Shown piece after piece: positions 1-64,000 of a DNA stretch of 64,000 bases. Location of the stretch: the NCBI GenBank assembly GCA_036556305.1, contig DATBJO010000018.1, forward strand, positions 23,918-87,917, written 5' to 3'. The notes beneath the pieces were generated by a model. That model was not told where the DNA came from and ran no database searches. It saw only the letters and a list, made by a program, of their open reading frames with translations. Origin of the DNA: Gemmatimonadota bacterium. Its GTDB lineage: Bacteria; Gemmatimonadota; Gemmatimonadetes; JACCXV01; JAHWKZ01. Each line of letters begins with the position of its first letter. Position 1 is the stretch's first letter. Both the position numbers and the translations under genes were made by a program.

Positions 1-166
1 GGTCCTTTGCGTGTACGGCTCTTCCTCGCCGTTCCGCTCGCGGGCCGACTGGCTGTCCGCGGCGCTTCCGGATGCGCGCGTCGTCGAGCTGGATGGGGGC
101 CACCTGCTGCCGCTCCAGCATCCCGCGGAGGTCGTGCGGGTCATCGAGGAGTTCCTCGGTGGCTGA
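1..166 (+). CDS. alpha/beta-fold hydrolase, C-terminal fragment (5' end outside window)
   Basis: Frame 2 reads ..VYGSSSPF..ELDGGHLLPLQHPAEVVRVIEEFLGG* and ends at TGA 164-166. This tail parallels the C-terminus of the next gene (..ECTHLLLWEATEAL..), the usual catalytic-His region. Confidence 0.6.
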   Translation, partial: VLCVYGSSSPFRSRADWLSAALPDARVVELDGGHLLPLQHPAEVVRVIEEFLGG

Positions 167-932
167 AGTCGAGATTCGAGGCCTCGACTTCCACTACGTC
201 AGGATCGGCAGCGGGGAGCCGACCGTGGTGTTCCTCCACGGCCTCGTCATGGACAACCTGTCGAGCTGGTACTTCACGGTCGCGAACCCCATGGCGCGCG
301 TCGCCGAAGTCATCCTGTTCGACCTTCGGGGGCACGGTCAGACCGAGCGGCCACGGGACGGCTACACGGTCGAGAGCCTGGTGGCCGACCTCGACGCCCT
401 GCTCGACCGGCTGGTTCCGGACGGCCGCCCGGTGGAGATCATCGGCAACAGCTTCGGCGGCCTGCTCGCCCTCGCCTACGCGATCGCGCATCCCGAGCGG
501 GTCCGGGGCCTGGCGCTGGTGGACGCGAACCTGAGCGACGATTCGTGGGGAGGCGAGATCACGCGGGCGTTCGCCCTCAAGGGCGAGGAGCGGACCCAGA
601 TAATCCTCAAGTACGCGCACCGCTGGGCGGGTCGTCACAGCGAGCGCAAGGTGAACCGGTTGATCACCAACGCGCATCACCTGACCCATGGGACGACGAT
701 GGTCGCCGACCTCGCCTCCTCACCGGCGGTCACGGACGCGGAGCTGGCCACGATCCGCTGCCCCGTGCTCGCGCTCTACGGCGAGGACTCCGAGCTGCTC
801 GATCGCGGCGAGCGAATCGGCCGGACGGTGCCGAACTGCGAAGTGCGGCTGTTCCCGGAGTGCACGCATCTGCTGCTGTGGGAGGCGACGGAGGCGCTCA
901 AGGATCAGCTCGTGGCGTGGGTTCGCCGATGA
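159..932 (+). CDS. alpha/beta-fold hydrolase
   Basis: Same frame as track ORF 72..932. Motifs: HGLVMDN (HG oxyanion motif), GNSFGG nucleophile elbow, C-terminal His. I place the start at GTG 159 (VAEVEIRGLDFHY), overlapping the upstream stop (GTGGCTGA). Confidence 0.85.
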   Translation: MAEVEIRGLDFHYVRIGSGEPTVVFLHGLVMDNLSSWYFTVANPMARVAEVILFDLRGHGQTERPRDGYTVESLVADLDALLDRLVPDGRPVEIIGNSFGGLLALAYAIAHPERVRGLALVDANLSDDSWGGEITRAFALKGEERTQIILKYAHRWAGRHSERKVNRLITNAHHLTHGTTMVADLASSPAVTDAELATIRCPVLALYGEDSELLDRGERIGRTVPNCEVRLFPECTHLLLWEATEALKDQLVAWVRR

Positions 933-1001
933 CCGTACCTTTCGCTGCGAGCGGGCGCGGGTGAGCCGCGCAGCGCGGGACTCCGGCCCTGAGGGGGGCG
1001 C

Positions 1002-1253
1002 GTGAGCAGGTGGAAGACGGTCGTCTGGGGCCTGGTCGGAGCCACCGCGGCGGTGGTGGCCGGAACCTTCGCGCGTCGCAAGTACGAGGAGAGCGTGCTC
1101 GAGATCGGCCACGAGTTCCGCACGGGCGAGGTCGTGGCGCGCGAAGGCGGCTACCAGTGCGAACAGTGCGGATACGTCCTTTCCCTGGCGGCGGGCAAGC
1201 GCCTTCCACCGTGCCCGAAGTGCGCCCACAGCCGCTTCCTGAAGATCTCCTAA
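1002..1253 (+). CDS. small membrane-anchored zinc-ribbon protein (hypothetical)
   Basis: GTG start preceded by GAGGGGGG. N-terminal hydrophobic helix (VVWGLVGATAAVVAG). C-terminal CEQCG..(16 aa)..CPKC two-CxxC knuckle. Confidence 0.6.
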   Translation: MSRWKTVVWGLVGATAAVVAGTFARRKYEESVLEIGHEFRTGEVVAREGGYQCEQCGYVLSLAAGKRLPPCPKCAHSRFLKIS

Positions 1254-3040
1254 CCGGGAAACGAATCGCGGTCGCGCTCGCGACGGCCCTCGCCCTCGGG
1301 TGGCCGGGCGGCCTCGTCGCGCAGGAATCGCCGGCGGCCGGGCGGATCGAGGTCGTGCTCGACGCGTCGGCGGACATGCTGGAGTCGATCGGGGGCGTCG
1401 CCCGGATCTCGCTGGCGCGCGAGTTCCTGGACGCCCTCCACGGCGGCCTGTCGGCGGACGGATCGGGCCCACCCGCGCTGCGTCTCTACGGCTCCGCCAG
1501 TCCGCGCGCGCGCCGCGACTGCTCGGACAGCCGGCTCGTCGTCCCACCCGGAGCGACGCTCCCGGCGTGGACGGCGGCGCTGGCGGCGATCCAGCCGCGC
1601 GGCGTCTCTCCGCTGGCGCACGCCCTCCGGCAGGCGGCGCTCGACTCGGTCCCGACGTACGTGCTCGTCACCGACGGGGGGGACGACTGCCGGGCCGACC
1701 CGTGCGCGGTCTGGAAGGAGGTCGTCGGGGGCGGGCCGAACCGTCGCTCGCGCCTGCACGTGGTCGCGCTCGATCCCGGCGTCGATCGGCTCGAGGAGCT
1801 GCGCTGCCTGAGCCGCGCCGGCTCCGGATCGCTGACCGTCATCGACGGCGCCGGCGAAGCGGGCTCCGCGGGCGAGAGAGTCGCCCGCATCCTCCGCAAC
1901 GAGGGCATGATCGATGTCCGGACCGCGCTCGGGGAGGGCGGCGAGCGGGTCTCGCTGCCGGCGCGCGTGATGAGGCCCGTCCCGAACGAGATGGTGGCGG
2001 CCTTCACGACGCGCGCGCCGAGAACGGTGCCGGCGGGCGTCTACCGGATCGTCATCGAGGCGTCGCCCCCGATCACCTTCGAGCGCGTCCTGGTCCTCCC
2101 CGGCGAGATCACGACACTGGATGCGACCGAGCTGGGTCGCCTGCGCGTCGAGCTCCTCGACGACCGCGGGACGCGAATCCGCGCTCCGGTCTCGATCCGC
2201 TCCGCCGACGGGCGACGCGAGCTCCGGTACGGCGTCACGGGCGAAGACGCCGTCATGCAGGCGGGCTCCTACGGCATCAGCGTCGAGCTGGGGGACTCGG
2301 TTCTGGAGGCGCGCGACGTGACCGTCACCGCCGGGCGGACCACGCGGTACGCGTTCGGCGGCGGCGGCACGCTGCTCGTCCTGTCGCCCGAGTTCGAGAC
2401 TCCGCCGCCGACGGTGGTGCGGGCCTTCCGCGGCGGGGCGGTCGACACCTTGCGGGTCGGAGAGCCGTACCCCCTGCCGGCCGGCACCTACCGGCTGGTC
2501 GTCGAGACCCTTCCCATGTACGTCACCGAGGACGTGACCGTTCGCGACGAGAGCCAGACCGTGGTGACGCTGCCCGAGACCGGCATCCTGGGCGTGTCGC
2601 TGAGCGGGATGGACGGCGTCGTGACGGACGTCGGCGTCGACGTGCTCGAGGTCCTCACCGGAGAAGTGTACGGGACGATCCTGAGCGGTGAGCGACATCT
2701 GGCGATGCCGGCGCGCTACGATCTCGTCGCCCGCACGGTTCCTCCGGCGACGATCTCCGGCGTCGACGTGACCCCGGGCCAGGAGCGGATCGTGCGACGC
2801 GAGGGGCTGTCCAGGGTCAGCGTGGTCCCGGCCCCCGGAGTCGCGGGCCCCTACCGGCTCGAGCTCTTCGCCCCGGCCGGAGATCGGCGGCTCGGCGAAG
2901 CGACCGGGCCCCAGCCGGCGCTGGCGGCGTGGCCGGGCGAGTACCTCGCTCGCGTCTGGCGCGGTCGCGAGCTCCTGCGGGAAAGCAGAGTGGCGGTTGC
3001 GTCGGACAAAACGGCCCGGATAGATTTGGCCAGCCCGTAG
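1211..3040 (+). CDS. secreted VWA-domain protein with repeated beta-sandwich (carboxypeptidase-regulatory/PEGA-like) modules
   Basis: Signal-like KRIAVALATALALGWPGGLVAQ. VWA-like IEVVLDASADM ... VLVTDGGDD. Recurring motifs AGVYRIVIEA, AGSYGISVEL, AGTYRLVVET, GEYLARVW. Start is GTG 1211 or 1220, because the track start at 1010 would run through the zinc-ribbon gene. Confidence 0.75.
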   Translation: MPEVRPQPLPEDLLTGKRIAVALATALALGWPGGLVAQESPAAGRIEVVLDASADMLESIGGVARISLAREFLDALHGGLSADGSGPPALRLYGSASPRARRDCSDSRLVVPPGATLPAWTAALAAIQPRGVSPLAHALRQAALDSVPTYVLVTDGGDDCRADPCAVWKEVVGGGPNRRSRLHVVALDPGVDRLEELRCLSRAGSGSLTVIDGAGEAGSAGERVARILRNEGMIDVRTALGEGGERVSLPARVMRPVPNEMVAAFTTRAPRTVPAGVYRIVIEASPPITFERVLVLPGEITTLDATELGRLRVELLDDRGTRIRAPVSIRSADGRRELRYGVTGEDAVMQAGSYGISVELGDSVLEARDVTVTAGRTTRYAFGGGGTLLVLSPEFETPPPTVVRAFRGGAVDTLRVGEPYPLPAGTYRLVVETLPMYVTEDVTVRDESQTVVTLPETGILGVSLSGMDGVVTDVGVDVLEVLTGEVYGTILSGERHLAMPARYDLVARTVPPATISGVDVTPGQERIVRREGLSRVSVVPAPGVAGPYRLELFAPAGDRRLGEATGPQPALAAWPGEYLARVWRGRELLRESRVAVASDKTARIDLASP

Positions 3041-3073
3041 CCGGCGTTCCCACCTCTTCCCGGGGAGGAGAAC

Positions 3074-3349
3074 ATGACCCTGATGGGGTTCCTCGTCCTG
3101 CTCCTGGTCGCCGCCGTGGCGGGCGCGCTGGGGCAGGCGATCGTCGGATACTCGGCGGGCGGTTGCCTTGTGTCCATCGCGCTCGGCTTCGTGGGCGCCC
3201 TGATCGGATCCTGGCTCCGGGCGGAGCTCGGGCTCCCCGAGCCGTTCCCGATCGAGATACAGGGTCAATCCTTCTCTCTCATCTGGTCGATCATCGGAGC
3301 GGCCCTGTTCGTGGCCGTGATCTCGTTGATCTCCGGCCGGCGGAGATAG
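3074..3349 (+). CDS. GlsB/YeaQ/YmgE-family transglycosylase-associated membrane protein
   Basis: 91 aa, Gly-rich TM helices (VAGALGQAIVGYSAGGCLVSIALGFVGALIGSWL). SD GGAGGAG lies 4 nt upstream of the ATG. Confidence 0.85.
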   Translation: MTLMGFLVLLLVAAVAGALGQAIVGYSAGGCLVSIALGFVGALIGSWLRAELGLPEPFPIEIQGQSFSLIWSIIGAALFVAVISLISGRRR

Positions 3350-3398
3350 ACCGGTCGCGGCGCGTCCGAAATCCCGACCACTCTAGGGCCGGTCACCG

Positions 3399-4304
3399 AT
3401 GACCAATCTGCGGCGCTGGCCGAGCGCGTTCTCCCGCTACGCCGCTTTCTACGCCAAGAACCTCTGGCACAAGGCCGCCCGCGATCAGCTGTTCTTCCTG
3501 TCGTCGGGGATCACGTTCAACGTCCTCGTCACGATCGTCCCCCTGCTGCTGATCACGATCTCGGTTCTCGGGATCCTGGTCGAGTCCTCGACCTCCGCGC
3601 GCGATCAGATCCTGTCGTTCATCCAGCGCGTCATGCCGCTGGCCAGCTCGCAGGCGGAGAGCCTGCTGTTCGGGCTGGTGGAGGACAGGGGCTGGCTGGG
3701 GGTCCTCGGTCTGGTGGGCCTGATCTGGGCGTCGACCCGGCTGTTCGGCTCGCTTCGCACCGTCCTCGAGATCATCTTCGAGATCCCACCCGAGGAGCGG
3801 CTGGGAATCGTGGAGGGCAAGATCCACGACGTGAGGATGGTGGTGGTGGTGGGATCGCTCTTCCTGCTGACGATTTCGCTCACCACGGCGTTGCGCTGGC
3901 TGAAGAACTACGGAGTCGGGTTCCTCGGCCTCGACGCGTACAACATCTCCTGGTTCTGGTCGCTGGCCAGCATCATCGTGGCCTACCTGATCACGTACCT
4001 GATGTTCTTCTTCGTCTACCGCTACGTCCCTGATCGCTGGATCCCGCGACAGGACGCCGCCGTCGCGGCGCTGTTCTCGAGCCTCCTCTTCGAGCTCGCC
4101 AAACTGGTCTTCGTCGCCTACCTCGCGGAGTTCGAGCGCTTCCTCGAGCTGTACGGCTCGTTCACGAACCTGGTGCTGGTCGCGTTCTGGGTCTACTACA
4201 GCAGCATCGTGTTCATCCTCGGCGGCGAGCTGGGCCGCATCGTCCAGGTGCAGCGCGGGCGCGGATCGCGGCCGGGCTGGTCGTTCCGCGAGGTGTCTCA
4301 TTGA
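3399..4304 (+). CDS. YihY/BrkB-family inner-membrane protein
   Basis: DQLFFLSSGITFNVLVTIVPLLL signature and about 6 TM segments. The stop overlaps the next start (TTGA). Confidence 0.85.
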   Translation: MTNLRRWPSAFSRYAAFYAKNLWHKAARDQLFFLSSGITFNVLVTIVPLLLITISVLGILVESSTSARDQILSFIQRVMPLASSQAESLLFGLVEDRGWLGVLGLVGLIWASTRLFGSLRTVLEIIFEIPPEERLGIVEGKIHDVRMVVVVGSLFLLTISLTTALRWLKNYGVGFLGLDAYNISWFWSLASIIVAYLITYLMFFFVYRYVPDRWIPRQDAAVAALFSSLLFELAKLVFVAYLAEFERFLELYGSFTNLVLVAFWVYYSSIVFILGGELGRIVQVQRGRGSRPGWSFREVSH

Positions 4305-6199
4305 AGCTCCGCGGGATCCTGCCGGCCCTGGCGACGCTGCTCCTGCCCGGCGTGCTGGCGGCCCAGGGAGTCCCCGCGGACACGACCCGACCCCTCGCCG
4401 ATCGCGGCTGCTGCCTGGCGGACGTGCAGGACGGCGCCGAAGTCGTGGACTTCGAGGTCGACGGGAACCGGGCGCTCGCCGAGGGCACGATCGAGAACTC
4501 GCTCTACACCGCGGAGAGCGGCACCTGGCCCTGGAGCGACGACGAGTACCTCTCGAAGAGCGAGTTCCTCAAGGACCTCGAGCGGATCCACATCCTGTAT
4601 CAGCGCAGCGGGTACTTCTCGGCCGAGCTCCTGTCCTGGGAAGTGAGACCCGCCGGCAACGGGGTGAGCATCAGACTGACGGTCTCCGAAGGCGAGCCGA
4701 CGCGGGTCTCGGAACTGGACATCGAGGAGCTCGAACCGCTGGACGGCGCCGCGCTGGAGGAGGAGATGCGCCGGCGGATCCCGCTCCAGCAGGGCGAGGT
4801 ATTCAACGAGGCGGATCTCGTCGCTTCGCGGTCCATGCTCGAGAACGAGTTCAAGAACCGCGGCTACGTGTACGCCACCGTCCTGCTCGAGTACCGGATC
4901 GACAAGGCGGCGCGCACGGCCCGCGTCGTCTACTCGGTCGACGCCGGCGACCAGTACACCATCGGCGAGACGCGGATCGAGGGCTACGACACCGAAGACC
5001 TCGACCTCGTCCAGGACCAGCTCGAGTTCGCTTCCGGCGAGCTGTACAACCAGCAGGACATCCTCGACAGCCAGCGCAACCTGTATGAGCTGGGCCTCTT
5101 CCGACGGGTGCTGATCGAGCCCCAGCTGGCTTCGGTTCGCGGGGACACGGTCGACGTCCTCGTGTCGGTCGCGCCCGCGCCCACGCACGTCGTGCGCGTC
5201 GGGATCGGATACGGAACCGAAGACCGGGTCAGGGTCCGCGCGTCCTGGCTGGACCGCAACCTTTTCGGGCAAGCGCGCCAGCTCGAGGTCCGCGGGCAGT
5301 ACTCGCAGCTCGAGCGGGAGGCGTCGGTCACCTATCGGCAGCCCACCTTCCTGATCCCGCGGGCCGACTTCCTGACGACCGCCTTCCTGAGATTCGAGAT
5401 CGAGCGCAACTACACCGTCGAGCGCGTGGGCGCGACGGTTCGAACCGGCTATCGCGTCGGCCGCCGGTGGCAGGCGCGCGCCGGCCTCACCGCCGAGCGC
5501 GACGAGTTCAGCGAGTTCGACGAAGGGGTGCTAATCCCCGAGCTCGGAAGGGAGTTCATCAACCCGAGCCGCCTCGTCTACTCGGAGGTCGGGGTGGCGT
5601 TCGACAATACGGACTCGCTGTTCCAGCCGTCCCGCGGAGGGACCGCCAACCTGATCTACCAGGTCGGGCTTCCCGTGCTGACCGGCGACTACGCGTACCA
5701 GCGGACGACCCTGCTCGTGACGCGCTACGTCGAGATCCGAGAAGGCTGGGTGCTGGCCGGAAAGATCCTGCCGGGAATGATCTTCGGGTACGGCGGCGAC
5801 AGGGACCGCGTGCCGCTGTTCCAGCGGCTGTTCGCCGGCGGGGCCAGCAGCGTGCGCGGTTACGAGCGCCGTCAGCTGGGGCCGAAGGACGACCCACGAA
5901 GCTTCGGCCAGGATCGGGATCCCGAGCCGGTGGGAGGACGCGGGCTGCTCGAGGCGAGCCTCGAGCTCCGCTTTCCGGTCAAGGGCAACCTCAGGGGAGC
6001 GGCGTTCATCGACGCCGGGAACGTGTGGAGCGATCCGGACCAGATCTCGCTCGGCGACCTGCGCTACACGCCGGGAGCCGGCGTCCGTTATCGGACGCCG
6101 GTGGGACCCATCCGGCTGGATGTGGCGCATCGCACGTCGAGCGACGAAGATTTTCTGCCGAAGTGGGTGTTTCACATATCGATAGGCAGCGCATTCTAG
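4301..6199 (+). CDS. tamA: Omp85/BamA-family outer-membrane protein, TamA-like
   Basis: Signal peptide, POTRA-like N-terminal third, D15 barrel motifs (FAGGASSVRGY, RFPV.G.LRGAAFIDAGNVW), ends in ..SIGSAF. It lies directly upstream of a TamB-like gene. Confidence 0.8.
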   Translation: MKLRGILPALATLLLPGVLAAQGVPADTTRPLADRGCCLADVQDGAEVVDFEVDGNRALAEGTIENSLYTAESGTWPWSDDEYLSKSEFLKDLERIHILYQRSGYFSAELLSWEVRPAGNGVSIRLTVSEGEPTRVSELDIEELEPLDGAALEEEMRRRIPLQQGEVFNEADLVASRSMLENEFKNRGYVYATVLLEYRIDKAARTARVVYSVDAGDQYTIGETRIEGYDTEDLDLVQDQLEFASGELYNQQDILDSQRNLYELGLFRRVLIEPQLASVRGDTVDVLVSVAPAPTHVVRVGIGYGTEDRVRVRASWLDRNLFGQARQLEVRGQYSQLEREASVTYRQPTFLIPRADFLTTAFLRFEIERNYTVERVGATVRTGYRVGRRWQARAGLTAERDEFSEFDEGVLIPELGREFINPSRLVYSEVGVAFDNTDSLFQPSRGGTANLIYQVGLPVLTGDYAYQRTTLLVTRYVEIREGWVLAGKILPGMIFGYGGDRDRVPLFQRLFAGGASSVRGYERRQLGPKDDPRSFGQDRDPEPVGGRGLLEASLELRFPVKGNLRGAAFIDAGNVWSDPDQISLGDLRYTPGAGVRYRTPVGPIRLDVAHRTSSDEDFLPKWVFHISIGSAF

Positions 6200-6210
6200 C
6201 GGGGTAGCGG

Positions 6211-9200
6211 ATGGGGATGAGGATCCTGAGCCGGGTGCTGTTCGTGGTGGCGCTGCTGGTGGCGCTCGCCGGGCTCGCGATCGTGGGCGGACTCCTGTGG
6301 CTGCGGACCCCCTGGGGCCTGGCGTTCGTGCGCGGTCAGATCGAGAGCCGCCTCGACGCCGCCGTGCACGGCTCCGTGCGGCTCGGGCGGGTGGAAGGGG
6401 ATGTCCTCAGCGGACTCGTCCTCCACGACCTCGTCATCGAGGGAGAGGACGGAGTCGCGCTGATCCGCGCGGAGACGGCGCGCACGCGCTACGCGATCCG
6501 GCCTCTGTTCGACAAGAAGGTCGCGGTCGACGAGGTGCGGCTGATCCGTCCGGTGATCCGGCTCGTCCGCGGCCCCGACGAGCGCTGGAACTTCCAGGAG
6601 ATCTTCGCGCGGCGCGAGCCGCCGGAGCCCGGTCCGCCCGGCTGGGGCTCCTGGGTGCGGATCGGGACGATCGGCATCGAGGACGGAATCGTCGACGTGA
6701 AGTTCGAGGACGGGGGCTGGCCCGTGCTCGATTGGCAGGCGAACGAGTTCCGCGACGTGAACGGCGAGATCGAGCTCGAGCTCTACGCCCGCGACCGGAA
6801 CCTCAAGCGCTTCGTCGGCCGGGACCTTTCGTTCCACCTGACCGGCCCCGACCTCCTCGTCGAGGACCTCGACGGCGAGGGCGTCCTGACCCCCGACAGC
6901 CTGGCGCTCAAGGCGATCCGCCTGACGACTCCCGGCACCGAGCTCGAGGCCGAGGGCCACCTGACCCTCGGCGGCGCGGACTCCCTGGCCCTGACCGTGA
7001 ACGCGCCGCGGGTCTCGCTCGACGAGGCCGGACGGCTGTTCCCTCAGGTGAAGATCGGCGGGCGGTCCTCGTTCCAGGGACGGATCACGGGGCCGGCCGC
7101 CCGGCCGGCGCTCGAGATCGCGAGCGCGCAGGTCGAGACGGGAAGCTCGAGCGTCGCGGTGAGCGGCCGCATCCCGGACCTCACGGACCCGCGCCTCGAG
7201 CTCGACGTCGTGGCCGCACCGCTCGCGCCGGCGGATGCCCGCGCATACGTCTCCGCATGGCCGGTCGACGTGCCGCTCTCGGGCCCGGTCAGCCTGCGCG
7301 GGCCGCCGCGGCAGCTCGACGTCGTCGCCGACATGACCTCGCCCGCGGGCGCGCTCTCGGCGCAGGGCGCCGTCGACCTCCGCTCCGGGCTGGGCTACGA
7401 CCTGGTCGGCGCGACCCGCGGACTCGAGGTCGGCCGGCTGATCGGCCATCCGCGCGTCGCTCTCGTGCTGACCGGCCGCTACCGGATCGACGGTCACGGC
7501 ACGGGCGCGCGCGACCTCGCCGCCGACGTCGAGGTCGAGCTCGGCCGGTCGCGGATCTACCGCTGGGACGTCATGTCGGGGATCACACGGGGGAGGCTCG
7601 TCGGCCGCGAGTATCGGGCGGACACGGTCCAGGTCCGGCTGCCGCAGACCGTGCTCCGCGGCCGCGGCACGTTCGGCCTTGCGCGAAACGGCGTGATCGA
7701 GACCAGCGCGGACGTCGAGAGCGAGGACCTGGGGGAGGTGTGGCCCGGGATCGGGGAGATCTCGACGCGGGCGCGCGCGGACGTCGATCTCGCGGGCACC
7801 TATGAGAGCTTCGACGTCGCCGGCGACCTGGCGGCCGGCGATCTCGTGTACGGCGGCTTCCTGGCCGATTCGTTCGTCGGCGCGGTCCGGATGACCGGCG
7901 TCGGCGGGCCGTTCGACATGCAGGCGCAGGGGACGTTCCATCGGCTGTCGGTGGCCGGAGTGGACGCCGACACCGCCGGGGTCGTGCTGGAGTACGCGGA
8001 CTCCCGGATCACGCTGAGCGCCGAGGTCGACATGGGCCTCGCGGAGACGGCCCGCCTCGCCGGCACGATCGACCTGTCGGGCCCGACGACGGAGACCCGC
8101 CTGACCCGGTTCGTCTACGTCACGCGGGACCGAACGTGGCGGATGGACGAGGGCGGCGAGATCGTGCTGGTCGAGGGCCGGGTGACGGCCCGCGGTTTCC
8201 GCATCACCCAGGACGGACAGGCCTTGCGCGCGGACGGGGTGTTCGACTTCGACGGCGAATCGGACCTGCGGTTCGTCGCCGAGGACATCCGGCTCGAGGA
8301 CGTGGCCCGCCTGACCGGCCGGCCGCCCGGGGACTGGCAGGGCGTCGCCAACCTCGAGGGGACTCTCCGCGGCACCCGGCTCCAGCCGATCATCGAGGCG
8401 CGCGGCGAGGTGTCGAGCGGGGCGATCCGCGGCTTCCGGTTCCAGCGCATCTCGGGAGAGATGAGCTACGCGGACGCGCTGGCCGACATCGACCTGACGG
8501 TCGCGACCCCGGACGAGGACCACCGGCTGGTCATGACGGGAACCGCCCCGATCGACCTCGCGCTGGGATCGGTGGCCGACCGGCTGCCCGAGCGGCCCGT
8601 CGATCTCCACATCCGCGGGGAGAACACGGACCTGTCGATCCTCGCCGCCTTCATTCCCGGGCTCACGGACCTGTCCGGACCCGTCGAGGTCCGCGTCGAC
8701 ATCACGGGCTCGAGCGGCAGCCCGCGGTTCGACGGCCAGGCCACGCTGCAGGGCGGCACGCTGACGATCCCCTCGACCGGCGTCAGGTACAGCGACCTGC
8801 GCGGCTCGGTCTCGTTCGACAACGACGAGATCACGGTCCGCGAGCTTTCCGGCACCGACGGAGCGCGGGGGACCTTCGACATCGGCGGACGGATCGCGAT
8901 GCAGGATCTTCGCCTCGGCAACCTGGAGATCGAGATGAGCGCCACCGATCTGCAGGTCATCGATCTCAGCCGGCAGGACGTGCAGGTCCACGCGGCGATC
9001 ACCCTGACCGGAACCACGCAGGAGCCCGTCATGACGGGACGTCTCGTCGTCGACGAGGCGATCTACAAGATGCCGGACCGGAGCAAGAAGAACATCATCG
9101 ACCTCGACGAAGCGGTCATCTACGTGGACATCCCGGGGGTTCGCCGGCCGGACGAGCCGATCGAGCGATCGCCGTCGCTCTGGGACCGGAGCCGACTCGA

Positions 9201-9930
9201 TCTCGAGATCCAGGTCACGGACGACGCGGTCATCACCTCGAACAACATGCGGGTCGAGATCGCCGGGGAACTGTCGCTGTTCAAGCCTCCGCTGAGCCCC
9301 ATGCCCACGATCTCCGGGACGCTGCAGGTCCGGCGCGGTTTCTACGAGGAGTTCGGCAAGCGCTTCACGATCGACGGCGGGGAGATCTTCTTCTACGGGA
9401 CCCCGGAGCTCAATCCCGGGCTCCACATCCTGGCCTCGAACACGGTCGACGGCGTGGCGGGGGTGGGCGACGTCAACGTCCAGATCACGGTCGGAGGCAC
9501 GCTCCGGAACCCGACCATCGACCTCGCTTCGACGCCACCCTACGAGAAGTCGGAGATCATCGCGATCGCCCTCTTCGGCACGCCGACGCCGAGCGCCGGG
9601 CAACAGGGGCAGTTCTCCGAGACCGTCCGCGACCTCGTCACCGGTACCGCGGCGTCCTCGCTCCTCAGGTCGACGCTGACGAGCGAGCTCAATCTCGACG
9701 TGGTCGAGGTCTCGCAGCGTCAGCTCGAGGAGGGCGACACCGCGACTCTGTTCCGGGTCGGGAAGTACATCAGCCCCGACGTCTTCGTATCGTTCGAGCA
9801 GCAGGTCGGCGGGTCCGAGGACCACCAGGCGATCGGCCTCCGCTACCAGATGACCGACTTGTTCTCGGTGGAGGCGACGGTGGGTACGAGGGAGTCGGGG
9901 GTGGATTTGTTCTGGGAATACACCTACTGA
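6211..9930 (+). CDS. tamB: translocation and assembly module protein TamB (AsmA-like N-terminus, DUF490 C-terminus)
   Basis: 1239 aa with an N-terminal TM anchor. C-terminal region ..GTLQVRRGFYEEFGKRFTIDGGEIFFYG..NPTIDLASTPPYEKSEIIAIALFG..GKYISPDVFVSFE.. is typical of DUF490. Confidence 0.85.
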   Translation: MGMRILSRVLFVVALLVALAGLAIVGGLLWLRTPWGLAFVRGQIESRLDAAVHGSVRLGRVEGDVLSGLVLHDLVIEGEDGVALIRAETARTRYAIRPLFDKKVAVDEVRLIRPVIRLVRGPDERWNFQEIFARREPPEPGPPGWGSWVRIGTIGIEDGIVDVKFEDGGWPVLDWQANEFRDVNGEIELELYARDRNLKRFVGRDLSFHLTGPDLLVEDLDGEGVLTPDSLALKAIRLTTPGTELEAEGHLTLGGADSLALTVNAPRVSLDEAGRLFPQVKIGGRSSFQGRITGPAARPALEIASAQVETGSSSVAVSGRIPDLTDPRLELDVVAAPLAPADARAYVSAWPVDVPLSGPVSLRGPPRQLDVVADMTSPAGALSAQGAVDLRSGLGYDLVGATRGLEVGRLIGHPRVALVLTGRYRIDGHGTGARDLAADVEVELGRSRIYRWDVMSGITRGRLVGREYRADTVQVRLPQTVLRGRGTFGLARNGVIETSADVESEDLGEVWPGIGEISTRARADVDLAGTYESFDVAGDLAAGDLVYGGFLADSFVGAVRMTGVGGPFDMQAQGTFHRLSVAGVDADTAGVVLEYADSRITLSAEVDMGLAETARLAGTIDLSGPTTETRLTRFVYVTRDRTWRMDEGGEIVLVEGRVTARGFRITQDGQALRADGVFDFDGESDLRFVAEDIRLEDVARLTGRPPGDWQGVANLEGTLRGTRLQPIIEARGEVSSGAIRGFRFQRISGEMSYADALADIDLTVATPDEDHRLVMTGTAPIDLALGSVADRLPERPVDLHIRGENTDLSILAAFIPGLTDLSGPVEVRVDITGSSGSPRFDGQATLQGGTLTIPSTGVRYSDLRGSVSFDNDEITVRELSGTDGARGTFDIGGRIAMQDLRLGNLEIEMSATDLQVIDLSRQDVQVHAAITLTGTTQEPVMTGRLVVDEAIYKMPDRSKKNIIDLDEAVIYVDIPGVRRPDEPIERSPSLWDRSRLDLEIQVTDDAVITSNNMRVEIAGELSLFKPPLSPMPTISGTLQVRRGFYEEFGKRFTIDGGEIFFYGTPELNPGLHILASNTVDGVAGVGDVNVQITVGGTLRNPTIDLASTPPYEKSEIIAIALFGTPTPSAGQQGQFSETVRDLVTGTAASSLLRSTLTSELNLDVVEVSQRQLEEGDTATLFRVGKYISPDVFVSFEQQVGGSEDHQAIGLRYQMTDLFSVEATVGTRESGVDLFWEYTY

Positions 9931-9937
9931 CAGGAGC

Positions 9938-9956
9938 TTGACCTCGGCCGTTCTGA
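9938..9956 (+). repeat. solo 3'-arm fragment of the dispersed palindromic repeat family
   Basis: TTGACCTCGGCCGTTCTGA, 8 nt after the tamB stop. It matches the 3' arms of the full copies (copy B GACCTCGGCCGTTTTGA, copy D TTGACCTTGGCGATTTTGA). Confidence 0.35.
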
Positions 9957-10036
9957 TCGATCTCCACACAGCTTCGAACTCCCACCTCCCTTCGACGTCC
10001 CCCCCTCGCCCATGTCCCGACGGCGGGCCGCCGGGG

Positions 10037-10065
10037 GGGAACCGGCGTGGGGAAGGGGGTATAAT
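10037..10065 (+). promoter_or_regulatory. putative sigma70-type promoter of htpX (leaderless layout)
   Basis: Perfect TATAAT at 10060-10065, 6 nt before ATG 10072. GGGAAC sits 17 nt upstream. No SD. Confidence 0.45.
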
Positions 10066-10071
10066 CAGCAA

Positions 10072-10905
10072 ATGAACACATTCAAGACCGTCCTCCTGAT
10101 GACCGTCCTGACGGCCGGGCTCGTGCTCGTCGGGGGATGGGTCGGCGGAGAGGGGGGCGCCCTCGCCGCGCTCGTCATCGCGGGCGCCATGAACTTCGTC
10201 TCCTATTTCTTCTCGGACAGGATCGTCCTGCGCATGTACCGGGCGCGGGAGGTGACGCGCGCGGAGGCCCCGGCCCTCTACGAGGTCGTCGAAGGGCTGG
10301 CGCGTCGCGCGGGGCTGCCGGTTCCGCGCGTGGCGATCATTCCCGGCGAGCAGCCGAACGCCTTCGCGACGGGACGCAACCCCGAGCACGCGGTCGTGGC
10401 GGCGACCGAGGGAATCCTGCGGATCCTCGATCGGGACGAGATCGAGGGCGTCATGGCCCACGAGCTCGCCCACGTCCGCCACCGGGACATGCTGATCTCG
10501 AGCGTGGCCGCGACGCTGGCCGGTGCGATCATGGTGCTCGCCCGCTTCGGGATGTTCTTCGGCGGGGGCGGCGACCGCGACCGGGGCGGCGGCGGGCTGG
10601 CCCTTCTGATCGTGATCCTCGCGCCGATCGCGGCGCTGCTCGTCCAGGCGGCGATCAGCCGCTCGCGCGAGTTCGCGGCCGACGCGGGGGGAGCCGAGAT
10701 CAGCGGCAAGCCGCGCGCTCTCGCGTCGGCGCTCAGGAAGCTCGAGGCCACGGCCGAGCGCGTTCCGCTCCACGGCAATCCCGCGACCGCGCACATGTTC
10801 ATCGTGCATCCGTTCCGTGGCGGGGGTCTGGGGAAGCTGTTCAGCACCCATCCGCCCACCGAAGAGCGCGTCGAGCGGCTGCTCGGGATGCGCGGCCTGG
10901 GGTAA
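10072..10905 (+). CDS. htpX: zinc metalloprotease HtpX
   Basis: [13 protein letters not shown].. N-terminal TM helices, [10 protein letters not shown] (HExxH), C-terminal [14 protein letters not shown] 10072 is chosen over the track start at 10012. Confidence 0.9.
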
Positions 10906-11863
10906 GCGGGCGGCCGGGGGGGATTCCGGGTCGGCGAGCCTCACTTCCGCGGAGACGTCTCTGCGCATCGCGGTCATCTACAATCCGGTCGCAGGTCGCG
11001 GAGCGGCGCGACAGGTCGCCGCACGGCTGGCGGCGCACGCCGCCGCGCGCGGCGATCGCGTCGACCTGCTCGGGACGGGTCGTCAGCTCGACGCGCGGGC
11101 GGCCACGAGGAAGGCGCTCGAGCAGGGGGCCGAGCGCGTGGTCGCGATCGGCGGAGACGGAACCGTCGTCGAGTCCGCGGCCGCCCTGCTCGACGTGCCC
11201 GCACCCCCGCCACTCTGCATCGTGCCGCAGGGCACGGCGAACCTCCTCGCCTTGAATCTCGGCATCCCCGCGGATCGGGAATCCGCCATCGACCTGGCGT
11301 TCAACGGCTCGGTCGTCCGGATCGACTGCGGGCGCGCGAACGGTGAGCCCTTCCTGATCGCGCTCGGTGCCGGCGTCCACGCGGAGCTCGTGGCCCTGGC
11401 CGATCGCGGAGCCAAGCGGCGCTGGGGGGTCGCGGCCTACGGCGTGGCGGGCTGGCGCGCGAGCCGCGGCGTCGAGCCTGCGCGCTTCCGCCTCGCGCTG
11501 GACGCCGAGGAGATCGAGATCGAGGCCACGACGATCCAGGTCATGAACGTCGCGTCGGTCCTGCGCCGCGGGTGGGAGTTCGCGCCCGGGGTCTCGCCCG
11601 TCGACGGGGTCCTGGACGTGATCGCCCACCGGGCGTCGACGCTCGCCGAGCACCTGGTCACGGCGGCGGCGGTCGTGCGCGGGGCTCCCACCGACACGGA
11701 TCTCGTCGTCCACCGGCCCGCGCGCAGCGTGCGGATCGACGTGGAGCCCCCCGTGCTGCTCCAGCGGGACGGCGAGATCGCGGGTCGGACGCCGGTCGAG
11801 ATCGACGTGATGCCGGGTGCGCTGCCGGTCCTCCTCCCGGCGAACGGACCGTGGACGTCCTGA
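10817..11863 (+). CDS. diacylglycerol/lipid kinase family protein (YegS/BmrU-like)
   Basis: [29 protein letters not shown] motifs. The start is uncertain: GTG 10817 overlaps htpX by 89 nt, and the only later in-frame candidate before the conserved N-terminus is CTG 10961. Confidence 0.8.
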
Positions 11864-12003
11864 GCGAGCGGATCGCGCTCGCGGCGCTGCTCGCGGCGTG
11901 GGGCCTCGGGGCGGCCTTCGAGCCGCTGGGGGGCATGATCCACATTCTCCTGGTCGCCGCGATCATCGTGTTCCTTGCGGGGAGGTTCGGCCGGCGGCTC
12001 TAG
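11851..12003 (+). CDS. lmo0937-family small membrane protein (50 aa)
   Basis: GTG 11851 overlaps the kinase stop. The protein [50 protein letters not shown] has the GG.IHILLV..I....R..GRR pattern of this family. It is below the track size cut-off. Confidence 0.55.
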   Translation: MDVLSERIALAALLAAWGLGAAFEPLGGMIHILLVAAIIVFLAGRFGRRL

Positions 12004-12009
12004 GCCTCA

Positions 12010-12040
12010 GGGGCGTCGAACCGCCGACGGTTTCCGCCCC
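12010..12040 (+). terminator. GC-rich hairpin after the small membrane-protein gene
   Basis: GGGGCGTCGAACCG-CCGA-CGGTTTCCGCCCC, 7 nt after the stop. There is no U-tract, so termination is only inferred. Confidence 0.35.
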
Positions 12041-12151
12041 CTCCCCCCGCCCCCTCCCACCATCCCGCGACGGGGACTCCTCGACGGCACGCTTTTCGCC
12101 GACGGGGCCGGCGGTCCCCGCTCCCCGCAACACGGACACGGGAGGAAACCG

Positions 12152-12529
12152 ATGGAATCGAAGACCCCGAGCGCGCGGGTCGCGACGAGTCGCGGCGCCA
12201 GGCGCCGCGGTTCCGCGCTCGCGCTGGCGGGCGCGCTTCTGTTCGCCAGCCTGTTCGTCGACGTGGGAGTCGCCCGCGCCGAGTACCCGGCCGGGTGGGA
12301 GGACCCCGACCTGGGAGAGCTGGGCGCCTGCATCATCACCTGCGCGTCCTTCTTCGCCTCCAAGGGGAGCGCGGCCATCCGGTACGGCCTCGCAGGCACG
12401 TGCCTGAGCTGTGCGTGGGATCAGTTCCTGGAGATCAACGACTGGATGCAGAAGAACGGCGACGGGTCGGACTGCTATACCGGAGTGTTGGGGAATCCCT
12501 GTCCCAACTCGCCGTACTTCTACGAGTGA
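12152..12529 (+). CDS. secreted cysteine-rich acidic protein (hypothetical)
   Basis: SD GGGAGGAAA precedes ATG 12152. Arg-rich signal (ARRRGSALALAGALLFASLFVDVGVARA|EY). The mature protein is about 82 aa with 6 Cys (CIITC, CLSC, C, C). Confidence 0.6.
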   Translation: MESKTPSARVATSRGARRRGSALALAGALLFASLFVDVGVARAEYPAGWEDPDLGELGACIITCASFFASKGSAAIRYGLAGTCLSCAWDQFLEINDWMQKNGDGSDCYTGVLGNPCPNSPYFYE

Positions 12530-12744
12530 GCCTTCGACCCGGACTCCACTCCCTGCTGGCGGCGACGCTGATCGCCGCCAGCGTGGGGATCGGCACCTGG
12601 AAGGTGGTCGAGGTCCGGCGCGAGAACGGGCGACTCGCCCTGCAGGCGAAGACCTGCATGGCGAGGAACGAAGCCTTCCTGAGCGTGCTGCGAACCGCCA
12701 ATGAGAACCGCGGGGCGCGGACGCCGCCCGAGGTCGCTCCCTGA
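12526..12744 (+). CDS. small single-pass membrane protein (hypothetical)
   Basis: GTG 12526 overlaps the upstream TGA (GTGA). N-terminal TM LLAATLIAASVGIGTW is followed by a charged helical tail. Confidence 0.45.
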   Translation: MSLRPGLHSLLAATLIAASVGIGTWKVVEVRRENGRLALQAKTCMARNEAFLSVLRTANENRGARTPPEVAP

Positions 12745-12791
12745 TCTCCGCGCTGGCCCTCGCCGCCGTCCTCGCCTGGGCGCTCGGCGCG

Positions 12792-13127
12792 GTGGCGATG
12801 CCGATCGCGGCGTGGATCTGGCTCCGGGGAGGTGGTCGTCGCTGGGCGATCGTGGCCTTCTCGGGTGGCCTGGTGGCGCAGGTGGCGTGGCTTCGCGAGG
12901 TCGCGACCGGAGGCCTGGATGCCGTGCTCGGGCCGGACGTCGGTCTGAGCGGGTGGGGAGCCTGGTCCCTCGGGGCGGCCGGCCTGGTCGCGGCGCTCTC
13001 CGGCCTCGGAGCCGGAACGGGGCCCGGGCGGGAGGACCGGATCGATCCCGATCGCGCCCTCGAGATCGCGATCGGGTTCCTCGGGGTGGGGGTCCTCCTG
13101 CAGCGCATCGCCGTGGCCCTCGCCTGA
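12792..13127 (+). CDS. polytopic membrane protein (hypothetical)
   Basis: Track ORF with several hydrophobic segments. An in-frame CTG at 12741 overlapping the previous stop (CTGA) could extend it by one more TM segment. Confidence 0.5.
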   Translation: MAMPIAAWIWLRGGGRRWAIVAFSGGLVAQVAWLREVATGGLDAVLGPDVGLSGWGAWSLGAAGLVAALSGLGAGTGPGREDRIDPDRALEIAIGFLGVGVLLQRIAVALA

Positions 13128-13140
13128 AGGGTTTCGCGCA

Positions 13141-13169
13141 TTGAACGGGCGCTTCGGCCCGGCTAGTTT
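13141..13169 (+). promoter_or_regulatory. putative promoter of uvrA (leaderless layout)
   Basis: TTGAAC (13141-46), 17-nt spacer, TAGTTT (13164-69). ATG 13179 lies 9 nt after the -10. No SD. Confidence 0.5.
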
Positions 13170-13178
13170 CACCCGGCT

Positions 13179-16031
13179 ATGGCCGAAGTCCTCCGCATTC
13201 AGGGCGCACGCGAGCACAATCTCAAGGATCTCGACCTCGAACTCCCCCGCGACCGCCTCGTCGTCCTGACGGGACTCTCCGGGTCGGGGAAGTCGAGCCT
13301 CGCCTTCGACACCATCTACGCCGAGGGTCAGCGGCGTTACGTGGAATCGCTCTCCGCGTATGCACGCCAGTTCCTCGGCGTGATGGAGAAGCCCGACGTC
13401 GACTCCATCGAAGGCCTCTCGCCGGCGATCGCCATCGAGCAGAAGGCGGGCGCGCGGAACCCGCGCTCCACCGTCGGGACCGTCACCGAGGTCTACGACT
13501 ATATGCGTCTCCTGTGGGCGCGCGTCGGTGTCGCGCACTGCCATCGGTGCGGGCGGCGCGTCGAGCGACAGTCCGTCGACCAGATCGTCGACGCGATCCT
13601 GGACCTTCCCGACGGGCGACGGATCCAGATCCTGGCGCCGCTCGTCCGCGGAAGGAAGGGCGAGTACAAGGAGGTCTTCGCCGAGGCCCGGCGCGAAGGG
13701 TTCGTCCGCGTGCGCGTCGACGGCGAGGTCTACGATCTCGAAAACGTCCCTGCGCTTGCGAAGAACCGCAAGCACGTGATCGAGATCGTGGTCGACCGGG
13801 TCACGGTCGGCCCACGCTACCGTCAGCGCCTGGCCGACTCCGTCGCCACCGCCATCGACCTGGGCGGCGGCATCGTCAACATCCACATCCAGGGCGACGG
13901 CGGAGGCGAGGATCAGGAGCGCCTGTTCAGCCGCGACCTGGCGTGCGTGCACTGCGGGATCAGCTACGAGGAGCTCGAGCCCCGCATGTTCTCGTTCAAC
14001 AGCCCGTACGGCGCGTGCCCCGCGTGCAGCGGCCTCGGCACGCGCATGGAAGTCGACCCCGAGCTCGTCCTGCTCGATCCGCGCATCTCGATCCTCGAGG
14101 GCGTGGTCAAGCCGTGGGGCGAGCCGCGCGGCCAGCTGGCGAAAACGGTCCTGCCCTCGCTCGCGGCCGAGTTCGGCTTCGACCTCAACACGCCGTGGGG
14201 CGAGCTCCCCGAGTCCGTGCGCCGGACGCTGCTTCACGGTTCAGGAGACCGCGAGATCCCGTTCCACTACCGCGCGCAGAAGCGGAAGGGCACCTACTCC
14301 GGCACCTGGGAGGGAATCGTCGGCCAGCTCCAGCGGCGCTACGAAGAGACCGAGTCGGACTCGGTGCGCCGTCAGGTCGAGGAGTTCATGGCCGAGCTGC
14401 CCTGCCACTTCTGCGGCGGCAAGCGGCTCAAGCCCGAGGCGCTCGCCGTCCAGGTCGGCGGCCGCGGGATCGGCGACGTCGTCGGGATGCCGATCTATGC
14501 GGCGGGCGAGTACTTCGAGCGGCTCGAGCTGCCGCCGCGCGAGCTGGAGATCGCCAGCCAGATCCTCAAGGAGATCCGCGAGCGCCTTCAGTTCCTCGTG
14601 GCCGTCGGGCTCGATTACCTGACGCTCGAGCGCTCGGCGGGTACGCTGGCGGGAGGCGAGGCGCAGCGGATCCGGCTGGCGACCCAGATCGGGAGCCACC
14701 TCGTGGGCGTCCTCTACGTCCTCGACGAGCCCTCGATCGGCCTCCATCAACGGGACAACGGCCGGCTCCTCGAGACCCTCAAGCGGCTGCGCGACCTCGG
14801 GAACACGGTGCTCGTCGTTGAGCACGACGAGGAAACGATCCGCTCCGCCGACTGGGTGGTGGACCTCGGCCCCGGCGCCGGTCGCGAGGGCGGGCACATC
14901 GTCGCGCAGGGGACCCCCGAAGACGTCGAAGACGCCCCCGCCTCGATCACCGGCGCCTACCTGCGCGGCGAGCGGTCGATCGCGGTTCCCTCCGAGCGGC
15001 GCGAAGGAAGCGGCGAGGCGCTCGTCGTGATCGGTGCGCGGCAGCACAACCTGCGGGACGTGACGGTCGAGTTCCCGCTCGCGCGGTTCGTCTGCGTGAC
15101 GGGGGTCTCGGGGTCGGGCAAGTCGTCGCTCGTCAACGACGTGCTCTACCGCGCGCTGGCGCACCGGCTGCATCACGCGCGCGAGCGAGCCGGCGAGCAC
15201 GACCGAATCGAGGGGATCGAGCGGATCGACAAGGTCATCGCCATCGACCAGTCGCCGATCGGCCGGACGCCGCGATCGAATCCGGCCACCTACACCGGTC
15301 TCTTCACTCCGATCCGCGAACTGTTCGCGGAGCTGCCCGAGTCGAAGATGCGGGGTTATGACCAGGGACGGTTCAGCTTCAACGTCCCCGGCGGGCGCTG
15401 CGAGGCGTGCGGCGGCGACGGGCTGATCAAGATCGAGATGCACTTCCTGCCCGACGTCTACGTGCCGTGCGAGGAGTGCAAAGGGAAGCGCTACAATCGC
15501 GAGACGCTCGAGATCTATTACAAGGGAAAGACGATCGCCGACGTCCTCGACATGACGGTCGAAGAGGCGCTCGAGTTCTTTCGCAACGTCCCCAAGGTCC
15601 GTCGGAAGCTGAAGACCCTCCACGACGTGGGCTTGGGCTACATCGAGCTCGGACAGTCGGCGACCACGTTGTCCGGAGGCGAGGCCCAGCGGGTCAAGCT
15701 GGCGAGCGAGCTCGCCAAGGTCGCGACCGGCGCCACGTTCTACATCCTCGACGAGCCGACGACCGGCCTCCACTTCGAGGACGTGCGCATGCTCCTCGGC
15801 GTCCTGCACCGGCTGGTCGAGCGCGGGAACACGGTCGTCGTCATCGAGCACAACCTGGACGTGATCAAGACCGCGGACTGGATCATCGATCTGGGTCCAG
15901 ACGGCGGCGATCGAGGCGGGCGCGTGATCGCGGCCGGCACGCCGGAGGAGATCGCGCGCTCCGAGGGATCCCACACGGCGCGCTACGTGCGGCAGGCGCT
16001 CGACCGCGCCGCCCACGCCGAGGTCGCATGA
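13179..16031 (+). CDS. uvrA: excinuclease ABC subunit A
   Basis: 950 aa with two ABC modules ([35 protein letters not shown] twice) and zinc-finger Cys clusters. Confidence 0.97.
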
Positions 16032-16056
16032 GCCGCTGGGTGGATCTCGGAGGAAA

Positions 16057-16174
16057 GGCCGCTCAAGGCGGCCAAGATCAAGGCGCGCGACGAGGAGATT
16101 CCGAGGCGTGGCGAATCCCACGCCGCAGGAAGAGGCGAGGAGCGCAACGCAGAGGTTGGCCGTCTTCAGCGGCC
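16057..16174 (-). repeat. dispersed palindromic intergenic repeat, copy A (118 nt, inverted orientation)
   Basis: The reverse complement aligns along its full length with copies B, D and E. Terminal stem GGCCGCTGAAGACGGCCAA / TTGGCCGCCTTGAGCGGCC. Inner hairpin GGCGTGG-GATTCG-CCACGCC. Confidence 0.8.
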
Positions 16175-16176
16175 GC

Positions 16177-16842
16177 ATGAGCGTGTTCGACATCATCGGG
16201 CCCCGGATGGTGGGCCCCAGCTCCAGTCACACCGCCGGCGCCCTCCGGCTCGGCCTCCTCGCGCGCGGCGTGCTCGGGCGCACGCCGGAGCGTGCGCGGG
16301 TGGGCCTCCACGGCTCGTTCGCGACCACCTACCGCGGGCACGGCACCGACCGCGCGGTCGCGGCGGGGCTCCTCGGGATGGCGCCCGACGACCCGCGGAT
16401 CCCGACGAGCCTCGACGTGGCGCGCGGCGCGGGGATGGAGCTGACGTTCGAGCCCGCCGATCTCGGCCCCGACGCGCACCCCGCCAGCCTGCGCTTCGAG
16501 CTCGAATCCGGCGCGGAGCGGGCGACGATGGTCGGATCGTCGATCGGCGGCGGATCGGTCGAGGTCACCGAGGTCAACGGGCGGCCGGTCGACCTGAGCG
16601 GCCGCTACGACACGCTGATCGTCCTCGCCGAGGACGTCCCCGGGACGACCGCGGCGGTGACCCATCTCCTCGCCGAGGAAGGCGTCAACATCGCGTTCCT
16701 CGAGGTGAGCCGCGAGAAGCGCGGGCGCGAGGCGAGCATGCTGATCCAGGCCGACCATCCGATCTCCGACGATCTTCTGGCCCGGGTCCAGGCGTTCGAA
16801 TGGGTGCGTCGCGCGAGACGGCTCAGGAAGGTGACCGACTGA
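16177..16842 (+). CDS. sdaAB: L-serine dehydratase, iron-sulfur type, beta subunit
   Basis: MSVFDIIGPRMVGPSSSHTAGALRLG N-terminus and an ACT-like C-terminal half. ATG 16177 is chosen because the track extension upstream lies inside repeat copy A. Confidence 0.9.
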   Translation: MSVFDIIGPRMVGPSSSHTAGALRLGLLARGVLGRTPERARVGLHGSFATTYRGHGTDRAVAAGLLGMAPDDPRIPTSLDVARGAGMELTFEPADLGPDAHPASLRFELESGAERATMVGSSIGGGSVEVTEVNGRPVDLSGRYDTLIVLAEDVPGTTAAVTHLLAEEGVNIAFLEVSREKRGREASMLIQADHPISDDLLARVQAFEWVRRARRLRKVTD

Positions 16843-17768
16843 TGTTCGCGAGCATGGAGGAGATCCTCGAACGCGCCCGGTCGAGCGCGGCGCCGCTCTG
16901 GCGGGTCGTCCTCGACGAGGAGATCGAGGAGTCCGGCACGACGGCCGAGCGCGTGCTGGAGCGCCTCTCGGGGCGGATCGCCACCATGCGCGAGGCGGTC
17001 GAGCGGGGGCTCGTCTCGGACGCGCCCTCGGTGAGCGGGCTCCTGGGCGGGGGCGCGCGCCGGTTCGAGGAATGGCGGGAGAGCGAGGGCAGCGTCCTCG
17101 GTCCCTTTGTCGGCAAGGTCGTCGCCCGCGCCCAGGCGACGATGGAGGTCAACGCCCGCATGGGGACGATCGTGGCCACGCCGACCGCGGGCTCTTCCGG
17201 CATCCTGCCCGCGATCCTCTTCACCGCCGAAGAGGAGCTCGGCCTCTCGGAGGAGGACCTGATCCGGGGCCTTCTGGTCGCGGCCGGCGTCGGCGGCGTG
17301 ATCGTGGCGCGGGCCAGCGTCTCGGGCGCCGCCGGCGGCTGTCAGGCCGAGACGGGCAGCGCGGCCGCGATGGCCTCGGCCGCGCTCACGGCGCTTCGCG
17401 GCGGCACTCCCGAGCAGGTGTCCGAGAGCGTGGCGTTCACCTTGCAGGGAATGCTCGGGCTGATCTGCGACCCGGTCGGCGGCCTGGTCGAGGTCCCGTG
17501 CCTGACCCGGAACGTCTCGGGCGCGGTGCAGGCGGTGGCGGCGAGCGAGCTCGCGCTGGCCGGCCTCAAGTTCCCGATCCCCGCCGACGAGGTCATCGAC
17601 GTCATGGGACAGATCGGCAATGAGCTGGACGAGAAGTATCGCGAGACCGCGAAGGGCGGACTGGCGGCAACGGAGACAGGCCGCAGGCTCGCCGCCTCCG
17701 TGCGCTGGGACGGACCCGCGTTCGAGAACACGAACGCCGCGCGGGCGCGGGACCTCGAAGATGTCTGA
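16842..17768 (+). CDS. sdaAA: L-serine dehydratase, iron-sulfur type, alpha subunit
   Basis: ATG overlaps the sdaAB stop (TGATG). Motifs GSSGILPA and GAAGGCQAE are typical of the alpha subunit. Confidence 0.9.
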   Translation: MFASMEEILERARSSAAPLWRVVLDEEIEESGTTAERVLERLSGRIATMREAVERGLVSDAPSVSGLLGGGARRFEEWRESEGSVLGPFVGKVVARAQATMEVNARMGTIVATPTAGSSGILPAILFTAEEELGLSEEDLIRGLLVAAGVGGVIVARASVSGAAGGCQAETGSAAAMASAALTALRGGTPEQVSESVAFTLQGMLGLICDPVGGLVEVPCLTRNVSGAVQAVAASELALAGLKFPIPADEVIDVMGQIGNELDEKYRETAKGGLAATETGRRLAASVRWDGPAFENTNAARARDLEDV

Positions 17769-18834
17769 GAGGCCGGAGCGCCGGATCCTGATCCTGGCCG
17801 AGGGCCGCTTCGGCGTCCTCGACGCCAAGACCGCTGCCTGCGTGATCCGCTACGCGGCCGAGGACGTCGTCGGCGTCCTCGATTCGGCCACGGCGGGGCG
17901 GACCACCGATCAGGTGCTGGGCTTCGGCCCCGCGCTCCCGATCGTGGCCACGCTCGAGGAGGGCCTCGCGCTCGGTCCCGACACGTTCCTGATCGGGGTC
18001 GCGCCGCGCGGGGGCCGGCTCCCGAGGGCCTGGCGCGCGATGGTCGCGCGCGCGCTCGAGGCCCGCCTCGAGGTCGTGAGCGGGCTCCACGAGTTCCTCG
18101 GCGACGATCCCGAGCTGGCGGCGGTCGCGCGCCGCGCGGGCGCGACGATCCGGGACCTCCGCCGCGTGCCCGACGACTTGCCGGTGGCCTCGCGCAGGGC
18201 GGCCGCCGTCGACGCGACCGTGGTCCTCACCGTGGGCACGGACTGCAACGTGGGTAAGATGACGGCCTCGGTCGAGCTCGCGCAGGCCGCCCGCAGGATG
18301 GGGTTCGCGGCCGCGTTCGCTCCGACCGGGCAGACGGGTCTCTTCCTCGGCGGAAAGGGCATGGTGGTCGACCGCGTGATCGCCGACTTCATCGCCGGCG
18401 CCGCCGAGACGATCGTCCTCGACAACGCGCCCGGTCAGGACTTCGTGTTCGTCGAGGGACAGGGATCGCTCCTCCATCCCGGCTACAGCGGCGTGACGCT
18501 GGGCCTCCTCCACGGCAGCCAGCCGGACGCGATGGTGCTCGTCCATCAGCCGACGCGGCGCGTGACGATGAACGACGAGATCGAGATCATGCCGCTGCCG
18601 GACTGGGTCGAGCTCCACGAGCGGATGGCGGGGTATCTCAAGCCCGCTCCGGTCGTGGCGGTCGCGATCAACGGGTACGACCTGGACGAGACCGCCGCCC
18701 GGCAGTGGGCCGCCCGGATCACGGAGGAGACCGGCCTCCCGGCCGTCGACCCCGTCAAGTTCGGCGCCGAGCCTCTGATCGAGGCGATCCTGGGCGCCGA
18801 CTTGGCGAAGCCGCGACCGGCGGTGGCGCGGTGA
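17761..18834 (+). CDS. DUF1611-family protein (P-loop-like; DgcN-type N-acetyltransferase candidate)
   Basis: ATG 17761 overlaps the sdaAA stop by 8 nt. RILILAEGRFGVLDAKTA..VGTDCNVGKMT..FVEGQGSLLHPGYSGVTLGLLHG pattern. Paired with an enolase-superfamily epimerase, as is usual for DUF1611. Confidence 0.75.
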   Translation: MSERPERRILILAEGRFGVLDAKTAACVIRYAAEDVVGVLDSATAGRTTDQVLGFGPALPIVATLEEGLALGPDTFLIGVAPRGGRLPRAWRAMVARALEARLEVVSGLHEFLGDDPELAAVARRAGATIRDLRRVPDDLPVASRRAAAVDATVVLTVGTDCNVGKMTASVELAQAARRMGFAAAFAPTGQTGLFLGGKGMVVDRVIADFIAGAAETIVLDNAPGQDFVFVEGQGSLLHPGYSGVTLGLLHGSQPDAMVLVHQPTRRVTMNDEIEIMPLPDWVELHERMAGYLKPAPVVAVAINGYDLDETAARQWAARITEETGLPAVDPVKFGAEPLIEAILGADLAKPRPAVAR

Positions 18835-19886
18835 CGATCGCCGCCGAGACCCGTCCGCTCACGCTGACGCCGACCCATCCGTTCCGGATCGCCCGCTCGG
18901 AGCACGCCGCGTACCACCACTGGCTCGTCCGCCTGGAGTCCGGGGGCGAGGAGGGGTGGGGCGAGGCGGCGCCCTCCCGGCGCTACGGCGAGACCGCCGA
19001 GACGGTGGCCGCGGCGCTCGCCGAGCTGCTGCCGCTCGTCGGCGACGATCCGTACGCCATGGACGCGATCGAGCGCAGGCTCGACGGCCATCTCCGGGAG
19101 AACGCCAGCGCGAAGGCCGCGATCTCGGCCGCGCTCCACGACCTCGTCGGAAGGCAGCGGGGCCTTCCTCTCTACCGATGGCTCGGCCTCGACCTCGCCC
19201 GCATCCCTCCGACCTCGTTCACGATCGGGATCGCCGAGCCGGAGGCGATGGAGCGGAAGGTCGAGGAGGCCGCCGCGTATTCGATCCTCAAGATCAAGAT
19301 GGGCTTCGACGGCGACGTGGAGGTGCTCGAGCGGATCCGCGCGACGACCGACAAGCCGATCCGGGTCGACGCCAACGAGGGCTGGACGCGGGCGGGCGCT
19401 CTCGCGCGCCTCCCGGCGCTCGAGGACCTGGGCGTCGAGCTCCTCGAGCAGCCGCTCCCGGCCGCCGACCGGGAGGGTCTCGCGCTCGTCAGCGGCGCCA
19501 CCTCGATCCCGGTCGTGGCCGACGAGTCGTGCCGGACGACCGCCGACCTGGCGGGCCTCCAGGGGGTCGTCGACGCGGTCAACGTCAAGCTCGCGAAGAC
19601 CGGATCGATCGGCGAGGCCGTGCGCCTCATGACCGCGGCGCGCGCGCTCCACCTCGGGGTCTTCCTCGGCTGCATGGTCGAGTCCTCGCTCGGCATCGCG
19701 GCCGCGGCCCACCTCGCGCCGCTCGCCGACTGGGTCGACCTCGACGGGCATCTCCTCCTGTCCGACGACCCGTTCGAGGGGCTCCGGCTGGAGGCCGGCC
19801 GGGTGCTTCCGGACCCGGAGGCGCCGGGGCTCGGGGTCCGCCCGCGGGCGGAGTCCAGGCGACCGCGGGTCGCGTCGGAGGCCTGA
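18831..19886 (+). CDS. enolase-superfamily dipeptide epimerase (L-Ala-D/L-Glu epimerase-like)
   Basis: GTG 18831 overlaps the upstream stop (GTGA). Motifs KIKMG, VDANEGW, LEQPL, ADES, NVKLAKTG. Confidence 0.85.
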   Translation: MTIAAETRPLTLTPTHPFRIARSEHAAYHHWLVRLESGGEEGWGEAAPSRRYGETAETVAAALAELLPLVGDDPYAMDAIERRLDGHLRENASAKAAISAALHDLVGRQRGLPLYRWLGLDLARIPPTSFTIGIAEPEAMERKVEEAAAYSILKIKMGFDGDVEVLERIRATTDKPIRVDANEGWTRAGALARLPALEDLGVELLEQPLPAADREGLALVSGATSIPVVADESCRTTADLAGLQGVVDAVNVKLAKTGSIGEAVRLMTAARALHLGVFLGCMVESSLGIAAAAHLAPLADWVDLDGHLLLSDDPFEGLRLEAGRVLPDPEAPGLGVRPRAESRRPRVASEA

Positions 19887-20027
19887 CCCCGCTCCGGCAC
19901 GCCGTTTGCGCTTATCTGCGCCCGGTTTCCGCCGGGTCGCGGGAGCGGTTCCGGCAAACGCATGGACGGCAATCCCTTGGCTCCCCCGGCCCGGTTCGGC
20001 GGGGAGTCCGGGGAGCTGGCGCAGGGT

Positions 20028-20058
20028 TCAGATATCTGAGATTCGCTCAGAAATCTGA
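20028..20058. promoter_or_regulatory. two tandem 12-bp palindromes (operator-like)
   Basis: TCAGATATCTGA (20028-39, perfect) and TCAGAAATCTGA (20047-58, one mismatch). They sit 19 bp centre to centre in a comparatively AT-rich 390-bp intergenic region. Confidence 0.4.
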
Positions 20059-20275
20059 TCCCGCGTCGGAGTGTCTCCGAACGAACGGGAAGCGATTCGG
20101 CCGCGGAGGCGGCCCCAAGGTGACCGATACGCAGCAGCGAACGAGCAGCGACAAGGAGGTGCCGCGAAGCGAACCTGCTGTTCTACGCGCACGGGTTTCA
20201 GAACCTGGTTTTTCCAGTACGACAATTCGCGCAACTGACCCAGGGATGCACTCGAACAAGAGGAGCAAACCCAGA

Positions 20276-23200
20276 ATGAGTTTCCTGAACAAGTACTGGC
20301 GGATCCCGGCCCTCGCGCTGGTCGTCGCCCTGCCGCTGTTCTCAGCGTGCGCGGACGACGAAGGCGCGACGCCGACGGACCCGAGTGGCCCGACAACGGG
20401 GTCGATTCAGGGTACGGTCACGTCGTCGGCGGGAGGCCCCGTGGTGGGCGCCCTCGTCGGCACGTCTCCGGCCACGAGCACCGGCCTGACTGATGCCGCC
20501 GGCCACTATCAGATCAACAACATCCCGATCCCGGGCGGATCGGCCTCGTACGCGGTGACCGCGTCCAAGGAGGGCTTGATCTCGGCCTCGGCCAGCACCA
20601 CGCTGACCACGGCCGCTCCGAACGCGACGGTCAACCTCGTGCTGACGCAGCCGACCGTCCCGCCGCCCGTCACCGACGGCAGCCTCAACGTCCTGGTCAC
20701 GAACCGCGAGGGCACGCCGCAGACCGGCGCCACCGTCACGGTCGTGAACTCGTCGGGCGCCACCGTCACGAGCGGCACCACGAACGCCCAGGGCTTCTTC
20801 CTGGTCCCGACGATCACGGCCGGCAGCTACACGGTCAGCGCCTCGTTGGAGATCTCCGGGATCGAGTTCCGCGCCGCCGGCGGCGTCAACGTCGTCGCGG
20901 GCGAGACCGCGTTCATCCAGCTCACGCTGACGCGTGACTTCGGGCAGTCGGTGTTCCCGAACATCGACGGCGAGGCGGCCACTCCGGTGGAGCTCTTCCT
21001 CGTCCCGCTGCCTGACAGCGACCAGGATCCGGACGTCGACTGCAACATCATCCGGACCCAGCACATGTTCATCGTCGAGGTCGTGAACGAAGACGGCGAT
21101 CCGGTCTCGGGCGTCAAGGTCGAGTGGGACCTTAACACCTCCGAGAACGGCACCGTCTCGACCGAGTGCCCCGATTTCGTGGACGACTTCGCGGGGTGCA
21201 CGATCCCCACGGTCCCCGGAAACACGGGCTCGATCGTCGACTCCGACGATCCCGATCTCGATCCGAGCACGGCCCGCTCCGGCCTGAACGCGTCGTTCAA
21301 CGTCGACAGCCGGAAGGCCGTCACGTTCACGAACGACGACGAGCAGACGATCTCGTTCGGCGGCTCGAGCGTCGCGGTCGGCCCCGGCCAGTCGTGGATC
21401 ATCGTCACGTCGCCGGTCGAGGGTCAGACCGACCTGATCGTCCATTCTTCGGACATCTCCCGCGCCGGTGACCCGAACGCCGACAAGGCCTTCGCGGTCA
21501 AGCGCTGGGTGAACTGGCTCACCGGGGTGGCCGAGGTCCAGTGGCCCGATCAGAACACGCAGGTCAACGGTTACCAGCCGGGTCCGACGCGTGACTTCTT
21601 CGACGCCGACGACACGTCGTTGGACGAGATCTTCGACGGCGACCTGGTGACGAACATCCTCGACCGCCGCGAGACGTCGACGGAAGAGGACCTGGACGGC
21701 GACGGGATCAACGACCATCCGTCGTATCCGTTCGACTTCGGCTGCGACTCGGATGTCTCGAGTGAGTCGGGCTTCCAGTGCGAGCTGACGGGCAACCGGG
21801 CGCTGTTCCTCGCGGGGATCGAGCGCCTGCGCTTCGACTCGCCGTTCAACCTGTCGCGCAGCACCGTGTTGATGGCGGAGCTCGACGACAACCCCGACAT
21901 CGAGTTCTGGGGTGACGACGGCGGCGATGGCTGCCTCGTGGGCGTCTGCAACGTCGAGCACAACGGCCCGTCGGACGACGAGTACCTGGTCGTTTCCGAC
22001 CCGGTCCCGGACGGTCCGTTCAACGACGCGGAGTTCACGCTTGCGGAGGTCGACGCCAACAACAACGTCTTCGACGGCGGCGTGATCACGGCGAATCCGC
22101 TGTGCTCGCAGCCCTGCGACGAGGACGACTTCATCGGCTGGACGATCTCCGAGCTGCGGCTCGACCCGCTCGTCTACTGGTGCGAGGACGTCGATCTGGA
22201 CGGCGACTGCGATCCGGGCGAAGCCGGCTCGGACGACACGTTCAGCACCGCCTACCAGCGCCTGATCGCGGGGACGACCGACAACGTGAACACGATCACG
22301 GTCGAGTTCTTCGACGAGTTCGGCGAGGTGTGCGACGACCTGACGTTCCAGAAGCGTTGGGTCACCAGCCGTCTGCAGATCATCAAGAGCGGTACGCCAG
22401 ACGTGCCGCACACGATCCAGACCGTCGAGGGTCGTCCGGCGAAGCGTCAGGACATCCAGGTCAACCAGACGTTCAGCTACACGATCACGGCGATCAACGA
22501 CGGCGACATCCAGACGGAGAACGTCCGGATCACGGATACGCTGCCGCGCTTCGGCGACCAGTTCAGCGGTCCGCCGGATCTCGGCGCCCCGTCCGAACGG
22601 AACGGCGGTCAGGCGTTCCAGTTCATCCGCGACCGTCCGGCCTTCGATCCGACGGCCATCGTGTACGCGATCGACGAGGACAACGACGAGGCGGGCGACA
22701 TCATCGATTTCTGCTTCCGCGGCGATAACGGCACCGCGATCGGAAATGCGTATGTCGTTCCGACCCCGTGCATCGGGATCACGACCGATGTGGGCTCTGT
22801 CAGCCAGGCCCGCGACGCGGCCATCTCGGCCTCGAACTCGGGCGACCAGGTCGTCTTCATCCAGTGGTTCGACGACGAGATCCTCGGCCGCACGGAGGTC
22901 GGCGGCGGGATCCAGTCCGAAGACTCGGTGGAGGTCTTCCTGAGGGCGACGAGCTCGCTCTACACCGGTCTCACGCTGCCCGGCACGTGGTGCAACATCG
23001 CCACGGTGACGGACGGCCCGAACAACCTGACGACTGACTTCCTCACGCAGTCGTTCGACGCCGACACCCTGTGTCACCGGGTGCTCGAGGCCCTGCTCGA
23101 CGTGCGCAAGACCGCACGCGACGCGGTGCTGAGCGCCGGTACGCAGGCGGTCTGGGACGTGGAGGTCGCGAACTTCGGCAGCACCGCGCTGGCGAACGTG

Positions 23201-23959
23201 ACGGTCCACGACACCCTGGACGCCACGCTCGGTGCGATCGACGCGACGGACATCGTCGTGAACACGGCCCTGTTCCCGGGCGCCGTCGTGAGCGTCGACG
23301 CAGGCGGTCACACGTTCTCGGTGAACCTGGGCAGCCTCGCCCCGACGGCGGGCATCCCGGCGGCGACCTGCAAGGGCCTGGGCGGCGGCTTCTGCCTCGC
23401 CTACACGGTCACTGCGGATCTGCCTTCGGTGGCCGGCGTGTTCTGTAACCGCGTCACGGCGCGGGGGACCTTCTTCAGCGTCGCTGGGACGCTGATCGAG
23501 ACGGACATCTCCTGCGTGACGACGACGATCGCGATCGAGCTCGACATCGAGAACGAGGACGGCTTCCTCGATGCCTCGGGCGCGTTCCAGTCGCAGAAGG
23601 ACATCTTCCACGTCGGTGACGGCAGCGCCGCCGAACCCGATTCGCTCGTGTACGAGCTCTCGGTCACGAACCAGTCCGGCTTCACAGCCACGGGCGTGAG
23701 AGTCGTCGACCTGGTGGCTCCGAACACGGGGATCATCGAGTGGCGGGCGACCCTGTTCAACTCGCAGGGCAGCGTAACCGGCGCGAGCAATGCCGGCTTC
23801 ACGTGGACCATCGGAACGCTGGCCCCGGGCACGGGCGCCACGCTCCGGTTCCGCGCCGAGGCCGTGCGCACCGGCGATGACGTCAACCGGGCGAGCCTGA
23901 CCGCGGACCAGTTGACCGGCACCAAGGTCGACGAGGAGCCGACGACGGTAAGCCCGTAA
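20276..23959 (+). CDS. giant surface lipoprotein with CarboxypepD_reg-like and DUF11 repeat domains
   Basis: SD GAGGAG 10 nt before ATG 20276. Lipobox ALPLFSAC. GSIQGTVTSSAGGPVVGALV..TDAAGHYQINNIP modules. DUF11-like repeats (ITAINDGDIQTENVRITDTLP, VEVANFGSTALANVTVHDTLD, LSVTNQSGFTATGVRVVDLV). Asp-rich Ca-binding-like stretches. The track ORF start at 18956 is an out-of-frame overlap with the epimerase gene. Confidence 0.8.
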   Translation: MSFLNKYWRIPALALVVALPLFSACADDEGATPTDPSGPTTGSIQGTVTSSAGGPVVGALVGTSPATSTGLTDAAGHYQINNIPIPGGSASYAVTASKEGLISASASTTLTTAAPNATVNLVLTQPTVPPPVTDGSLNVLVTNREGTPQTGATVTVVNSSGATVTSGTTNAQGFFLVPTITAGSYTVSASLEISGIEFRAAGGVNVVAGETAFIQLTLTRDFGQSVFPNIDGEAATPVELFLVPLPDSDQDPDVDCNIIRTQHMFIVEVVNEDGDPVSGVKVEWDLNTSENGTVSTECPDFVDDFAGCTIPTVPGNTGSIVDSDDPDLDPSTARSGLNASFNVDSRKAVTFTNDDEQTISFGGSSVAVGPGQSWIIVTSPVEGQTDLIVHSSDISRAGDPNADKAFAVKRWVNWLTGVAEVQWPDQNTQVNGYQPGPTRDFFDADDTSLDEIFDGDLVTNILDRRETSTEEDLDGDGINDHPSYPFDFGCDSDVSSESGFQCELTGNRALFLAGIERLRFDSPFNLSRSTVLMAELDDNPDIEFWGDDGGDGCLVGVCNVEHNGPSDDEYLVVSDPVPDGPFNDAEFTLAEVDANNNVFDGGVITANPLCSQPCDEDDFIGWTISELRLDPLVYWCEDVDLDGDCDPGEAGSDDTFSTAYQRLIAGTTDNVNTITVEFFDEFGEVCDDLTFQKRWVTSRLQIIKSGTPDVPHTIQTVEGRPAKRQDIQVNQTFSYTITAINDGDIQTENVRITDTLPRFGDQFSGPPDLGAPSERNGGQAFQFIRDRPAFDPTAIVYAIDEDNDEAGDIIDFCFRGDNGTAIGNAYVVPTPCIGITTDVGSVSQARDAAISASNSGDQVVFIQWFDDEILGRTEVGGGIQSEDSVEVFLRATSSLYTGLTLPGTWCNIATVTDGPNNLTTDFLTQSFDADTLCHRVLEALLDVRKTARDAVLSAGTQAVWDVEVANFGSTALANVTVHDTLDATLGAIDATDIVVNTALFPGAVVSVDAGGHTFSVNLGSLAPTAGIPAATCKGLGGGFCLAYTVTADLPSVAGVFCNRVTARGTFFSVAGTLIETDISCVTTTIAIELDIENEDGFLDASGAFQSQKDIFHVGDGSAAEPDSLVYELSVTNQSGFTATGVRVVDLVAPNTGIIEWRATLFNSQGSVTGASNAGFTWTIGTLAPGTGATLRFRAEAVRTGDDVNRASLTADQLTGTKVDEEPTTVSP

Positions 23960-23967
23960 CCAGGGAG

Positions 23968-23989
23968 CCGCGCCCCAGACGGGGCGCGG
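23968..23989 (+). terminator. GC hairpin after the giant lipoprotein gene
   Basis: CCGCGCCCC-AGAC-GGGGCGCGG, 9 nt after the TAA stop, followed by a second hairpin. No U-tract. Confidence 0.35.
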
Positions 23990-24072
23990 GGAAGCGGGGG
24001 GCGGCCAAGGCCGCTCCCCGGACTTCCCGACAATGAACCCTGTTATCTGACGTTTTCGCGGAGGGGACAACG

Positions 24073-25278
24073 ATGAGGAAGTGGATCACGACCGGGGCGC
24101 TGGGGGTGCTGATGCTGTTCGGCGCCACCCTGGCCTACGGTCAGACGATGCACCGCAGCTTCGAGCTGTCGGCGCTCGGCGGAGTCAGGGTGTACGACAA
24201 GGATGTCGTATTCCTGAGCTCGGGCTGGGTCGCCGGCGGCAAGCTCGCCTGGTTCCCGCACGCCAACGTCGGCGTCGAGGGTACGGTGAGCTTCTCGAGC
24301 GCGGATGTGAATACGGAAGATGTCGGCGGTCCGGAGACCAACTTCACGGTCGACGTCACCGAGGTCCGGGTCGACGGCGTCTACCAGATGCTGTTCCAGG
24401 CCGAGCAGAAGATCGTGCCCTACTTCTCCGCCGGCGTCGGCCAGATGGTGTTCGACGCGGGTGAGGAGTCAGGGGTCACGGACGAGCCGGCCACGAACCT
24501 GACCTACGGCGGCGGGCTCAAGATCTGGTTCACGCCGCGGATCGCGCTTCGTCTCGACGCGCGCGACAACGTCGCGCTCATCGACAAGCCGTTCGCGAGC
24601 GAGTCCGGCATCCCGACGCCGAACACCAAGACGTTCCAGGCGAACAACCCGGAGTTCCAGGCCGGTCTCACGATCGGCTTCGGTGGCTCCGACGAGGGCT
24701 TCGGCGTCAAGGACACGGACTTCGACGGCGTGCCCGACAAGGACGACCTGTGCCCGAACACTCCGCGCGGCGTCATCGTCGACGAGACCGGCTGCCCGGT
24801 CGACTCCGACAACGACGGCGTGCCGGACGGGCTCGACGCTTGCCCCAACACGCCCGCGGGCGCGACGGTGGACGAGCGCGGCTGCCCGATGGATTCGGAC
24901 AACGACGGCGTCTACGATGGGATCGATCGCTGCCCCAACACGCCGGCTGGCGTTCAGGTCGACGAAACGGGCTGCCCGATTCCCGTCCCGGAAGCTCCGA
25001 AGGCGTGCCTGGACGATCAGTCCTGGTACACGAGCGACGCGACGATCAACGTCGACGGCAGGAACTGGGTGAAGTTCGGCTCGACGAAGACGGCCACCAT
25101 GGATCAGCTCACCCAGATGGGCGAGTACCAGGGCGTGCCGGCGTACGTCGGGAACAACGCCCGGCGGCCGTTCCGCGAGATCTGGCTGCCGTTGTGCTCG
25201 CCGGAGAACACCTACCAGCCGTACCGTCTGGAGAGCGAGGTCCGTGGCACGACCGGATACATCCGGGACGCCAACTAG
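24073..25278 (+). CDS. outer-membrane beta-barrel protein with thrombospondin type-3 repeats and an unrecognised C-terminal domain
   Basis: SD GGAGGGGA. Signal ..LFGATLAYGQ. OmpA-like barrel region. Three DxDxDGVPDxxDxCPNTP repeats. The last ~95 aa (KACLDDQSWY..LPLCSPENTY..) lack the OmpA_C peptidoglycan-binding motifs. Confidence 0.8.
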   Translation: MRKWITTGALGVLMLFGATLAYGQTMHRSFELSALGGVRVYDKDVVFLSSGWVAGGKLAWFPHANVGVEGTVSFSSADVNTEDVGGPETNFTVDVTEVRVDGVYQMLFQAEQKIVPYFSAGVGQMVFDAGEESGVTDEPATNLTYGGGLKIWFTPRIALRLDARDNVALIDKPFASESGIPTPNTKTFQANNPEFQAGLTIGFGGSDEGFGVKDTDFDGVPDKDDLCPNTPRGVIVDETGCPVDSDNDGVPDGLDACPNTPAGATVDERGCPMDSDNDGVYDGIDRCPNTPAGVQVDETGCPIPVPEAPKACLDDQSWYTSDATINVDGRNWVKFGSTKTATMDQLTQMGEYQGVPAYVGNNARRPFREIWLPLCSPENTYQPYRLESEVRGTTGYIRDAN

Positions 25279-25325
25279 GAGACAGGAACAGCGGGACCTC
25301 GAAGGACTCCGCGAACGTAGAGGAT

Positions 25326-25354
25326 GGGCCCCCGGAAGGGGGCCCTTCCTTTTT
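25326..25354 (+). terminator. intrinsic (rho-independent) terminator
   Basis: GGGCCCCC-GGAA-GGGGGCCC followed by TTCCTTTTT, 48 nt after the stop. Confidence 0.8.
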
Positions 25355-25355
25355 C

Positions 25356-25473
25356 GGCTGCTGAAAACGGCCGAGCTCATCGTTGCACACCCTCAGCCGT
25401 CCTGCGGCGTAGGTTCCACTACGCCTCGGACGTCTTCGGTCGCGCGCCTCGACCTCGGCCGTTTTGAGCAGCC
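25356..25473 (+). repeat. dispersed palindromic intergenic repeat, copy B (118 nt)
   Basis: Terminal stem GGCTGCTGAAAACGGCCGAG / CTCGGCCGTTTTGAGCAGCC. Inner hairpin GGCGTAG-GTTCCA-CTACGCC. Confidence 0.8.
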
Positions 25474-25596
25474 TCGCGAGAGCCGCGCACCCCCCCTGCG
25501 GAGTGCCCACCGTTCTCTCCCCGCGGGGGTTGCGCCGGGGAGGAGGCAAGGCAATGTTTAAAGGCTCGAGACGCGCTTCGAGGGACAGGAGGTAGA

Positions 25597-26217
25597 ATGG
25601 CCTTTGCCGTGAGGTTGCGGGCGCTCGCGCTGGCGGGCGCGCCCATCGCGCTTTCTCTCGGTTTCGCGCGGGCGGGGGAGGGCCAGACCCTGTTCGCCCT
25701 CGGCGAGACCGCCTACCTGGACTTCTCCGGAACGATGCCCGGCGCCGCCTACACGGCCCCCGGTGCGGACGAGATCTACATCCACGTGTCGATCGATCGC
25801 CGCGAGCTGACCGTGCGGCAGGGCTCGACCGTCCTCCACCGGTTCCCCGTGGCGGTCGGGAAGGGAGCCTATCTCCGCCACCGGGACGCCGAGAACGGCG
25901 GCTGGCTGTTCGAGACCCCCGCCGGCGTGTTCTCGGTCGGCCGCAAGGAGGAGAACCCGGTCTGGTACGCGCCCGACTGGCACTTCATCGAGAAGGGGCG
26001 ACCGGTTCCGGCCGCGAACAGCCCGTCGCGGTACTTCCCGGGGGACATGGGAGACTACGCGCTCTACCTGGGGGACGGGCTGGCGATCCACGGGACGCGC
26101 GACCAGAATTCGGTCGGTCAGGCCGCCAGCCACGGCTGCATGCGGCTGTCCAAGGTGGGGATCGCGACGGTCTATCCGCTGGTGCGCGTGGGCACGAAGG
26201 TGATCATCACGCCATAG
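25597..26217 (+). CDS. L,D-transpeptidase (YkuD domain)
   Basis: SD AGGAGG, signal peptide, and catalytic HGT....SHGCMRL motif (IHGTRDQNSVGQAASHGCMRL). Confidence 0.9.
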   Translation: MAFAVRLRALALAGAPIALSLGFARAGEGQTLFALGETAYLDFSGTMPGAAYTAPGADEIYIHVSIDRRELTVRQGSTVLHRFPVAVGKGAYLRHRDAENGGWLFETPAGVFSVGRKEENPVWYAPDWHFIEKGRPVPAANSPSRYFPGDMGDYALYLGDGLAIHGTRDQNSVGQAASHGCMRLSKVGIATVYPLVRVGTKVIITP

Positions 26218-26367
26218 GCCGCTGAAAACGGCTCATCTCTGCGTTGCACTCCCGATATGACGAAGAGGCCCGGCGCTCCGAGCACCGGGCCTCTTCGCTT
26301 CTCTTGAATCCTACGCCGCAGGAAGACACGAGGAGCGCGACAAAGCAGATGGGCCGTTATCGGCGCC
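26218..26367. repeat. dispersed palindromic repeat, copy C (150-nt variant enclosing a strong hairpin)
   Basis: Two 5'-arm-type sequences lie in inverted orientation (CTGAAAACGGCTCATCTCTGCGTTGCACTCC ... GGAGCGCGACAAAGCAGATGGGCCGTTATCGG). They flank GAAGAGGCCCGG-N11-CCGGGCCTCTTC (26262-26296) between two convergent genes. Confidence 0.7.
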
Positions 26368-26370
26368 CGT

Positions 26371-28068
26371 CTAGTTGCCGTTGCATTCGCCCGGGGTCTT
26401 CAGGAACACCGTCCCCAGCGCCTGCAGCGGCTGGCCGTCGACCCACGCCAGGAACAGGCGGCTCTGGTCGGCGCGAACCGGCGTATAGGTGAAGCGGATC
26501 TCCCCGGCGCCGTTCGTGCGCCAGCTCCCGAATCCCTGGAGCGGCCGGTATCCCGGCAGCGGCTGGCCGTTGCTGAACCGGAGCTCGGTGTACTTGCCGA
26601 TCGCGGGCCCGCCTCCGCCGGGGGCGTCGGCCCGGTTCTCGCCTTCGACCTCGATCTCGTACGGCTGCCCCGGGCAGATGGGAGCGGGGACGTTCACCCT
26701 GCCTCCGGAAGCGGACACGGTCGAGTTGGCGTTGATGGCGATCGTGTCCAGGTCGAGATCGGCCCAGACTCCCTCGCTCAGATCGACCTCGAACCGGAGT
26801 CCGAAGGGCTGAAAATCGATCATCGGCATCGCCTCGACCCGGGTGCTGACGTCGGTCACCAGGGTCCCGCTCGCGGTGCCCGTGTTGTCGGTGATCAGGA
26901 CCGGTCCCGGATTGAACGTGACGGTCGATCCGAGTGCGGTTCCGTCCGGAGCCACGAGGTTCGGCCGGGTCGGGGAGACCCGCACGCGGGCCCCCGAAAC
27001 CGGATCCCCGCGGGAGTCGCGCACGTGGATCGTGAATCCGAGCGGGTCGCTCCCGGTCGCCCAGACGGCGGGCGCGATCCCGGTGCCGTTGAATCTCGAG
27101 TTCCCCGTGACGGTGTAGTCGGAGTTCGCCGTGCTGACGTCGCGCAGGACGATGATGTCCTGGTCGACGTCGATCTCGGTCGATTTGCCCAGATTGTCGG
27201 TCAGGCGGAGGGCCGGCATGTAGTGGTCTTCGCGGAACGGATACGAGACCGTGATGTCCTCTCCGGGGGCGATGATCTCGAATCCGGCGCCCAGATCCTT
27301 GTCCAGCTCCCAGGTCACGATCGTCCCGTCTACATCCGTCCCCGAGGTCTCGAGCAGGATCATCAGCGGCGCGACTCCCTGAGGGGGAGCGCCGTTCAGA
27401 AGCCTGGAGTGGAGGGATCCCGTGGGCGGATCGTTGTGGGGAGCGACCGTGAGCTGACGCGAGGTCGTGGCCGGAACTCCGATGTTGTCCACGGCGCGGG
27501 CCGTGAGCGTGTAGGTGCCTTCGGCGGCGTACGTGTGGGTCGCCGTGAAGGGGCTCGACGCGCCGCTCGAAGGAGCCGTCCCGTCCCCCCAATCGACCGA
27601 GAGGCTCTGGACGGTGCCGTCGGCATCGGTCGCGGTCACGCGCCCGGTGAACTCCGTATCGTTGGCCTCGCCGGTCACCGGTTCGACCGTGAACGAGGTG
27701 ATCTGCGGGGGCAGGTTCCCCGGGGCTTCGATGTCGACCGTGAACAGGATGATGTCGGGCGTCGCGAGCGGGTCGCTGGATCGGATCAGAGCCTGGACGA
27801 CGTGGTGCTGCGACGTCGGCTGGAAGATGAAGACGGGGCCGGGCTCGCTCCGGGTGTCGTCGATGAGGTACTCGACCGTCCGCCCGCCGTTCGCTCGAAT
27901 CTCGAAGCGGACGGACTCGCCGGGGGACACGATCACGTTCCGCGAGGACGGGCTCACGATCTCGAACGGCGCGGATCCCGAGCCGGACGAGCACGCATGC
28001 GAGAGGATCACGCACGCCAGGACGCAAAACAGAGCGGGGCGCGCACGCATGAGGGTGCATGACGTCAT
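26371..28068 (-). CDS. PKD-domain lipoprotein with Ig-like C-terminal module (paralog 1)
   Basis: Signal with Cys (VILSHAC). PKD motif TATDADGTVQSLSVDWGDGT..HTYAAEGTYTLTARAVDN. The C-terminal ~330 aa are colinear with the next gene. Confidence 0.8.
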   Translation of the reverse strand: MTSCTLMRARPALFCVLACVILSHACSSGSGSAPFEIVSPSSRNVIVSPGESVRFEIRANGGRTVEYLIDDTRSEPGPVFIFQPTSQHHVVQALIRSSDPLATPDIILFTVDIEAPGNLPPQITSFTVEPVTGEANDTEFTGRVTATDADGTVQSLSVDWGDGTAPSSGASSPFTATHTYAAEGTYTLTARAVDNIGVPATTSRQLTVAPHNDPPTGSLHSRLLNGAPPQGVAPLMILLETSGTDVDGTIVTWELDKDLGAGFEIIAPGEDITVSYPFREDHYMPALRLTDNLGKSTEIDVDQDIIVLRDVSTANSDYTVTGNSRFNGTGIAPAVWATGSDPLGFTIHVRDSRGDPVSGARVRVSPTRPNLVAPDGTALGSTVTFNPGPVLITDNTGTASGTLVTDVSTRVEAMPMIDFQPFGLRFEVDLSEGVWADLDLDTIAINANSTVSASGGRVNVPAPICPGQPYEIEVEGENRADAPGGGGPAIGKYTELRFSNGQPLPGYRPLQGFGSWRTNGAGEIRFTYTPVRADQSRLFLAWVDGQPLQALGTVFLKTPGECNGN

Positions 28069-28209
28069 ATGGATTCCTTATCCTGCGAGTGCTGTATCGT
28101 GGGATTCACCGCGCGGCGATCCGGGACCGATCGCTGAACCGCGGCACTTGGAAACGGTCGGTGATCCGGGAGCGCCGTCGGGTGACGGCCTTGTATGCTG
28201 AACCGGTTC

Positions 28210-28238
28210 AATGTAGCGACCCCGTCCGGGGCGTTCAA
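28210..28238 (-). promoter_or_regulatory. putative promoter between the two PKD paralogs
   Basis: The minus strand reads TTGAAC-17 nt-TACATT. The spacer is a hairpin (CGCCCCGGACGGGGTCG) just after the upstream stop. It lies about 140 nt upstream of ATG 28068. Confidence 0.3.
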
Positions 28239-28245
28239 CAGCCGC

Positions 28246-30480
28246 TCAGGAGCCGCACTCGGAAACGGGTTTGAGCGCGATCAGGCCGAGTTGCTGAAGC
28301 GGCTGGCCGTCCACCCAGGCGTGAACGAGCCGGCTCTGGTCCGCGCGCGTCGGCGTGTAGCCGAACCGGATGACGCCGGCGCCGTCGGTCCGCCAATCGT
28401 CGTAGCCGGGTCGAGGCGCGGCGCCCAGATACGAGCCGTCGGTGTAGCGCAATTCGGTGTAGCGGCCGGCGTCCGCAGACCCCGGCGACGGGGCCTCGGG
28501 GCCGCGTCTGGCCAGAACCTCGATCTCGATCGGCGTTCCCGGGCAGACCGCCTGGTTCGCGGGGAAGACGAGGACCTGACTGGAGGAGGCAGACACCATC
28601 GAGTTCGCGTTGAGGCCGTCGACGCGCGCCACCTCCCGCCATTGACCATGTCCGGCGTCGGCCTCGAACACGAGCGCGAAGGCCTGGAAGGCGATGACCG
28701 GCGCGCGCTCGATGCGCGTGCTGAGGACCGTCGTGAGCGTCCCGCCGGCGGTCCCGTCGCTCCCGGTCCGCAGGTTCCCGGCGGTCAGGACCACCTCCGG
28801 TCCGAGCGCAACACCGTCCGGCGCGAAGAGCGCGCCGCGGGTGTGACCGACCCGGATCGGAACGTCGGGAAGCGGGTCCCCGCCGGGATCATGGACGCTG
28901 ACCGCGAAGCGCCACTCGTCTTCGCCGTCGGACCACACGGCGGGGGCGATCAGCGTGGAGGCGAAGTGAGGGTTGCCGGTCGCCGACGCGCTTCCGCCGG
29001 CGATCGGGCGATACACGGTGACGGGGGCACCCTCCACGATCGTGGTCGCGCCGGAATCGTCGGTGAGCCGGAGGCGCGGCCGGTAGGCGTTCTCGTCGAA
29101 CGCGTAGACGAGCGTGGCCGTCAGCGAGGCGTCGAGCTCGAGGAAGCCATCGCCCTCGTTGGCCTCGATCTCCCACTTCACGATCCGGCCGTCCGGATCC
29201 GAGCCGCTCGCCGTGGCCCGGACCTCGAGGGGGGCGTCGCCGCTCGTCGCGCCGAGGTCGAGCGCCCCGATCGGTGCCGCGTTCTGGGAGGCACGGACGA
29301 CGACGGTCGCAACCGCGGCCCCGCTCGCCCCGTCGTCGTCCTCGACCGTGGCGCGGACGAGGTAGGTGCCGGGCAGCTCGTACCGGAAGGCGGCGGCGAG
29401 GGTCGCGGCCTGAGCGGACGCGTCCGTCTCACCGTCGCCGTCGAAGTCGACCCTCACGGCGCGGACCACGCCATCGGAGTCGGTCCCCGCGACGAGGGCT
29501 TCGACGTCGAGCGGCGCGTCGCCTTCGGCGGGACTCACGACGAGAGTCGCCGCGGGAGCCGCGTTGCCCGGAGGCGGCTCCGAGGCGGTGACCTGGACGC
29601 GCACCGAATCCCTCCCCTCGGCCCCCCGGTCGTCGGTGACGGCGAGCCGGATCCAGGTCGTCACGGGATGCGGGAAGCGGGCGGTCCGGACGAGCGGCGC
29701 GGCGCTCTCGACCTCGAACGCGCCGTCGCCGTCGAGATCGAGCCGGTAGCGCGCGACTTCGCCGTCCGGGTCGCTGCCGCCGGCCTCGACCCGGACGTCG
29801 AGCGGCGCGACTCCGGACACCGGATCGACGACCAGGATCGGAACCGGCGGTCGATTCGGAGGAGTGACTTCGATCGGGCGGGTGGCTACGGCGGACGCCC
29901 CCCGCTCGTCCTCGACGATCGCGGTCGCCTGCCAGCTTCCGGCCTCGAGGAGCAGAAGCGTATCGATGGGCGCCGCATGCTCGACGACGAACGCCGCGGG
30001 ACCGACGACCTCGAGCCGGAAGCGGGTCACGGAACCGTCGGGATCGGCCCCCTGGACGCGGAACCGCGCGACGAGCGGCGCCTCTCCGCCCCCCGGCTCG
30101 ACCGAAAGCACGGCGGTCGGGGGCACGTTCGGCGGCGCCTCGACCGTGACGGTCCACGCGCAGGCGGTCTCGAGCTGGCCGTCCGACACGATCGCCGAAA
30201 CGAGATAGGTCCCCGGGGCCGCCGGCGCGAACACGAATGTCGCCCCGCTCGCCTGCGGGGCGCCGTCGACCAGGAACGTGATCGCGAGCGGCTTCGCGCG
30301 GGGACTCGTCGCCTCGACGTGGAACTCGACGTGAGCGCCGGTCTCGATCCGCACCTCGGAGACGCCGGGTGAGACGCTCGCCAGTCGCGGCGCGTCGGCA
30401 GGACCCGGCCCTCCGGGCCCCGATGGGCCCGGGCCGCAGAAGAGGAGCGGAGAAGTCAGGAGAAACGCGAAGCGACGCAC
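28246..30480 (-). CDS. multi-PKD-domain lipoprotein with Ig-like C-terminal module (paralog 2)
   Basis: GTG 30480 gives VRRFAFLLTSPLLFC (lipobox). Several PKD repeats (..DPDG.V..Y.LD.DGDG..). The C-terminus aligns with paralog 1 (..RADQSRL..AWVDGQPLQ..). The track start at 30822 would overlap the divergent gene and its promoter. Confidence 0.8.
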   Translation of the reverse strand: MRRFAFLLTSPLLFCGPGPSGPGGPGPADAPRLASVSPGVSEVRIETGAHVEFHVEATSPRAKPLAITFLVDGAPQASGATFVFAPAAPGTYLVSAIVSDGQLETACAWTVTVEAPPNVPPTAVLSVEPGGGEAPLVARFRVQGADPDGSVTRFRLEVVGPAAFVVEHAAPIDTLLLLEAGSWQATAIVEDERGASAVATRPIEVTPPNRPPVPILVVDPVSGVAPLDVRVEAGGSDPDGEVARYRLDLDGDGAFEVESAAPLVRTARFPHPVTTWIRLAVTDDRGAEGRDSVRVQVTASEPPPGNAAPAATLVVSPAEGDAPLDVEALVAGTDSDGVVRAVRVDFDGDGETDASAQAATLAAAFRYELPGTYLVRATVEDDDGASGAAVATVVVRASQNAAPIGALDLGATSGDAPLEVRATASGSDPDGRIVKWEIEANEGDGFLELDASLTATLVYAFDENAYRPRLRLTDDSGATTIVEGAPVTVYRPIAGGSASATGNPHFASTLIAPAVWSDGEDEWRFAVSVHDPGGDPLPDVPIRVGHTRGALFAPDGVALGPEVVLTAGNLRTGSDGTAGGTLTTVLSTRIERAPVIAFQAFALVFEADAGHGQWREVARVDGLNANSMVSASSSQVLVFPANQAVCPGTPIEIEVLARRGPEAPSPGSADAGRYTELRYTDGSYLGAAPRPGYDDWRTDGAGVIRFGYTPTRADQSRLVHAWVDGQPLQQLGLIALKPVSECGS

Positions 30481-30502
30481 GACGGCCCCCGCGGGAAGCG
30501 CG

Positions 30503-30531
30503 TTGACTTGGCATGGGGCCGTTCCTATACT
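30503..30531 (+). promoter_or_regulatory. near-consensus sigma70 promoter
   Basis: TTGACT (30503-08), 17-nt spacer, TATACT (30526-31), in the divergent region between the PKD gene and the barrel gene. Confidence 0.5.
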
Positions 30532-30607
30532 AACCGCTCGTCGTTTCCCGCGCGAGAGCGCGATTCTCACCCTCCCAGTATCGAGACCGCGTCCCATCCG
30601 AAGTCGC

Positions 30608-31447
30608 CTGCAGCCAGGAACCCGATTCGCCGGTCTCGCGCTCGCGACTTTCGTGCTCGCGACCGCCGCCCGGGCGCAGGATCCGCGGGCGGCCGAGCGC
30701 TCGCCGCTCCCGGAGTACGGTGAGGCGGGAGGGTTCGACGCGGCATACCCCGTCCGCGGACTGTCCATCGAGTCCGGGCGCGTGCTCGAGCGAGGCCGCG
30801 GTCTGGTCGGCTTCGGCGACACGCGCTACGCCCCGTTCGACCGTGTCGAGATCATGACCAACACGATCGAGGGCCTGATCGGCGTCGCGAACGGCGGCGT
30901 CAAGGTCCTCGCCGTGCGCGCGCGAGGGAGCGCTCCCTCGGTGGCGGTCAGCGCTCGCTACTACGAGTCGTACGGCGGGTTCATCGACAAGGGCGTCAAG
31001 CACATCGCGGAGTCGTTCGCGGACGTCACCGATTCGGAGACCGACGTCCGGGGCGTGGTCGGCCAGATCACCGCGACGTGGACGGGGAACGAGGACCGGA
31101 CCCACTATCACGTCTCGCTCCAGGGACATCACCCGATCGAGTCCGAGTTCGGGGTGACCGATTCGGTGGCCGGAGGCGGCGGGAGCGTGCGGTTCCTGGA
31201 GGGAGACGACGTCAGCACGATGTGGGGCGTGGACCACCAGGTGATCGACACGCGGCTCGTCGCGCTCCTCGAGGCCGGCTACTCGTGGCTTCTCGAGCGC
31301 GGGCGGCTGGGCCTGGGCGTCGACACGGGCTCGCAGCACATGCGCGTGCGCGTCGGGGTCATGGTCCCGGGCATCAAGACCGATCTCGCCACCGAGCCGA
31401 CCGATCTCGTCGTCACTCCCGTCCTCAGCGTGCACTGGCGGTTTTGA
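30608..31447 (+). CDS. putative outer-membrane beta-barrel protein (hypothetical)
   Basis: Signal GTRFAGLALATFVLATAARA|QD, alternating beta-strand-like sequence, C-terminal ..LSVHWRF. The start is uncertain: track TTG 30503 coincides with the promoter -35, and downstream in-frame options are ATT 30563, ATC 30596 and CTG 30608. Confidence 0.6.
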   Translation: MQPGTRFAGLALATFVLATAARAQDPRAAERSPLPEYGEAGGFDAAYPVRGLSIESGRVLERGRGLVGFGDTRYAPFDRVEIMTNTIEGLIGVANGGVKVLAVRARGSAPSVAVSARYYESYGGFIDKGVKHIAESFADVTDSETDVRGVVGQITATWTGNEDRTHYHVSLQGHHPIESEFGVTDSVAGGGGSVRFLEGDDVSTMWGVDHQVIDTRLVALLEAGYSWLLERGRLGLGVDTGSQHMRVRVGVMVPGIKTDLATEPTDLVVTPVLSVHWRF

Positions 31448-31992
31448 CGTCGTGCCGTCGACCATGGCGCCCGGCGCCGGGCCGGGCGTTCGCGGCCCTT
31501 CTCGTCCTCGCCCTGGGCGCGGGATGCCGCGAGGTGATCTACGACATCCTGACCGACGAGCGGCTCGTGCGCGTGCCCGTGTCCAGCCGGTCCGAGGTCA
31601 CGATCGACACCGGCCGCATCGACCTGCCGGCGCGACTCGGGACCGACAAGACCGTCGACAGCTCGACCCTCAACCTGACGGCCACCAATTTCAACCTCGA
31701 GAACCCGGTCGTCGTCGACATCCTCGCGGCGTCGTCGCGGAATCCGAACGTGTTCGGAGAGGTGCTCACCGGATTCGCGCTCGAGCCCGGACAGACGCGC
31801 TCGGTCGCGGTCGTCCAGACCGGGCCCGACGATCCGCTCGTGACCGCCGTCACGAGCGAGTCGGTCAACATCCGGTTCGTCTCCACGTCTCCCGCGCCCG
31901 GTATCGGCGAGATCGAGTTCCTGTTCACGATCCACGTCATCGCCCACAAGGACACGCCGGGCACCGGGGCCGGGACGCTCATCTTCTATTGA
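31444..31992 (+). CDS. lipoprotein (hypothetical)
   Basis: TTG 31444 overlaps the upstream TGA. Lipobox LVLALGAGC. About 160-aa beta-rich mature part. Confidence 0.6.
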   Translation: MTSCRRPWRPAPGRAFAALLVLALGAGCREVIYDILTDERLVRVPVSSRSEVTIDTGRIDLPARLGTDKTVDSSTLNLTATNFNLENPVVVDILAASSRNPNVFGEVLTGFALEPGQTRSVAVVQTGPDDPLVTAVTSESVNIRFVSTSPAPGIGEIEFLFTIHVIAHKDTPGTGAGTLIFY

Positions 31993-32005
31993 CGGGCGGG
32001 GCTCG

Positions 32006-34261
32006 ATGGCCCTGATCCGCGTCGCCCTTCCGCTCCCCCTGGATCGACTGTTCACGTACCGGCTCGGGGACGACCAGGCCGTCCCCGCGCGCGGCTCACG
32101 AGTCGAGGTGAGCTTCGGTCGCCGCCGGCTCGTGGGCTTCGCGGTCGAGCCGGCGCGGAGCGCGCCGCCCGGAGTCCGGCTGAGACCGATCCGGCAGGTC
32201 CTGGATCCCGAACCCGTCCTCTCGGAGACCGAATGGGCGCTGGCCGAGTGGATGGCCCGCTACTACGTGGCTCCGCTCGGGCTCGTCCTGCGGCTCTTCC
32301 ATCCGGCGGGCGCCAGCGGGGAGGTCGAGGGGGAGGAGGGAGGCGGCAGGCACGGCGCCCCCGCGCGGCTCCACGTCCTGCCCGCGGAGCGGGCCGGCGA
32401 GGCGGAGCGCGGGGCGATCGAGGCCGCCCTCGCGCGCGCGCCCCAGCAGCTCCGGGTCTGGCGCGCCGCGGTCGAGCTCACGGAGCCGGTCGAGCAGGCG
32501 GCCCTCTGCGCGGAGCTCGGGGTCTCTCCCGGCGTCGTCGCCGCGCTCGCGGCCCGGGGGCTCGTGCGGGTCGAGGAGCGCGAGGTGAGGCTCGATCCTT
32601 ACGCCGGGGAGGATGCGCTCCCCGGCGTCGCGGCGGAAGGCGAGCCGACGCCCGCGCAGGAGGAGGCGATCGAGCGGATCGGCAGGGCTCTCGCGGAGCC
32701 CGGCGGGCCCGCGGCCCCGATCCTCCTGCAGGGGATCACGGGGAGCGGGAAGACCCGGATCTACGTGGAGGCGGTCGCGCGCGTCCTCGCGCGGGGCGGG
32801 AAGGCGATCGTCCTCGTCCCCGAGATCGGCCTCGCGGCGCCGGCGGTGGCGCGCTTCCGGGCCCGCTTCGGGGATCGGGTCGCGGTCCTCCACAGCGCGC
32901 TCTCGCGGGGGGAGCGCGCGTCGGCCTGGAGCCGCGTCCGGTCGGGGGCTGCGCCGATCGTCGTCGGCGCACGGTCGGCGCTGTTCGCCCCCGTCGGCCG
33001 CGCCGAACTCGTCGTCGTCGATGAGGAGCACGAGAGCGCCTACAAGCAGGACGAGACGCCGCGCTACCTGGCGCGGGACGTGGCCGTCTACCGCGGCGCG
33101 CTCGAGCGGGGCGTCGTCGTCCTCGGCTCGGCCACGCCGTCGCTCGAGAGCCGCTCGAACGCGGAGGCCGGGAAGTACCGACGGGTCACGCTCCCCGGCC
33201 GGATCGGCGGCCGCCCGCTGCCGGCGGTCGAGATCGTCGACCTCGCGCGCGAGGGGGCCGTGGTCGGTCCCGGCCTGTCGGACGTCCTCGTGAAGGCGAT
33301 CGAGGACACGCTCGGCGCGGCGGACCAGGCCCTCCTGTTCCTCAACCGCCGGGGGTTCGCGGCGTTCGTCCAGTGCACCGACTGCGGCTGGGTCGGCTCG
33401 TGTCCGAACTGCCGGATCTCGCTGACCTACCACCACCGCTCGCCGAAGCTCGTCTGCCACTACTGCGATCACCGCGAGCCGGCGCGGGACGCGTGCCCGG
33501 CCTGCGGGGGCCGCGCGCTCGACACCCGCGGCCTCGGGACGCAGCAGGTCGAAGCCGCCGTCCGCGCGCGATTCCCGTCGGCGCGCGTCGCGCGCATGGA
33601 CCTCGACACGACGGGACGCAAGGGGTCGCATGCCCGCATCTACCGCGCGATGCAGGCGCGGGAGATCGACGTCCTGGTCGGGACCCAGATGATCGCCAAG
33701 GGATTCGACCTGCCGGGCGTGGCGCTGGTGGGCGTCGTGAACGCGGACACCGCGCTCCACTTTCCCGACTTCCGCGCGACCGAGCGGACGTTCCAGCTCC
33801 TCGTCCAGGTCGCGGGACGGGCGGGGCGCGGCGACCGGCCGGGGCGGGTCGTCCTCCAGACCTGGCTCCCGGGGCACTTCGTCGTGACGGCCGCGGCGGC
33901 GCACGACTACGAGGCGTTCTACCGGCGCGAGACGCCCGACCGCGTCGCGCTGGGGTATCCGCCCGCGACCCGGCTCGCGAACGTCGTGGCGAGCGGGCCG
34001 GAGGCCGCGGCGGTCGAGGCCGGGATCGCGCGCGTCGCCGAACACCTTCGCGCGCGGCCGGCGGCGGGGCTCACGGTGGTCGGGCCGGCGCCCTGCCCGC
34101 TCGAGCGCCTGCGCGGCCGCTGGCGCCACCACGTGCTGCTCAAGGCCGAAACGCCCCCGCCCCTCGACCGCGCGCTCCGCGATCTCGCGCGGAGTGAGGA
34201 AGAGCTCGTCGGCCGCTCGAATCGCCTGGAGATCGACCGCGATCCGATGAGCCTGCTGTGA
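32006..34261 (+). CDS. priA: primosomal replication-restart helicase PriA
   Basis: GITGSGKT, VVDEEHE, and the Cys4 zinc cluster CTDCGWVGSCPNCRISLTYH..CHYC..CPAC. Confidence 0.95.
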   Translation: MALIRVALPLPLDRLFTYRLGDDQAVPARGSRVEVSFGRRRLVGFAVEPARSAPPGVRLRPIRQVLDPEPVLSETEWALAEWMARYYVAPLGLVLRLFHPAGASGEVEGEEGGGRHGAPARLHVLPAERAGEAERGAIEAALARAPQQLRVWRAAVELTEPVEQAALCAELGVSPGVVAALAARGLVRVEEREVRLDPYAGEDALPGVAAEGEPTPAQEEAIERIGRALAEPGGPAAPILLQGITGSGKTRIYVEAVARVLARGGKAIVLVPEIGLAAPAVARFRARFGDRVAVLHSALSRGERASAWSRVRSGAAPIVVGARSALFAPVGRAELVVVDEEHESAYKQDETPRYLARDVAVYRGALERGVVVLGSATPSLESRSNAEAGKYRRVTLPGRIGGRPLPAVEIVDLAREGAVVGPGLSDVLVKAIEDTLGAADQALLFLNRRGFAAFVQCTDCGWVGSCPNCRISLTYHHRSPKLVCHYCDHREPARDACPACGGRALDTRGLGTQQVEAAVRARFPSARVARMDLDTTGRKGSHARIYRAMQAREIDVLVGTQMIAKGFDLPGVALVGVVNADTALHFPDFRATERTFQLLVQVAGRAGRGDRPGRVVLQTWLPGHFVVTAAAAHDYEAFYRRETPDRVALGYPPATRLANVVASGPEAAAVEAGIARVAEHLRARPAAGLTVVGPAPCPLERLRGRWRHHVLLKAETPPPLDRALRDLARSEEELVGRSNRLEIDRDPMSLL

Positions 34262-34272
34262 GCCGAGAGTCC

Positions 34273-34301
34273 TTGCGCCGCGGCCGTCGAGGTCGTAGCT
34301 A
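34273..34301 (+). promoter_or_regulatory. putative promoter of the dioxygenase gene (leaderless layout)
   Basis: TTGCGC-17 nt-TAGCTA. ATG 34308 lies 6 nt after the -10. No SD. Confidence 0.4.
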
Positions 34302-34307
34302 GACCCG

Positions 34308-35060
34308 ATGACCGGCGACGACGAGCTCATCGGCCGGGTGCTGACGCGCCGCGAGATCCTGGCGGCCCTGGGCGCGACCGGGATCCTGTGGCTCGCGCGC
34401 TGCTCGGGGCCGGGCTCGACCGCGCGGTCGGCCGCGCCTCCCGCGACGGGCGAGGTCGTTTCGGGGTGCGTCGTCCGCCCGCGGCTGACCGCCGGTCCCT
34501 ATTTCGTCGACGGCGCGCTCGAGCGGTCGGACATCCGGTCGGATCCCGCGACCGGCGCGGTCGTGGACGGGACGCCGCTCGAGCTCTCGTTCCGCGTGAC
34601 GCGGATCGACGAGGGCGCGTGCGTGCCTTTGTCCGGGGCCGTGGTCGACGTTTGGCAATGCGACGCGGCGGGCGTCTACTCGAACGTCGACGACCCGGCC
34701 TTCGACACCCGCGGGCAGGCGTTTCTCAGGGGCCACCAGGTCACGGGCACGGACGGGGTCGCGCGCTTCACGACGATCTACCCGGGCTGGTATCCCGGGC
34801 GCGCCGTCCACATCCACTTCAAGCTGCGCTCGGCGCCGGAAGCGGATTCGGGCTACGAGTTCACGTCGCAGATCTTCTTCGACGACGAGCTGACCGATCG
34901 CGTCCACGCCGAGGCGCCCTACGCCGAGCGGGGACCGCGCGATCGGAGGAACGCGAGCGACGGGATCTTCGGGCAGGGAGGAAAGGATCTCGTCCTCGCC
35001 CTCAACCCCGCGGGCTCCGGGTACGCCGGCACGTTCGAGGTCGCGCTGGAAGGCGTGTAG
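34308..35060 (+). CDS. intradiol ring-cleavage dioxygenase-family protein with Tat-type signal
   Basis: TRREILAALGATG twin-arginine motif. TTIYPGWYPGRAVHIHFK signature. Confidence 0.8.
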   Translation: MTGDDELIGRVLTRREILAALGATGILWLARCSGPGSTARSAAPPATGEVVSGCVVRPRLTAGPYFVDGALERSDIRSDPATGAVVDGTPLELSFRVTRIDEGACVPLSGAVVDVWQCDAAGVYSNVDDPAFDTRGQAFLRGHQVTGTDGVARFTTIYPGWYPGRAVHIHFKLRSAPEADSGYEFTSQIFFDDELTDRVHAEAPYAERGPRDRRNASDGIFGQGGKDLVLALNPAGSGYAGTFEVALEGV

Positions 35061-35140
35061 CCTCGAGAGGCCAGGTCGGCGCGAGCAGCGAGTCCGCCCT
35101 CCATGCGGCGGCCAGACCCCGCCGGTAGATTCACCCCTCC

Positions 35141-36940
35141 ATGGACGCCGACCGGATCCGCAACTTCGCGATCATCGCGCACATCGATCACGGCAAGTCG
35201 ACGCTCGCCGACCGGCTCCTCGAGCGCACCGGCACGCTCGGCCAGCGCGAGATGCGGGAACAGGTGCTCGACGCGATGGACCTCGAGCGCGAGCGGGGCA
35301 TCACGATCAAGATGCACGCGATCACGATGGCGTATCGCGCCGCCGACGGGCGGGACTACGAGCTGAACCTCATCGACACGCCGGGGCACGTCGATTTCTC
35401 CTACGAGGTGTCGCGCAGCATGGCGGCGGCGGAAGGGGTCCTCCTCGTGGTCGACGCCGCGCAGGGGATCGAGGCCCAGACGCTCTCGAACCTCTTCCTC
35501 GCGCTCGAGAACGACCTCGAGATCATTCCCGTGATCAACAAGATCGACCTGCCGAACGCGCGGCCCGAGCTGGTGACCGAGGAGCTCGTGAACCTCCTCG
35601 GCGTCGACGAGTCGGAGATCATCAACGTCTCGGCCAAGCTGGGCACGAACGTCGACGCCGTGCTGGAAGCGATCGTCGGCAGGATCCCGCCGCCGGTCGG
35701 CGAGCCCGCCGCGCCGCTCAGGGCCCTCATCTTCGATTCCCAGTTCGACAAGTACCGGGGGGCCGTGCCGTACGTCCGCGTCGTAGACGGGCGCGTCGCC
35801 CCCGGGATGGAGATCGCCTTCTTCTCCAACGACGCGACCTACGAGGTCGCCGAGGTGGGCCGGCTCCGGCTCGGGATGCATCCCACGGCGGAGCTCAGGA
35901 GCGGCGAGGTCGGCTACCTGGTGGCGAGCATCAAGCGGGTCTCGGACACGAAGGTCGGCGACACGATCACCGAGGCGGACCGCCGCGCGAAGGAGCCGCT
36001 GCCCGGCTACCGCGAGGTCCACCCGATGGTCTTCGCCGGGCTCTACCCCACCGACGCCGATCAGTACGCGGATCTCCGCGACGCGCTCGAGAAGCTCAAG
36101 CTCAACGACAGCTCGCTCCAGTACGAGCCCGAGACCTCGAGCGCGCTCGGGTTCGGCTTCCGCTGCGGGTTCCTGGGGATGCTCCACCGGGAGATCGTCC
36201 AGGAGCGGCTGGAGCGCGAGTTCGACCTGGATCTCATCACGACCGTGCCCAACGTGGAATACCACGTCTACCGGGAGCACGGCGAGGTGATGCTGATCGA
36301 GAATCCGAGCCGCATGCCGAGCGCGGGGGAGATCGAGCGCATCGAGGAGCCGTTCGTGCGCGGGCGCTTCATCCTGCCGGCGACCTACATCGGCGGGGTG
36401 CTCAAGCTCTGCGAGGAGCGGCGCGGGAAGCACGTCAAGATGGAGTACATCGACGCCGAGCGCGTCGAGATCGAGTACGACCTTCCCCTGGCCGAGATCA
36501 TCACCGACTTCTTCGATCGGCTGAAGTCGGCGACGCGCGGCTACGCCTCGTTCGACTACGAGTTCCGCGAGTACCGGCCGAGCGAGCTGGTCAAGCTCGA
36601 CATCCTCGTCAACGGCGATCCGCTGGACGCGCTGTCCGTCATCCTGCACCGCGACAGGGCCTACGACTGGGGCCGTTCGCTGTCCGAGAAGCTCAAGCAG
36701 CTCATTCCGCGGCAGATGTTCGAGGTCGTGATCCAGGCCGCGATCGGCACGCGGGTCATCAGCCGCGAGGTCGTGCGGCCGCTCCGGAAGAACGTGACCG
36801 CGAAGTGCTACGGCGGCGACATCACGCGGAAACGCAAGCTGCTCGAGCGGCAGAAGGAAGGGAAGCGGCGGATGAAACAGGTGGGGACGGTGGAGATCCC
36901 GCAGGAGGCGTTCCTTGCCGCCCTGCAGATCGAATCCTGA
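35141..36940 (+). CDS. lepA: translation elongation factor 4 (LepA)
   Basis: [32 protein letters not shown], and the LepA C-terminal domain. TAGATT at 35126-31 lies 9 nt before the ATG. Confidence 0.97.
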
Positions 36941-36954
36941 AACGAACGTCCGGC

Positions 36955-38673
36955 TCAGCCCTCGGGGGAATCGATGACCAGCCCCACGGTCTCGATGCGA
37001 TCGTCCGAAAGGTCGCGGATCGTGAACGTCAGGGGTGGCGAGGCGAGGCGGTCCCCGACCTCGGGTCGCTTTCCGAGTCTCTCGCACAGGAACTGATCGA
37101 GGGTCTGGTCTTCGGGCGCATCGATGCGGATGCCGTAGAACTCCTCGACCTCGCCGATCCGCGTCGTGCCTCGAAGCGGGAACTCGACCGCGGTGGCGGG
37201 GAGCCATGCTTCGGCTCCGGAATCGCCGAACACGTGCTCGACCAAAGAACGGACCGCGGGGCGCAGGAGCACGAACACGTCGTCCCCGGTCAGGATCTTC
37301 GTCGAGCCGCGGGGCGGGATCACCTGCTTGTCGCGGACGATCATCGCGACGACCACGCCATCGGGCAGGGCCAGGTCCCGGACCCGCATCCCGTTCGCGC
37401 GGGATCCCTCCACGATCGGGTATTCCACGATGTCTCCGTCCACGTCCTGGAGCGAAGTGATCTCGAGCGTCACGCCGGATGGGGGAGCCCCGCCCTCCCG
37501 GAGGCCCAGCACGCGCGCCGCGTAGGGCAGCGTCCAGCCCTGGGTCACGGCGGAGACCAGCACGGCGAAGAAGACGACGTCGAAGAGCCCCGCGGCCCCC
37601 TCCAGCCCGCGCAGGAGCGGGTACGTGGCGAGGATGATCGGAAGCGAGCCCTTCAGGCCGCCCCAAGCGACGAACGCCACTTCGCGCAGGGAAAACCGGA
37701 ACGGCAGGAGGCATGCGGCCACCGCCAGCGGCCGCGCGAGGAACACGAGCACGCCGGCGACCAGCAGCGCCGGCTGGCCGGCCGCGACCAAGCGGCTCGG
37801 CAGGCTGAGCAGGCCGAGGAGCGCGAACATCAGGATCTGGGCGATCCAGGCGACGCCGTCGTGGAACATGAACACCGCCTGGCGGAAGGGAAGGCGGTGG
37901 GAGCCCAGGACGATGCCGGCGACGTACACGGACAGGAAACCGCTGCCGCCCGCGACCGCCGCGGCACCGAAGGCGAGGAGGCCCGCCGCGCTGACGAGCA
38001 CGGGGTAGAGGCCCGCCGAGTCGAGCCCGATTCGGTTCAGGACGATCGCCGTGCCGCGGCCGACCAGCCAGCCCATGAGCCCTCCCAGGGCCGCCTGGCG
38101 GAGGAAGAGCCACACGACGTCCGGGCCCGGCTCGAGACCGCCCATCAGGATCTCGATGCAGACGACCGTGAGGAAGACGGCCATCGGGTCGTTGGACCCG
38201 CTCTCCACCTCGAGCACGGACGTGAGCCGCTCTTTCACGCGCATCCCCTGCGCGCGGAAGACGGCGAAGACCGCGGCCGCGTCGGTGGAGGACACGATGC
38301 TCGCCAGCAGGAACGCCACGATCCACGGCAGATCCAGGATCGCCAGGGCCGCCAGCGCGACGATCCCCGCGGTCAGGACCACCCCCACGGAGGCCAGCGT
38401 CAGGGCGGGAGCCATGACGGAACGGAACTGCGCGAGGTTGGTGCGCAGGCCGCCGTCGAACAGGATCAGAGCGAGAGCGACCGTGCCGACGCCGTGCGCC
38501 AGCGCGTAGTTCTCGAACGCGATCCCGCCCAGCCCCTCCTCGCCTGCGAGCATGCCGACGAGCAGGAACAGGACGAGGACCGGCAACCCCATGCGCGAGG
38601 ACAGCTTGCTCGACAAGATGCCGAGCATGAGGAGGACGGCGGTGAGAAGAATGAGTCTGTCGACGGGGAACAT
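36955..38673 (-). CDS. nhaP2: K+/H+ antiporter, NhaP2/CvrA type, with C-terminal TrkA-C domain
   Basis: N-terminus LLMLGILSSKLSSRMGLPVLVLFLLVGMLAGEEGLGGI, about 12 TM segments, C-terminal soluble RCK_C-like region. Confidence 0.85.
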   Translation of the reverse strand: MFPVDRLILLTAVLLMLGILSSKLSSRMGLPVLVLFLLVGMLAGEEGLGGIAFENYALAHGVGTVALALILFDGGLRTNLAQFRSVMAPALTLASVGVVLTAGIVALAALAILDLPWIVAFLLASIVSSTDAAAVFAVFRAQGMRVKERLTSVLEVESGSNDPMAVFLTVVCIEILMGGLEPGPDVVWLFLRQAALGGLMGWLVGRGTAIVLNRIGLDSAGLYPVLVSAAGLLAFGAAAVAGGSGFLSVYVAGIVLGSHRLPFRQAVFMFHDGVAWIAQILMFALLGLLSLPSRLVAAGQPALLVAGVLVFLARPLAVAACLLPFRFSLREVAFVAWGGLKGSLPIILATYPLLRGLEGAAGLFDVVFFAVLVSAVTQGWTLPYAARVLGLREGGAPPSGVTLEITSLQDVDGDIVEYPIVEGSRANGMRVRDLALPDGVVVAMIVRDKQVIPPRGSTKILTGDDVFVLLRPAVRSLVEHVFGDSGAEAWLPATAVEFPLRGTTRIGEVEEFYGIRIDAPEDQTLDQFLCERLGKRPEVGDRLASPPLTFTIRDLSDDRIETVGLVIDSPEG

Positions 38674-38679
38674 GGAACG

Positions 38680-38700
38680 AACCTAGGCAGGCGATAGATT
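38680..38700. promoter_or_regulatory. back-to-back -10 boxes in a 33-bp divergent intergenic region
   Basis: Minus-strand TAGGTT (38685-38680) lies 6 nt before nhaP2 ATG 38673. Plus-strand TAGATT (38695-38700) lies 6 nt before ATG 38707. Confidence 0.35.
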
Positions 38701-38706
38701 GACGGC

Positions 38707-39798
38707 ATGCCCTTCGAGCCCGTCGCGGTCGAGCCGCCGACCGGAATCCGTCCCGCGGATCCGCGCCCCGAAGAGGTCGTCGCCGTGCGCGCGCCGAACT
38801 GGATCGGCGACGCGGTGCTCGCGCTGCCCGCCGTGGCGGCGCTGGCCGAGCGCTTCGGCGACGGCGAGGTGATCGTCCTCGCTCGCGGGCTCGTCGCTCC
38901 GCTCTTCGTCGGGATCCCGCGGGTCGCCGAGGTCGTGCGGATCGCGGGGGATGGAGCGGGCCGGCTGGCCGACGCGCGCCGCGCGCTGCTCGATCGGCGG
39001 CCCGCGCTGGGGGTCGCGCTCGCGCACTCCTTCGGCACGGCGGTAGAGCTCGCCGTGGGCGGGACCGCGCAGGTGTGGGGCTACGGGGGGCCTTTGCGAC
39101 GGCTGGTCCTCGACGTCGCGCTGCCGCCGCGCTGGCTCAGGGGCAGGCACCGGTGGGAGGCCTACGCGCTCCTGGCCGCGGCCGTCACGGGCCGTCCGGT
39201 CCCGGAGCGCTATCCGCTCGCGCGCGCCGCGGGCGACGTGGCCGCGGTCGACGCGCTCTTCGCCGAGGCCGGGCTCCGGCCGGGTGGGGAGGCGCCGATC
39301 GTCGGGCTCGTGCCCGGTGCGCACGCGTCGTCCCGGCGCTGGCCCGCCGAGCGCTTCGCCGAGCTCGCGACCCGGCTCGGCCGGGACGGCGCGCGGGTCG
39401 TCGTCCTGGGCTCGGGGGCCGAGCGCGAGCTCGCGGCGCGCGTGTCCGGAGCGGCGCGTCCGACGGCGGCCGACTGGTCGGGGCGGACGCCGCTCCCCGT
39501 CCTCGCCGAGTGCTTCCGCCGCCTCGACTTCCTCGTCACGAACGACACCGGTCCCATGCATCTGGCCGCCGCGGTCGGCACGCCGCTCCTCGACCTGTGC
39601 GGCGCCGCGAACGAGGTCGTCACCGGGCCGCGCGGCCGCGGAAGCGAGGTCGTCGTGCACCCGATCCACTGCCGCCCATGCGTCAAGAACACCTGTGCTT
39701 ACAATCTTGGTTGTATGACGGGGATCGGCGTCGATCGCGTCCACGACCTGGTCCGGTCCCGGCTCGAGGCACGGGTGCGGGCGGCGGTCGACCGGTAG
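38707..39798 (+). CDS. glycosyltransferase family 9 (ADP-heptose:LPS heptosyltransferase-like)
   Basis: VRAPNWIGDAVLALPAVAAL N-terminal motif. C-terminal FLVTNDTGPMHLAAAVGTP. Confidence 0.85.
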   Translation: MPFEPVAVEPPTGIRPADPRPEEVVAVRAPNWIGDAVLALPAVAALAERFGDGEVIVLARGLVAPLFVGIPRVAEVVRIAGDGAGRLADARRALLDRRPALGVALAHSFGTAVELAVGGTAQVWGYGGPLRRLVLDVALPPRWLRGRHRWEAYALLAAAVTGRPVPERYPLARAAGDVAAVDALFAEAGLRPGGEAPIVGLVPGAHASSRRWPAERFAELATRLGRDGARVVVLGSGAERELAARVSGAARPTAADWSGRTPLPVLAECFRRLDFLVTNDTGPMHLAAAVGTPLLDLCGAANEVVTGPRGRGSEVVVHPIHCRPCVKNTCAYNLGCMTGIGVDRVHDLVRSRLEARVRAAVDR

Positions 39799-39843
39799 TG
39801 ATGCTGCGACGTATTTCTGACCGGGGACACTAGATTGGCGGTC

Positions 39844-40767
39844 GTGACGAAGCGGGACGACGCGAGCCGGCTCGCGTGGGGCGTGGACGTCGGCGGCACC
39901 GACTGCAAGGTCGGAGTCGTCGACGCCTCGGGACGCGTGCGCGCGGAAGCCAGCTTCGAGACGCCGGACGAGCCCGAAGCCACCGTCCGCGAGATCCGGA
40001 GCGTCTGCGCGGCCCTGGCCGCCGAGGTGGGGGGTGGAATCGATCGCGCGGGGCTCGGCGTGCCCGGACCGCTCGACCTCGAGCGCGGGGTCATCGTCCA
40101 GGCGCCGAACCTGGGCTGGCGGGACTTGCCGCTCCGCGACATGGTGGCCGACGCGCTCGGAGTCCCGGTCGTCATGGACAACGACGCGAACGCCGCGGCC
40201 TTCGGTGAGGCGTGGGTCGGGGCGGGACGCGGCGCGCGCGTGCTGCTCCTCGTCACGCTGGGGACCGGGGTGGGAGGCGGGCTCGTCGACGAGGGCCGGG
40301 TGTTCCACGGTGCGCGCGGCCTCGCGGTCGAGATCGGACACATGGTCGCCGTGTCCGGCGGGCGCACCTGCTCGTGCGGCAAGCGCGGCTGCGTCGAAGC
40401 GTACTTCAGCGCTCATGCGCTCTCCGAGCAGGCGGCCGAGGTCGGCGTGGACGACCGCGATCCGCGCGTGCACCGCACGCTCTTCGAGCGCTACGCCGCG
40501 GGCGATCCGCGGGTCGCTCCCTGGCTCGGCCGGGCGGTCGACGTCCTGGCGCAGGGCGTCGCCCACGCGGGCGTCCTCTTCGATCCCGACCGCATCGTCT
40601 TCACCGGCGGACTTACCCGCTCCTGGGACCTGTTCCGGGACCGTCTCGTCGAGGGGCTCCTCGGGGACCTCGGTCCCGCGGGGCCGCCCCCCGGCGGGAT
40701 CGCTCTGAGCGAGCTCGGCGGGCGGGCGGGAATCGTCGGCGCGGCGGGACTCGCCCTCCGGTCATGA
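39844..40767 (+). CDS. ROK-family sugar kinase (glucokinase-like)
   Basis: GVDVGGTDCKVGVVD. Zn motif GHM..(9 aa)..CSCGKRGCVEAY. Start placed at GTG 39844, 7 nt after TAGATT 39831-36. Track TTG 39835 lies inside that -10 box. Confidence 0.85.
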   Translation: MTKRDDASRLAWGVDVGGTDCKVGVVDASGRVRAEASFETPDEPEATVREIRSVCAALAAEVGGGIDRAGLGVPGPLDLERGVIVQAPNLGWRDLPLRDMVADALGVPVVMDNDANAAAFGEAWVGAGRGARVLLLVTLGTGVGGGLVDEGRVFHGARGLAVEIGHMVAVSGGRTCSCGKRGCVEAYFSAHALSEQAAEVGVDDRDPRVHRTLFERYAAGDPRVAPWLGRAVDVLAQGVAHAGVLFDPDRIVFTGGLTRSWDLFRDRLVEGLLGDLGPAGPPPGGIALSELGGRAGIVGAAGLALRS

Positions 40768-41723
40768 GCGGCGCGCGGGAGATCGGCGTCATCGGGACGG
40801 TCGTCGAGGACACGATCGACCGGCCCGGCGAGGAGACCGTCCACGACATGGGAGGCGCGTACCATTCCGTGATCGCGATGAGCGTCCTGCTCCCGGACGG
40901 GACCGTCGCCGTCCCGATCACGACGGTGGGCGAAGACACGCTGGCGCGCGTCCGCGCGGACTGGGGCCGGCTGCCGCGGATCTCGCTGGCCGGGATCCAC
41001 GCGGTCCCCGAGGTCAACAACAAGGTCCATCTCGAGTATGATTCCGAAGGCGGGCGCGACGAGACGCTGACCGGCGGCGTCCCCCCGCTCCCCTGGGGCG
41101 AGCTCGAGCCGTGGGCGGACCGCGTCTTCGCGTGGTGCTGGAACTTCATCGCGGGGAACGAAGTCGACCGCGAGACGTTCGAGCGCGTCAAGCGCGCGTC
41201 CCGCGGGCCGCTCCACCTGGACGTCCACAACCTCTGCTTCGGTCCCCCGCGCGCGGGGAAGCCACGCGAGCATCGCGCGCCGGAGGATTGGGAGGGGTGG
41301 GTCCGGGGAGCGACCTGGGTGCAGGTGAACGAGGTCGAAGCCGGGCTCCTGTGGGAGGGCCGCGCCGCGCCGCTGCCCCACGACGGTGAAGGCGCGCTCG
41401 CGGCGCGCGTGCACGCGCTCGGCGCCGAAGGGCTCCTGATCACCCGCGGCGCGCGGGGCGCGACCTGGCTTCCGCGGGGCGGGCCGGTCTTCGAGGCCCC
41501 CGCACGGTCGGGCCCCGGGATCGACCCGACCGGATGCGGCGACGTCTTCGGCGCGGCCTGGGTCGCCCTTCGCGTCGCGCGGGGAATGGACCCCGAGACG
41601 GCGGTCCGAGGCGCCGTGCGCGCGGCGGGAGCGGCGGCGACCGTGAGCGGAGCGGCCGGGCTGGGCGCGGCTCTCGAGCGGGCCGCGGCCGGGATCTTCA
41701 AAAGCGAGGAGGCACGCCGATGA
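40764..41723 (+). CDS. PfkB-family carbohydrate kinase
   Basis: ATG overlaps the ROK stop (ATGA). C-terminal DPTGCGDVFGAAW motif. Confidence 0.85.
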   Translation: MSGAREIGVIGTVVEDTIDRPGEETVHDMGGAYHSVIAMSVLLPDGTVAVPITTVGEDTLARVRADWGRLPRISLAGIHAVPEVNNKVHLEYDSEGGRDETLTGGVPPLPWGELEPWADRVFAWCWNFIAGNEVDRETFERVKRASRGPLHLDVHNLCFGPPRAGKPREHRAPEDWEGWVRGATWVQVNEVEAGLLWEGRAAPLPHDGEGALAARVHALGAEGLLITRGARGATWLPRGGPVFEAPARSGPGIDPTGCGDVFGAAWVALRVARGMDPETAVRGAVRAAGAAATVSGAAGLGAALERAAAGIFKSEEARR

Positions 41724-42883
41724 GCCGGCCTGACGAACGGGAGCCCCGTCTCGACACGCTGGGGGTCCACGCGGGGACGGCATCCGATCCGCCGTACGGC
41801 GCGGTCGTGACGCCGATCTTCCAGTCTTCGACGTTCGCGTATCCGTCCGGCGACCGGGAGCTCCTCTATACGCGCTATGGAAACAACCCGAGCCAGGAGG
41901 CGGTCCACGCGAAGCTCGCCGCGCTGGAGGGCGCGGAGGCCGGACTCGCTCTCGCCTCGGGCATGGCCGCGATCTCGACCGGGCTCCTCTCCATCTGCGG
42001 CCGAGACGATCACGTGGTCGCCGCGCCTGCGCTCTACGGCGGGACGCACTCGCTCCTCGACCGCGAGCTCCCCCGGCTCGGCATCGAGATCACGTATGCC
42101 GACGGGTTCGATCCCGATGCGTTCGAATCCGCGAGCCGCGACACGACGCGTCTATGGATGTGGGAGTCGATCTCGAACCCGCTCCTGCGCGTGCCGGACG
42201 GTCCCGCCCTCGCCGCCCGGGCGCGGGAGCGTGGCATCGCGACGCTCGTCGACGCCACGTTCGCGAGCCCGATCAACCAGCGTCCGGCGACCTTCGGCGT
42301 CGACCTCGTCATGCAGAGCGCGACCAAGTATCTCGGCGGCCACTCGGACCTGATCGGCGGGACGCTGGCCGGCTCCGGAGAGCGGATCCGGCGCGCGACC
42401 GAGCTGCTCCACGTGCTCGGCGGCTCGATCGACCCGCTCGCCGCGTTTCTCCTCGAGCGGGGGATGAAGACGCTGGCGCTGCGCATGGCGCGCCACTCCG
42501 AGAACGGCCGCGCGGTGGCCGACTTTCTCGCCGGCCATCCGCGGGTCGAGCGGGTCCACTACCCGACCCGGCCCGATCATCCCGACAGGGCGACGGCCGC
42601 CCGCGTGCTCACCGGAGCGGGCGGCGTCGTGACGTTCGTGCCGCGGATGAGCGCCGCGGAGACGGCGGCGCTGGTCGACCGCTTCCGCTGGATCCGCCTG
42701 GCGCCGAGCCTCGGCGGCGTGGAGTCCCTCGTCTCGATGCCGTCGATGACGTCCCACCGCATGATGGCTCCCGCCAGGCGGCGGGCGCGCGGGATCGACG
42801 ACGCGATGGTGAGGCTGGCGCTGGGGGTCGAGGCCGTGGAGGACCTGATCGACGACCTCGACCGCGCGTTGTCGGGGCGTTGA
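41720..42883 (+). CDS. PLP-dependent trans-sulfuration enzyme (cystathionine gamma-synthase/lyase family)
   Basis: ATG overlaps the upstream stop (ATGA). SATKYLGGHSD PLP-lysine motif. Confidence 0.9.
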   Translation: MSRPDEREPRLDTLGVHAGTASDPPYGAVVTPIFQSSTFAYPSGDRELLYTRYGNNPSQEAVHAKLAALEGAEAGLALASGMAAISTGLLSICGRDDHVVAAPALYGGTHSLLDRELPRLGIEITYADGFDPDAFESASRDTTRLWMWESISNPLLRVPDGPALAARARERGIATLVDATFASPINQRPATFGVDLVMQSATKYLGGHSDLIGGTLAGSGERIRRATELLHVLGGSIDPLAAFLLERGMKTLALRMARHSENGRAVADFLAGHPRVERVHYPTRPDHPDRATAARVLTGAGGVVTFVPRMSAAETAALVDRFRWIRLAPSLGGVESLVSMPSMTSHRMMAPARRRARGIDDAMVRLALGVEAVEDLIDDLDRALSGR

Positions 42884-42992
42884 AAACCGCCAATCTCTGC
42901 GTTGCACTCCTCGTGTCTTCCTGCGGCGTACGATTCAGTACGCCTCGGAATCCCCTCGTCGTGCGCCTTGACCTTGGCGATTTTGAACGCCC
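42875..42992 (+). repeat. dispersed palindromic intergenic repeat, copy D (118 nt)
   Basis: Terminal stem GGGCGTTGAAAACCGCCAA / TTGGCGATTTTGAACGCCC. Inner hairpin GGCGTAC-GATTCA-GTACGCC. The 5' end overlaps the last codons and the TGA of the upstream gene. Confidence 0.8.
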
Positions 42993-43024
42993 TTTGATTC
43001 TCTCGCACTCACCGGCATAAGCCC

Positions 43025-44146
43025 GTGCGGGTCGTCCTCGCGCCCAACGCGTTCAAGGGATCGTTCGACGGCGTCGCGGTGGCGCGGGCCTGGGCCGAGG
43101 CGCTCGCCGGTCGCGCGGAGACGCGCCTGGCGCCGATGTCGGACGGCGGGGACGGCTTTCTCGCGGTCGTCCGCTATCACCGGCCCCGGGTGCTGGAGGT
43201 CGCGGCCCGCGTCCGCGATCCACTCGGGCACCCGGTCGCGGCGCGCTGGGGATGGGACCCGGAGGGCGGCGCGGCGTACCTCGAGAGCGCGGCCGCGATC
43301 GGCCTCAGGCTCGTCGAGCGCGAGCGGCGCGCCCCGCTCATGGCCACGACCGCGGGCCTCGGGCGCCTCATCCGGACCGCCGCCGGCCTCGGACCCGCGG
43401 AGCTCGTCGTCGGCCTCGGGGGGAGCGCGACCGTGGACGGCGGCCTCGGGATGGCGCGCGCGCTGGGCTACCGCTTCGAGGACCAGGCGGGCGGCGCGAT
43501 CGAGCGGCCGGCGGACCTCCCGCGGCTGGCGCGGATCGCCAGGCCCGAGGAGCCGCCGCTGCCCGACGGCGTCCGGGTCCTCGCGCTCGCCGACGTGACC
43601 GCGCCCCTCCACGGGCCCGACGGCGCCGCGCGCGCGTACGGTCCACAGAAGGGCGCCGACCCCGCGGCGGTCGAGCGGCTCGCAGAGGGTCTCGAGCGGA
43701 TGGCGGAGGCGTGGCGCGAGGATCTCGCGGCTCCCGTGGACCTGACCCGCCGGCCGGGCGCCGGCGCGGCCGGCGGCCTCGGCGCCGCGCTGGTCGCGTT
43801 CCTGGGCGCGGAGCTCGTCCCGGGATCGGAGTGGTGCGCGGAACTGGCCGGTCTCGACGCGGCGCTCGTCGGCGCGGACGGGCTCGTGACCGGCGAGGGC
43901 CGCTTCGACCGCCAGAGCCTCCGCGGCAAGGCGACGGGTCGCGCGCTCGAGGGGGCGCGCGCGGCGGGCGTCCGCGCGGCCGTCGTCTGCGGGGTCGCCG
44001 ACGCGGGGGCCGGGGCGGGCGACGTCCTCGTCGTCGAGGGGTCCGCCGTCGGCCGCGGGCGCGAGGATCGCCTCGACACCGGCGATCTCGCGCGCCTCGT
44101 GGGGCTCGTCCTCGACCGGTGGGAGGCTATATTGCCGCCCCGATGA
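43025..44146 (+). CDS. glycerate kinase
   Basis: MRVVLAPNAFKGSF..PMSDGGDGF N-terminus, typical of glycerate kinases. GTG start. Confidence 0.9.
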   Translation: MRVVLAPNAFKGSFDGVAVARAWAEALAGRAETRLAPMSDGGDGFLAVVRYHRPRVLEVAARVRDPLGHPVAARWGWDPEGGAAYLESAAAIGLRLVERERRAPLMATTAGLGRLIRTAAGLGPAELVVGLGGSATVDGGLGMARALGYRFEDQAGGAIERPADLPRLARIARPEEPPLPDGVRVLALADVTAPLHGPDGAARAYGPQKGADPAAVERLAEGLERMAEAWREDLAAPVDLTRRPGAGAAGGLGAALVAFLGAELVPGSEWCAELAGLDAALVGADGLVTGEGRFDRQSLRGKATGRALEGARAAGVRAAVVCGVADAGAGAGDVLVVEGSAVGRGREDRLDTGDLARLVGLVLDRWEAILPPR

Positions 44147-44919
44147 GAGCTCGCGCCCTCCTGCTCACCGCCGTCCTGACGCTCACCGGCTGCGGCGGCG
44201 GTGGCGGCCCGATCGACCCGCCGACCCCGCGAGAGATCCTGGTCATCTCCGTCGCACGCAGCGACCGCTCGGTGCCCGTCGAGCAGACGCTGGAGGGCTA
44301 CCTCGCGTTCTTCTTCGATCGCGACCGGGAGGTCCTCCTCCCGGCGACCGCGGTCGTCGACCGCCTGGAGAGCGACGGCGACACGTTCTCGCGGGAGCTG
44401 CGGACGCTGATCACGCCCGGGGTGGTTCCCGGGAACGGCTACTCGGAGGGGATCAACGTCGACCCCGGTCTCCGGTTCCGCCTCCGCGCCACCGTCGTTC
44501 GCAGCGCCGAGGACACGATCCAGGTCACGTCCGACCTGGTGACCGTGCCGTCCGACTTCGTGATCGACATCCCGGACGAGGTCGCGGCCGGCGGGACCCT
44601 CACCGTGACCTGGTCGGTGACCGGCGCGGAGTCGATCAACGTGTCGGTCGACGGCGGCGTGTACTCCGAGCACGTCTCCGCGGCTCTGGGCGCGTTCACG
44701 ATCCCCGCCTCGGCCTTCGCGGGCCGGCCCCCGGGCCAGGAGGTCATGGTCCACCTCACCGCCTACAACACATTCTACGAGCCCCTCGGCGCCGCGATCA
44801 GCTCGCTATCGGACGCGGAGGCCGCGGCCGAGAGGTTCCGCGGGATCGACAACGTGGCGGGAGGCGTGGGCGTGTTCGGCGCGGCGTACACGCTGGGCCA
44901 CTCGGTGACCGTGCGCTGA
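44143..44919 (+). CDS. lipoprotein (hypothetical)
   Basis: ATG overlaps the upstream stop (ATGA). Lipobox LTLTGC. Beta-rich protein with no recognisable motif. Confidence 0.6.
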   Translation: MRARALLLTAVLTLTGCGGGGGPIDPPTPREILVISVARSDRSVPVEQTLEGYLAFFFDRDREVLLPATAVVDRLESDGDTFSRELRTLITPGVVPGNGYSEGINVDPGLRFRLRATVVRSAEDTIQVTSDLVTVPSDFVIDIPDEVAAGGTLTVTWSVTGAESINVSVDGGVYSEHVSAALGAFTIPASAFAGRPPGQEVMVHLTAYNTFYEPLGAAISSLSDAEAAAERFRGIDNVAGGVGVFGAAYTLGHSVTVR

Positions 44920-44969
44920 GCGGCGCGTCGGGCGCGCCGTACGAAACCCTCCATCCAAGGAGCGATTGC

Positions 44970-45407
44970 ATGCGTCCTCTGCTTCACGCGCTGACTCTCT
45001 GCTCGCTCGCGCTCGTCCTGGCCGCCTGCGGAGGCGGCGACGACGGCGCCCCGGACTCGACCGACGACGGCGGAGCGGCCGCGTCGGACACGGCGGGCGT
45101 CGTCGAATCCTCCGACGCCCTGCCGCGAGACTCGGGCGGCGTCAGCGGCCAGGCGGTGTTCGCGGCGAACTGCGCGACCTGCCACGGCGAGCGGGGCCTC
45201 GGCGACGGGCCCGCGGCGACGGGCCTCGAGCCCCCGCCCGCGGATCTGACCGACGGGACGTGGACGACGGGCGACGGGTCCCTCCAGGCGGTGACGAATA
45301 CGGTCGAGCACGGCAGCCCGGGCACGGCGATGATCGGCTGGAAGGGCACGCTGACCGACGCCGAGATCGCCGCCGTAGCGGCGTACGTGAAGGAGCTCGG
45401 CCGGTAG
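44970..45407 (+). CDS. c-type cytochrome (class I), lipoprotein-anchored
   Basis: SD AAGGAG. Lipobox LVLAAC. Haem motif CATCHG. Distal Met in GTAMIGW. Confidence 0.85.
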   Translation: MRPLLHALTLCSLALVLAACGGGDDGAPDSTDDGGAAASDTAGVVESSDALPRDSGGVSGQAVFAANCATCHGERGLGDGPAATGLEPPPADLTDGTWTTGDGSLQAVTNTVEHGSPGTAMIGWKGTLTDAEIAAVAAYVKELGR

Positions 45408-45435
45408 CCGCAGCGGCGCGGCCGCGCGGGCCGCG

Positions 45436-46116
45436 ATGCCGATGAAGATCAGCTGCCGGCAGATCGAGAAGCGCTACGCGCTGGACGGGCGCGCGATCCA
45501 GGCGCTCGCCGGGGTCTCCTGCGAGATCGAATCCGGGGAGCTGCTCACGATCATGGGCCGATCGGGCTCCGGCAAGACGACCCTGCTCAACATCCTCGGC
45601 GGCCTCGACCGCCCGACGGCGGGCAACGTGCTCGTCGACGGCGAGGATCTCTATGCCCGCGGTGATCGGGCGCTCAGCCGGTACCGCAACGAGCGGATCG
45701 GCTTCGTGTTCCAGTCGTTCCACCTGTCCCCCGACGAGACCGCGCTCGAGAACGTGATGGTCCCGTTCCTGTTCGCTCGCCGGCCGCCCGGCGACGCGCG
45801 CGAGCGCGCCCGCCGGGCGCTCGCCGGAGTCGACCTCGGCGACCAGGTCGACCAGCCGGCGGGCACGCTCTCCGCCGGGCAGAAGCAGCGCGTGGCGATC
45901 GCGCGCGCGATCGTCAACGAGCCCGAGTTCGTGCTCGCCGACGAGCCGACGGGGAACCTGGACGACCGGACCGGCGCCGACATCGTCGCGCTCTTGCGCG
46001 GTCTCGCGGAGCGGGGACTCGGCGTCGTCATCGTCACGCACGACTCGGCGATCGCCGCGGCGGCCGACCGCACGCTGCGGATCGCCGACGGCCGGATCGT
46101 CGGGGAGGACCGATGA
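45436..46116 (+). CDS. ABC transporter ATP-binding protein (MacB/LolD-like)
   Basis: GRSGSGKTT, LSAGQKQRVAIARA, LADEPTGNLD. Confidence 0.9.
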   Translation: MPMKISCRQIEKRYALDGRAIQALAGVSCEIESGELLTIMGRSGSGKTTLLNILGGLDRPTAGNVLVDGEDLYARGDRALSRYRNERIGFVFQSFHLSPDETALENVMVPFLFARRPPGDARERARRALAGVDLGDQVDQPAGTLSAGQKQRVAIARAIVNEPEFVLADEPTGNLDDRTGADIVALLRGLAERGLGVVIVTHDSAIAAAADRTLRIADGRIVGEDR

Positions 46117-47405
46117 TCGGCCCCGCGCGCGCGCTGCGCCGGGCCGGCCACAACCTCGGGCGGCATCGCGCCCGCGCCGCGGTCCTGGCCGGCGGCGTGG
46201 CGATCGGCGTCGCGATGCTGGTGTACCTGCTCGCGTTCGTGGCCGGGACGCGGCGCGCTCTGCTCGACCGGGTCGTCAGCTCGATGCCGATCAACTACCT
46301 GACGGTGGCGCCGAAGTCCTTCTCGCTGTCGGTGATCAAGTTCGAAAGCCCGTTCTCGAGCCTCGACCCGCGCGCGGTCGAGCGGATCGCCGCCCTGAGA
46401 GGAGTCGAGCGCGTCCTGCCGATGGCGGCCCTCAAGCTCCCCGCGCAGCTCCGGATGCGCGTCTTCGGTCAGGGGTTCGTCACCGACACGGGCGTGTTCG
46501 GGATCGATCCCGAGCTCGTCGCGGATCAGGTCCCGGCGGATGCCGGATTCGCGGCCGACGCGGACGAGGGCGCGCCGGTCCCGGCCGTCATCTCCGCGGA
46601 CCTGATCGACATGTACAACACCGGCTTCGCCAAGACGAACGACCTCCCGCAGCTGACGCCGGAGATCCTCGGCGGCCAGCAGGCGGTCCTCTATCTGGGG
46701 AGCTCCTCGTTCCGCCCGGGTCCCGAGGACCGGATCAGACCCGTCACCGTGCGCATGATCGGCGTCAGCGACCGCGTGCCGCTCGTCGGCGTGAGCCTGC
46801 CGCGCGCTCTCGTCGAGCGCTGGAACCGGGAGCTCGCGGGCGAATCGACCCCTCAGTACATGCAGCTCACGGTCGTGGTCGCGCGCGCGCAGGACGTCGA
46901 GGAGGTCGCGGCCGGGATCGAGGCGATGGGCTACGAGGTCACGTCGGGGCGCGAGATCGCGCAGCGGATCCGCACCCTGACCCGGGTCCTCCAGGCGGCC
47001 TTCGGCCTGATCGGCCTGGTCGTCCTTGCGGTGGCGGGCGTGGGGATCGGCAACGCGCTCCTCCTGTCCGTGATGGAGCGGCGCCACGAGATCGGGATCT
47101 TCCGCTCGGTCGGGGCCAGCCGCGGGGACATCCGGCTCCTGTTCCTGTGCGAGGCCGCGCTCATCGGCCTGGGGGGAGCGGCGGCCGGGGTCGGGCTGGC
47201 CGTGCTCGCCGCGCGGGCGACGGACCTCGCCCTCGACCGCGTCCTGCCGGACCTGCTGCTCCTCCCCGAGACCTTCTTCGTCCTTTCTTGGCCGATCCTG
47301 GGGGTGGGCCTTAGCTTGGGGCTCCTGGTCAGCATCTTCGCGGCAGTCCCCCCCGCCCACCGGGCGGCGCGGATGGATCCTGCGCGCATCCTCACTTCCG
47401 GCTAG
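46113..47405 (+). CDS. ABC transporter permease, FtsX/MacB-like
   Basis: Overlaps the ATPase stop. N-terminal TM, large periplasmic domain, C-terminal FtsX-type 3-TM bundle (..ERRHEIGIFRSVGASRGDI..). Confidence 0.85.
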   Translation: MIGPARALRRAGHNLGRHRARAAVLAGGVAIGVAMLVYLLAFVAGTRRALLDRVVSSMPINYLTVAPKSFSLSVIKFESPFSSLDPRAVERIAALRGVERVLPMAALKLPAQLRMRVFGQGFVTDTGVFGIDPELVADQVPADAGFAADADEGAPVPAVISADLIDMYNTGFAKTNDLPQLTPEILGGQQAVLYLGSSSFRPGPEDRIRPVTVRMIGVSDRVPLVGVSLPRALVERWNRELAGESTPQYMQLTVVVARAQDVEEVAAGIEAMGYEVTSGREIAQRIRTLTRVLQAAFGLIGLVVLAVAGVGIGNALLLSVMERRHEIGIFRSVGASRGDIRLLFLCEAALIGLGGAAAGVGLAVLAARATDLALDRVLPDLLLLPETFFVLSWPILGVGLSLGLLVSIFAAVPPAHRAARMDPARILTSG

Positions 47406-47407
47406 GC

Positions 47408-48505
47408 ATGGTCGAGAAGACGCGCAAGAAGGTTTCGGCCCGGACGCTGGCCGCCCGTTACGAAGGGATCGAGTTCCGCACCGAGCGCCTCGACCGCCTT
47501 TGCGACATCCTCTCCGGGGTCCCCGACCCCCTCGAGGCCGCGTCCCGCGAGGAGCTGATCGCGCGCTCGGAATGGACGGCGCTCGACACGCGCCGCCGGA
47601 ACCGGGCGCTGGGCTTCCTGAGGCGCTCCTATCTGCTGGCGCGCCACATGCTTCGACCTCCCGCGACCTACTTGCGGAGTCCCCGGGACGAGCCGTTCGG
47701 GAAGAGTCACCTCCGGGCCATCAAGCTCCCGAAGGTCCCGTTCCGGTACAAGGAAGTCCCGATGGCCGCGCTGGCCCCGAAGGGCACCCTGACGGTGGCC
47801 CCGCTCCTGTCCCTCGTGCCGCGGCTCGTTTCGACGCCGACCGAGGACCTCCCCGTGATCCTCAACTCGCGCCTGTTCCACTTCTACTGGCATCACTACT
47901 ACCCGAAGAAGTCGGGCGCACCGGCCGTGCCGGCGGAGGAGCGGCTGGCCGCGTTCGAGATGCCCATGCTGCCCCGGAAGCTGGGCGCGCCCTTCCGTGA
48001 GGCGCGGGACGCCCTGCTCGAGCTGGCCGCCGAAAACAGCGAGCGCCTGGCCGCGATGGACGAGGTGCACAAGATCGCGCAGGGCGCCAAGGTCCCGCTC
48101 GTCCCGCTCGTGCGCACCGAGGGGATCATCCGCGAGATCAACGTGCCCCGCGCGCTCGCCGAGGTCGCGGACGTCAAGCGCCGGGGCCCGGTCGTGATCT
48201 TCCGTCGCGGGTCGACGATCGTCACCACCACCGAAGAGACCGCCACCTACCTGGAGCTGTGGCTCAAGGCGCGCTTCAACGAGCTCCGCGGAATGACCAA
48301 GGAGGAGCTCGAGATGTTCATCCAGCTGCCGGTGACGACCGCCCATGTCGTCGTCGTGCTCCAGCACCGGGCCCGGATCGAGGCCGAGATCGAGCGCACG
48401 CAGGCCAAGATCGAGGAGCTCCAGGCCCAGGCGGAGAGCCACCTCTACGACCTCTACGAGATGACCGAGGCGGAGCGCGACTACCTGCGCGCCTCGGCGT
48501 CCTGA
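47408..48505 (+). CDS. hypothetical protein resembling a stand-alone TaqI-like C-terminal specificity (TRD) domain
   Basis: Starts 2 nt after the permease stop. Motifs DLPVILNSRLFHFYW, ..FEMPMLP.., and the C-terminal coiled-coil plus HLYDLYEMTEAERDYL tail recall type IIG/BREX methylase TRDs. No NPPY/SAM motifs were seen. The coding call is solid, but the family call is by eye only. Confidence 0.55.
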   Translation: MVEKTRKKVSARTLAARYEGIEFRTERLDRLCDILSGVPDPLEAASREELIARSEWTALDTRRRNRALGFLRRSYLLARHMLRPPATYLRSPRDEPFGKSHLRAIKLPKVPFRYKEVPMAALAPKGTLTVAPLLSLVPRLVSTPTEDLPVILNSRLFHFYWHHYYPKKSGAPAVPAEERLAAFEMPMLPRKLGAPFREARDALLELAAENSERLAAMDEVHKIAQGAKVPLVPLVRTEGIIREINVPRALAEVADVKRRGPVVIFRRGSTIVTTTEETATYLELWLKARFNELRGMTKEELEMFIQLPVTTAHVVVVLQHRARIEAEIERTQAKIEELQAQAESHLYDLYEMTEAERDYLRASAS

Positions 48506-48509
48506 CCCG

Positions 48510-49640
48510 ATGACGCCGCTCGTGCTCCCCATCGGCGTCGAAGAGGAGTACCAGCTCTGCGAGCCGGACACGGGCGACCTGACACCCGCCGTCGAGGCGG
48601 TGCTGGGCGCCGCGAGCCCGGAGCTCCGCGAGCGCCTGGGGTACGAGCTCCTGCACACGGTCCTCGAGGGGAACATCGAGAAGTCCGTCGACTTCGCCGA
48701 TGCGATGGGTCGCGTGCGGGCGCTCCGCTGCGACGTCCTCGAGGTGGCGGCGTCGCTCGGCGTCGCGATCGGGATCGGTGGCGTGCACCCGTTCGCGCGC
48801 TGGCAGGACCAGGACTTCGTCGACACGCCCGCGTACCAGTGGGTGGGACGCCAGCTGCGGTACCTGGCCCGCCGCAACCTGTCGTTCGGTCTCCACGTCC
48901 ACGTGCAGATCGAAGACCCCGAGGCGCGGGTCTACGTCGCCAACCAGCTGCGGCGGTGGTGCGCCCCGCTCCTCGCGCTGTCCGCCAACTCGCCCTTCTT
49001 CGACGGCGCCGACACGGGCTTCCAGTCGATCCGCGTGCACGTCTTCGGGTCGTTCCCTCGCACCGGGTTCGCGCCGCGCTTCCGCGACTGGTCCCACTAC
49101 ATGCGGGTCATCGACCGGCTGACCGATTCCGGCGCGATCACCGCTCCGCGTCAGGTGTGGTGGAACGTGCGGCCCCACGTGACGTACAGCACGGTCGAGC
49201 TGCGGATGCTCGACATGCAGATCGGTCTCGACCGCACCCGCGCGCTCGTCGCGCTCTCGCAGGCGGCGACGGCGGACCTCGTGTCGCGCTGGGAGGCGGC
49301 CGAGCCCGAGTGGGAGCTCGAGCCGGCCTGGCTCGCAGACGGCTGGTTCAAGGCCCAGCGCTTCGGCTGGGACGAGCCGGTCGCGCATCCGATCACGGGG
49401 GAGACCGTGAGCCTCCGCGACGAGATCGAGGAGATGCTCAGACTCGCGCGCCCGTGGGCGGCCGAGCTGGGAACGACGGCCGACGCGATCGACGGGACGC
49501 GGCGGATCCTGGCCGAGGGTCCGGAGGCCGACTGGCAGCGCCGCGAATGGGAAGCGAACGGCCGCGACTTGGGGGCGCTTCAGCGGCGGATCTTCGGGAG
49601 GGTCAGGGACGAAGCCCGCTGCGAAGCCCTCGTGGGCTGA
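48510..49640 (+). CDS. carboxylate-amine ligase, glutamate-cysteine ligase family 2 (YbdK-like)
   Basis: IGVEEEYQL N-terminus, GLHVHV, and VELRMLD motifs. Confidence 0.85.
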   Translation: MTPLVLPIGVEEEYQLCEPDTGDLTPAVEAVLGAASPELRERLGYELLHTVLEGNIEKSVDFADAMGRVRALRCDVLEVAASLGVAIGIGGVHPFARWQDQDFVDTPAYQWVGRQLRYLARRNLSFGLHVHVQIEDPEARVYVANQLRRWCAPLLALSANSPFFDGADTGFQSIRVHVFGSFPRTGFAPRFRDWSHYMRVIDRLTDSGAITAPRQVWWNVRPHVTYSTVELRMLDMQIGLDRTRALVALSQAATADLVSRWEAAEPEWELEPAWLADGWFKAQRFGWDEPVAHPITGETVSLRDEIEEMLRLARPWAAELGTTADAIDGTRRILAEGPEADWQRREWEANGRDLGALQRRIFGRVRDEARCEALVG

Positions 49641-49642
49641 AA

Positions 49643-49681
49643 AATCGTCATCCACAGTCGCGCGCCTCGACGATGACGATT
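49643..49681 (+). terminator. hairpin after the GCS2 gene
   Basis: AATCGTCATC ...(inner GTCG/CGAC stem)... GATGACGATT, flanked by AAAA and TCTT. Confidence 0.4.
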
Positions 49682-49720
49682 CTTGCGTCGGCATCCGGTT
49701 CCAGGAGCCTCTTCTCGGCG

Positions 49721-51770
<2,050 letters not shown>

Positions 51771-51795
51771 ACCGCCGGGGTTATATTCGACCGTC

Positions 51796-52374
51796 ATGAG
51801 CGCGCGCGACGAGACCCGCGAGATCCCCATCGAAGACCCGCAAGCCGAGGCGCCGTCGTCCGCGGGCGACGAGCGGGGCGACCTCCCGGAGGAGCCGGTG
51901 GTCGCGACCGAGGACCTCGAGGAGGAGATCGAGGAAGAGCTCACCGCGCTCCAGGACCGGTTCCTGCGGCTCCAGGCCGAATTCGACAACTACCGCAAGC
52001 GCGAGGCGCGGGAGCGCTCCGCCGCCTGGGCGCGCGCCAAGGCAGACCTCGTCCAGAAGCTCCTGGGCGCGCTCGACGACTTGCAGCGCGTCGCGCACTT
52101 CGATCCAGAGAAGACGAGCGCGTCCGCGATCATGGACGGCGTCTCGCTCGTCGAGCGTAAGCTCGTCGAAACCCTGCGTCGCGAGGGGCTGGCGCGGATC
52201 GGCGAGCCGGGAGAGGCCTTCGATCCGCATCGTCACGAGGCGATCTCCACGCTCGCCACGGCGAACCCGGAGCAGGACGGGACGGTGGCCGCGGTCGCGA
52301 TCCCCGGCTACGAGTTCGGGAGCCAGCTGTTGCGGCCCGCGCAGGTGCAGGTCTACGAGCACCGACAGGGTTGA
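51796..52374 (+). CDS. grpE: nucleotide exchange factor GrpE
   Basis: Acidic N-terminus, RLQAEFDNYRKR motif, C-terminal beta domain. TATATT at 51782-87 lies 8 nt before the ATG. Confidence 0.95.
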   Translation: MSARDETREIPIEDPQAEAPSSAGDERGDLPEEPVVATEDLEEEIEEELTALQDRFLRLQAEFDNYRKREARERSAAWARAKADLVQKLLGALDDLQRVAHFDPEKTSASAIMDGVSLVERKLVETLRREGLARIGEPGEAFDPHRHEAISTLATANPEQDGTVAAVAIPGYEFGSQLLRPAQVQVYEHRQG

Positions 52375-52504
52375 AATGACCAATCTCTGCGTTGCACTCG
52401 CTCGGCTGTCCTGCGGCGTGGGTTCCACTACGCCTCGCACCCACCTTCGGTGGGTACCGGCCCCACTCGCGCGCCTTGACATTGGTCATTTCGGAACTCC
52501 TGTC
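52364..52504 (+). repeat. dispersed palindromic intergenic repeat, copy E (141 nt, with an extra UUCG hairpin)
   Basis: Terminal stem GACAGGGTTGAAATGACCAAT / ATTGGTCATTTCGGAACTCCTGTC. Inner hairpin GGCGTGG-GTTCCA-CTACGCC (one G-T pair). Inserted CCCACC-TTCG-GGTGGG. Fills the grpE-dnaJ spacer. Confidence 0.8.
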
Positions 52505-52521
52505 AGTTCAGCGTCTCCTTA

Positions 52522-53646
52522 GTGGCGGCGAAGGATTACTATCAGGTTCTCGGGGTTCCCAAGGACGCCGATCCCGACGCGATCAAGAAGGCCTACCGCA
52601 AGCTCGCGCGGAAGTATCATCCCGACGCCAACCCGGACGATCCCGCCGCCGAGGAGCGCTTCAAGGAGATCTCCGAGGCCTATCGGGTGGTCTCCGATCC
52701 CGACAAGCGGAAGCAGTACGACGCCATGCGGACGGCGGGGGCGGGGGCGGGCTTCGGAGGCGGACCGGGCGGATCCGGCGGCTTCGGCTTCGGGCAGGGG
52801 CCGGGCGGTCAGTGGCAGACGATCGACCTCGAGGACCTCGCGGGCGCCGAGGGGTTCGGCTTCGGCGACCTGTTCTCGGCGATCTTCGGCGGCCGTCGCG
52901 GCCGGGGCGCCGGGGCGCCGCGCCCGCACAAGGGAGCCGATCGGCGCCTCGACGTCCGGGTCTCGTTCGAGGTCGCGGCGCGGGGCGGCGAGATCGAGAT
53001 CCGCGTGCCGCTCGAGGTCGAGTGCCCGCGCTGCGAAGGGAAGGGGGCGGAGCCGGGCACGCCGGTCGAGACGTGCCCGCAGTGCGGCGGGACCGGCAGC
53101 GTGTCGCTCGTCCAGGGCGGGTTCGCCGTCCAGCGCCCGTGCCCGCGCTGCTACGGACGGGGGACCCTGATCCAGGAGCCGTGTGCGAAATGCCGCGGCG
53201 AAGGCTCGGTGACCGAGAAGAAGCGCGTGAAGGTCCGGATCCCGGCCGCGATCGAGGAAGGCGAGCGGATCCGCCTGCGCGGCAAGGGCGAGCCGGGGCC
53301 CGCCGGCGGTCCGCCGGGCGACCTGGTCCTGACCGTGCGGATCAAGCCCGACCGCTTCTTCCGGCGCGAGGGGCTCGACCTCCATTGCACGGTGCCGATC
53401 ACGATCGTCCAGGCGATGCTGGGAGCGAAGATCCGCGTGCGCACGATCCACGGGAAGAAGGCCGAGGTGCGGGTGCCGCCCGGAACGCAGAGCGGGACCC
53501 GGCTGCGCCTCAAGGGGCAGGGGCTCGAACGCGACGGACGGAAAGGGGATCAGTACGTGGAGATCAAGGTCAAGGTCCCCGAGAAGCTGAGCGACGAGGA
53601 GCGGGATCTCGTCGAGCAGCTCGGACAGAAGCTGGATACCCAATGA
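52522..53646 (+). CDS. dnaJ: molecular chaperone DnaJ
   Basis: J domain ([12 protein letters not shown]), G/F region, four CxxCxGxG zinc motifs. GTG start. Confidence 0.95.
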
Positions 53647-53653
53647 GGGCGAC

Positions 53654-54394
53654 GTGAGACCGGAGCTCGGGATCGTGGGATACGGCCGCTGCGGGCAGCT
53701 CGCGGCGGAGGTCCTCGAAGGCGACTTCGAGGTTCTCGCGACCGACGTGCGCGACCGTTCGGACGAAGCGTCGGCGCGCGGCGTCGCCTGGGGCGACCTG
53801 GCCGCATGCGCGTCGCGGCCGATCGTGCTCCTCGCGGTGCCGATCCGGACGATGCCGGACGTGCTCAAGGCGATGGCGCCCCACCTCAGGAACGGGGCCA
53901 CCGTCGTCGACATGGCCTCGGTCAAGGTCGAGCCCATGCGCTGGATGGCGGAGCTCCTGCCGGCCGGGGTGGCGCGGGTCGGCACGCATCCCCTGTTCGG
54001 GCCGGACAGCGTTCCGGACCGGAGCGTCCGCGGCCAGCGGATCGTCGTCTGCGAGGCCGCGGGCCACGCGGGCGCGGCGCGCTCGATCGAGATCGTCGCG
54101 CGACGGCTCGGCCTGGAGGCGATCAAGCTCGATCCCGAGACCCACGACCGCGAGATGGCCCGCTCCCAGGCGCTCGTCTTCCTGCTCGCGCGCTCGCTGT
54201 CGGTGGCCGGACTCGAAGGCTCCCCCTATGGAACGAACTCCGAGCGCAGGGTGTGGTCGGCGCTCAACCTGACCACTGCCGACACCGACGAGCTCTACGA
54301 GGACATCCTCAAGCTGAACCCGTTCGCGGCGGAGTCGGCCCGGGCGCTCGCCACCGCGATCCGCTCGGAGGCCGAGCGCTTGACAAACGGCTGA
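53654..54394 (+). CDS. tyrA: prephenate/arogenate dehydrogenase
   Basis: LGIVGYGRCG Rossmann motif, VDMASVK, THPLFGP. Confidence 0.8.
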   Translation: MRPELGIVGYGRCGQLAAEVLEGDFEVLATDVRDRSDEASARGVAWGDLAACASRPIVLLAVPIRTMPDVLKAMAPHLRNGATVVDMASVKVEPMRWMAELLPAGVARVGTHPLFGPDSVPDRSVRGQRIVVCEAAGHAGAARSIEIVARRLGLEAIKLDPETHDREMARSQALVFLLARSLSVAGLEGSPYGTNSERRVWSALNLTTADTDELYEDILKLNPFAAESARALATAIRSEAERLTNG

Positions 54395-54455
54395 TTCCGT
54401 CGTCAGATACGACCAATCCCGCGTCCAGGAATCCATCCCGAACAGGAGACTCGTC

Positions 54456-57143
54456 ATGCGCGTGGTCGCCGGCCGGATCCTCGCGGTACTCGCCCTCGTC
54501 CTGCTCGCCGCCGTTCCAGCGCGCGGCCAGACCGGAACGCTCTCGGGTCGGGTCATGGACGCGACGTCGGGGGAGACGATCGCCAACGCCGTGATCCGGG
54601 TTCTGGGGTCCGACGGTCGCGAGGTGGCCGGTGACCTGACGGACTCCGACGGAAGGTTCGAGCTCCAGGTCCCAGCCGGGGACTACGAGGTCGAGGTGAC
54701 GTCGCTCGGGTTCGCTTCGCGCCGCATCCCGGCCTCGGTCACGGCCGGCGCCGCGGAGGCGATGTCGATCGCGCTCGTCGTCGAAGCGGTCGAGCTCAAT
54801 CCGATCGTCGTGTCGGCGTCGCGGCGACCCCAGAAACGGCTCGACGCCCCGGCCACGGTCGAGGTCGTCGAGACCGAGGAGATCCGCGAGCGCGCGGCGC
54901 CCACCGTCATCGACCACGTCAAGGGCGAGGCCGGCGTCGACGTCGCGCAGACGGGGCTCTCGCAGTCGAACGTCGTCGCGCGCGGGTTCAACAACATCTT
55001 CTCGGGCGCGCTCCTCGTGATGTCCGACTACCGCTACGCGCAGGTTCCGTCGCTCAGGGTCAACGCGTACAACTTCATCCCCGCGACGAACCTCGATCTG
55101 AGCCGCGTCGAAATCGTGCTCGGACCTGGCGCGGCCCTGTACGGCCCCAACAGCGCGAACGGCGTCATGCACCTGATCACGTCGTCGCCGATCGACGATC
55201 CGGGGACGGTCGTGAGCATGGCGGCCGGCGAGCGCGCGGTGTTCCACACCGAGGCCCGCCATTCGCAGCGGATCGGCGACAACATGGGGATCCGCTTCTC
55301 GGGGCAGTACTTCCAGGGCAACGACTGGCGCTACATCGATCCGGCCGAGGCGGCCGCGCGCGAGCTCGCGCTCCAGACCGACCCGAACACGAAGATCGGC
55401 CTACGGGACTTCGATCAGGGACGCTGGTCGGCGGAGGGCCGCTTCGACGTCCGTCCGTGGGACGACGGGGAGGTCGTGCTGTCGGCGGGCGTGAACACGC
55501 AGCTGTCGTCGATCGAGCTGACGGGCCTCGGGGCCGGCCAGGTCGAGGACTGGCGCTACACGTATGCCCAGGCGCGGCTCCGCAAGGGCAACTTCTTCGC
55601 GCAGACGTTCGCCAACTTCAGCGAGTCCGGCGAGACGTTCATCCTCCCGACCGGGATGGCGATCATCGACGAGTCGTACGTCTGGGCCGCGCAGGGCCAG
55701 CACGCGCTCGAGTTCGGAACCCGCGAGCGGCTGACCTACGGCGTCGACTGGCAGCACACCGTCCCGCGGACCGAGGGCACGATCACCGGGCGGAACGAGG
55801 ACGACGACACGATCAACGAGCTGGGCGGCTACCTCCACTCCGAGACGAACCTGACGGAGCAGCTCGAGCTCGTGGCCGCGGCGCGGCTCGACTGGCACAA
55901 CCGGCTCGAGGACCTCGTCTTCTCGCCCCGCGCGGGGGTCGTGTTCCGGCCCACGGAGACCCAGCACCTGCGGCTCACCTATAACCGCGCCTTCTCGACG
56001 CCGACGACGAACAACCTGTTCCTGGACCTGGTCGCGGGGCGCATCCCGGTGGGACCGGTCGGTTACGACATCCGGACGCTGGGGACGCCCGAAAGCGGGT
56101 TCACGTTCTCGCGCGGCTGCGCGGGCGGCTTCGACGGCGGGCTCTGCATGCGCTCGCCGTTCGCGCCGGGGATGCAGCTGCCGGCGAACGCGTCGGTCCT
56201 GTGGAACGGCCTCCTGCAGACCCTCGCGCCGGCGCAGGTACAGCCGCTGGTGCCGCTGCTCCTGGATCCGGGCGCGGCGGTGGGCACCGTGCTGCGCCGA
56301 TTCGATTCCACCGCCCGGACCTTCGTCCCCGATCCGCTGGGCCCGGTCGACATCGACCGCATCACGCCGACGATCACGACGACGGCGGAGGTCGGGTACA
56401 AAGGCCTGATCGGCACCCGGCTCCTGTTCGCGGGCGACATCTACTACAGCGAGGTCGAGGACTTCGTCACGCCGCTCCGGGTCGAGACGCCGACGGTGTT
56501 CTTCGACCCGGCGACGACCGCCGCGTTCCTGCAACAGCGGCTGACTCCTCTCGTTCTCGCGGGGCAGATGACGCCGGAGCAGCTGGCGGCCACGGTCACG
56601 CAGCTGACGACGGCGCTTGCACAGGTCCCGGTGGGGACGATCGTCCCCGATCAGGTCGACGCGTCGGACATCCTGCTCGCGTACCGCAACTTCGGGAACG
56701 TCGACCTGTGGGGGGCGGACGTCTCGACCGAGGTCCTGCTCACCGACGCGTGGTCGCTCAAGGGAGCGGCGTCCTGGGTCAACACCGAGTGCTTCGACTT
56801 CGACGACGTCCCCGGATGCGCGGGGCTCCTCGACGTGTCGCTGAACGCGCCCAAGCGGAAGGGCTCGCTCGGAGTCCGCTATCGCGACGCGGCCCACGAC
56901 TTCACGGCCGAGGTCCAGGGCCGGTTCATCGAAGGATTCCCGATGAACACCGGAGTCTTCATCGGTCGCGTGCCGGGCTACGGGCTCGTCGACGCGAACG
57001 TCGAGGTCGCGATCCCGTGGATCGCCGGCACGTCGCTCTCGTTGACGGCCTACAACGTGTTCGACAAGGAGCACCGCGAGTTCGTCGGCGCGCCGGAGCT
57101 CGGGCGGCTGCTCCTGGCGCGAGTCACGTACCAGATCCGCTGA
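54456..57143 (+). CDS. TonB-dependent receptor with N-terminal CarboxypepD_reg domain
   Basis: SD AGGAGA and signal peptide. GTLSGRVMDATSGETIANAVIRV..DGRFEL module. Plug (..IVLGPGAALYGPNSANGVMHLIT) and a large barrel. Confidence 0.9.
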   Translation: MRVVAGRILAVLALVLLAAVPARGQTGTLSGRVMDATSGETIANAVIRVLGSDGREVAGDLTDSDGRFELQVPAGDYEVEVTSLGFASRRIPASVTAGAAEAMSIALVVEAVELNPIVVSASRRPQKRLDAPATVEVVETEEIRERAAPTVIDHVKGEAGVDVAQTGLSQSNVVARGFNNIFSGALLVMSDYRYAQVPSLRVNAYNFIPATNLDLSRVEIVLGPGAALYGPNSANGVMHLITSSPIDDPGTVVSMAAGERAVFHTEARHSQRIGDNMGIRFSGQYFQGNDWRYIDPAEAAARELALQTDPNTKIGLRDFDQGRWSAEGRFDVRPWDDGEVVLSAGVNTQLSSIELTGLGAGQVEDWRYTYAQARLRKGNFFAQTFANFSESGETFILPTGMAIIDESYVWAAQGQHALEFGTRERLTYGVDWQHTVPRTEGTITGRNEDDDTINELGGYLHSETNLTEQLELVAAARLDWHNRLEDLVFSPRAGVVFRPTETQHLRLTYNRAFSTPTTNNLFLDLVAGRIPVGPVGYDIRTLGTPESGFTFSRGCAGGFDGGLCMRSPFAPGMQLPANASVLWNGLLQTLAPAQVQPLVPLLLDPGAAVGTVLRRFDSTARTFVPDPLGPVDIDRITPTITTTAEVGYKGLIGTRLLFAGDIYYSEVEDFVTPLRVETPTVFFDPATTAAFLQQRLTPLVLAGQMTPEQLAATVTQLTTALAQVPVGTIVPDQVDASDILLAYRNFGNVDLWGADVSTEVLLTDAWSLKGAASWVNTECFDFDDVPGCAGLLDVSLNAPKRKGSLGVRYRDAAHDFTAEVQGRFIEGFPMNTGVFIGRVPGYGLVDANVEVAIPWIAGTSLSLTAYNVFDKEHREFVGAPELGRLLLARVTYQIR

Positions 57144-57180
57144 TCGGGGCGGCGGCTGTGCCGATCCGTTACCGGCGCGC

Positions 57181-57209
57181 TTGACGAAAAGGCAAAGTTG
57201 TGGGATAAA
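57181..57209 (+). promoter_or_regulatory. sigma70 promoter with extended -10
   Basis: TTGACG (57181-86), 17-nt spacer, TGG-GATAAA (57201-09). A 55-nt leader with SD AAGGAG precedes ATG 57265. Confidence 0.5.
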
Positions 57210-57264
57210 AGAAGCGAAGGAGTACTACGTTTGAAGTGTCCCCAGCTTAGCCAAGGAGTTCGGT

Positions 57265-58194
57265 ATGAAACGCGCGACGCTTCTTCTCGGGATCTTCGCC
57301 CTCGCGATGTCGTTGGCCTTCTGTCAGGACGGGAAGGGCCCGATCACGCCTCAACTCCCGGGCGGATCGGATATCGGCCTTGCCGCGGTTCCCCTGCTCG
57401 GTCAGATCGTTTTTACGAGCACGCGGGACGGCAATGCCGAGATCTACGTCGTTGACACGAGAACTTCCAGCCTCACGAACTTGACGAACCACTCGTCGGA
57501 CGAGTTCGACGCTCGCCTGTCACCCAATAGAAAGCGACTTGTCTTCTCCAGCTGGCGGGACGGCAATTCGGAGATCTATGCGTCCGATGCCGATGGCTCG
57601 AATCCGACCAACCTCACGAACAGCCCGGCCACTGAAGGCGAGGACGCCGATTGGTCTCATAACGGAAAACGCATCGTCTTCCAAAGTGATCGTGACGGCG
57701 ATCTCGAGATCTACATCATGAACGCGGATGGGACCGGGATCGTCCAGCTCACCCAGAATTCGGCTACGGATCGCCAACCCGACTGGTCGCCGGACGGGAG
57801 GAAGATCGCGTTCGTGAGCAATCGGGATGGAAACCAGGAGGTCTACGTGATGTGGGTAGACGGCACCGGGCAAACGAACCTGACGAACGATCCGGCGGTC
57901 GATCGACAACCCGCGTGGTCACCGAACGGACAGAGGATCGCGTTCGATAGCACGCGGAGCGGTAGCCGTCAAGTGTGGGTGATGGACCAGGACGGGTCGC
58001 AGCCCACGATGCTGACAGCCACGGGATCGAACCTCCAGCCGGCATGGTCTTTCGAAGGTCACCACATCGCCTTCGTCTCGAACCGTGACGGTGACAGCGA
58101 AGTCTACGTGATGGCCAGCGATGGGTCCGGCCAGACGAATCTCACCATGAGCCCCGGAAGTGACGAGTTCGACCCCTCATGGCATAGGTGGTGA
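57265..58194 (+). CDS. TolB-like PD40 (WD40-like beta-propeller) repeat lipoprotein
   Basis: Lipobox SLAFC. Six or more repeats of the S.DG..I.F.S.RDGN.EIYVM type. Visibly lower GC than its surroundings. Confidence 0.85.
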   Translation: MKRATLLLGIFALAMSLAFCQDGKGPITPQLPGGSDIGLAAVPLLGQIVFTSTRDGNAEIYVVDTRTSSLTNLTNHSSDEFDARLSPNRKRLVFSSWRDGNSEIYASDADGSNPTNLTNSPATEGEDADWSHNGKRIVFQSDRDGDLEIYIMNADGTGIVQLTQNSATDRQPDWSPDGRKIAFVSNRDGNQEVYVMWVDGTGQTNLTNDPAVDRQPAWSPNGQRIAFDSTRSGSRQVWVMDQDGSQPTMLTATGSNLQPAWSFEGHHIAFVSNRDGDSEVYVMASDGSGQTNLTMSPGSDEFDPSWHRW

Positions 58195-58369
58195 GGCAGA
58201 GAGGACGCCAGAGGCCAGCCGCACGTCTCGCGTACCGCTGCTGAACTCCCACGCGAGCCATCCGATCCCGTAGCACCGCCGGGCTCGGTCTCGGTGTGGT
58301 CGGGCGCAGGTGTCGCCTCCAGGTGTCGCCTCTTCTCCAAATCGGACACGCCAGGCCGCCCCGGCGGTC

Positions 58370-58978
<609 letters not shown>

Positions 58979-59165
58979 ACGTCCTCCTTGGAGTCGAGAC
59001 CGGCCTCGCCCTCGAGCGACGGCCGGTGATCCACGAGTTTTGTCGAGGCGGGGAGAAAGCGAAACGGTTCCCGTCGATCCATCCCCACGTCACCCGTCGA
59101 ACGACCGTCGACCGCGGGATCAAACGTCAGTCATCAACGTAACAGGGGCCCTCGGTCAGGGCAAT

Positions 59166-59194
59166 TTGACGCACTCCGGAGGGGGTTCTAGCTT
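59166..59194 (+). promoter_or_regulatory. putative promoter of tRNA-Glu
   Basis: TTGACG-17 nt-TAGCTT, 14 nt upstream of the mature tRNA 5' end. Confidence 0.4.
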
Positions 59195-59208
59195 GACGGT
59201 CCTGCCGC

Positions 59209-59284
59209 GACCCCATCGTCTAGAGGCCTAGGACTCCACCCTTTCAAGGTGGCGACACGGGTTCGAATCCCGTTGGGGTCGCCA
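59209..59284 (+). tRNA. tRNA-Glu(UUC): tRNA-Glu (anticodon UUC), CCA encoded
   Basis: Cloverleaf read by hand: acceptor GACCCCA/TGGGGTC, D arm GTCTAGAGGCCTAGGAC, anticodon stem CCACC/GGTGG with loop CTTTCAA, T arm ACGGG-TTCGAAT-CCCGT, discriminator G, CCA. Confidence 0.95.
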
Positions 59285-59290
59285 TACTGT

Positions 59291-59482
59291 GCGGTTGGCC
59301 GCGCCAGGCTCTTCACGGGAGCAGGCGTCTCGCTGGCGGGCCTGCTCGGTGCGCCGACGACCGTCGCCTTGACGGGCACCCTTCTCCTTCGCGGGTTCAC
59401 GTTCTGGCTTCCGATGCTGCCGGGCCTGTGGCTCGCGCGGCAGGCGCTGGCTCGAGGAGCCGCTCGCAAACGAAGAGGCTGA
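59291..59482 (+). pseudogene. possible 3' remnant of a flippase-like/LPG-synthase-TM (UPF0104) membrane-protein gene
   Basis: The reading frame just after the tRNA gives ..GAGVSLAGLLGAPTTVALTGTLLLRGFTFWLPMLPGLWLARQAL..*. The ..LLxRxxTFWLPxxxG.. pattern is typical of the extreme C-terminus of that family. There is no N-terminal part, and the PAP2 gene tail overlaps it convergently. Confidence 0.3.
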
Positions 59483-60221
59483 TCCCCACGATGGCCGCAC
59501 CGCCGATCCCATCGAGAAAGTAGTGGTTGGCGGTGACCACGACGGTCGCGTACATCGCGATCGGCATCAGCGATCCGAACCATCTCGCGGCGGATCGTCT
59601 CCCCTCTCGCGCGAGGGCGATCCCCATGAGCAGGTTCCAGCCGACGTGAAGGCTGGGCATGGATGCGTAGACGTCGGTGAAGGATGGCGGCTCGAGGGCG
59701 CGGTACGCGTGCGAGCGTAGGGCGATCGTATCCACGAACCCGAACGAGGTCACGAGTCGCGGCGGAGAGACCGGATAGGAGAGAAAGCAGGCGATCCCTA
59801 TCGCACCCGAGAGCATCATCGCGTTCCGGTACACGACCAGCCGCTTCGGGTGTGCGCGCCCCAACCAGACGATCGTGGCGATGAGTACCGGCCAGTGGCC
59901 CCACATGTAGTTCCAGTTCGCCAGGTCGACGAGGAGCGTGTGCCGGAGGACGAGCTGCTGAAGCTGCGGCTCACGGAAGATGCCGAGCGCGCGCTCGAGC
60001 GCGACCAGCCGCTCGGCGTGGGCCGCTGCCTCCTGCGGCCGGACCTGGGCCAGGCCGTGGGCGACGAAGTACAGGAGCACGAGGGGCAGGATGAGGAGGA
60101 GCTCGCGAAGCAACGGAAACGGCTGCCGGCCCGCGCGCGGCAGGACGGCGCGGATCACGAGGCTGCCGGCTCCGAGGAGGAGAAACGGAGTCGCTCGCTC
60201 GATGCCGTCGATGAATTCCAC
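59397..60221 (-). CDS. PAP2-superfamily membrane protein (PAP2_3/AUR1-like)
   Basis: Multi-TM protein with SMPSLHVGW ... TANHYFLD motifs. Confidence 0.75.
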   Translation of the reverse strand: MEFIDGIERATPFLLLGAGSLVIRAVLPRAGRQPFPLLRELLLILPLVLLYFVAHGLAQVRPQEAAAHAERLVALERALGIFREPQLQQLVLRHTLLVDLANWNYMWGHWPVLIATIVWLGRAHPKRLVVYRNAMMLSGAIGIACFLSYPVSPPRLVTSFGFVDTIALRSHAYRALEPPSFTDVYASMPSLHVGWNLLMGIALAREGRRSAARWFGSLMPIAMYATVVVTANHYFLDGIGGAAIVGISLFVCERLLEPAPAARATGPAASEART

Positions 60222-60258
60222 CGGCCGAACTTAGCCTGCTCGGACGGCCCCGTGCAGA

Positions 60259-60786
60259 TCAGACCCGATGCTCGGCGACGGCCCTCACGAAATCGCTGGC
60301 GCTTGCGATTCCGAGGAGGCGCTTCCCCTCCATCACCAGCACGCGATGGATGCCGCGCCGCATCATGTACGTCCCTGCCTCGTCGAGCGGGGTTTCCGGA
60401 GGCAACGAGAAAAGGCCGCGGGTCATGACATCCCCGACGACGTGCTCGCCGAGCAGGTCCCATTCGTGCGCGCCGTCGATGCCAAACCGTTCAGCGATTC
60501 CGACGTCATCCCACGCTCCGCCGTAGAACGAGGGAACGTCGTCGGACTCTTCGTCCTCGAGAATCCGCCACTGCACGTCGCCCTCGGAGTCGGGCGGAGC
60601 GGTCGGCCCGTTGACCTCGAAGTCCAGGATGTCGGAGACCGAGATGACGCCGACCACCTGGCCGTTCTGGATCGCTGGAGCCCCGTTGACGTTCTCGGCA
60701 CGGAGAATCCCGATCGCTTCGCGCAGCGTCGCGCCGGCACCGACGGTCACGACTTCGCGAGTCATGATCTCTCCAAGCGCAGTCAT
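60259..60786 (-). CDS. CBS-domain pair protein
   Basis: SD GGAGGGA 5 nt before ATG 60786. Contains IMTREVVTV..(CBS).. and VMTRGLFSL..IHRVLVME.. motifs. The track start at 61059 adds a non-protein-like N-terminus. Confidence 0.8.
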   Translation of the reverse strand: MTALGEIMTREVVTVGAGATLREAIGILRAENVNGAPAIQNGQVVGVISVSDILDFEVNGPTAPPDSEGDVQWRILEDEESDDVPSFYGGAWDDVGIAERFGIDGAHEWDLLGEHVVGDVMTRGLFSLPPETPLDEAGTYMMRRGIHRVLVMEGKRLLGIASASDFVRAVAEHRV

Positions 60787-61029
60787 TTTGATCCCTCCAC
60801 TGCGAAATCTTCGACGAAGACCCATACGGGGGGAGCGGGGTCGCGCCGGATTTCGATTCTGATCGTATGCCCCGGCGTCGCCTCGCGTCTGTCGGGAGAT
60901 ACTCGATTCGACGTGTCTGCCGGGGGGGAGATACCCCACCGTCTTGCGCAGAATTGGCCCGAGAGACAGCATTCCGCCCTGGGGCCCATCCTCGGCCGTC
61001 AGGACGTCGCCCTTAGACCATGAGGCTTT

Positions 61030-61167
61030 TTGGACGACCCGGAAATCCGAACCGAGCACCCGACCGGCACCCTCGCCCTCGTGGCCCTGATGGGCGTGCT
61101 CTACGCCCTCGGCTGGGCGGCGTTCTACTTCCTGCTGTACCTCGGCCGCGGTCCCCTTTCACCGTGA
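61030..61167 (+). CDS. cbaD: ba3-type cytochrome c oxidase subunit IIa-like micro-protein (45 aa)
   Basis: TTG 61030 follows an in-frame TGA. The protein (M)DDPEIRTEHPTGTLALVALMGVLYALGWAAFYFLLYLGRGPLSP* is a single TM segment with the P.G.LA....(TM)...RG layout of Thermus subunit IIa. It ends 7 nt before subunit II and is below the track size cut-off. Confidence 0.5.
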   Translation: MDDPEIRTEHPTGTLALVALMGVLYALGWAAFYFLLYLGRGPLSP

Positions 61168-61174
61168 CCGCGCG

Positions 61175-61654
61175 ATGAAGATCGACCTCTACGAACGGAT
61201 CTGGATGTGGGCCGCGTCGGCTCTCATCGTGGCCTTCGCCGCGACGATCGCCTACGGGGCGCTCGCTCGATCGTACCACCCGCCGAGCCACGTGGAGACG
61301 ATCGACCCCAAGCAGGTCTGGTCGTCGCCCACGTTCCAGCCCCTGGGCGTCGTCGAGCGAGCGGACGGCTCGATCGAGGTGCGGGTCATCGCCCATATGT
61401 TCGCGTTCCAGAAGCCGGAGATCCGCGTGCCGGCCGGGCGGCCCGTCACGTTCCGCCTCAGCTCGGTGGACGTCATCCACGGTTTCCAGATCGTGGGAAC
61501 GAACGCCAACACGATGGTCGTGCCCGGCTACGTGAGCGAGTTCACGACCGTCTTCGACCGACCCGGCGAATACCTGATCGTGTGCAACGAGTACTGCGGG
61601 CTGTCGCACCATGTCATGCACGCGAAGCTCATCGTGACGGCGGACGGCTCGTGA
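61175..61654 (+). CDS. cbaB: ba3-type cytochrome c oxidase subunit II (CuA cupredoxin)
   Basis: One TM segment plus a cupredoxin domain. CuA ligands H..(34 aa)..CNEYCGLSHHVM. Confidence 0.9.
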   Translation: MKIDLYERIWMWAASALIVAFAATIAYGALARSYHPPSHVETIDPKQVWSSPTFQPLGVVERADGSIEVRVIAHMFAFQKPEIRVPAGRPVTFRLSSVDVIHGFQIVGTNANTMVVPGYVSEFTTVFDRPGEYLIVCNEYCGLSHHVMHAKLIVTADGS

Positions 61655-63273
61655 CGCGTCGCGACGCGCGCCTCGCCCTCGCGAACCTGTGGGTCGCCGT
61701 CGGCGCCTTCGGACTCGCAGCCATGATGGGCGTGATGCAGGGCCAGTCGCGCGCCAACACCGCCCTGCCGTTCCGATCGCCCAAGCTCTTCTACCTTTCG
61801 GTCACCGCCCACGGCGTCCTCATGGCGCTCGTCTTCACGACGTTCTTCATCATGGGGCTCGGGTACGTGCTGGCCAGCACCGCGCTCGACCGACCGATAG
61901 CGGCGAGACGGCTGGCCTGGGGTTCCTTCTGGGTCGCCGGGATCGGGACCGCGGCGGCGGCGACGACGATCCTGCTCGGCAAGGCGACCGTCCTCTACAC
62001 CTTCTATCCGCCGCTCCAGGCGCACCCGCTGTTCTACATCGGCGCGACCCTCCTCGTCGTCGGATCATGGGGCTGGGGCGTCGTGATGCTCCTGAACGCG
62101 CGCGCCTGGCGGCGCGAGCATCCCGATGCGCCTCTGCCGCTGGCGATGCACGGCATCGTGGCCACCGTCGTCGTGTGGTTCCTCGCGACCGCGGGCGTAG
62201 CGGCCGAGATGCTGCTCCTCCTCATCCCGTGGTCACTCGGCCTTCGGGAGACCGTCGACCCCGTCCTCGCTCGCACTCTCTTCTGGTGGTTCGGCCACCC
62301 GCTCGTGTACTTCTGGCTCCTCCCCGCTTACGTGTTGTGGTACACCGTCCTTCCACGACAGGCCGGCGGCAAGCTCTTCAGCGATCCGCTCGGGCGGGTC
62401 GTCTTCGTGCTCTTCATCCTCCTCTCCACGCCCGTCGGTCTGCACCACCAGTTCCTCGATCCGGGGATCCCGGGAGGCTGGAAGCTCGCCCATACGTTCG
62501 CGACGTACGCGATCCTCTTCCCGAGTTTCGTCACCGCGTTCACGATCGTCGCCTCCCTCGAAGTCGCCGGCCGCATGCGAGGCGGCACCGGACTCTTCGG
62601 CTGGATTCGCCGTCTTCCATGGGACGATCCTTTTTTCACGGCGGTCGCGCTCGCGATCCTCACGTTCGTGATCGGCGGCTTCGGCGGGATGATCAATGCC
62701 GCCTATGGCATGAACGCGATGATTCACAACACTGCCTGGGTGCAGGGCCACTTCCACCTCACGGTCGGCACCGCGGTCGCGCTCACGTTCATGGGCGCGG
62801 CCTACTGGATGTGGCCGCGGCTGACAGGAAAGCCGCTGCGGCTCGTCGCCCTGGCGAAGGTCCAGCCGTACCTGTGGTTCACCGGGATGCTCGTGTTCAG
62901 CACCGTCAACCATATCACCGGACTCCTCGGCATGCCGCGACGCGTCTACGACGCGAGCTACGGCGGCGAACCGATCACCCACACGTGGCAGGACTGGACC
63001 GGGATGTCCGCACTCGGTGGATCGATCCTCTTCGTGAGCGCGATGAGCTTCGTTCTGGTTCTGGTCGTGAGCGCGGTGGGGAGCGGCCGCGAAACCGACA
63101 CGAGCTTCAGGTACGCCGAGGCGATCGAGCCCGCGACGACACGCACGACCTGGGACCGCCTGGGACTCTGGACCGCGATCGCGATCGTCCTCGTCGTTCT
63201 CGCCTACGGTTGGCCGATCTGGGAGCTGCTTCGGCTCGAGCGGTTCGGCTCGCGAGGCTTCCCGGTCCCCTGA
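61651..63273 (+). CDS. cbaA: ba3-type cytochrome c oxidase subunit I
   Basis: GTG 61651 overlaps the subunit II stop (GTGA). About 13 TM segments. His ligand motifs WWFGHPLVYF and HHQF..; ..NTAWVQGHFHLTV. Confidence 0.95.
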   Translation: MTRRDARLALANLWVAVGAFGLAAMMGVMQGQSRANTALPFRSPKLFYLSVTAHGVLMALVFTTFFIMGLGYVLASTALDRPIAARRLAWGSFWVAGIGTAAAATTILLGKATVLYTFYPPLQAHPLFYIGATLLVVGSWGWGVVMLLNARAWRREHPDAPLPLAMHGIVATVVVWFLATAGVAAEMLLLLIPWSLGLRETVDPVLARTLFWWFGHPLVYFWLLPAYVLWYTVLPRQAGGKLFSDPLGRVVFVLFILLSTPVGLHHQFLDPGIPGGWKLAHTFATYAILFPSFVTAFTIVASLEVAGRMRGGTGLFGWIRRLPWDDPFFTAVALAILTFVIGGFGGMINAAYGMNAMIHNTAWVQGHFHLTVGTAVALTFMGAAYWMWPRLTGKPLRLVALAKVQPYLWFTGMLVFSTVNHITGLLGMPRRVYDASYGGEPITHTWQDWTGMSALGGSILFVSAMSFVLVLVVSAVGSGRETDTSFRYAEAIEPATTRTTWDRLGLWTAIAIVLVVLAYGWPIWELLRLERFGSRGFPVP

Positions 63274-63292
63274 AGGCCAAAGTGGGACTCTA

Positions 63293-64000
63293 TTGTTAGA
63301 GGAGACGATCGAACGCTGGAACGGGCAGGCGGTCGTCTGCCGCCGCGACATGCCGGCGAAAGCCTGGATCTTCGTGGCGATCCACGACACGACGATGGGA
63401 CCCGCGGTCGGCGGCACGCGGATGCGCGCTTACGCCTCGCCATCGGAGGCGATGGAAGACGCGATGCGGCTCGCCGAGGCGATGACCGACAAGTGGGCTG
63501 TCCTCGACATGCCCTTCGGCGGCGGGAAGAGCGTCATCGCCCCCGACGAGCCGCTCGGTCCCGGACGCCGGGAGGCGCTCTTCCTGCGTTACGGAGAGCT
63601 GCTCGAATCCCTCCAGGGCGCGTTCCAGTCCGGGGTGGACGTCGGCGTCACGCCTCGCGACATGGCGGTCGTGGCGCGCCGGACCCGCCGCGTTCACGGC
63701 GTCGACGTCTCCGACGGATCGACCCTCGATCCCGGGCCCTACACCGCGCGCGGGGTCCGGCTCGCGATCGAGGCCGCGCTCGACGTCGCGTTCGGCGAGC
63801 CCGATCCGGCGGGACGATCGATCCTCGTGCAGGGCGTCGGCGACGTGGGCGGCCCGCTCGCCCGGCTCCTCGCCGAGGCGGGCGCTCGCGTCCTCGTCTG
63901 CGACGTAGACGAGAGGCGCGTGGAAGCGATCGCCCGCGAGATCGGCGGCGAGAGAATCGCGGCCGAAGACGCTATCACGACACCGTGCGACGTCTTCGCC
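63293..64000 (+). CDS. Leu/Phe/Val (Glu/Leu/Phe/Val family) amino-acid dehydrogenase, 3' end outside window
   Basis: TTG 63293. Motifs ..GPAVGGTRMRAY..AMRLAEAMTDKWAVLDMPFGGGKSVI.. (catalytic Lys box) and GVGDVGGPLARLL Rossmann motif. The open frame runs to the window end and is not in the track because it has no stop. Confidence 0.85.
   Translation, partial: MLEETIERWNGQAVVCRRDMPAKAWIFVAIHDTTMGPAVGGTRMRAYASPSEAMEDAMRLAEAMTDKWAVLDMPFGGGKSVIAPDEPLGPGRREALFLRYGELLESLQGAFQSGVDVGVTPRDMAVVARRTRRVHGVDVSDGSTLDPGPYTARGVRLAIEAALDVAFGEPDPAGRSILVQGVGDVGGPLARLLAEAGARVLVCDVDERRVEAIAREIGGERIAAEDAITTPCDVFA

Follow-up and report, generated by a model that had tools for sequence, protein, structure and literature searches.

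The gene of a Cys/Met-metabolism PLP enzyme (41720-42883) ends inside a palindromic repeat at 42873-42995, whose left-arm TGA (42881-42883) serves as its stop codon, and the glycerate kinase gene starts 32 nt past the right arm of the same copy. This copy is one of eight sites of a single repeat family in the window, that is, in the whole 64-kb stretch of DNA analysed here, which is a high density. The sites, comprising four full copies, two half-copies facing each other, one internally deleted copy and one right-arm remnant, are listed below together with an intrinsic terminator and a GC-rich hairpin that lie beside them.

9937-9965, plus strand: right-arm remnant, 7 nt past the stop codon of the gene at 6211-9930
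16055-16176, minus strand: full copy, reversed relative to both of its neighbours, uvrA and sdaAB
25326-25355, plus strand: intrinsic terminator, GGGCCCCCGGAAGGGGGCCC plus TTCCTTTTTC, whose final base adjoins the left arm of the following copy
25353-25475, plus strand: full copy, beginning right after the T-tract of this canonical terminator of an ompA-like gene
26215-26252, plus strand: left half-copy, adjoining the TAG stop codon of a ykuD-like gene (25597-26217)
26262-26296, no strand assigned: GC-rich hairpin, GAAGAGGCCCGG...CCGGGCCTCTTC, between the two half-copies and outside the repeat family
26306-26371, minus strand: left half-copy with the arm variant CGATAACGGCCC, extending through the 5' side of the apex stem
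42873-42995, plus strand: full copy between the PLP enzyme and glycerate kinase genes
49632-49695, plus strand: internally deleted copy, in which both arms and the right inner part remain and the apex is gone
52363-52505, plus strand: full copy of a subfamily with an additional mini-hairpin CACCCACCTTCGGTGGGTACC, lying 4 codons inside the grpE 3' end

A model built from four copies and searched against the window with nhmmer returned the 4 full copies with E values of 1e-13 to 1e-37, and every full copy folded far better than its shuffled versions (z -5 to -9). The repeat sequences were present at the coordinates given in the original prediction, and the arm and hairpin variants quoted there were all correct, including the G.T wobble of the copy at 52364 and the unpaired G. 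Its "5 full copies" were reduced to four, the "variant" at 26218-26367 consisting of two left halves placed face to face with an unrelated hairpin between them. This GC-rich hairpin is probably the terminator of the two convergent genes; a terminator scan did not flag it, as it has no T-run. The other sites of the earlier list were real, with the site at 49632-49695 overlooked, and the length of 118 nt fell slightly short, conserved sequence running ~3 nt further out on either side. With Rfam at gathering thresholds the sole match in the window was a tRNA; at E<=10 only chance-level matches, and no family, were obtained on the element, in agreement with the earlier remark that it was not recognised as a named family.

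The copy at 16055-16176 has its left arm 1-2 nt from the START codon of sdaAB (ATG at 16177) and its right arm 25 nt past the uvrA stop codon (16031). The arm TGA of the copy at 52363-52505 (52372-52374) is now the grpE stop codon, with dnaJ starting at 52522, and the minus-strand half-copy adjoins the stop codon of a minus-strand PKD-domain gene (26371-28068). In the internally deleted copy the left-arm TGA (49638-49640) is the stop codon of the gene at 48510-49640, and a full element occupies the orthologous junction in locus L063. The fragment at 9938 of the original prediction was not significant with the full model (E 0.35-0.83), but a right-arm model detected it significantly (E 0.0025). 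The site is a true remnant, because two syntenic genomes (loci L017 and L106) have a full element with an identical outer helix (ATCGATCCAC) at the orthologous junction.

The unit is ~124 nt long, and all copies fold as one long hairpin. The outer helix of 7 bp pairs GGNCGNT with ANCGNCC, the inner helix pairs AAAAYGGCC with GGRCCRTTTT, the internal loops are conserved and pyrimidine-rich, and the apex hairpin, TTCC-TGC-GGCGTRS-loop-SYACGCC-TC-GGAA, is nearly invariant, an invariance that is partly due to ascertainment since the core sequence served as search pattern. The termini are the most variable part of the element and the centre the most conserved. A G.G mismatch, invariant in all 55 copies, places a TGA in both arms. 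The variable positions of the outer helix coincide with the third positions of GGN CGN TGA; a codon-wobble origin of these N positions was rejected as probably a coincidence, the inner helix showing no 3-nt periodicity.

The consensus hairpin contains 37 pairs, 22 of which showed double-sided changes. Paired cells amounted to 97.4%, compared with 85.4% in shuffled alignments (0/500 as good) and 33-44% when the partners were slid, and 214 double-sided changes were counted against about 10 single-sided ones of the G.U type. Positions 2 and 5 of the outer helix carry all four Watson-Crick types, with 51-54 of the 55 copies paired. The complementarity of the arms is actively maintained during sequence drift. 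The compensatory changes had been read earlier as selection on a folded nucleic acid, either RNA or ssDNA, and the larger alignment, in which covariation was strong and mismatches were not as frequent as compensations, supports this reading and refines it in favour of DNA. The remaining mismatches are mostly C.A, which is a wobble on the opposite strand, and this opposite strand folds more stably in 52/56 copies with RNA and DNA parameters alike, the sense RNA being weaker by ~6 kcal/mol. Three features, namely the near-lack of G.U intermediates, the greater stability of the opposite strand and the unvarying G.G mismatch, favour a hairpin of DNA (ssDNA) over one of RNA. Part of the compensation may come from inherited subfamilies and from gene conversion between copies rather than from selection acting step by step in place. 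With over 70 diverged copies that have kept a long hairpin, the family is a natural data set in which selection on DNA and selection on RNA are directly testable.

Further copies had been expected elsewhere in the genome and its relatives, and 10 Gemmatimonadota MAG species yielded about 70 additional full copies, with relatives in a few other soil phyla. The copies lie kilobases apart beside housekeeping genes (uvrA, sdaAB, ligA, grpE, dnaJ, ftsA/ftsZ and similar), many of them between co-directional operon genes as in ftsQ-ftsA-ftsZ and grpE-dnaJ, and the repeat sits within essential operons such as ftsQAZ and grpE-dnaJ. Convergent gene pairs have one copy per gene (26215/26371 in the window; loci L066 and L028). 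The plasmid collection searched gave no match, and carriage by phages was rejected, as the six core matches in viral contigs were due to chance, with no hairpin and z about 0. Gemmatimonadota are abundant soil bacteria whose molecular genetics has hardly been developed and for which, to our knowledge, an interspersed repeat family has not been described, and no description of such a repeat in this phylum was found in the literature. In these MAGs the repeat accounts for breaks in the assemblies and for odd ends of ORFs, and it could be used as a typing marker.

The strongest regularity, under-weighted in the original prediction, is the oriented, nucleotide-close tie of the left arm to gene 3' ends. 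Of 55 copies, 49 have their left arm at most ~16 nt (median 2) from the 3' end of a same-strand upstream unit, be it a stop codon, the 3' end of a tRNA or the T-tract of a terminator, and the orientation relative to the upstream unit is 49:6. The distance to a stop codon is -9 to +16 nt in 44/55 copies, in 11 the gene stops at the TGA of the arm itself, and the left gap was smaller than the right gap in 47/47. At least two of the three frames are closed on the sense strand in 49/55 copies, compared with 12/55 in the reversed direction, with a TGA in both arms. Some copies adjoin tRNA 3' ends and two sit directly behind a canonical terminator. No insertion motif was found in the left flank beyond the stop-codon signal, which occurs at variable offsets, and no match to a sigma-70-like promoter was found within the element. 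Among the flanking stop codons TAG is enriched (18/33 compared with about 29%, p=0.003). Insertion sometimes replaces the last codons of a gene, the left-arm TGA becoming the new stop codon, so that core genes such as grpE and a metB/C-like gene have their C-termini and their stop codons rewritten.

Orthologous junctions were filled, empty or decayed, depending on the species. The grpE-dnaJ junction is filled in the window, empty in L063, L119, L120 and L123-125, reduced by an internal deletion in L121 and to a right-hand remnant in L122, while at the junction 6199|6211 the window has no element, L059 a full one and L017 one that has lost its core. Some junctions were also hit independently: at grpE the window copy lies inside the ORF and those of L121 and L122 past the native stop codon, and L077 has a forward copy whereas L056 and L061 have reverse copies of another subfamily. 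The filled, empty and decayed junctions together with the independent hits show that the element has moved. Its insertions into the short spacers at the 3' ends of genes were recurrent and independent, and the inserted units later decayed through internal or one-sided deletions. Two copies at different loci of one genome are 96% identical, and non-orthologous copies of different species reach up to 93-94% identity. Orthologous copies are 74-83% identical, compared with 68-76% at third codon positions; with values this close, strong in-place conservation of the sequence was rejected.

We looked also for the usual traces of transposition. Flanks compared over all boundary choices showed no target-site duplication, the TC..TC matches belonging to one subfamily; outside this subfamily the flanks are complementary, that is, the helix extends. 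Comparison of filled and empty grpE-dnaJ sites showed no duplication either. As stated in the original prediction, no transposase is present in the window. Neither a transposase nor a RAYT was found beside any copy or elsewhere in the loci (about 1.2 Mb), and tblastn with E. coli RayT against the window and 166 loci gave a best E value of 0.49, which is weak evidence as such genes are single-copy. No matching arm pair enclosing an ORF, as in an autonomous version, was found in about 1.1 Mb, and the genes between paired copies are housekeeping genes such as ftsA.

Small mobile elements of this kind are known from bacteria; the repeat is a new family among them, and its choice of position is unusually strict. 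We lean, with modest confidence, towards a family of small mobile palindromes of DNA that are non-autonomous, belong to the REP/REPIN/MITE kind and reside in Gemmatimonadota and in a small number of other soil phyla. The mechanism of their movement, and any role of the element at the RNA level, we infer as follows. The object maintained would be a folded single DNA strand, target of a trans-acting structure- and strand-specific enzyme, for which HUH/RAYT-like enzymes, tyrosine recombinases or another class are candidates. The apex, the internal loops and the G.G mismatch would be the features that discriminate the strands, and the N positions of the arms would need only to pair. Lineage selection on source copies, together with gene conversion among copies, might keep the arms complementary. 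Once inserted, the element would be co-transcribed as an intercistronic or 3'-UTR hairpin, which probably affects termination-proximal ribosomes or the stability of mRNA 3' ends, as do the E. coli REPs close to stop codons, and selection at the RNA level may add to the orientation bias.

Several observations stand against such a mobile palindrome. The lack of a transposase or RAYT gene in the loci weighs little, as noted above; the lack of a target-site duplication has to be added to it. Its variable termini and conserved centre are the reverse of what is seen in REPINs and TIR-type MITEs. The apex also occurs in another phylum inside a MITE that makes target-site duplications and has unrelated termini, which argues for the apex as a functional module or a passenger, and against a transposase site. 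Old orthologous copies are still paired, which needs selection in place or frequent conversion, and the extreme positional rule is left unexplained.

Position and orientation would be explained if the repeat were primarily a cis-acting RNA element that the host selects at the 3' ends of genes, mobility being only the source of new copies, a reading that we hold possible but doubtful. Selection for a 3'-end function, such as modulation of termination-proximal ribosomes (stalling or trans-translation, as with E. coli REPs less than 16 nt from a stop codon), protection of the upstream cistron from 3' exonucleases or the setting of relative expression in operons, would account for the 44 copies close to a stop codon and the 11 that provide it, the 49:6 orientation, the smaller left gap in all 47 cases and the sense-strand TGA of both arms that closes at least two frames in 49 copies but in 12 when reversed. 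It has a precedent in E. coli, where REPs are found within 15 nt of stop codons (PMC12306157), and it fits the many copies inside operons (ftsQ-ftsA-ftsZ, grpE-dnaJ) and the pairing kept by old orthologous copies. G.U pairs are, however, almost unused, and the sense RNA has the weaker fold, by about 6 kcal/mol, in 52/56 copies. Individual copies are dispensable, as they are absent from the same junctions in close relatives and several have decayed to remnants, and orthologous copies evolve near the synonymous rate. Other copies lie at tRNA 3' ends or beyond intrinsic terminators, places at which ribosomes do not terminate and not much transcript is expected. Very stable hairpins straight after genes, including tRNA genes, and the own copy of each convergent gene (26215/26371, L066, L028) would also suit terminators without a U-tract ("I-shaped") or 3'-end processing signals that spread as mobile terminator modules. 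We consider this quite improbable, since no T-run follows the hairpin, the right flank having the consensus CC-T-N-C-G, and most copies are operon-internal, with 24-100 nt between the co-directional genes on either side, so placed that termination would do harm. Two copies would be redundant behind a canonical terminator, and the convergent pair of the window has a separate GC-rich hairpin in its middle. The class of intrinsic terminators proper was rejected, as there is no T/U tract and nothing was flagged by the scan except, upstream of two copies, terminators separate from the repeat.

With the attC-type recombination sites of integrons, or with a related cassette system, the repeat shares a size of about 120 nt, a conserved structure with variable arms, a conserved unpaired base, a fixed orientation right after stop codons and one better-folding strand, but such an identity is very improbable. 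The R''/R' core sites (RYYYAAC, GTTRRRY) are absent, the ends GGNCGNTGAAAAYGG and CCRTTTTGANCGNCC fitting in neither orientation, and dispersed housekeeping neighbours are found instead of promoterless cassette arrays, with no integrase nearby; lacking core sites, arrays and integrase, the attC identity is effectively refuted. That the repeat codes for a small protein, its apparent folded structure then being secondary, (M/L)KTANLCVALL.SSCGV... on the plus strand, resembling a lipoprotein signal peptide, has next to no likelihood. A stop-free plus-strand frame does run through the window copies, the insertion in the copy at 52364 adds 18 nt in that region, and AAA is preceded by ATG, TTG or GTG in some copies. 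Among 50-70 copies, on the other side, 1- and 2-nt indels are frequent: ATCT(G)C has the additional base in 38/50 copies and lacks it in 12, CCTCGT(G)TC varies likewise and the loops measure 4-7 nt. The "start" codon is CTG in 42% of the copies and covaries with its pairing partner, and variation tracks base-pairing and not codon position. Both the plus-strand lipoprotein-like frame and a minus-strand basic frame were refuted by the non-3n indels and the pairing-driven variation.

The mobile palindrome that we favour leaves the positional rule to be accounted for, and this rule is explained by no known DNA transposition chemistry, nor by tolerance alone. The strict placement hints at another rule of insertion or selection. 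One unlikely but specific idea is that the insertion site is chosen not through a DNA motif but by sensing where a gene product has its 3' boundary, which would be an undescribed mode. The left end would then land, always co-oriented, 0-10 nt downstream of stop codons, of the final base of mature tRNAs and of the U-tracts of terminators. Integration could use RNA 3' ends as its template or be coupled to them, for instance through a template switch onto the 3' end of a transcript or a tRNA; alternatively, a structure-specific recombinase might be recruited by the machinery of transcription or translation termination. The apex module, common to several phyla and to an unrelated MITE of the TSD type, might be functional cargo or a recognition site.

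The comparison of the original prediction with ERIC/BIME/Correia-type elements was apt. Like the REP/BIME/REPIN sequences of Enterobacteria and Pseudomonas, the repeat forms high-copy extragenic palindromes in housekeeping operons, and it shares with REPINs long hairpins with compensatory changes (PMC3116915). Its apex, TTCC-TGC-GGCGTAC...GTACGCC-TC-GGAA, resembles the E. coli malE-malF REP, CCGGA-TGC-GGCG-TGAA-CGCC-TTG-TCCGG, in sequence (TGCGGCGT, CGCCT) and layout. TnpA-REP, IS200/IS605 TnpA and IntI need stem irregularities on folded ssDNA (PMC8266576), and the need of TnpA-REP for one folded ssDNA strand with a conserved stem mismatch recalls the G.G mismatch and strand asymmetry found here. 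A REP is defined as a palindromic unit of 20-40 nt with an unpaired GTAG (or CGTC) tag at one end (PMC3733652), whereas in our repeat GTAG/CTAC occurs only inside the apex stem, as one of three variants (GTAC, GTAG, GTGG), and CGTC lies about 8 nt from the apex hairpin and not at its foot. REPINs consist of two conserved REP ends with a variable spacer that stays paired, in contrast with the conserved apex and variable paired ends of the Gemmatimonadota repeat, and their partner, a RAYT gene that the repeats typically flank, was not found with it in about 1.2 Mb of loci. Many REPs lie 1-20 nt away from the stop codon upstream of them and can stall ribosomes (PMC12306157), but about 80% of the Gemmatimonadota copies hug a stop codon compared with 11-50% of the E. 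coli REPs. The repeat differs from REPs also by its strict orientation to the upstream gene and its host phylum, and its oriented placement at all kinds of gene 3' ends is stricter than reported for E. coli REPs.

The MITEs ERIC/IRU, Correia/NEMIS, YPAL and RUP are likewise imperfect palindromes of 100-170 nt, transcribed, intergenic and non-autonomous, which form long RNA/DNA hairpins, sometimes overlap or donate stop codons and show insertion polymorphism between relatives. Classical MITEs have conserved terminal inverted repeats, shared with an autonomous IS, and a TSD (for example TA), in contrast with the variable termini (GGNCGNT) and missing TSD of our repeat, which was compared with ERIC, Correia, YPAL and RUP on the basis of their descriptions. 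The attC sites are palindromes of ~60-140 nt with conserved structure and variable sequence, in which unpaired bases mark one strand, and they too follow ORFs in a fixed orientation; the Gemmatimonadota repeat has no R''/R', arrays or integrase, and its copies are scattered among core genes. Bacterial group II introns of class C insert in one orientation right downstream of intrinsic terminator hairpins and home by structure. They offer an analogy for site choice only, being ribozyme retroelements of at least 700 nt with their own reverse transcriptase, none of which was found here. Mycobacterial MIRUs are intergenic repeats within operons, co-oriented with the genes, that overlap the stop and start codons of their neighbours, but they are tandem direct repeats with small ORFs and form no palindromic hairpins. 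In the "Myxococcales" MAG YF1.bin66, the ~65-nt apex was found also inside a ~174-nt MITE, which has unrelated termini (CCCGTCTTATTCACGG), clean 5-bp TSDs (NTNAN) and near-identical copies. As in our repeat, this central module lies at the apex of a long hairpin, the shared part reading ...CTCC..TTCC-TCCTGCGGCGTGC-loop-GCACGCCTCG-TCGG-TCGTCGC...

Four full copies of the repeat were recovered in the window with an nhmmer model (E 1e-13 to 1e-37) and were grouped by the repeat scan as direct and inverted families, with arm and apex-hairpin variants matching exactly those of the original prediction. The fifth full copy claimed there, at 26218-26367, corresponded to two left halves facing each other. 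The 3'-arm fragment that it placed at 9938-9956 scored poorly under the full model (E 0.35-0.83) and reached significance under a right-arm one; at this junction (9930|10012), where the window keeps the right arm only, the syntenic comparison loci L017 and L106 carry full elements with an identical outer helix, so that the fragment is a true remnant. An internally deleted copy, overlooked in the prediction, constitutes the eighth site.

Sites of the repeat family in the window (full copies detected by nhmmer) and one unrelated hairpin
16055-16176, minus strand, full copy
25353-25475, plus strand, full copy
42873-42995, plus strand, full copy
52363-52505, plus strand, full copy
26215-26252, plus strand, left half-copy abutting the stop of one gene of a convergent pair
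26306-26371, minus strand, left half-copy abutting the stop codon of the other convergent gene
9937-9965, right-arm remnant (right-arm model E 0.0025; synteny)
49632-49695, internally deleted copy
26262-26296, GC-rich hairpin (GAAGAGGCCCGG..CCGGGCCTCTTC) unrelated to the family, exactly between the two facing half-copies

Each full window copy forms a single long hairpin (z -5 to -9 against dinucleotide shuffles); the G+C of the window is 70.3%. The unrelated hairpin is placed as though substituted for both right halves at the convergent pair, and in L066 and L028 the equivalent position is filled by convergent pairs of complete elements.

The copies were aligned by anchoring on a G.G mismatch of the stem, invariant in 55/55 copies. 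The plan reads [G-Y-M] GGNCGNT. G. AAAAYGGCC(C/G) ATCT(G)C.GCGTTGCGCTCCTCGTGTC on the left side, TTCC TGC GGCGTRS-loop-SYACGCC TC GGAA at the apex and TCC.CTCGTCGCGCGCCTTG(C)ATCT (G/C)GRCCRTTTT. G. ANCGNCC [T-N-C-G] on the right side. RNAalifold on a 50-copy MAFFT alignment gave 37 pairs, and in 22 of these both sides change. Paired cells reached 97.4% compared to 85.4% in shuffles (0/500 as high), and 33-44% when the partners were slid by 1-3 columns; the covariation score was 0.331 versus 0.106 in shuffles. The original prediction is confirmed, and its interpretation of the family stands. Two outer-helix positions showed all four Watson-Crick pairs in near-equal counts, with 51-54 of the 55 copies paired, and where the left arm gains one nucleotide (ATCT-G-C), the right arm gains one too (TTG-C-ATCT). 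Since the apex core served as the search pattern, its invariance is to some extent circular, yet it is very conserved all the same in the window copies and in those found only by the HMM. Frequent indels of 1-2 nt and loops of varying length rule out protein coding.

An extra mini-hairpin, (G)ACCCAC-CTTCGG-GTGGGT(A)CC, was found just after ACGCCTCG at 52427-52451 of the window and in L054, L077, L091 (2548-2722), L023 and L099, with an identical insertion point in several different species. It resembles either a second mini-insertion nested in the element or the mark of an old subfamily. The arms of L099 and L023 are lengthened by similar GGGTGCCCC/GGGGCACCC inserts.

The pattern of changes favours a DNA hairpin rather than an RNA one, because double-sided changes (214 cells) greatly exceed single-sided changes of the G.U type (about 10), most unpaired cells are C.A, equivalent to U.G on the opposite strand, and the strand opposite the predicted plus orientation folds more stably in 52/56 copies, with a mean gain of 6.4 kcal/mol (RNA parameters) or 3.2 (DNA parameters). 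The sense strand is nevertheless the plus strand at 49/55 sites. TnpA-REP, IS200/IS605 TnpA and IntI act on folded single-stranded DNA, recognise one strand and depend on stem irregularities, and repair of the REP bulge abolishes activity (PMC8266576). Compensatory changes are documented in the long mobile DNA hairpins of REPINs (PMC3116915).

When a single genome of each species was scanned for the best-conserved core, TCCTGCGGCGT-N8-12-ACGCCTCG, at least 118 loci were returned. About 70 of the matches listed were full-length members, nearly all from 10 Gemmatimonadota MAG species; proteins of the window share synteny and 66-92% identity with those of four of these MAG loci, which places the window in that phylum. 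An exact search for its GrpE matched JGI metagenome contigs only. Weaker members with complete architecture occurred in two "Deltaproteobacteria" MAGs, one Methylomirabilales MAG and one Rokubacteriota MAG. Where the core matched in actinobacteria, archaea or viral contigs, there was no hairpin context and the match was attributed to chance.

Comparison of orthologous junctions indicates that the element has moved. Between grpE and dnaJ, five relatives (L063, L119, L120, L123-125) are empty: grpE ends ...EHRPDPS-TGA and dnaJ starts after 6-22 nt. In the window the element sits four codons inside grpE, whose product ends ...EHRQG-TGA with the TGA of the element arm as stop codon; in L121 an internally deleted mini-hairpin lies 9 nt past the native stop, and L122 keeps a right-hand remnant only. 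At the junction 6199|6211 the window has no element (TAG, 11 nt, ATG), L059 a full one and L017 a core-deleted one, and at 49640|49758 the element is full in L063 and internally deleted in the window, where the arm TGA is the gene's stop. At a junction orthologous between L077 and L056/L061, subfamilies and orientations differ, and the insertions are therefore independent. In L017 (1703-1800) a core-deleted element lies behind a partial duplicate of its own left arm (GTCGGTCGGTGAATC GGTCGGTGAAAAC), and L054 has a comparable duplication (GGATGTTGAAAATGGGCAGGATGTTGAAAATGG); this stutter may be the footprint of a mode of insertion or recombination.

Copies within a genome shared a mean identity of 77% (maximum 96%, at two different loci), non-orthologous copies across species up to 93-94%, and orthologous copies 74-83%, barely above the identity at third codon positions (68-76%). 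This fits conserved source copies that would keep spawning copies, the daughters drifting almost neutrally and decaying by deletion. At orthologue divergence roughly a fifth of the pairs should be broken and only 2.6% were, so pairing is restored, by selection or conversion. The orthologous copies of L017 and L106 are mosaic, with the same outer helix and different inner-helix subfamilies, which suggests conversion between copies. No transposase adjoined any copy or lay between paired copies (ftsA and the like are found there), no arm pair enclosed an ORF as in an autonomous version in the loci searched, no RayT relative was present in ~1.2 Mb of loci, and flank comparison revealed no target-site duplication. 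The mechanism of movement is inferred.

The family is best filed as a previously undescribed variant of small palindromic mobile DNA of the REP/REPIN/MITE kind. It belongs to none of these families, since its apex lacks the REP-defining GTAG tag, it has no conserved ends, unlike REPINs and MITEs, and no target duplications, unlike MITEs, the core sites of integron attC are missing and no Rfam model matches it. Long hairpins of Binatia, Acidobacteriota, Proteobacteria and other MAGs have the central ~65 nt at their apex between unrelated arms, and this module recurs as the homologous centre of a ~174-nt repeat in MAG JAKAPL ('Myxococcales' YF1.bin66; L021, L022, L024, L030, L039, L049, L060, L067, L069, L076, L084, L085, L087, L117). 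That repeat is a textbook MITE, given its conserved termini CCCGTCTTATTCACGG and CCGTGAATAAGACGGG and clean 5-bp target duplications (NTNAN), and is a family separate from the Gemmatimonadota element; its copies are near-identical, with a 205-207-nt variant carrying an extra G-rich hairpin. The apex also resembles the E. coli malE-malF REP: TGCGGCGT and CGCCT occur in both, and both are built from a lower stem, a TGC internal loop and a GGCG upper stem in that order. The recurrence with unrelated arms, the presence in the MITE and the REP likeness argue that the apex would be a module with its own role (recognition site or cargo), not simply a transposon end.

Genes were called with a simple codon-usage caller trained on these loci. 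In 48/55 copies the left arm faces the stop of an upstream gene on the same strand; the distance is between -9 and +16 nt in 44 of those 48, and in 11 copies the arm TGA is itself the stop codon (among them those of window genes 41720-42883, 48510-49640 and 51796-52374). All "far" copies adjoin another type of gene 3' end: the left arm is 0 nt from a tRNA-Asn, 3 nt past the CCA of a tRNA-Met, 8 nt from a tRNA-Leu, and at the last T of an intrinsic terminator in two copies, including the window copy at 25356. The 3'-end rule is obeyed by 49/55 copies. With about ten orthologous groups reducing the independent sample to roughly 40 loci, the left gap was shorter than the right in 47/47 copies (p=1e-14; medians 2 and 61 nt), orientation was 49:6 (p=2e-9) and uniform placement was rejected at ~1e-40 (26 copies, each with 40 nt or more available). 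Insertion tolerance explains the preference for the upstream side and leaves the 0-10-nt precision, the orientation and the tRNA and terminator cases without explanation. The G.G mismatch gives both arms a TGA in the sense orientation; two or more reading frames are closed within the element in 49/55 forward copies, versus 12/55 read in reverse. TAG is enriched among adjacent native stops (18/33 versus ~29%, p=0.003), at variable offsets. E. coli REPs less than 16 nt from a stop stall ribosomes and lower translation, and only 11-50% of REPs lie within that distance (PMC12306157). Any RNA-level role of the element is putative. The features that most merit follow-up are the oriented placement against gene 3' ends and the cross-phylum apex module.

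In reverse-oriented copies the left arm is 1-18 nt from the start codon of the following gene. The sdaAB start codon (16177) is 1-2 nt from the base of the reverse copy 16055-16176 (fold ~-60 kcal/mol), which means that the sdaAB ribosome-binding region has to be within the hairpin; this arrangement is also seen ahead of ftsA in L091 and in L056/L061. The sole Rfam match in the window, a tRNA gene (59209-59281), has no element behind it, in contrast to three tRNA genes of related loci.

The caller gave no confident gene at 10905-11851 and 19886-20246, which have long ORFs on both strands. Three tandem 90-nt repeats (24712-24981) within an ompA-like gene (24073-25278) encode thrombospondin type 3 (calcium-binding) repeats (Pfam TSP_3). 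Four diverged ~132-135-nt repeats (57409-57845) within gene 57265-58194 encode ...RDGN.EIY-type units, which we take to be probably beta-propeller (PD40/TolB-like) blades. A 102-nt direct repeat (26422-26523 and 28294-28395, 77% identity) near the 3' ends of the adjacent minus-strand genes 26371-28068 and 28246-30480 suggests that their C-terminal domains may be paralogous.
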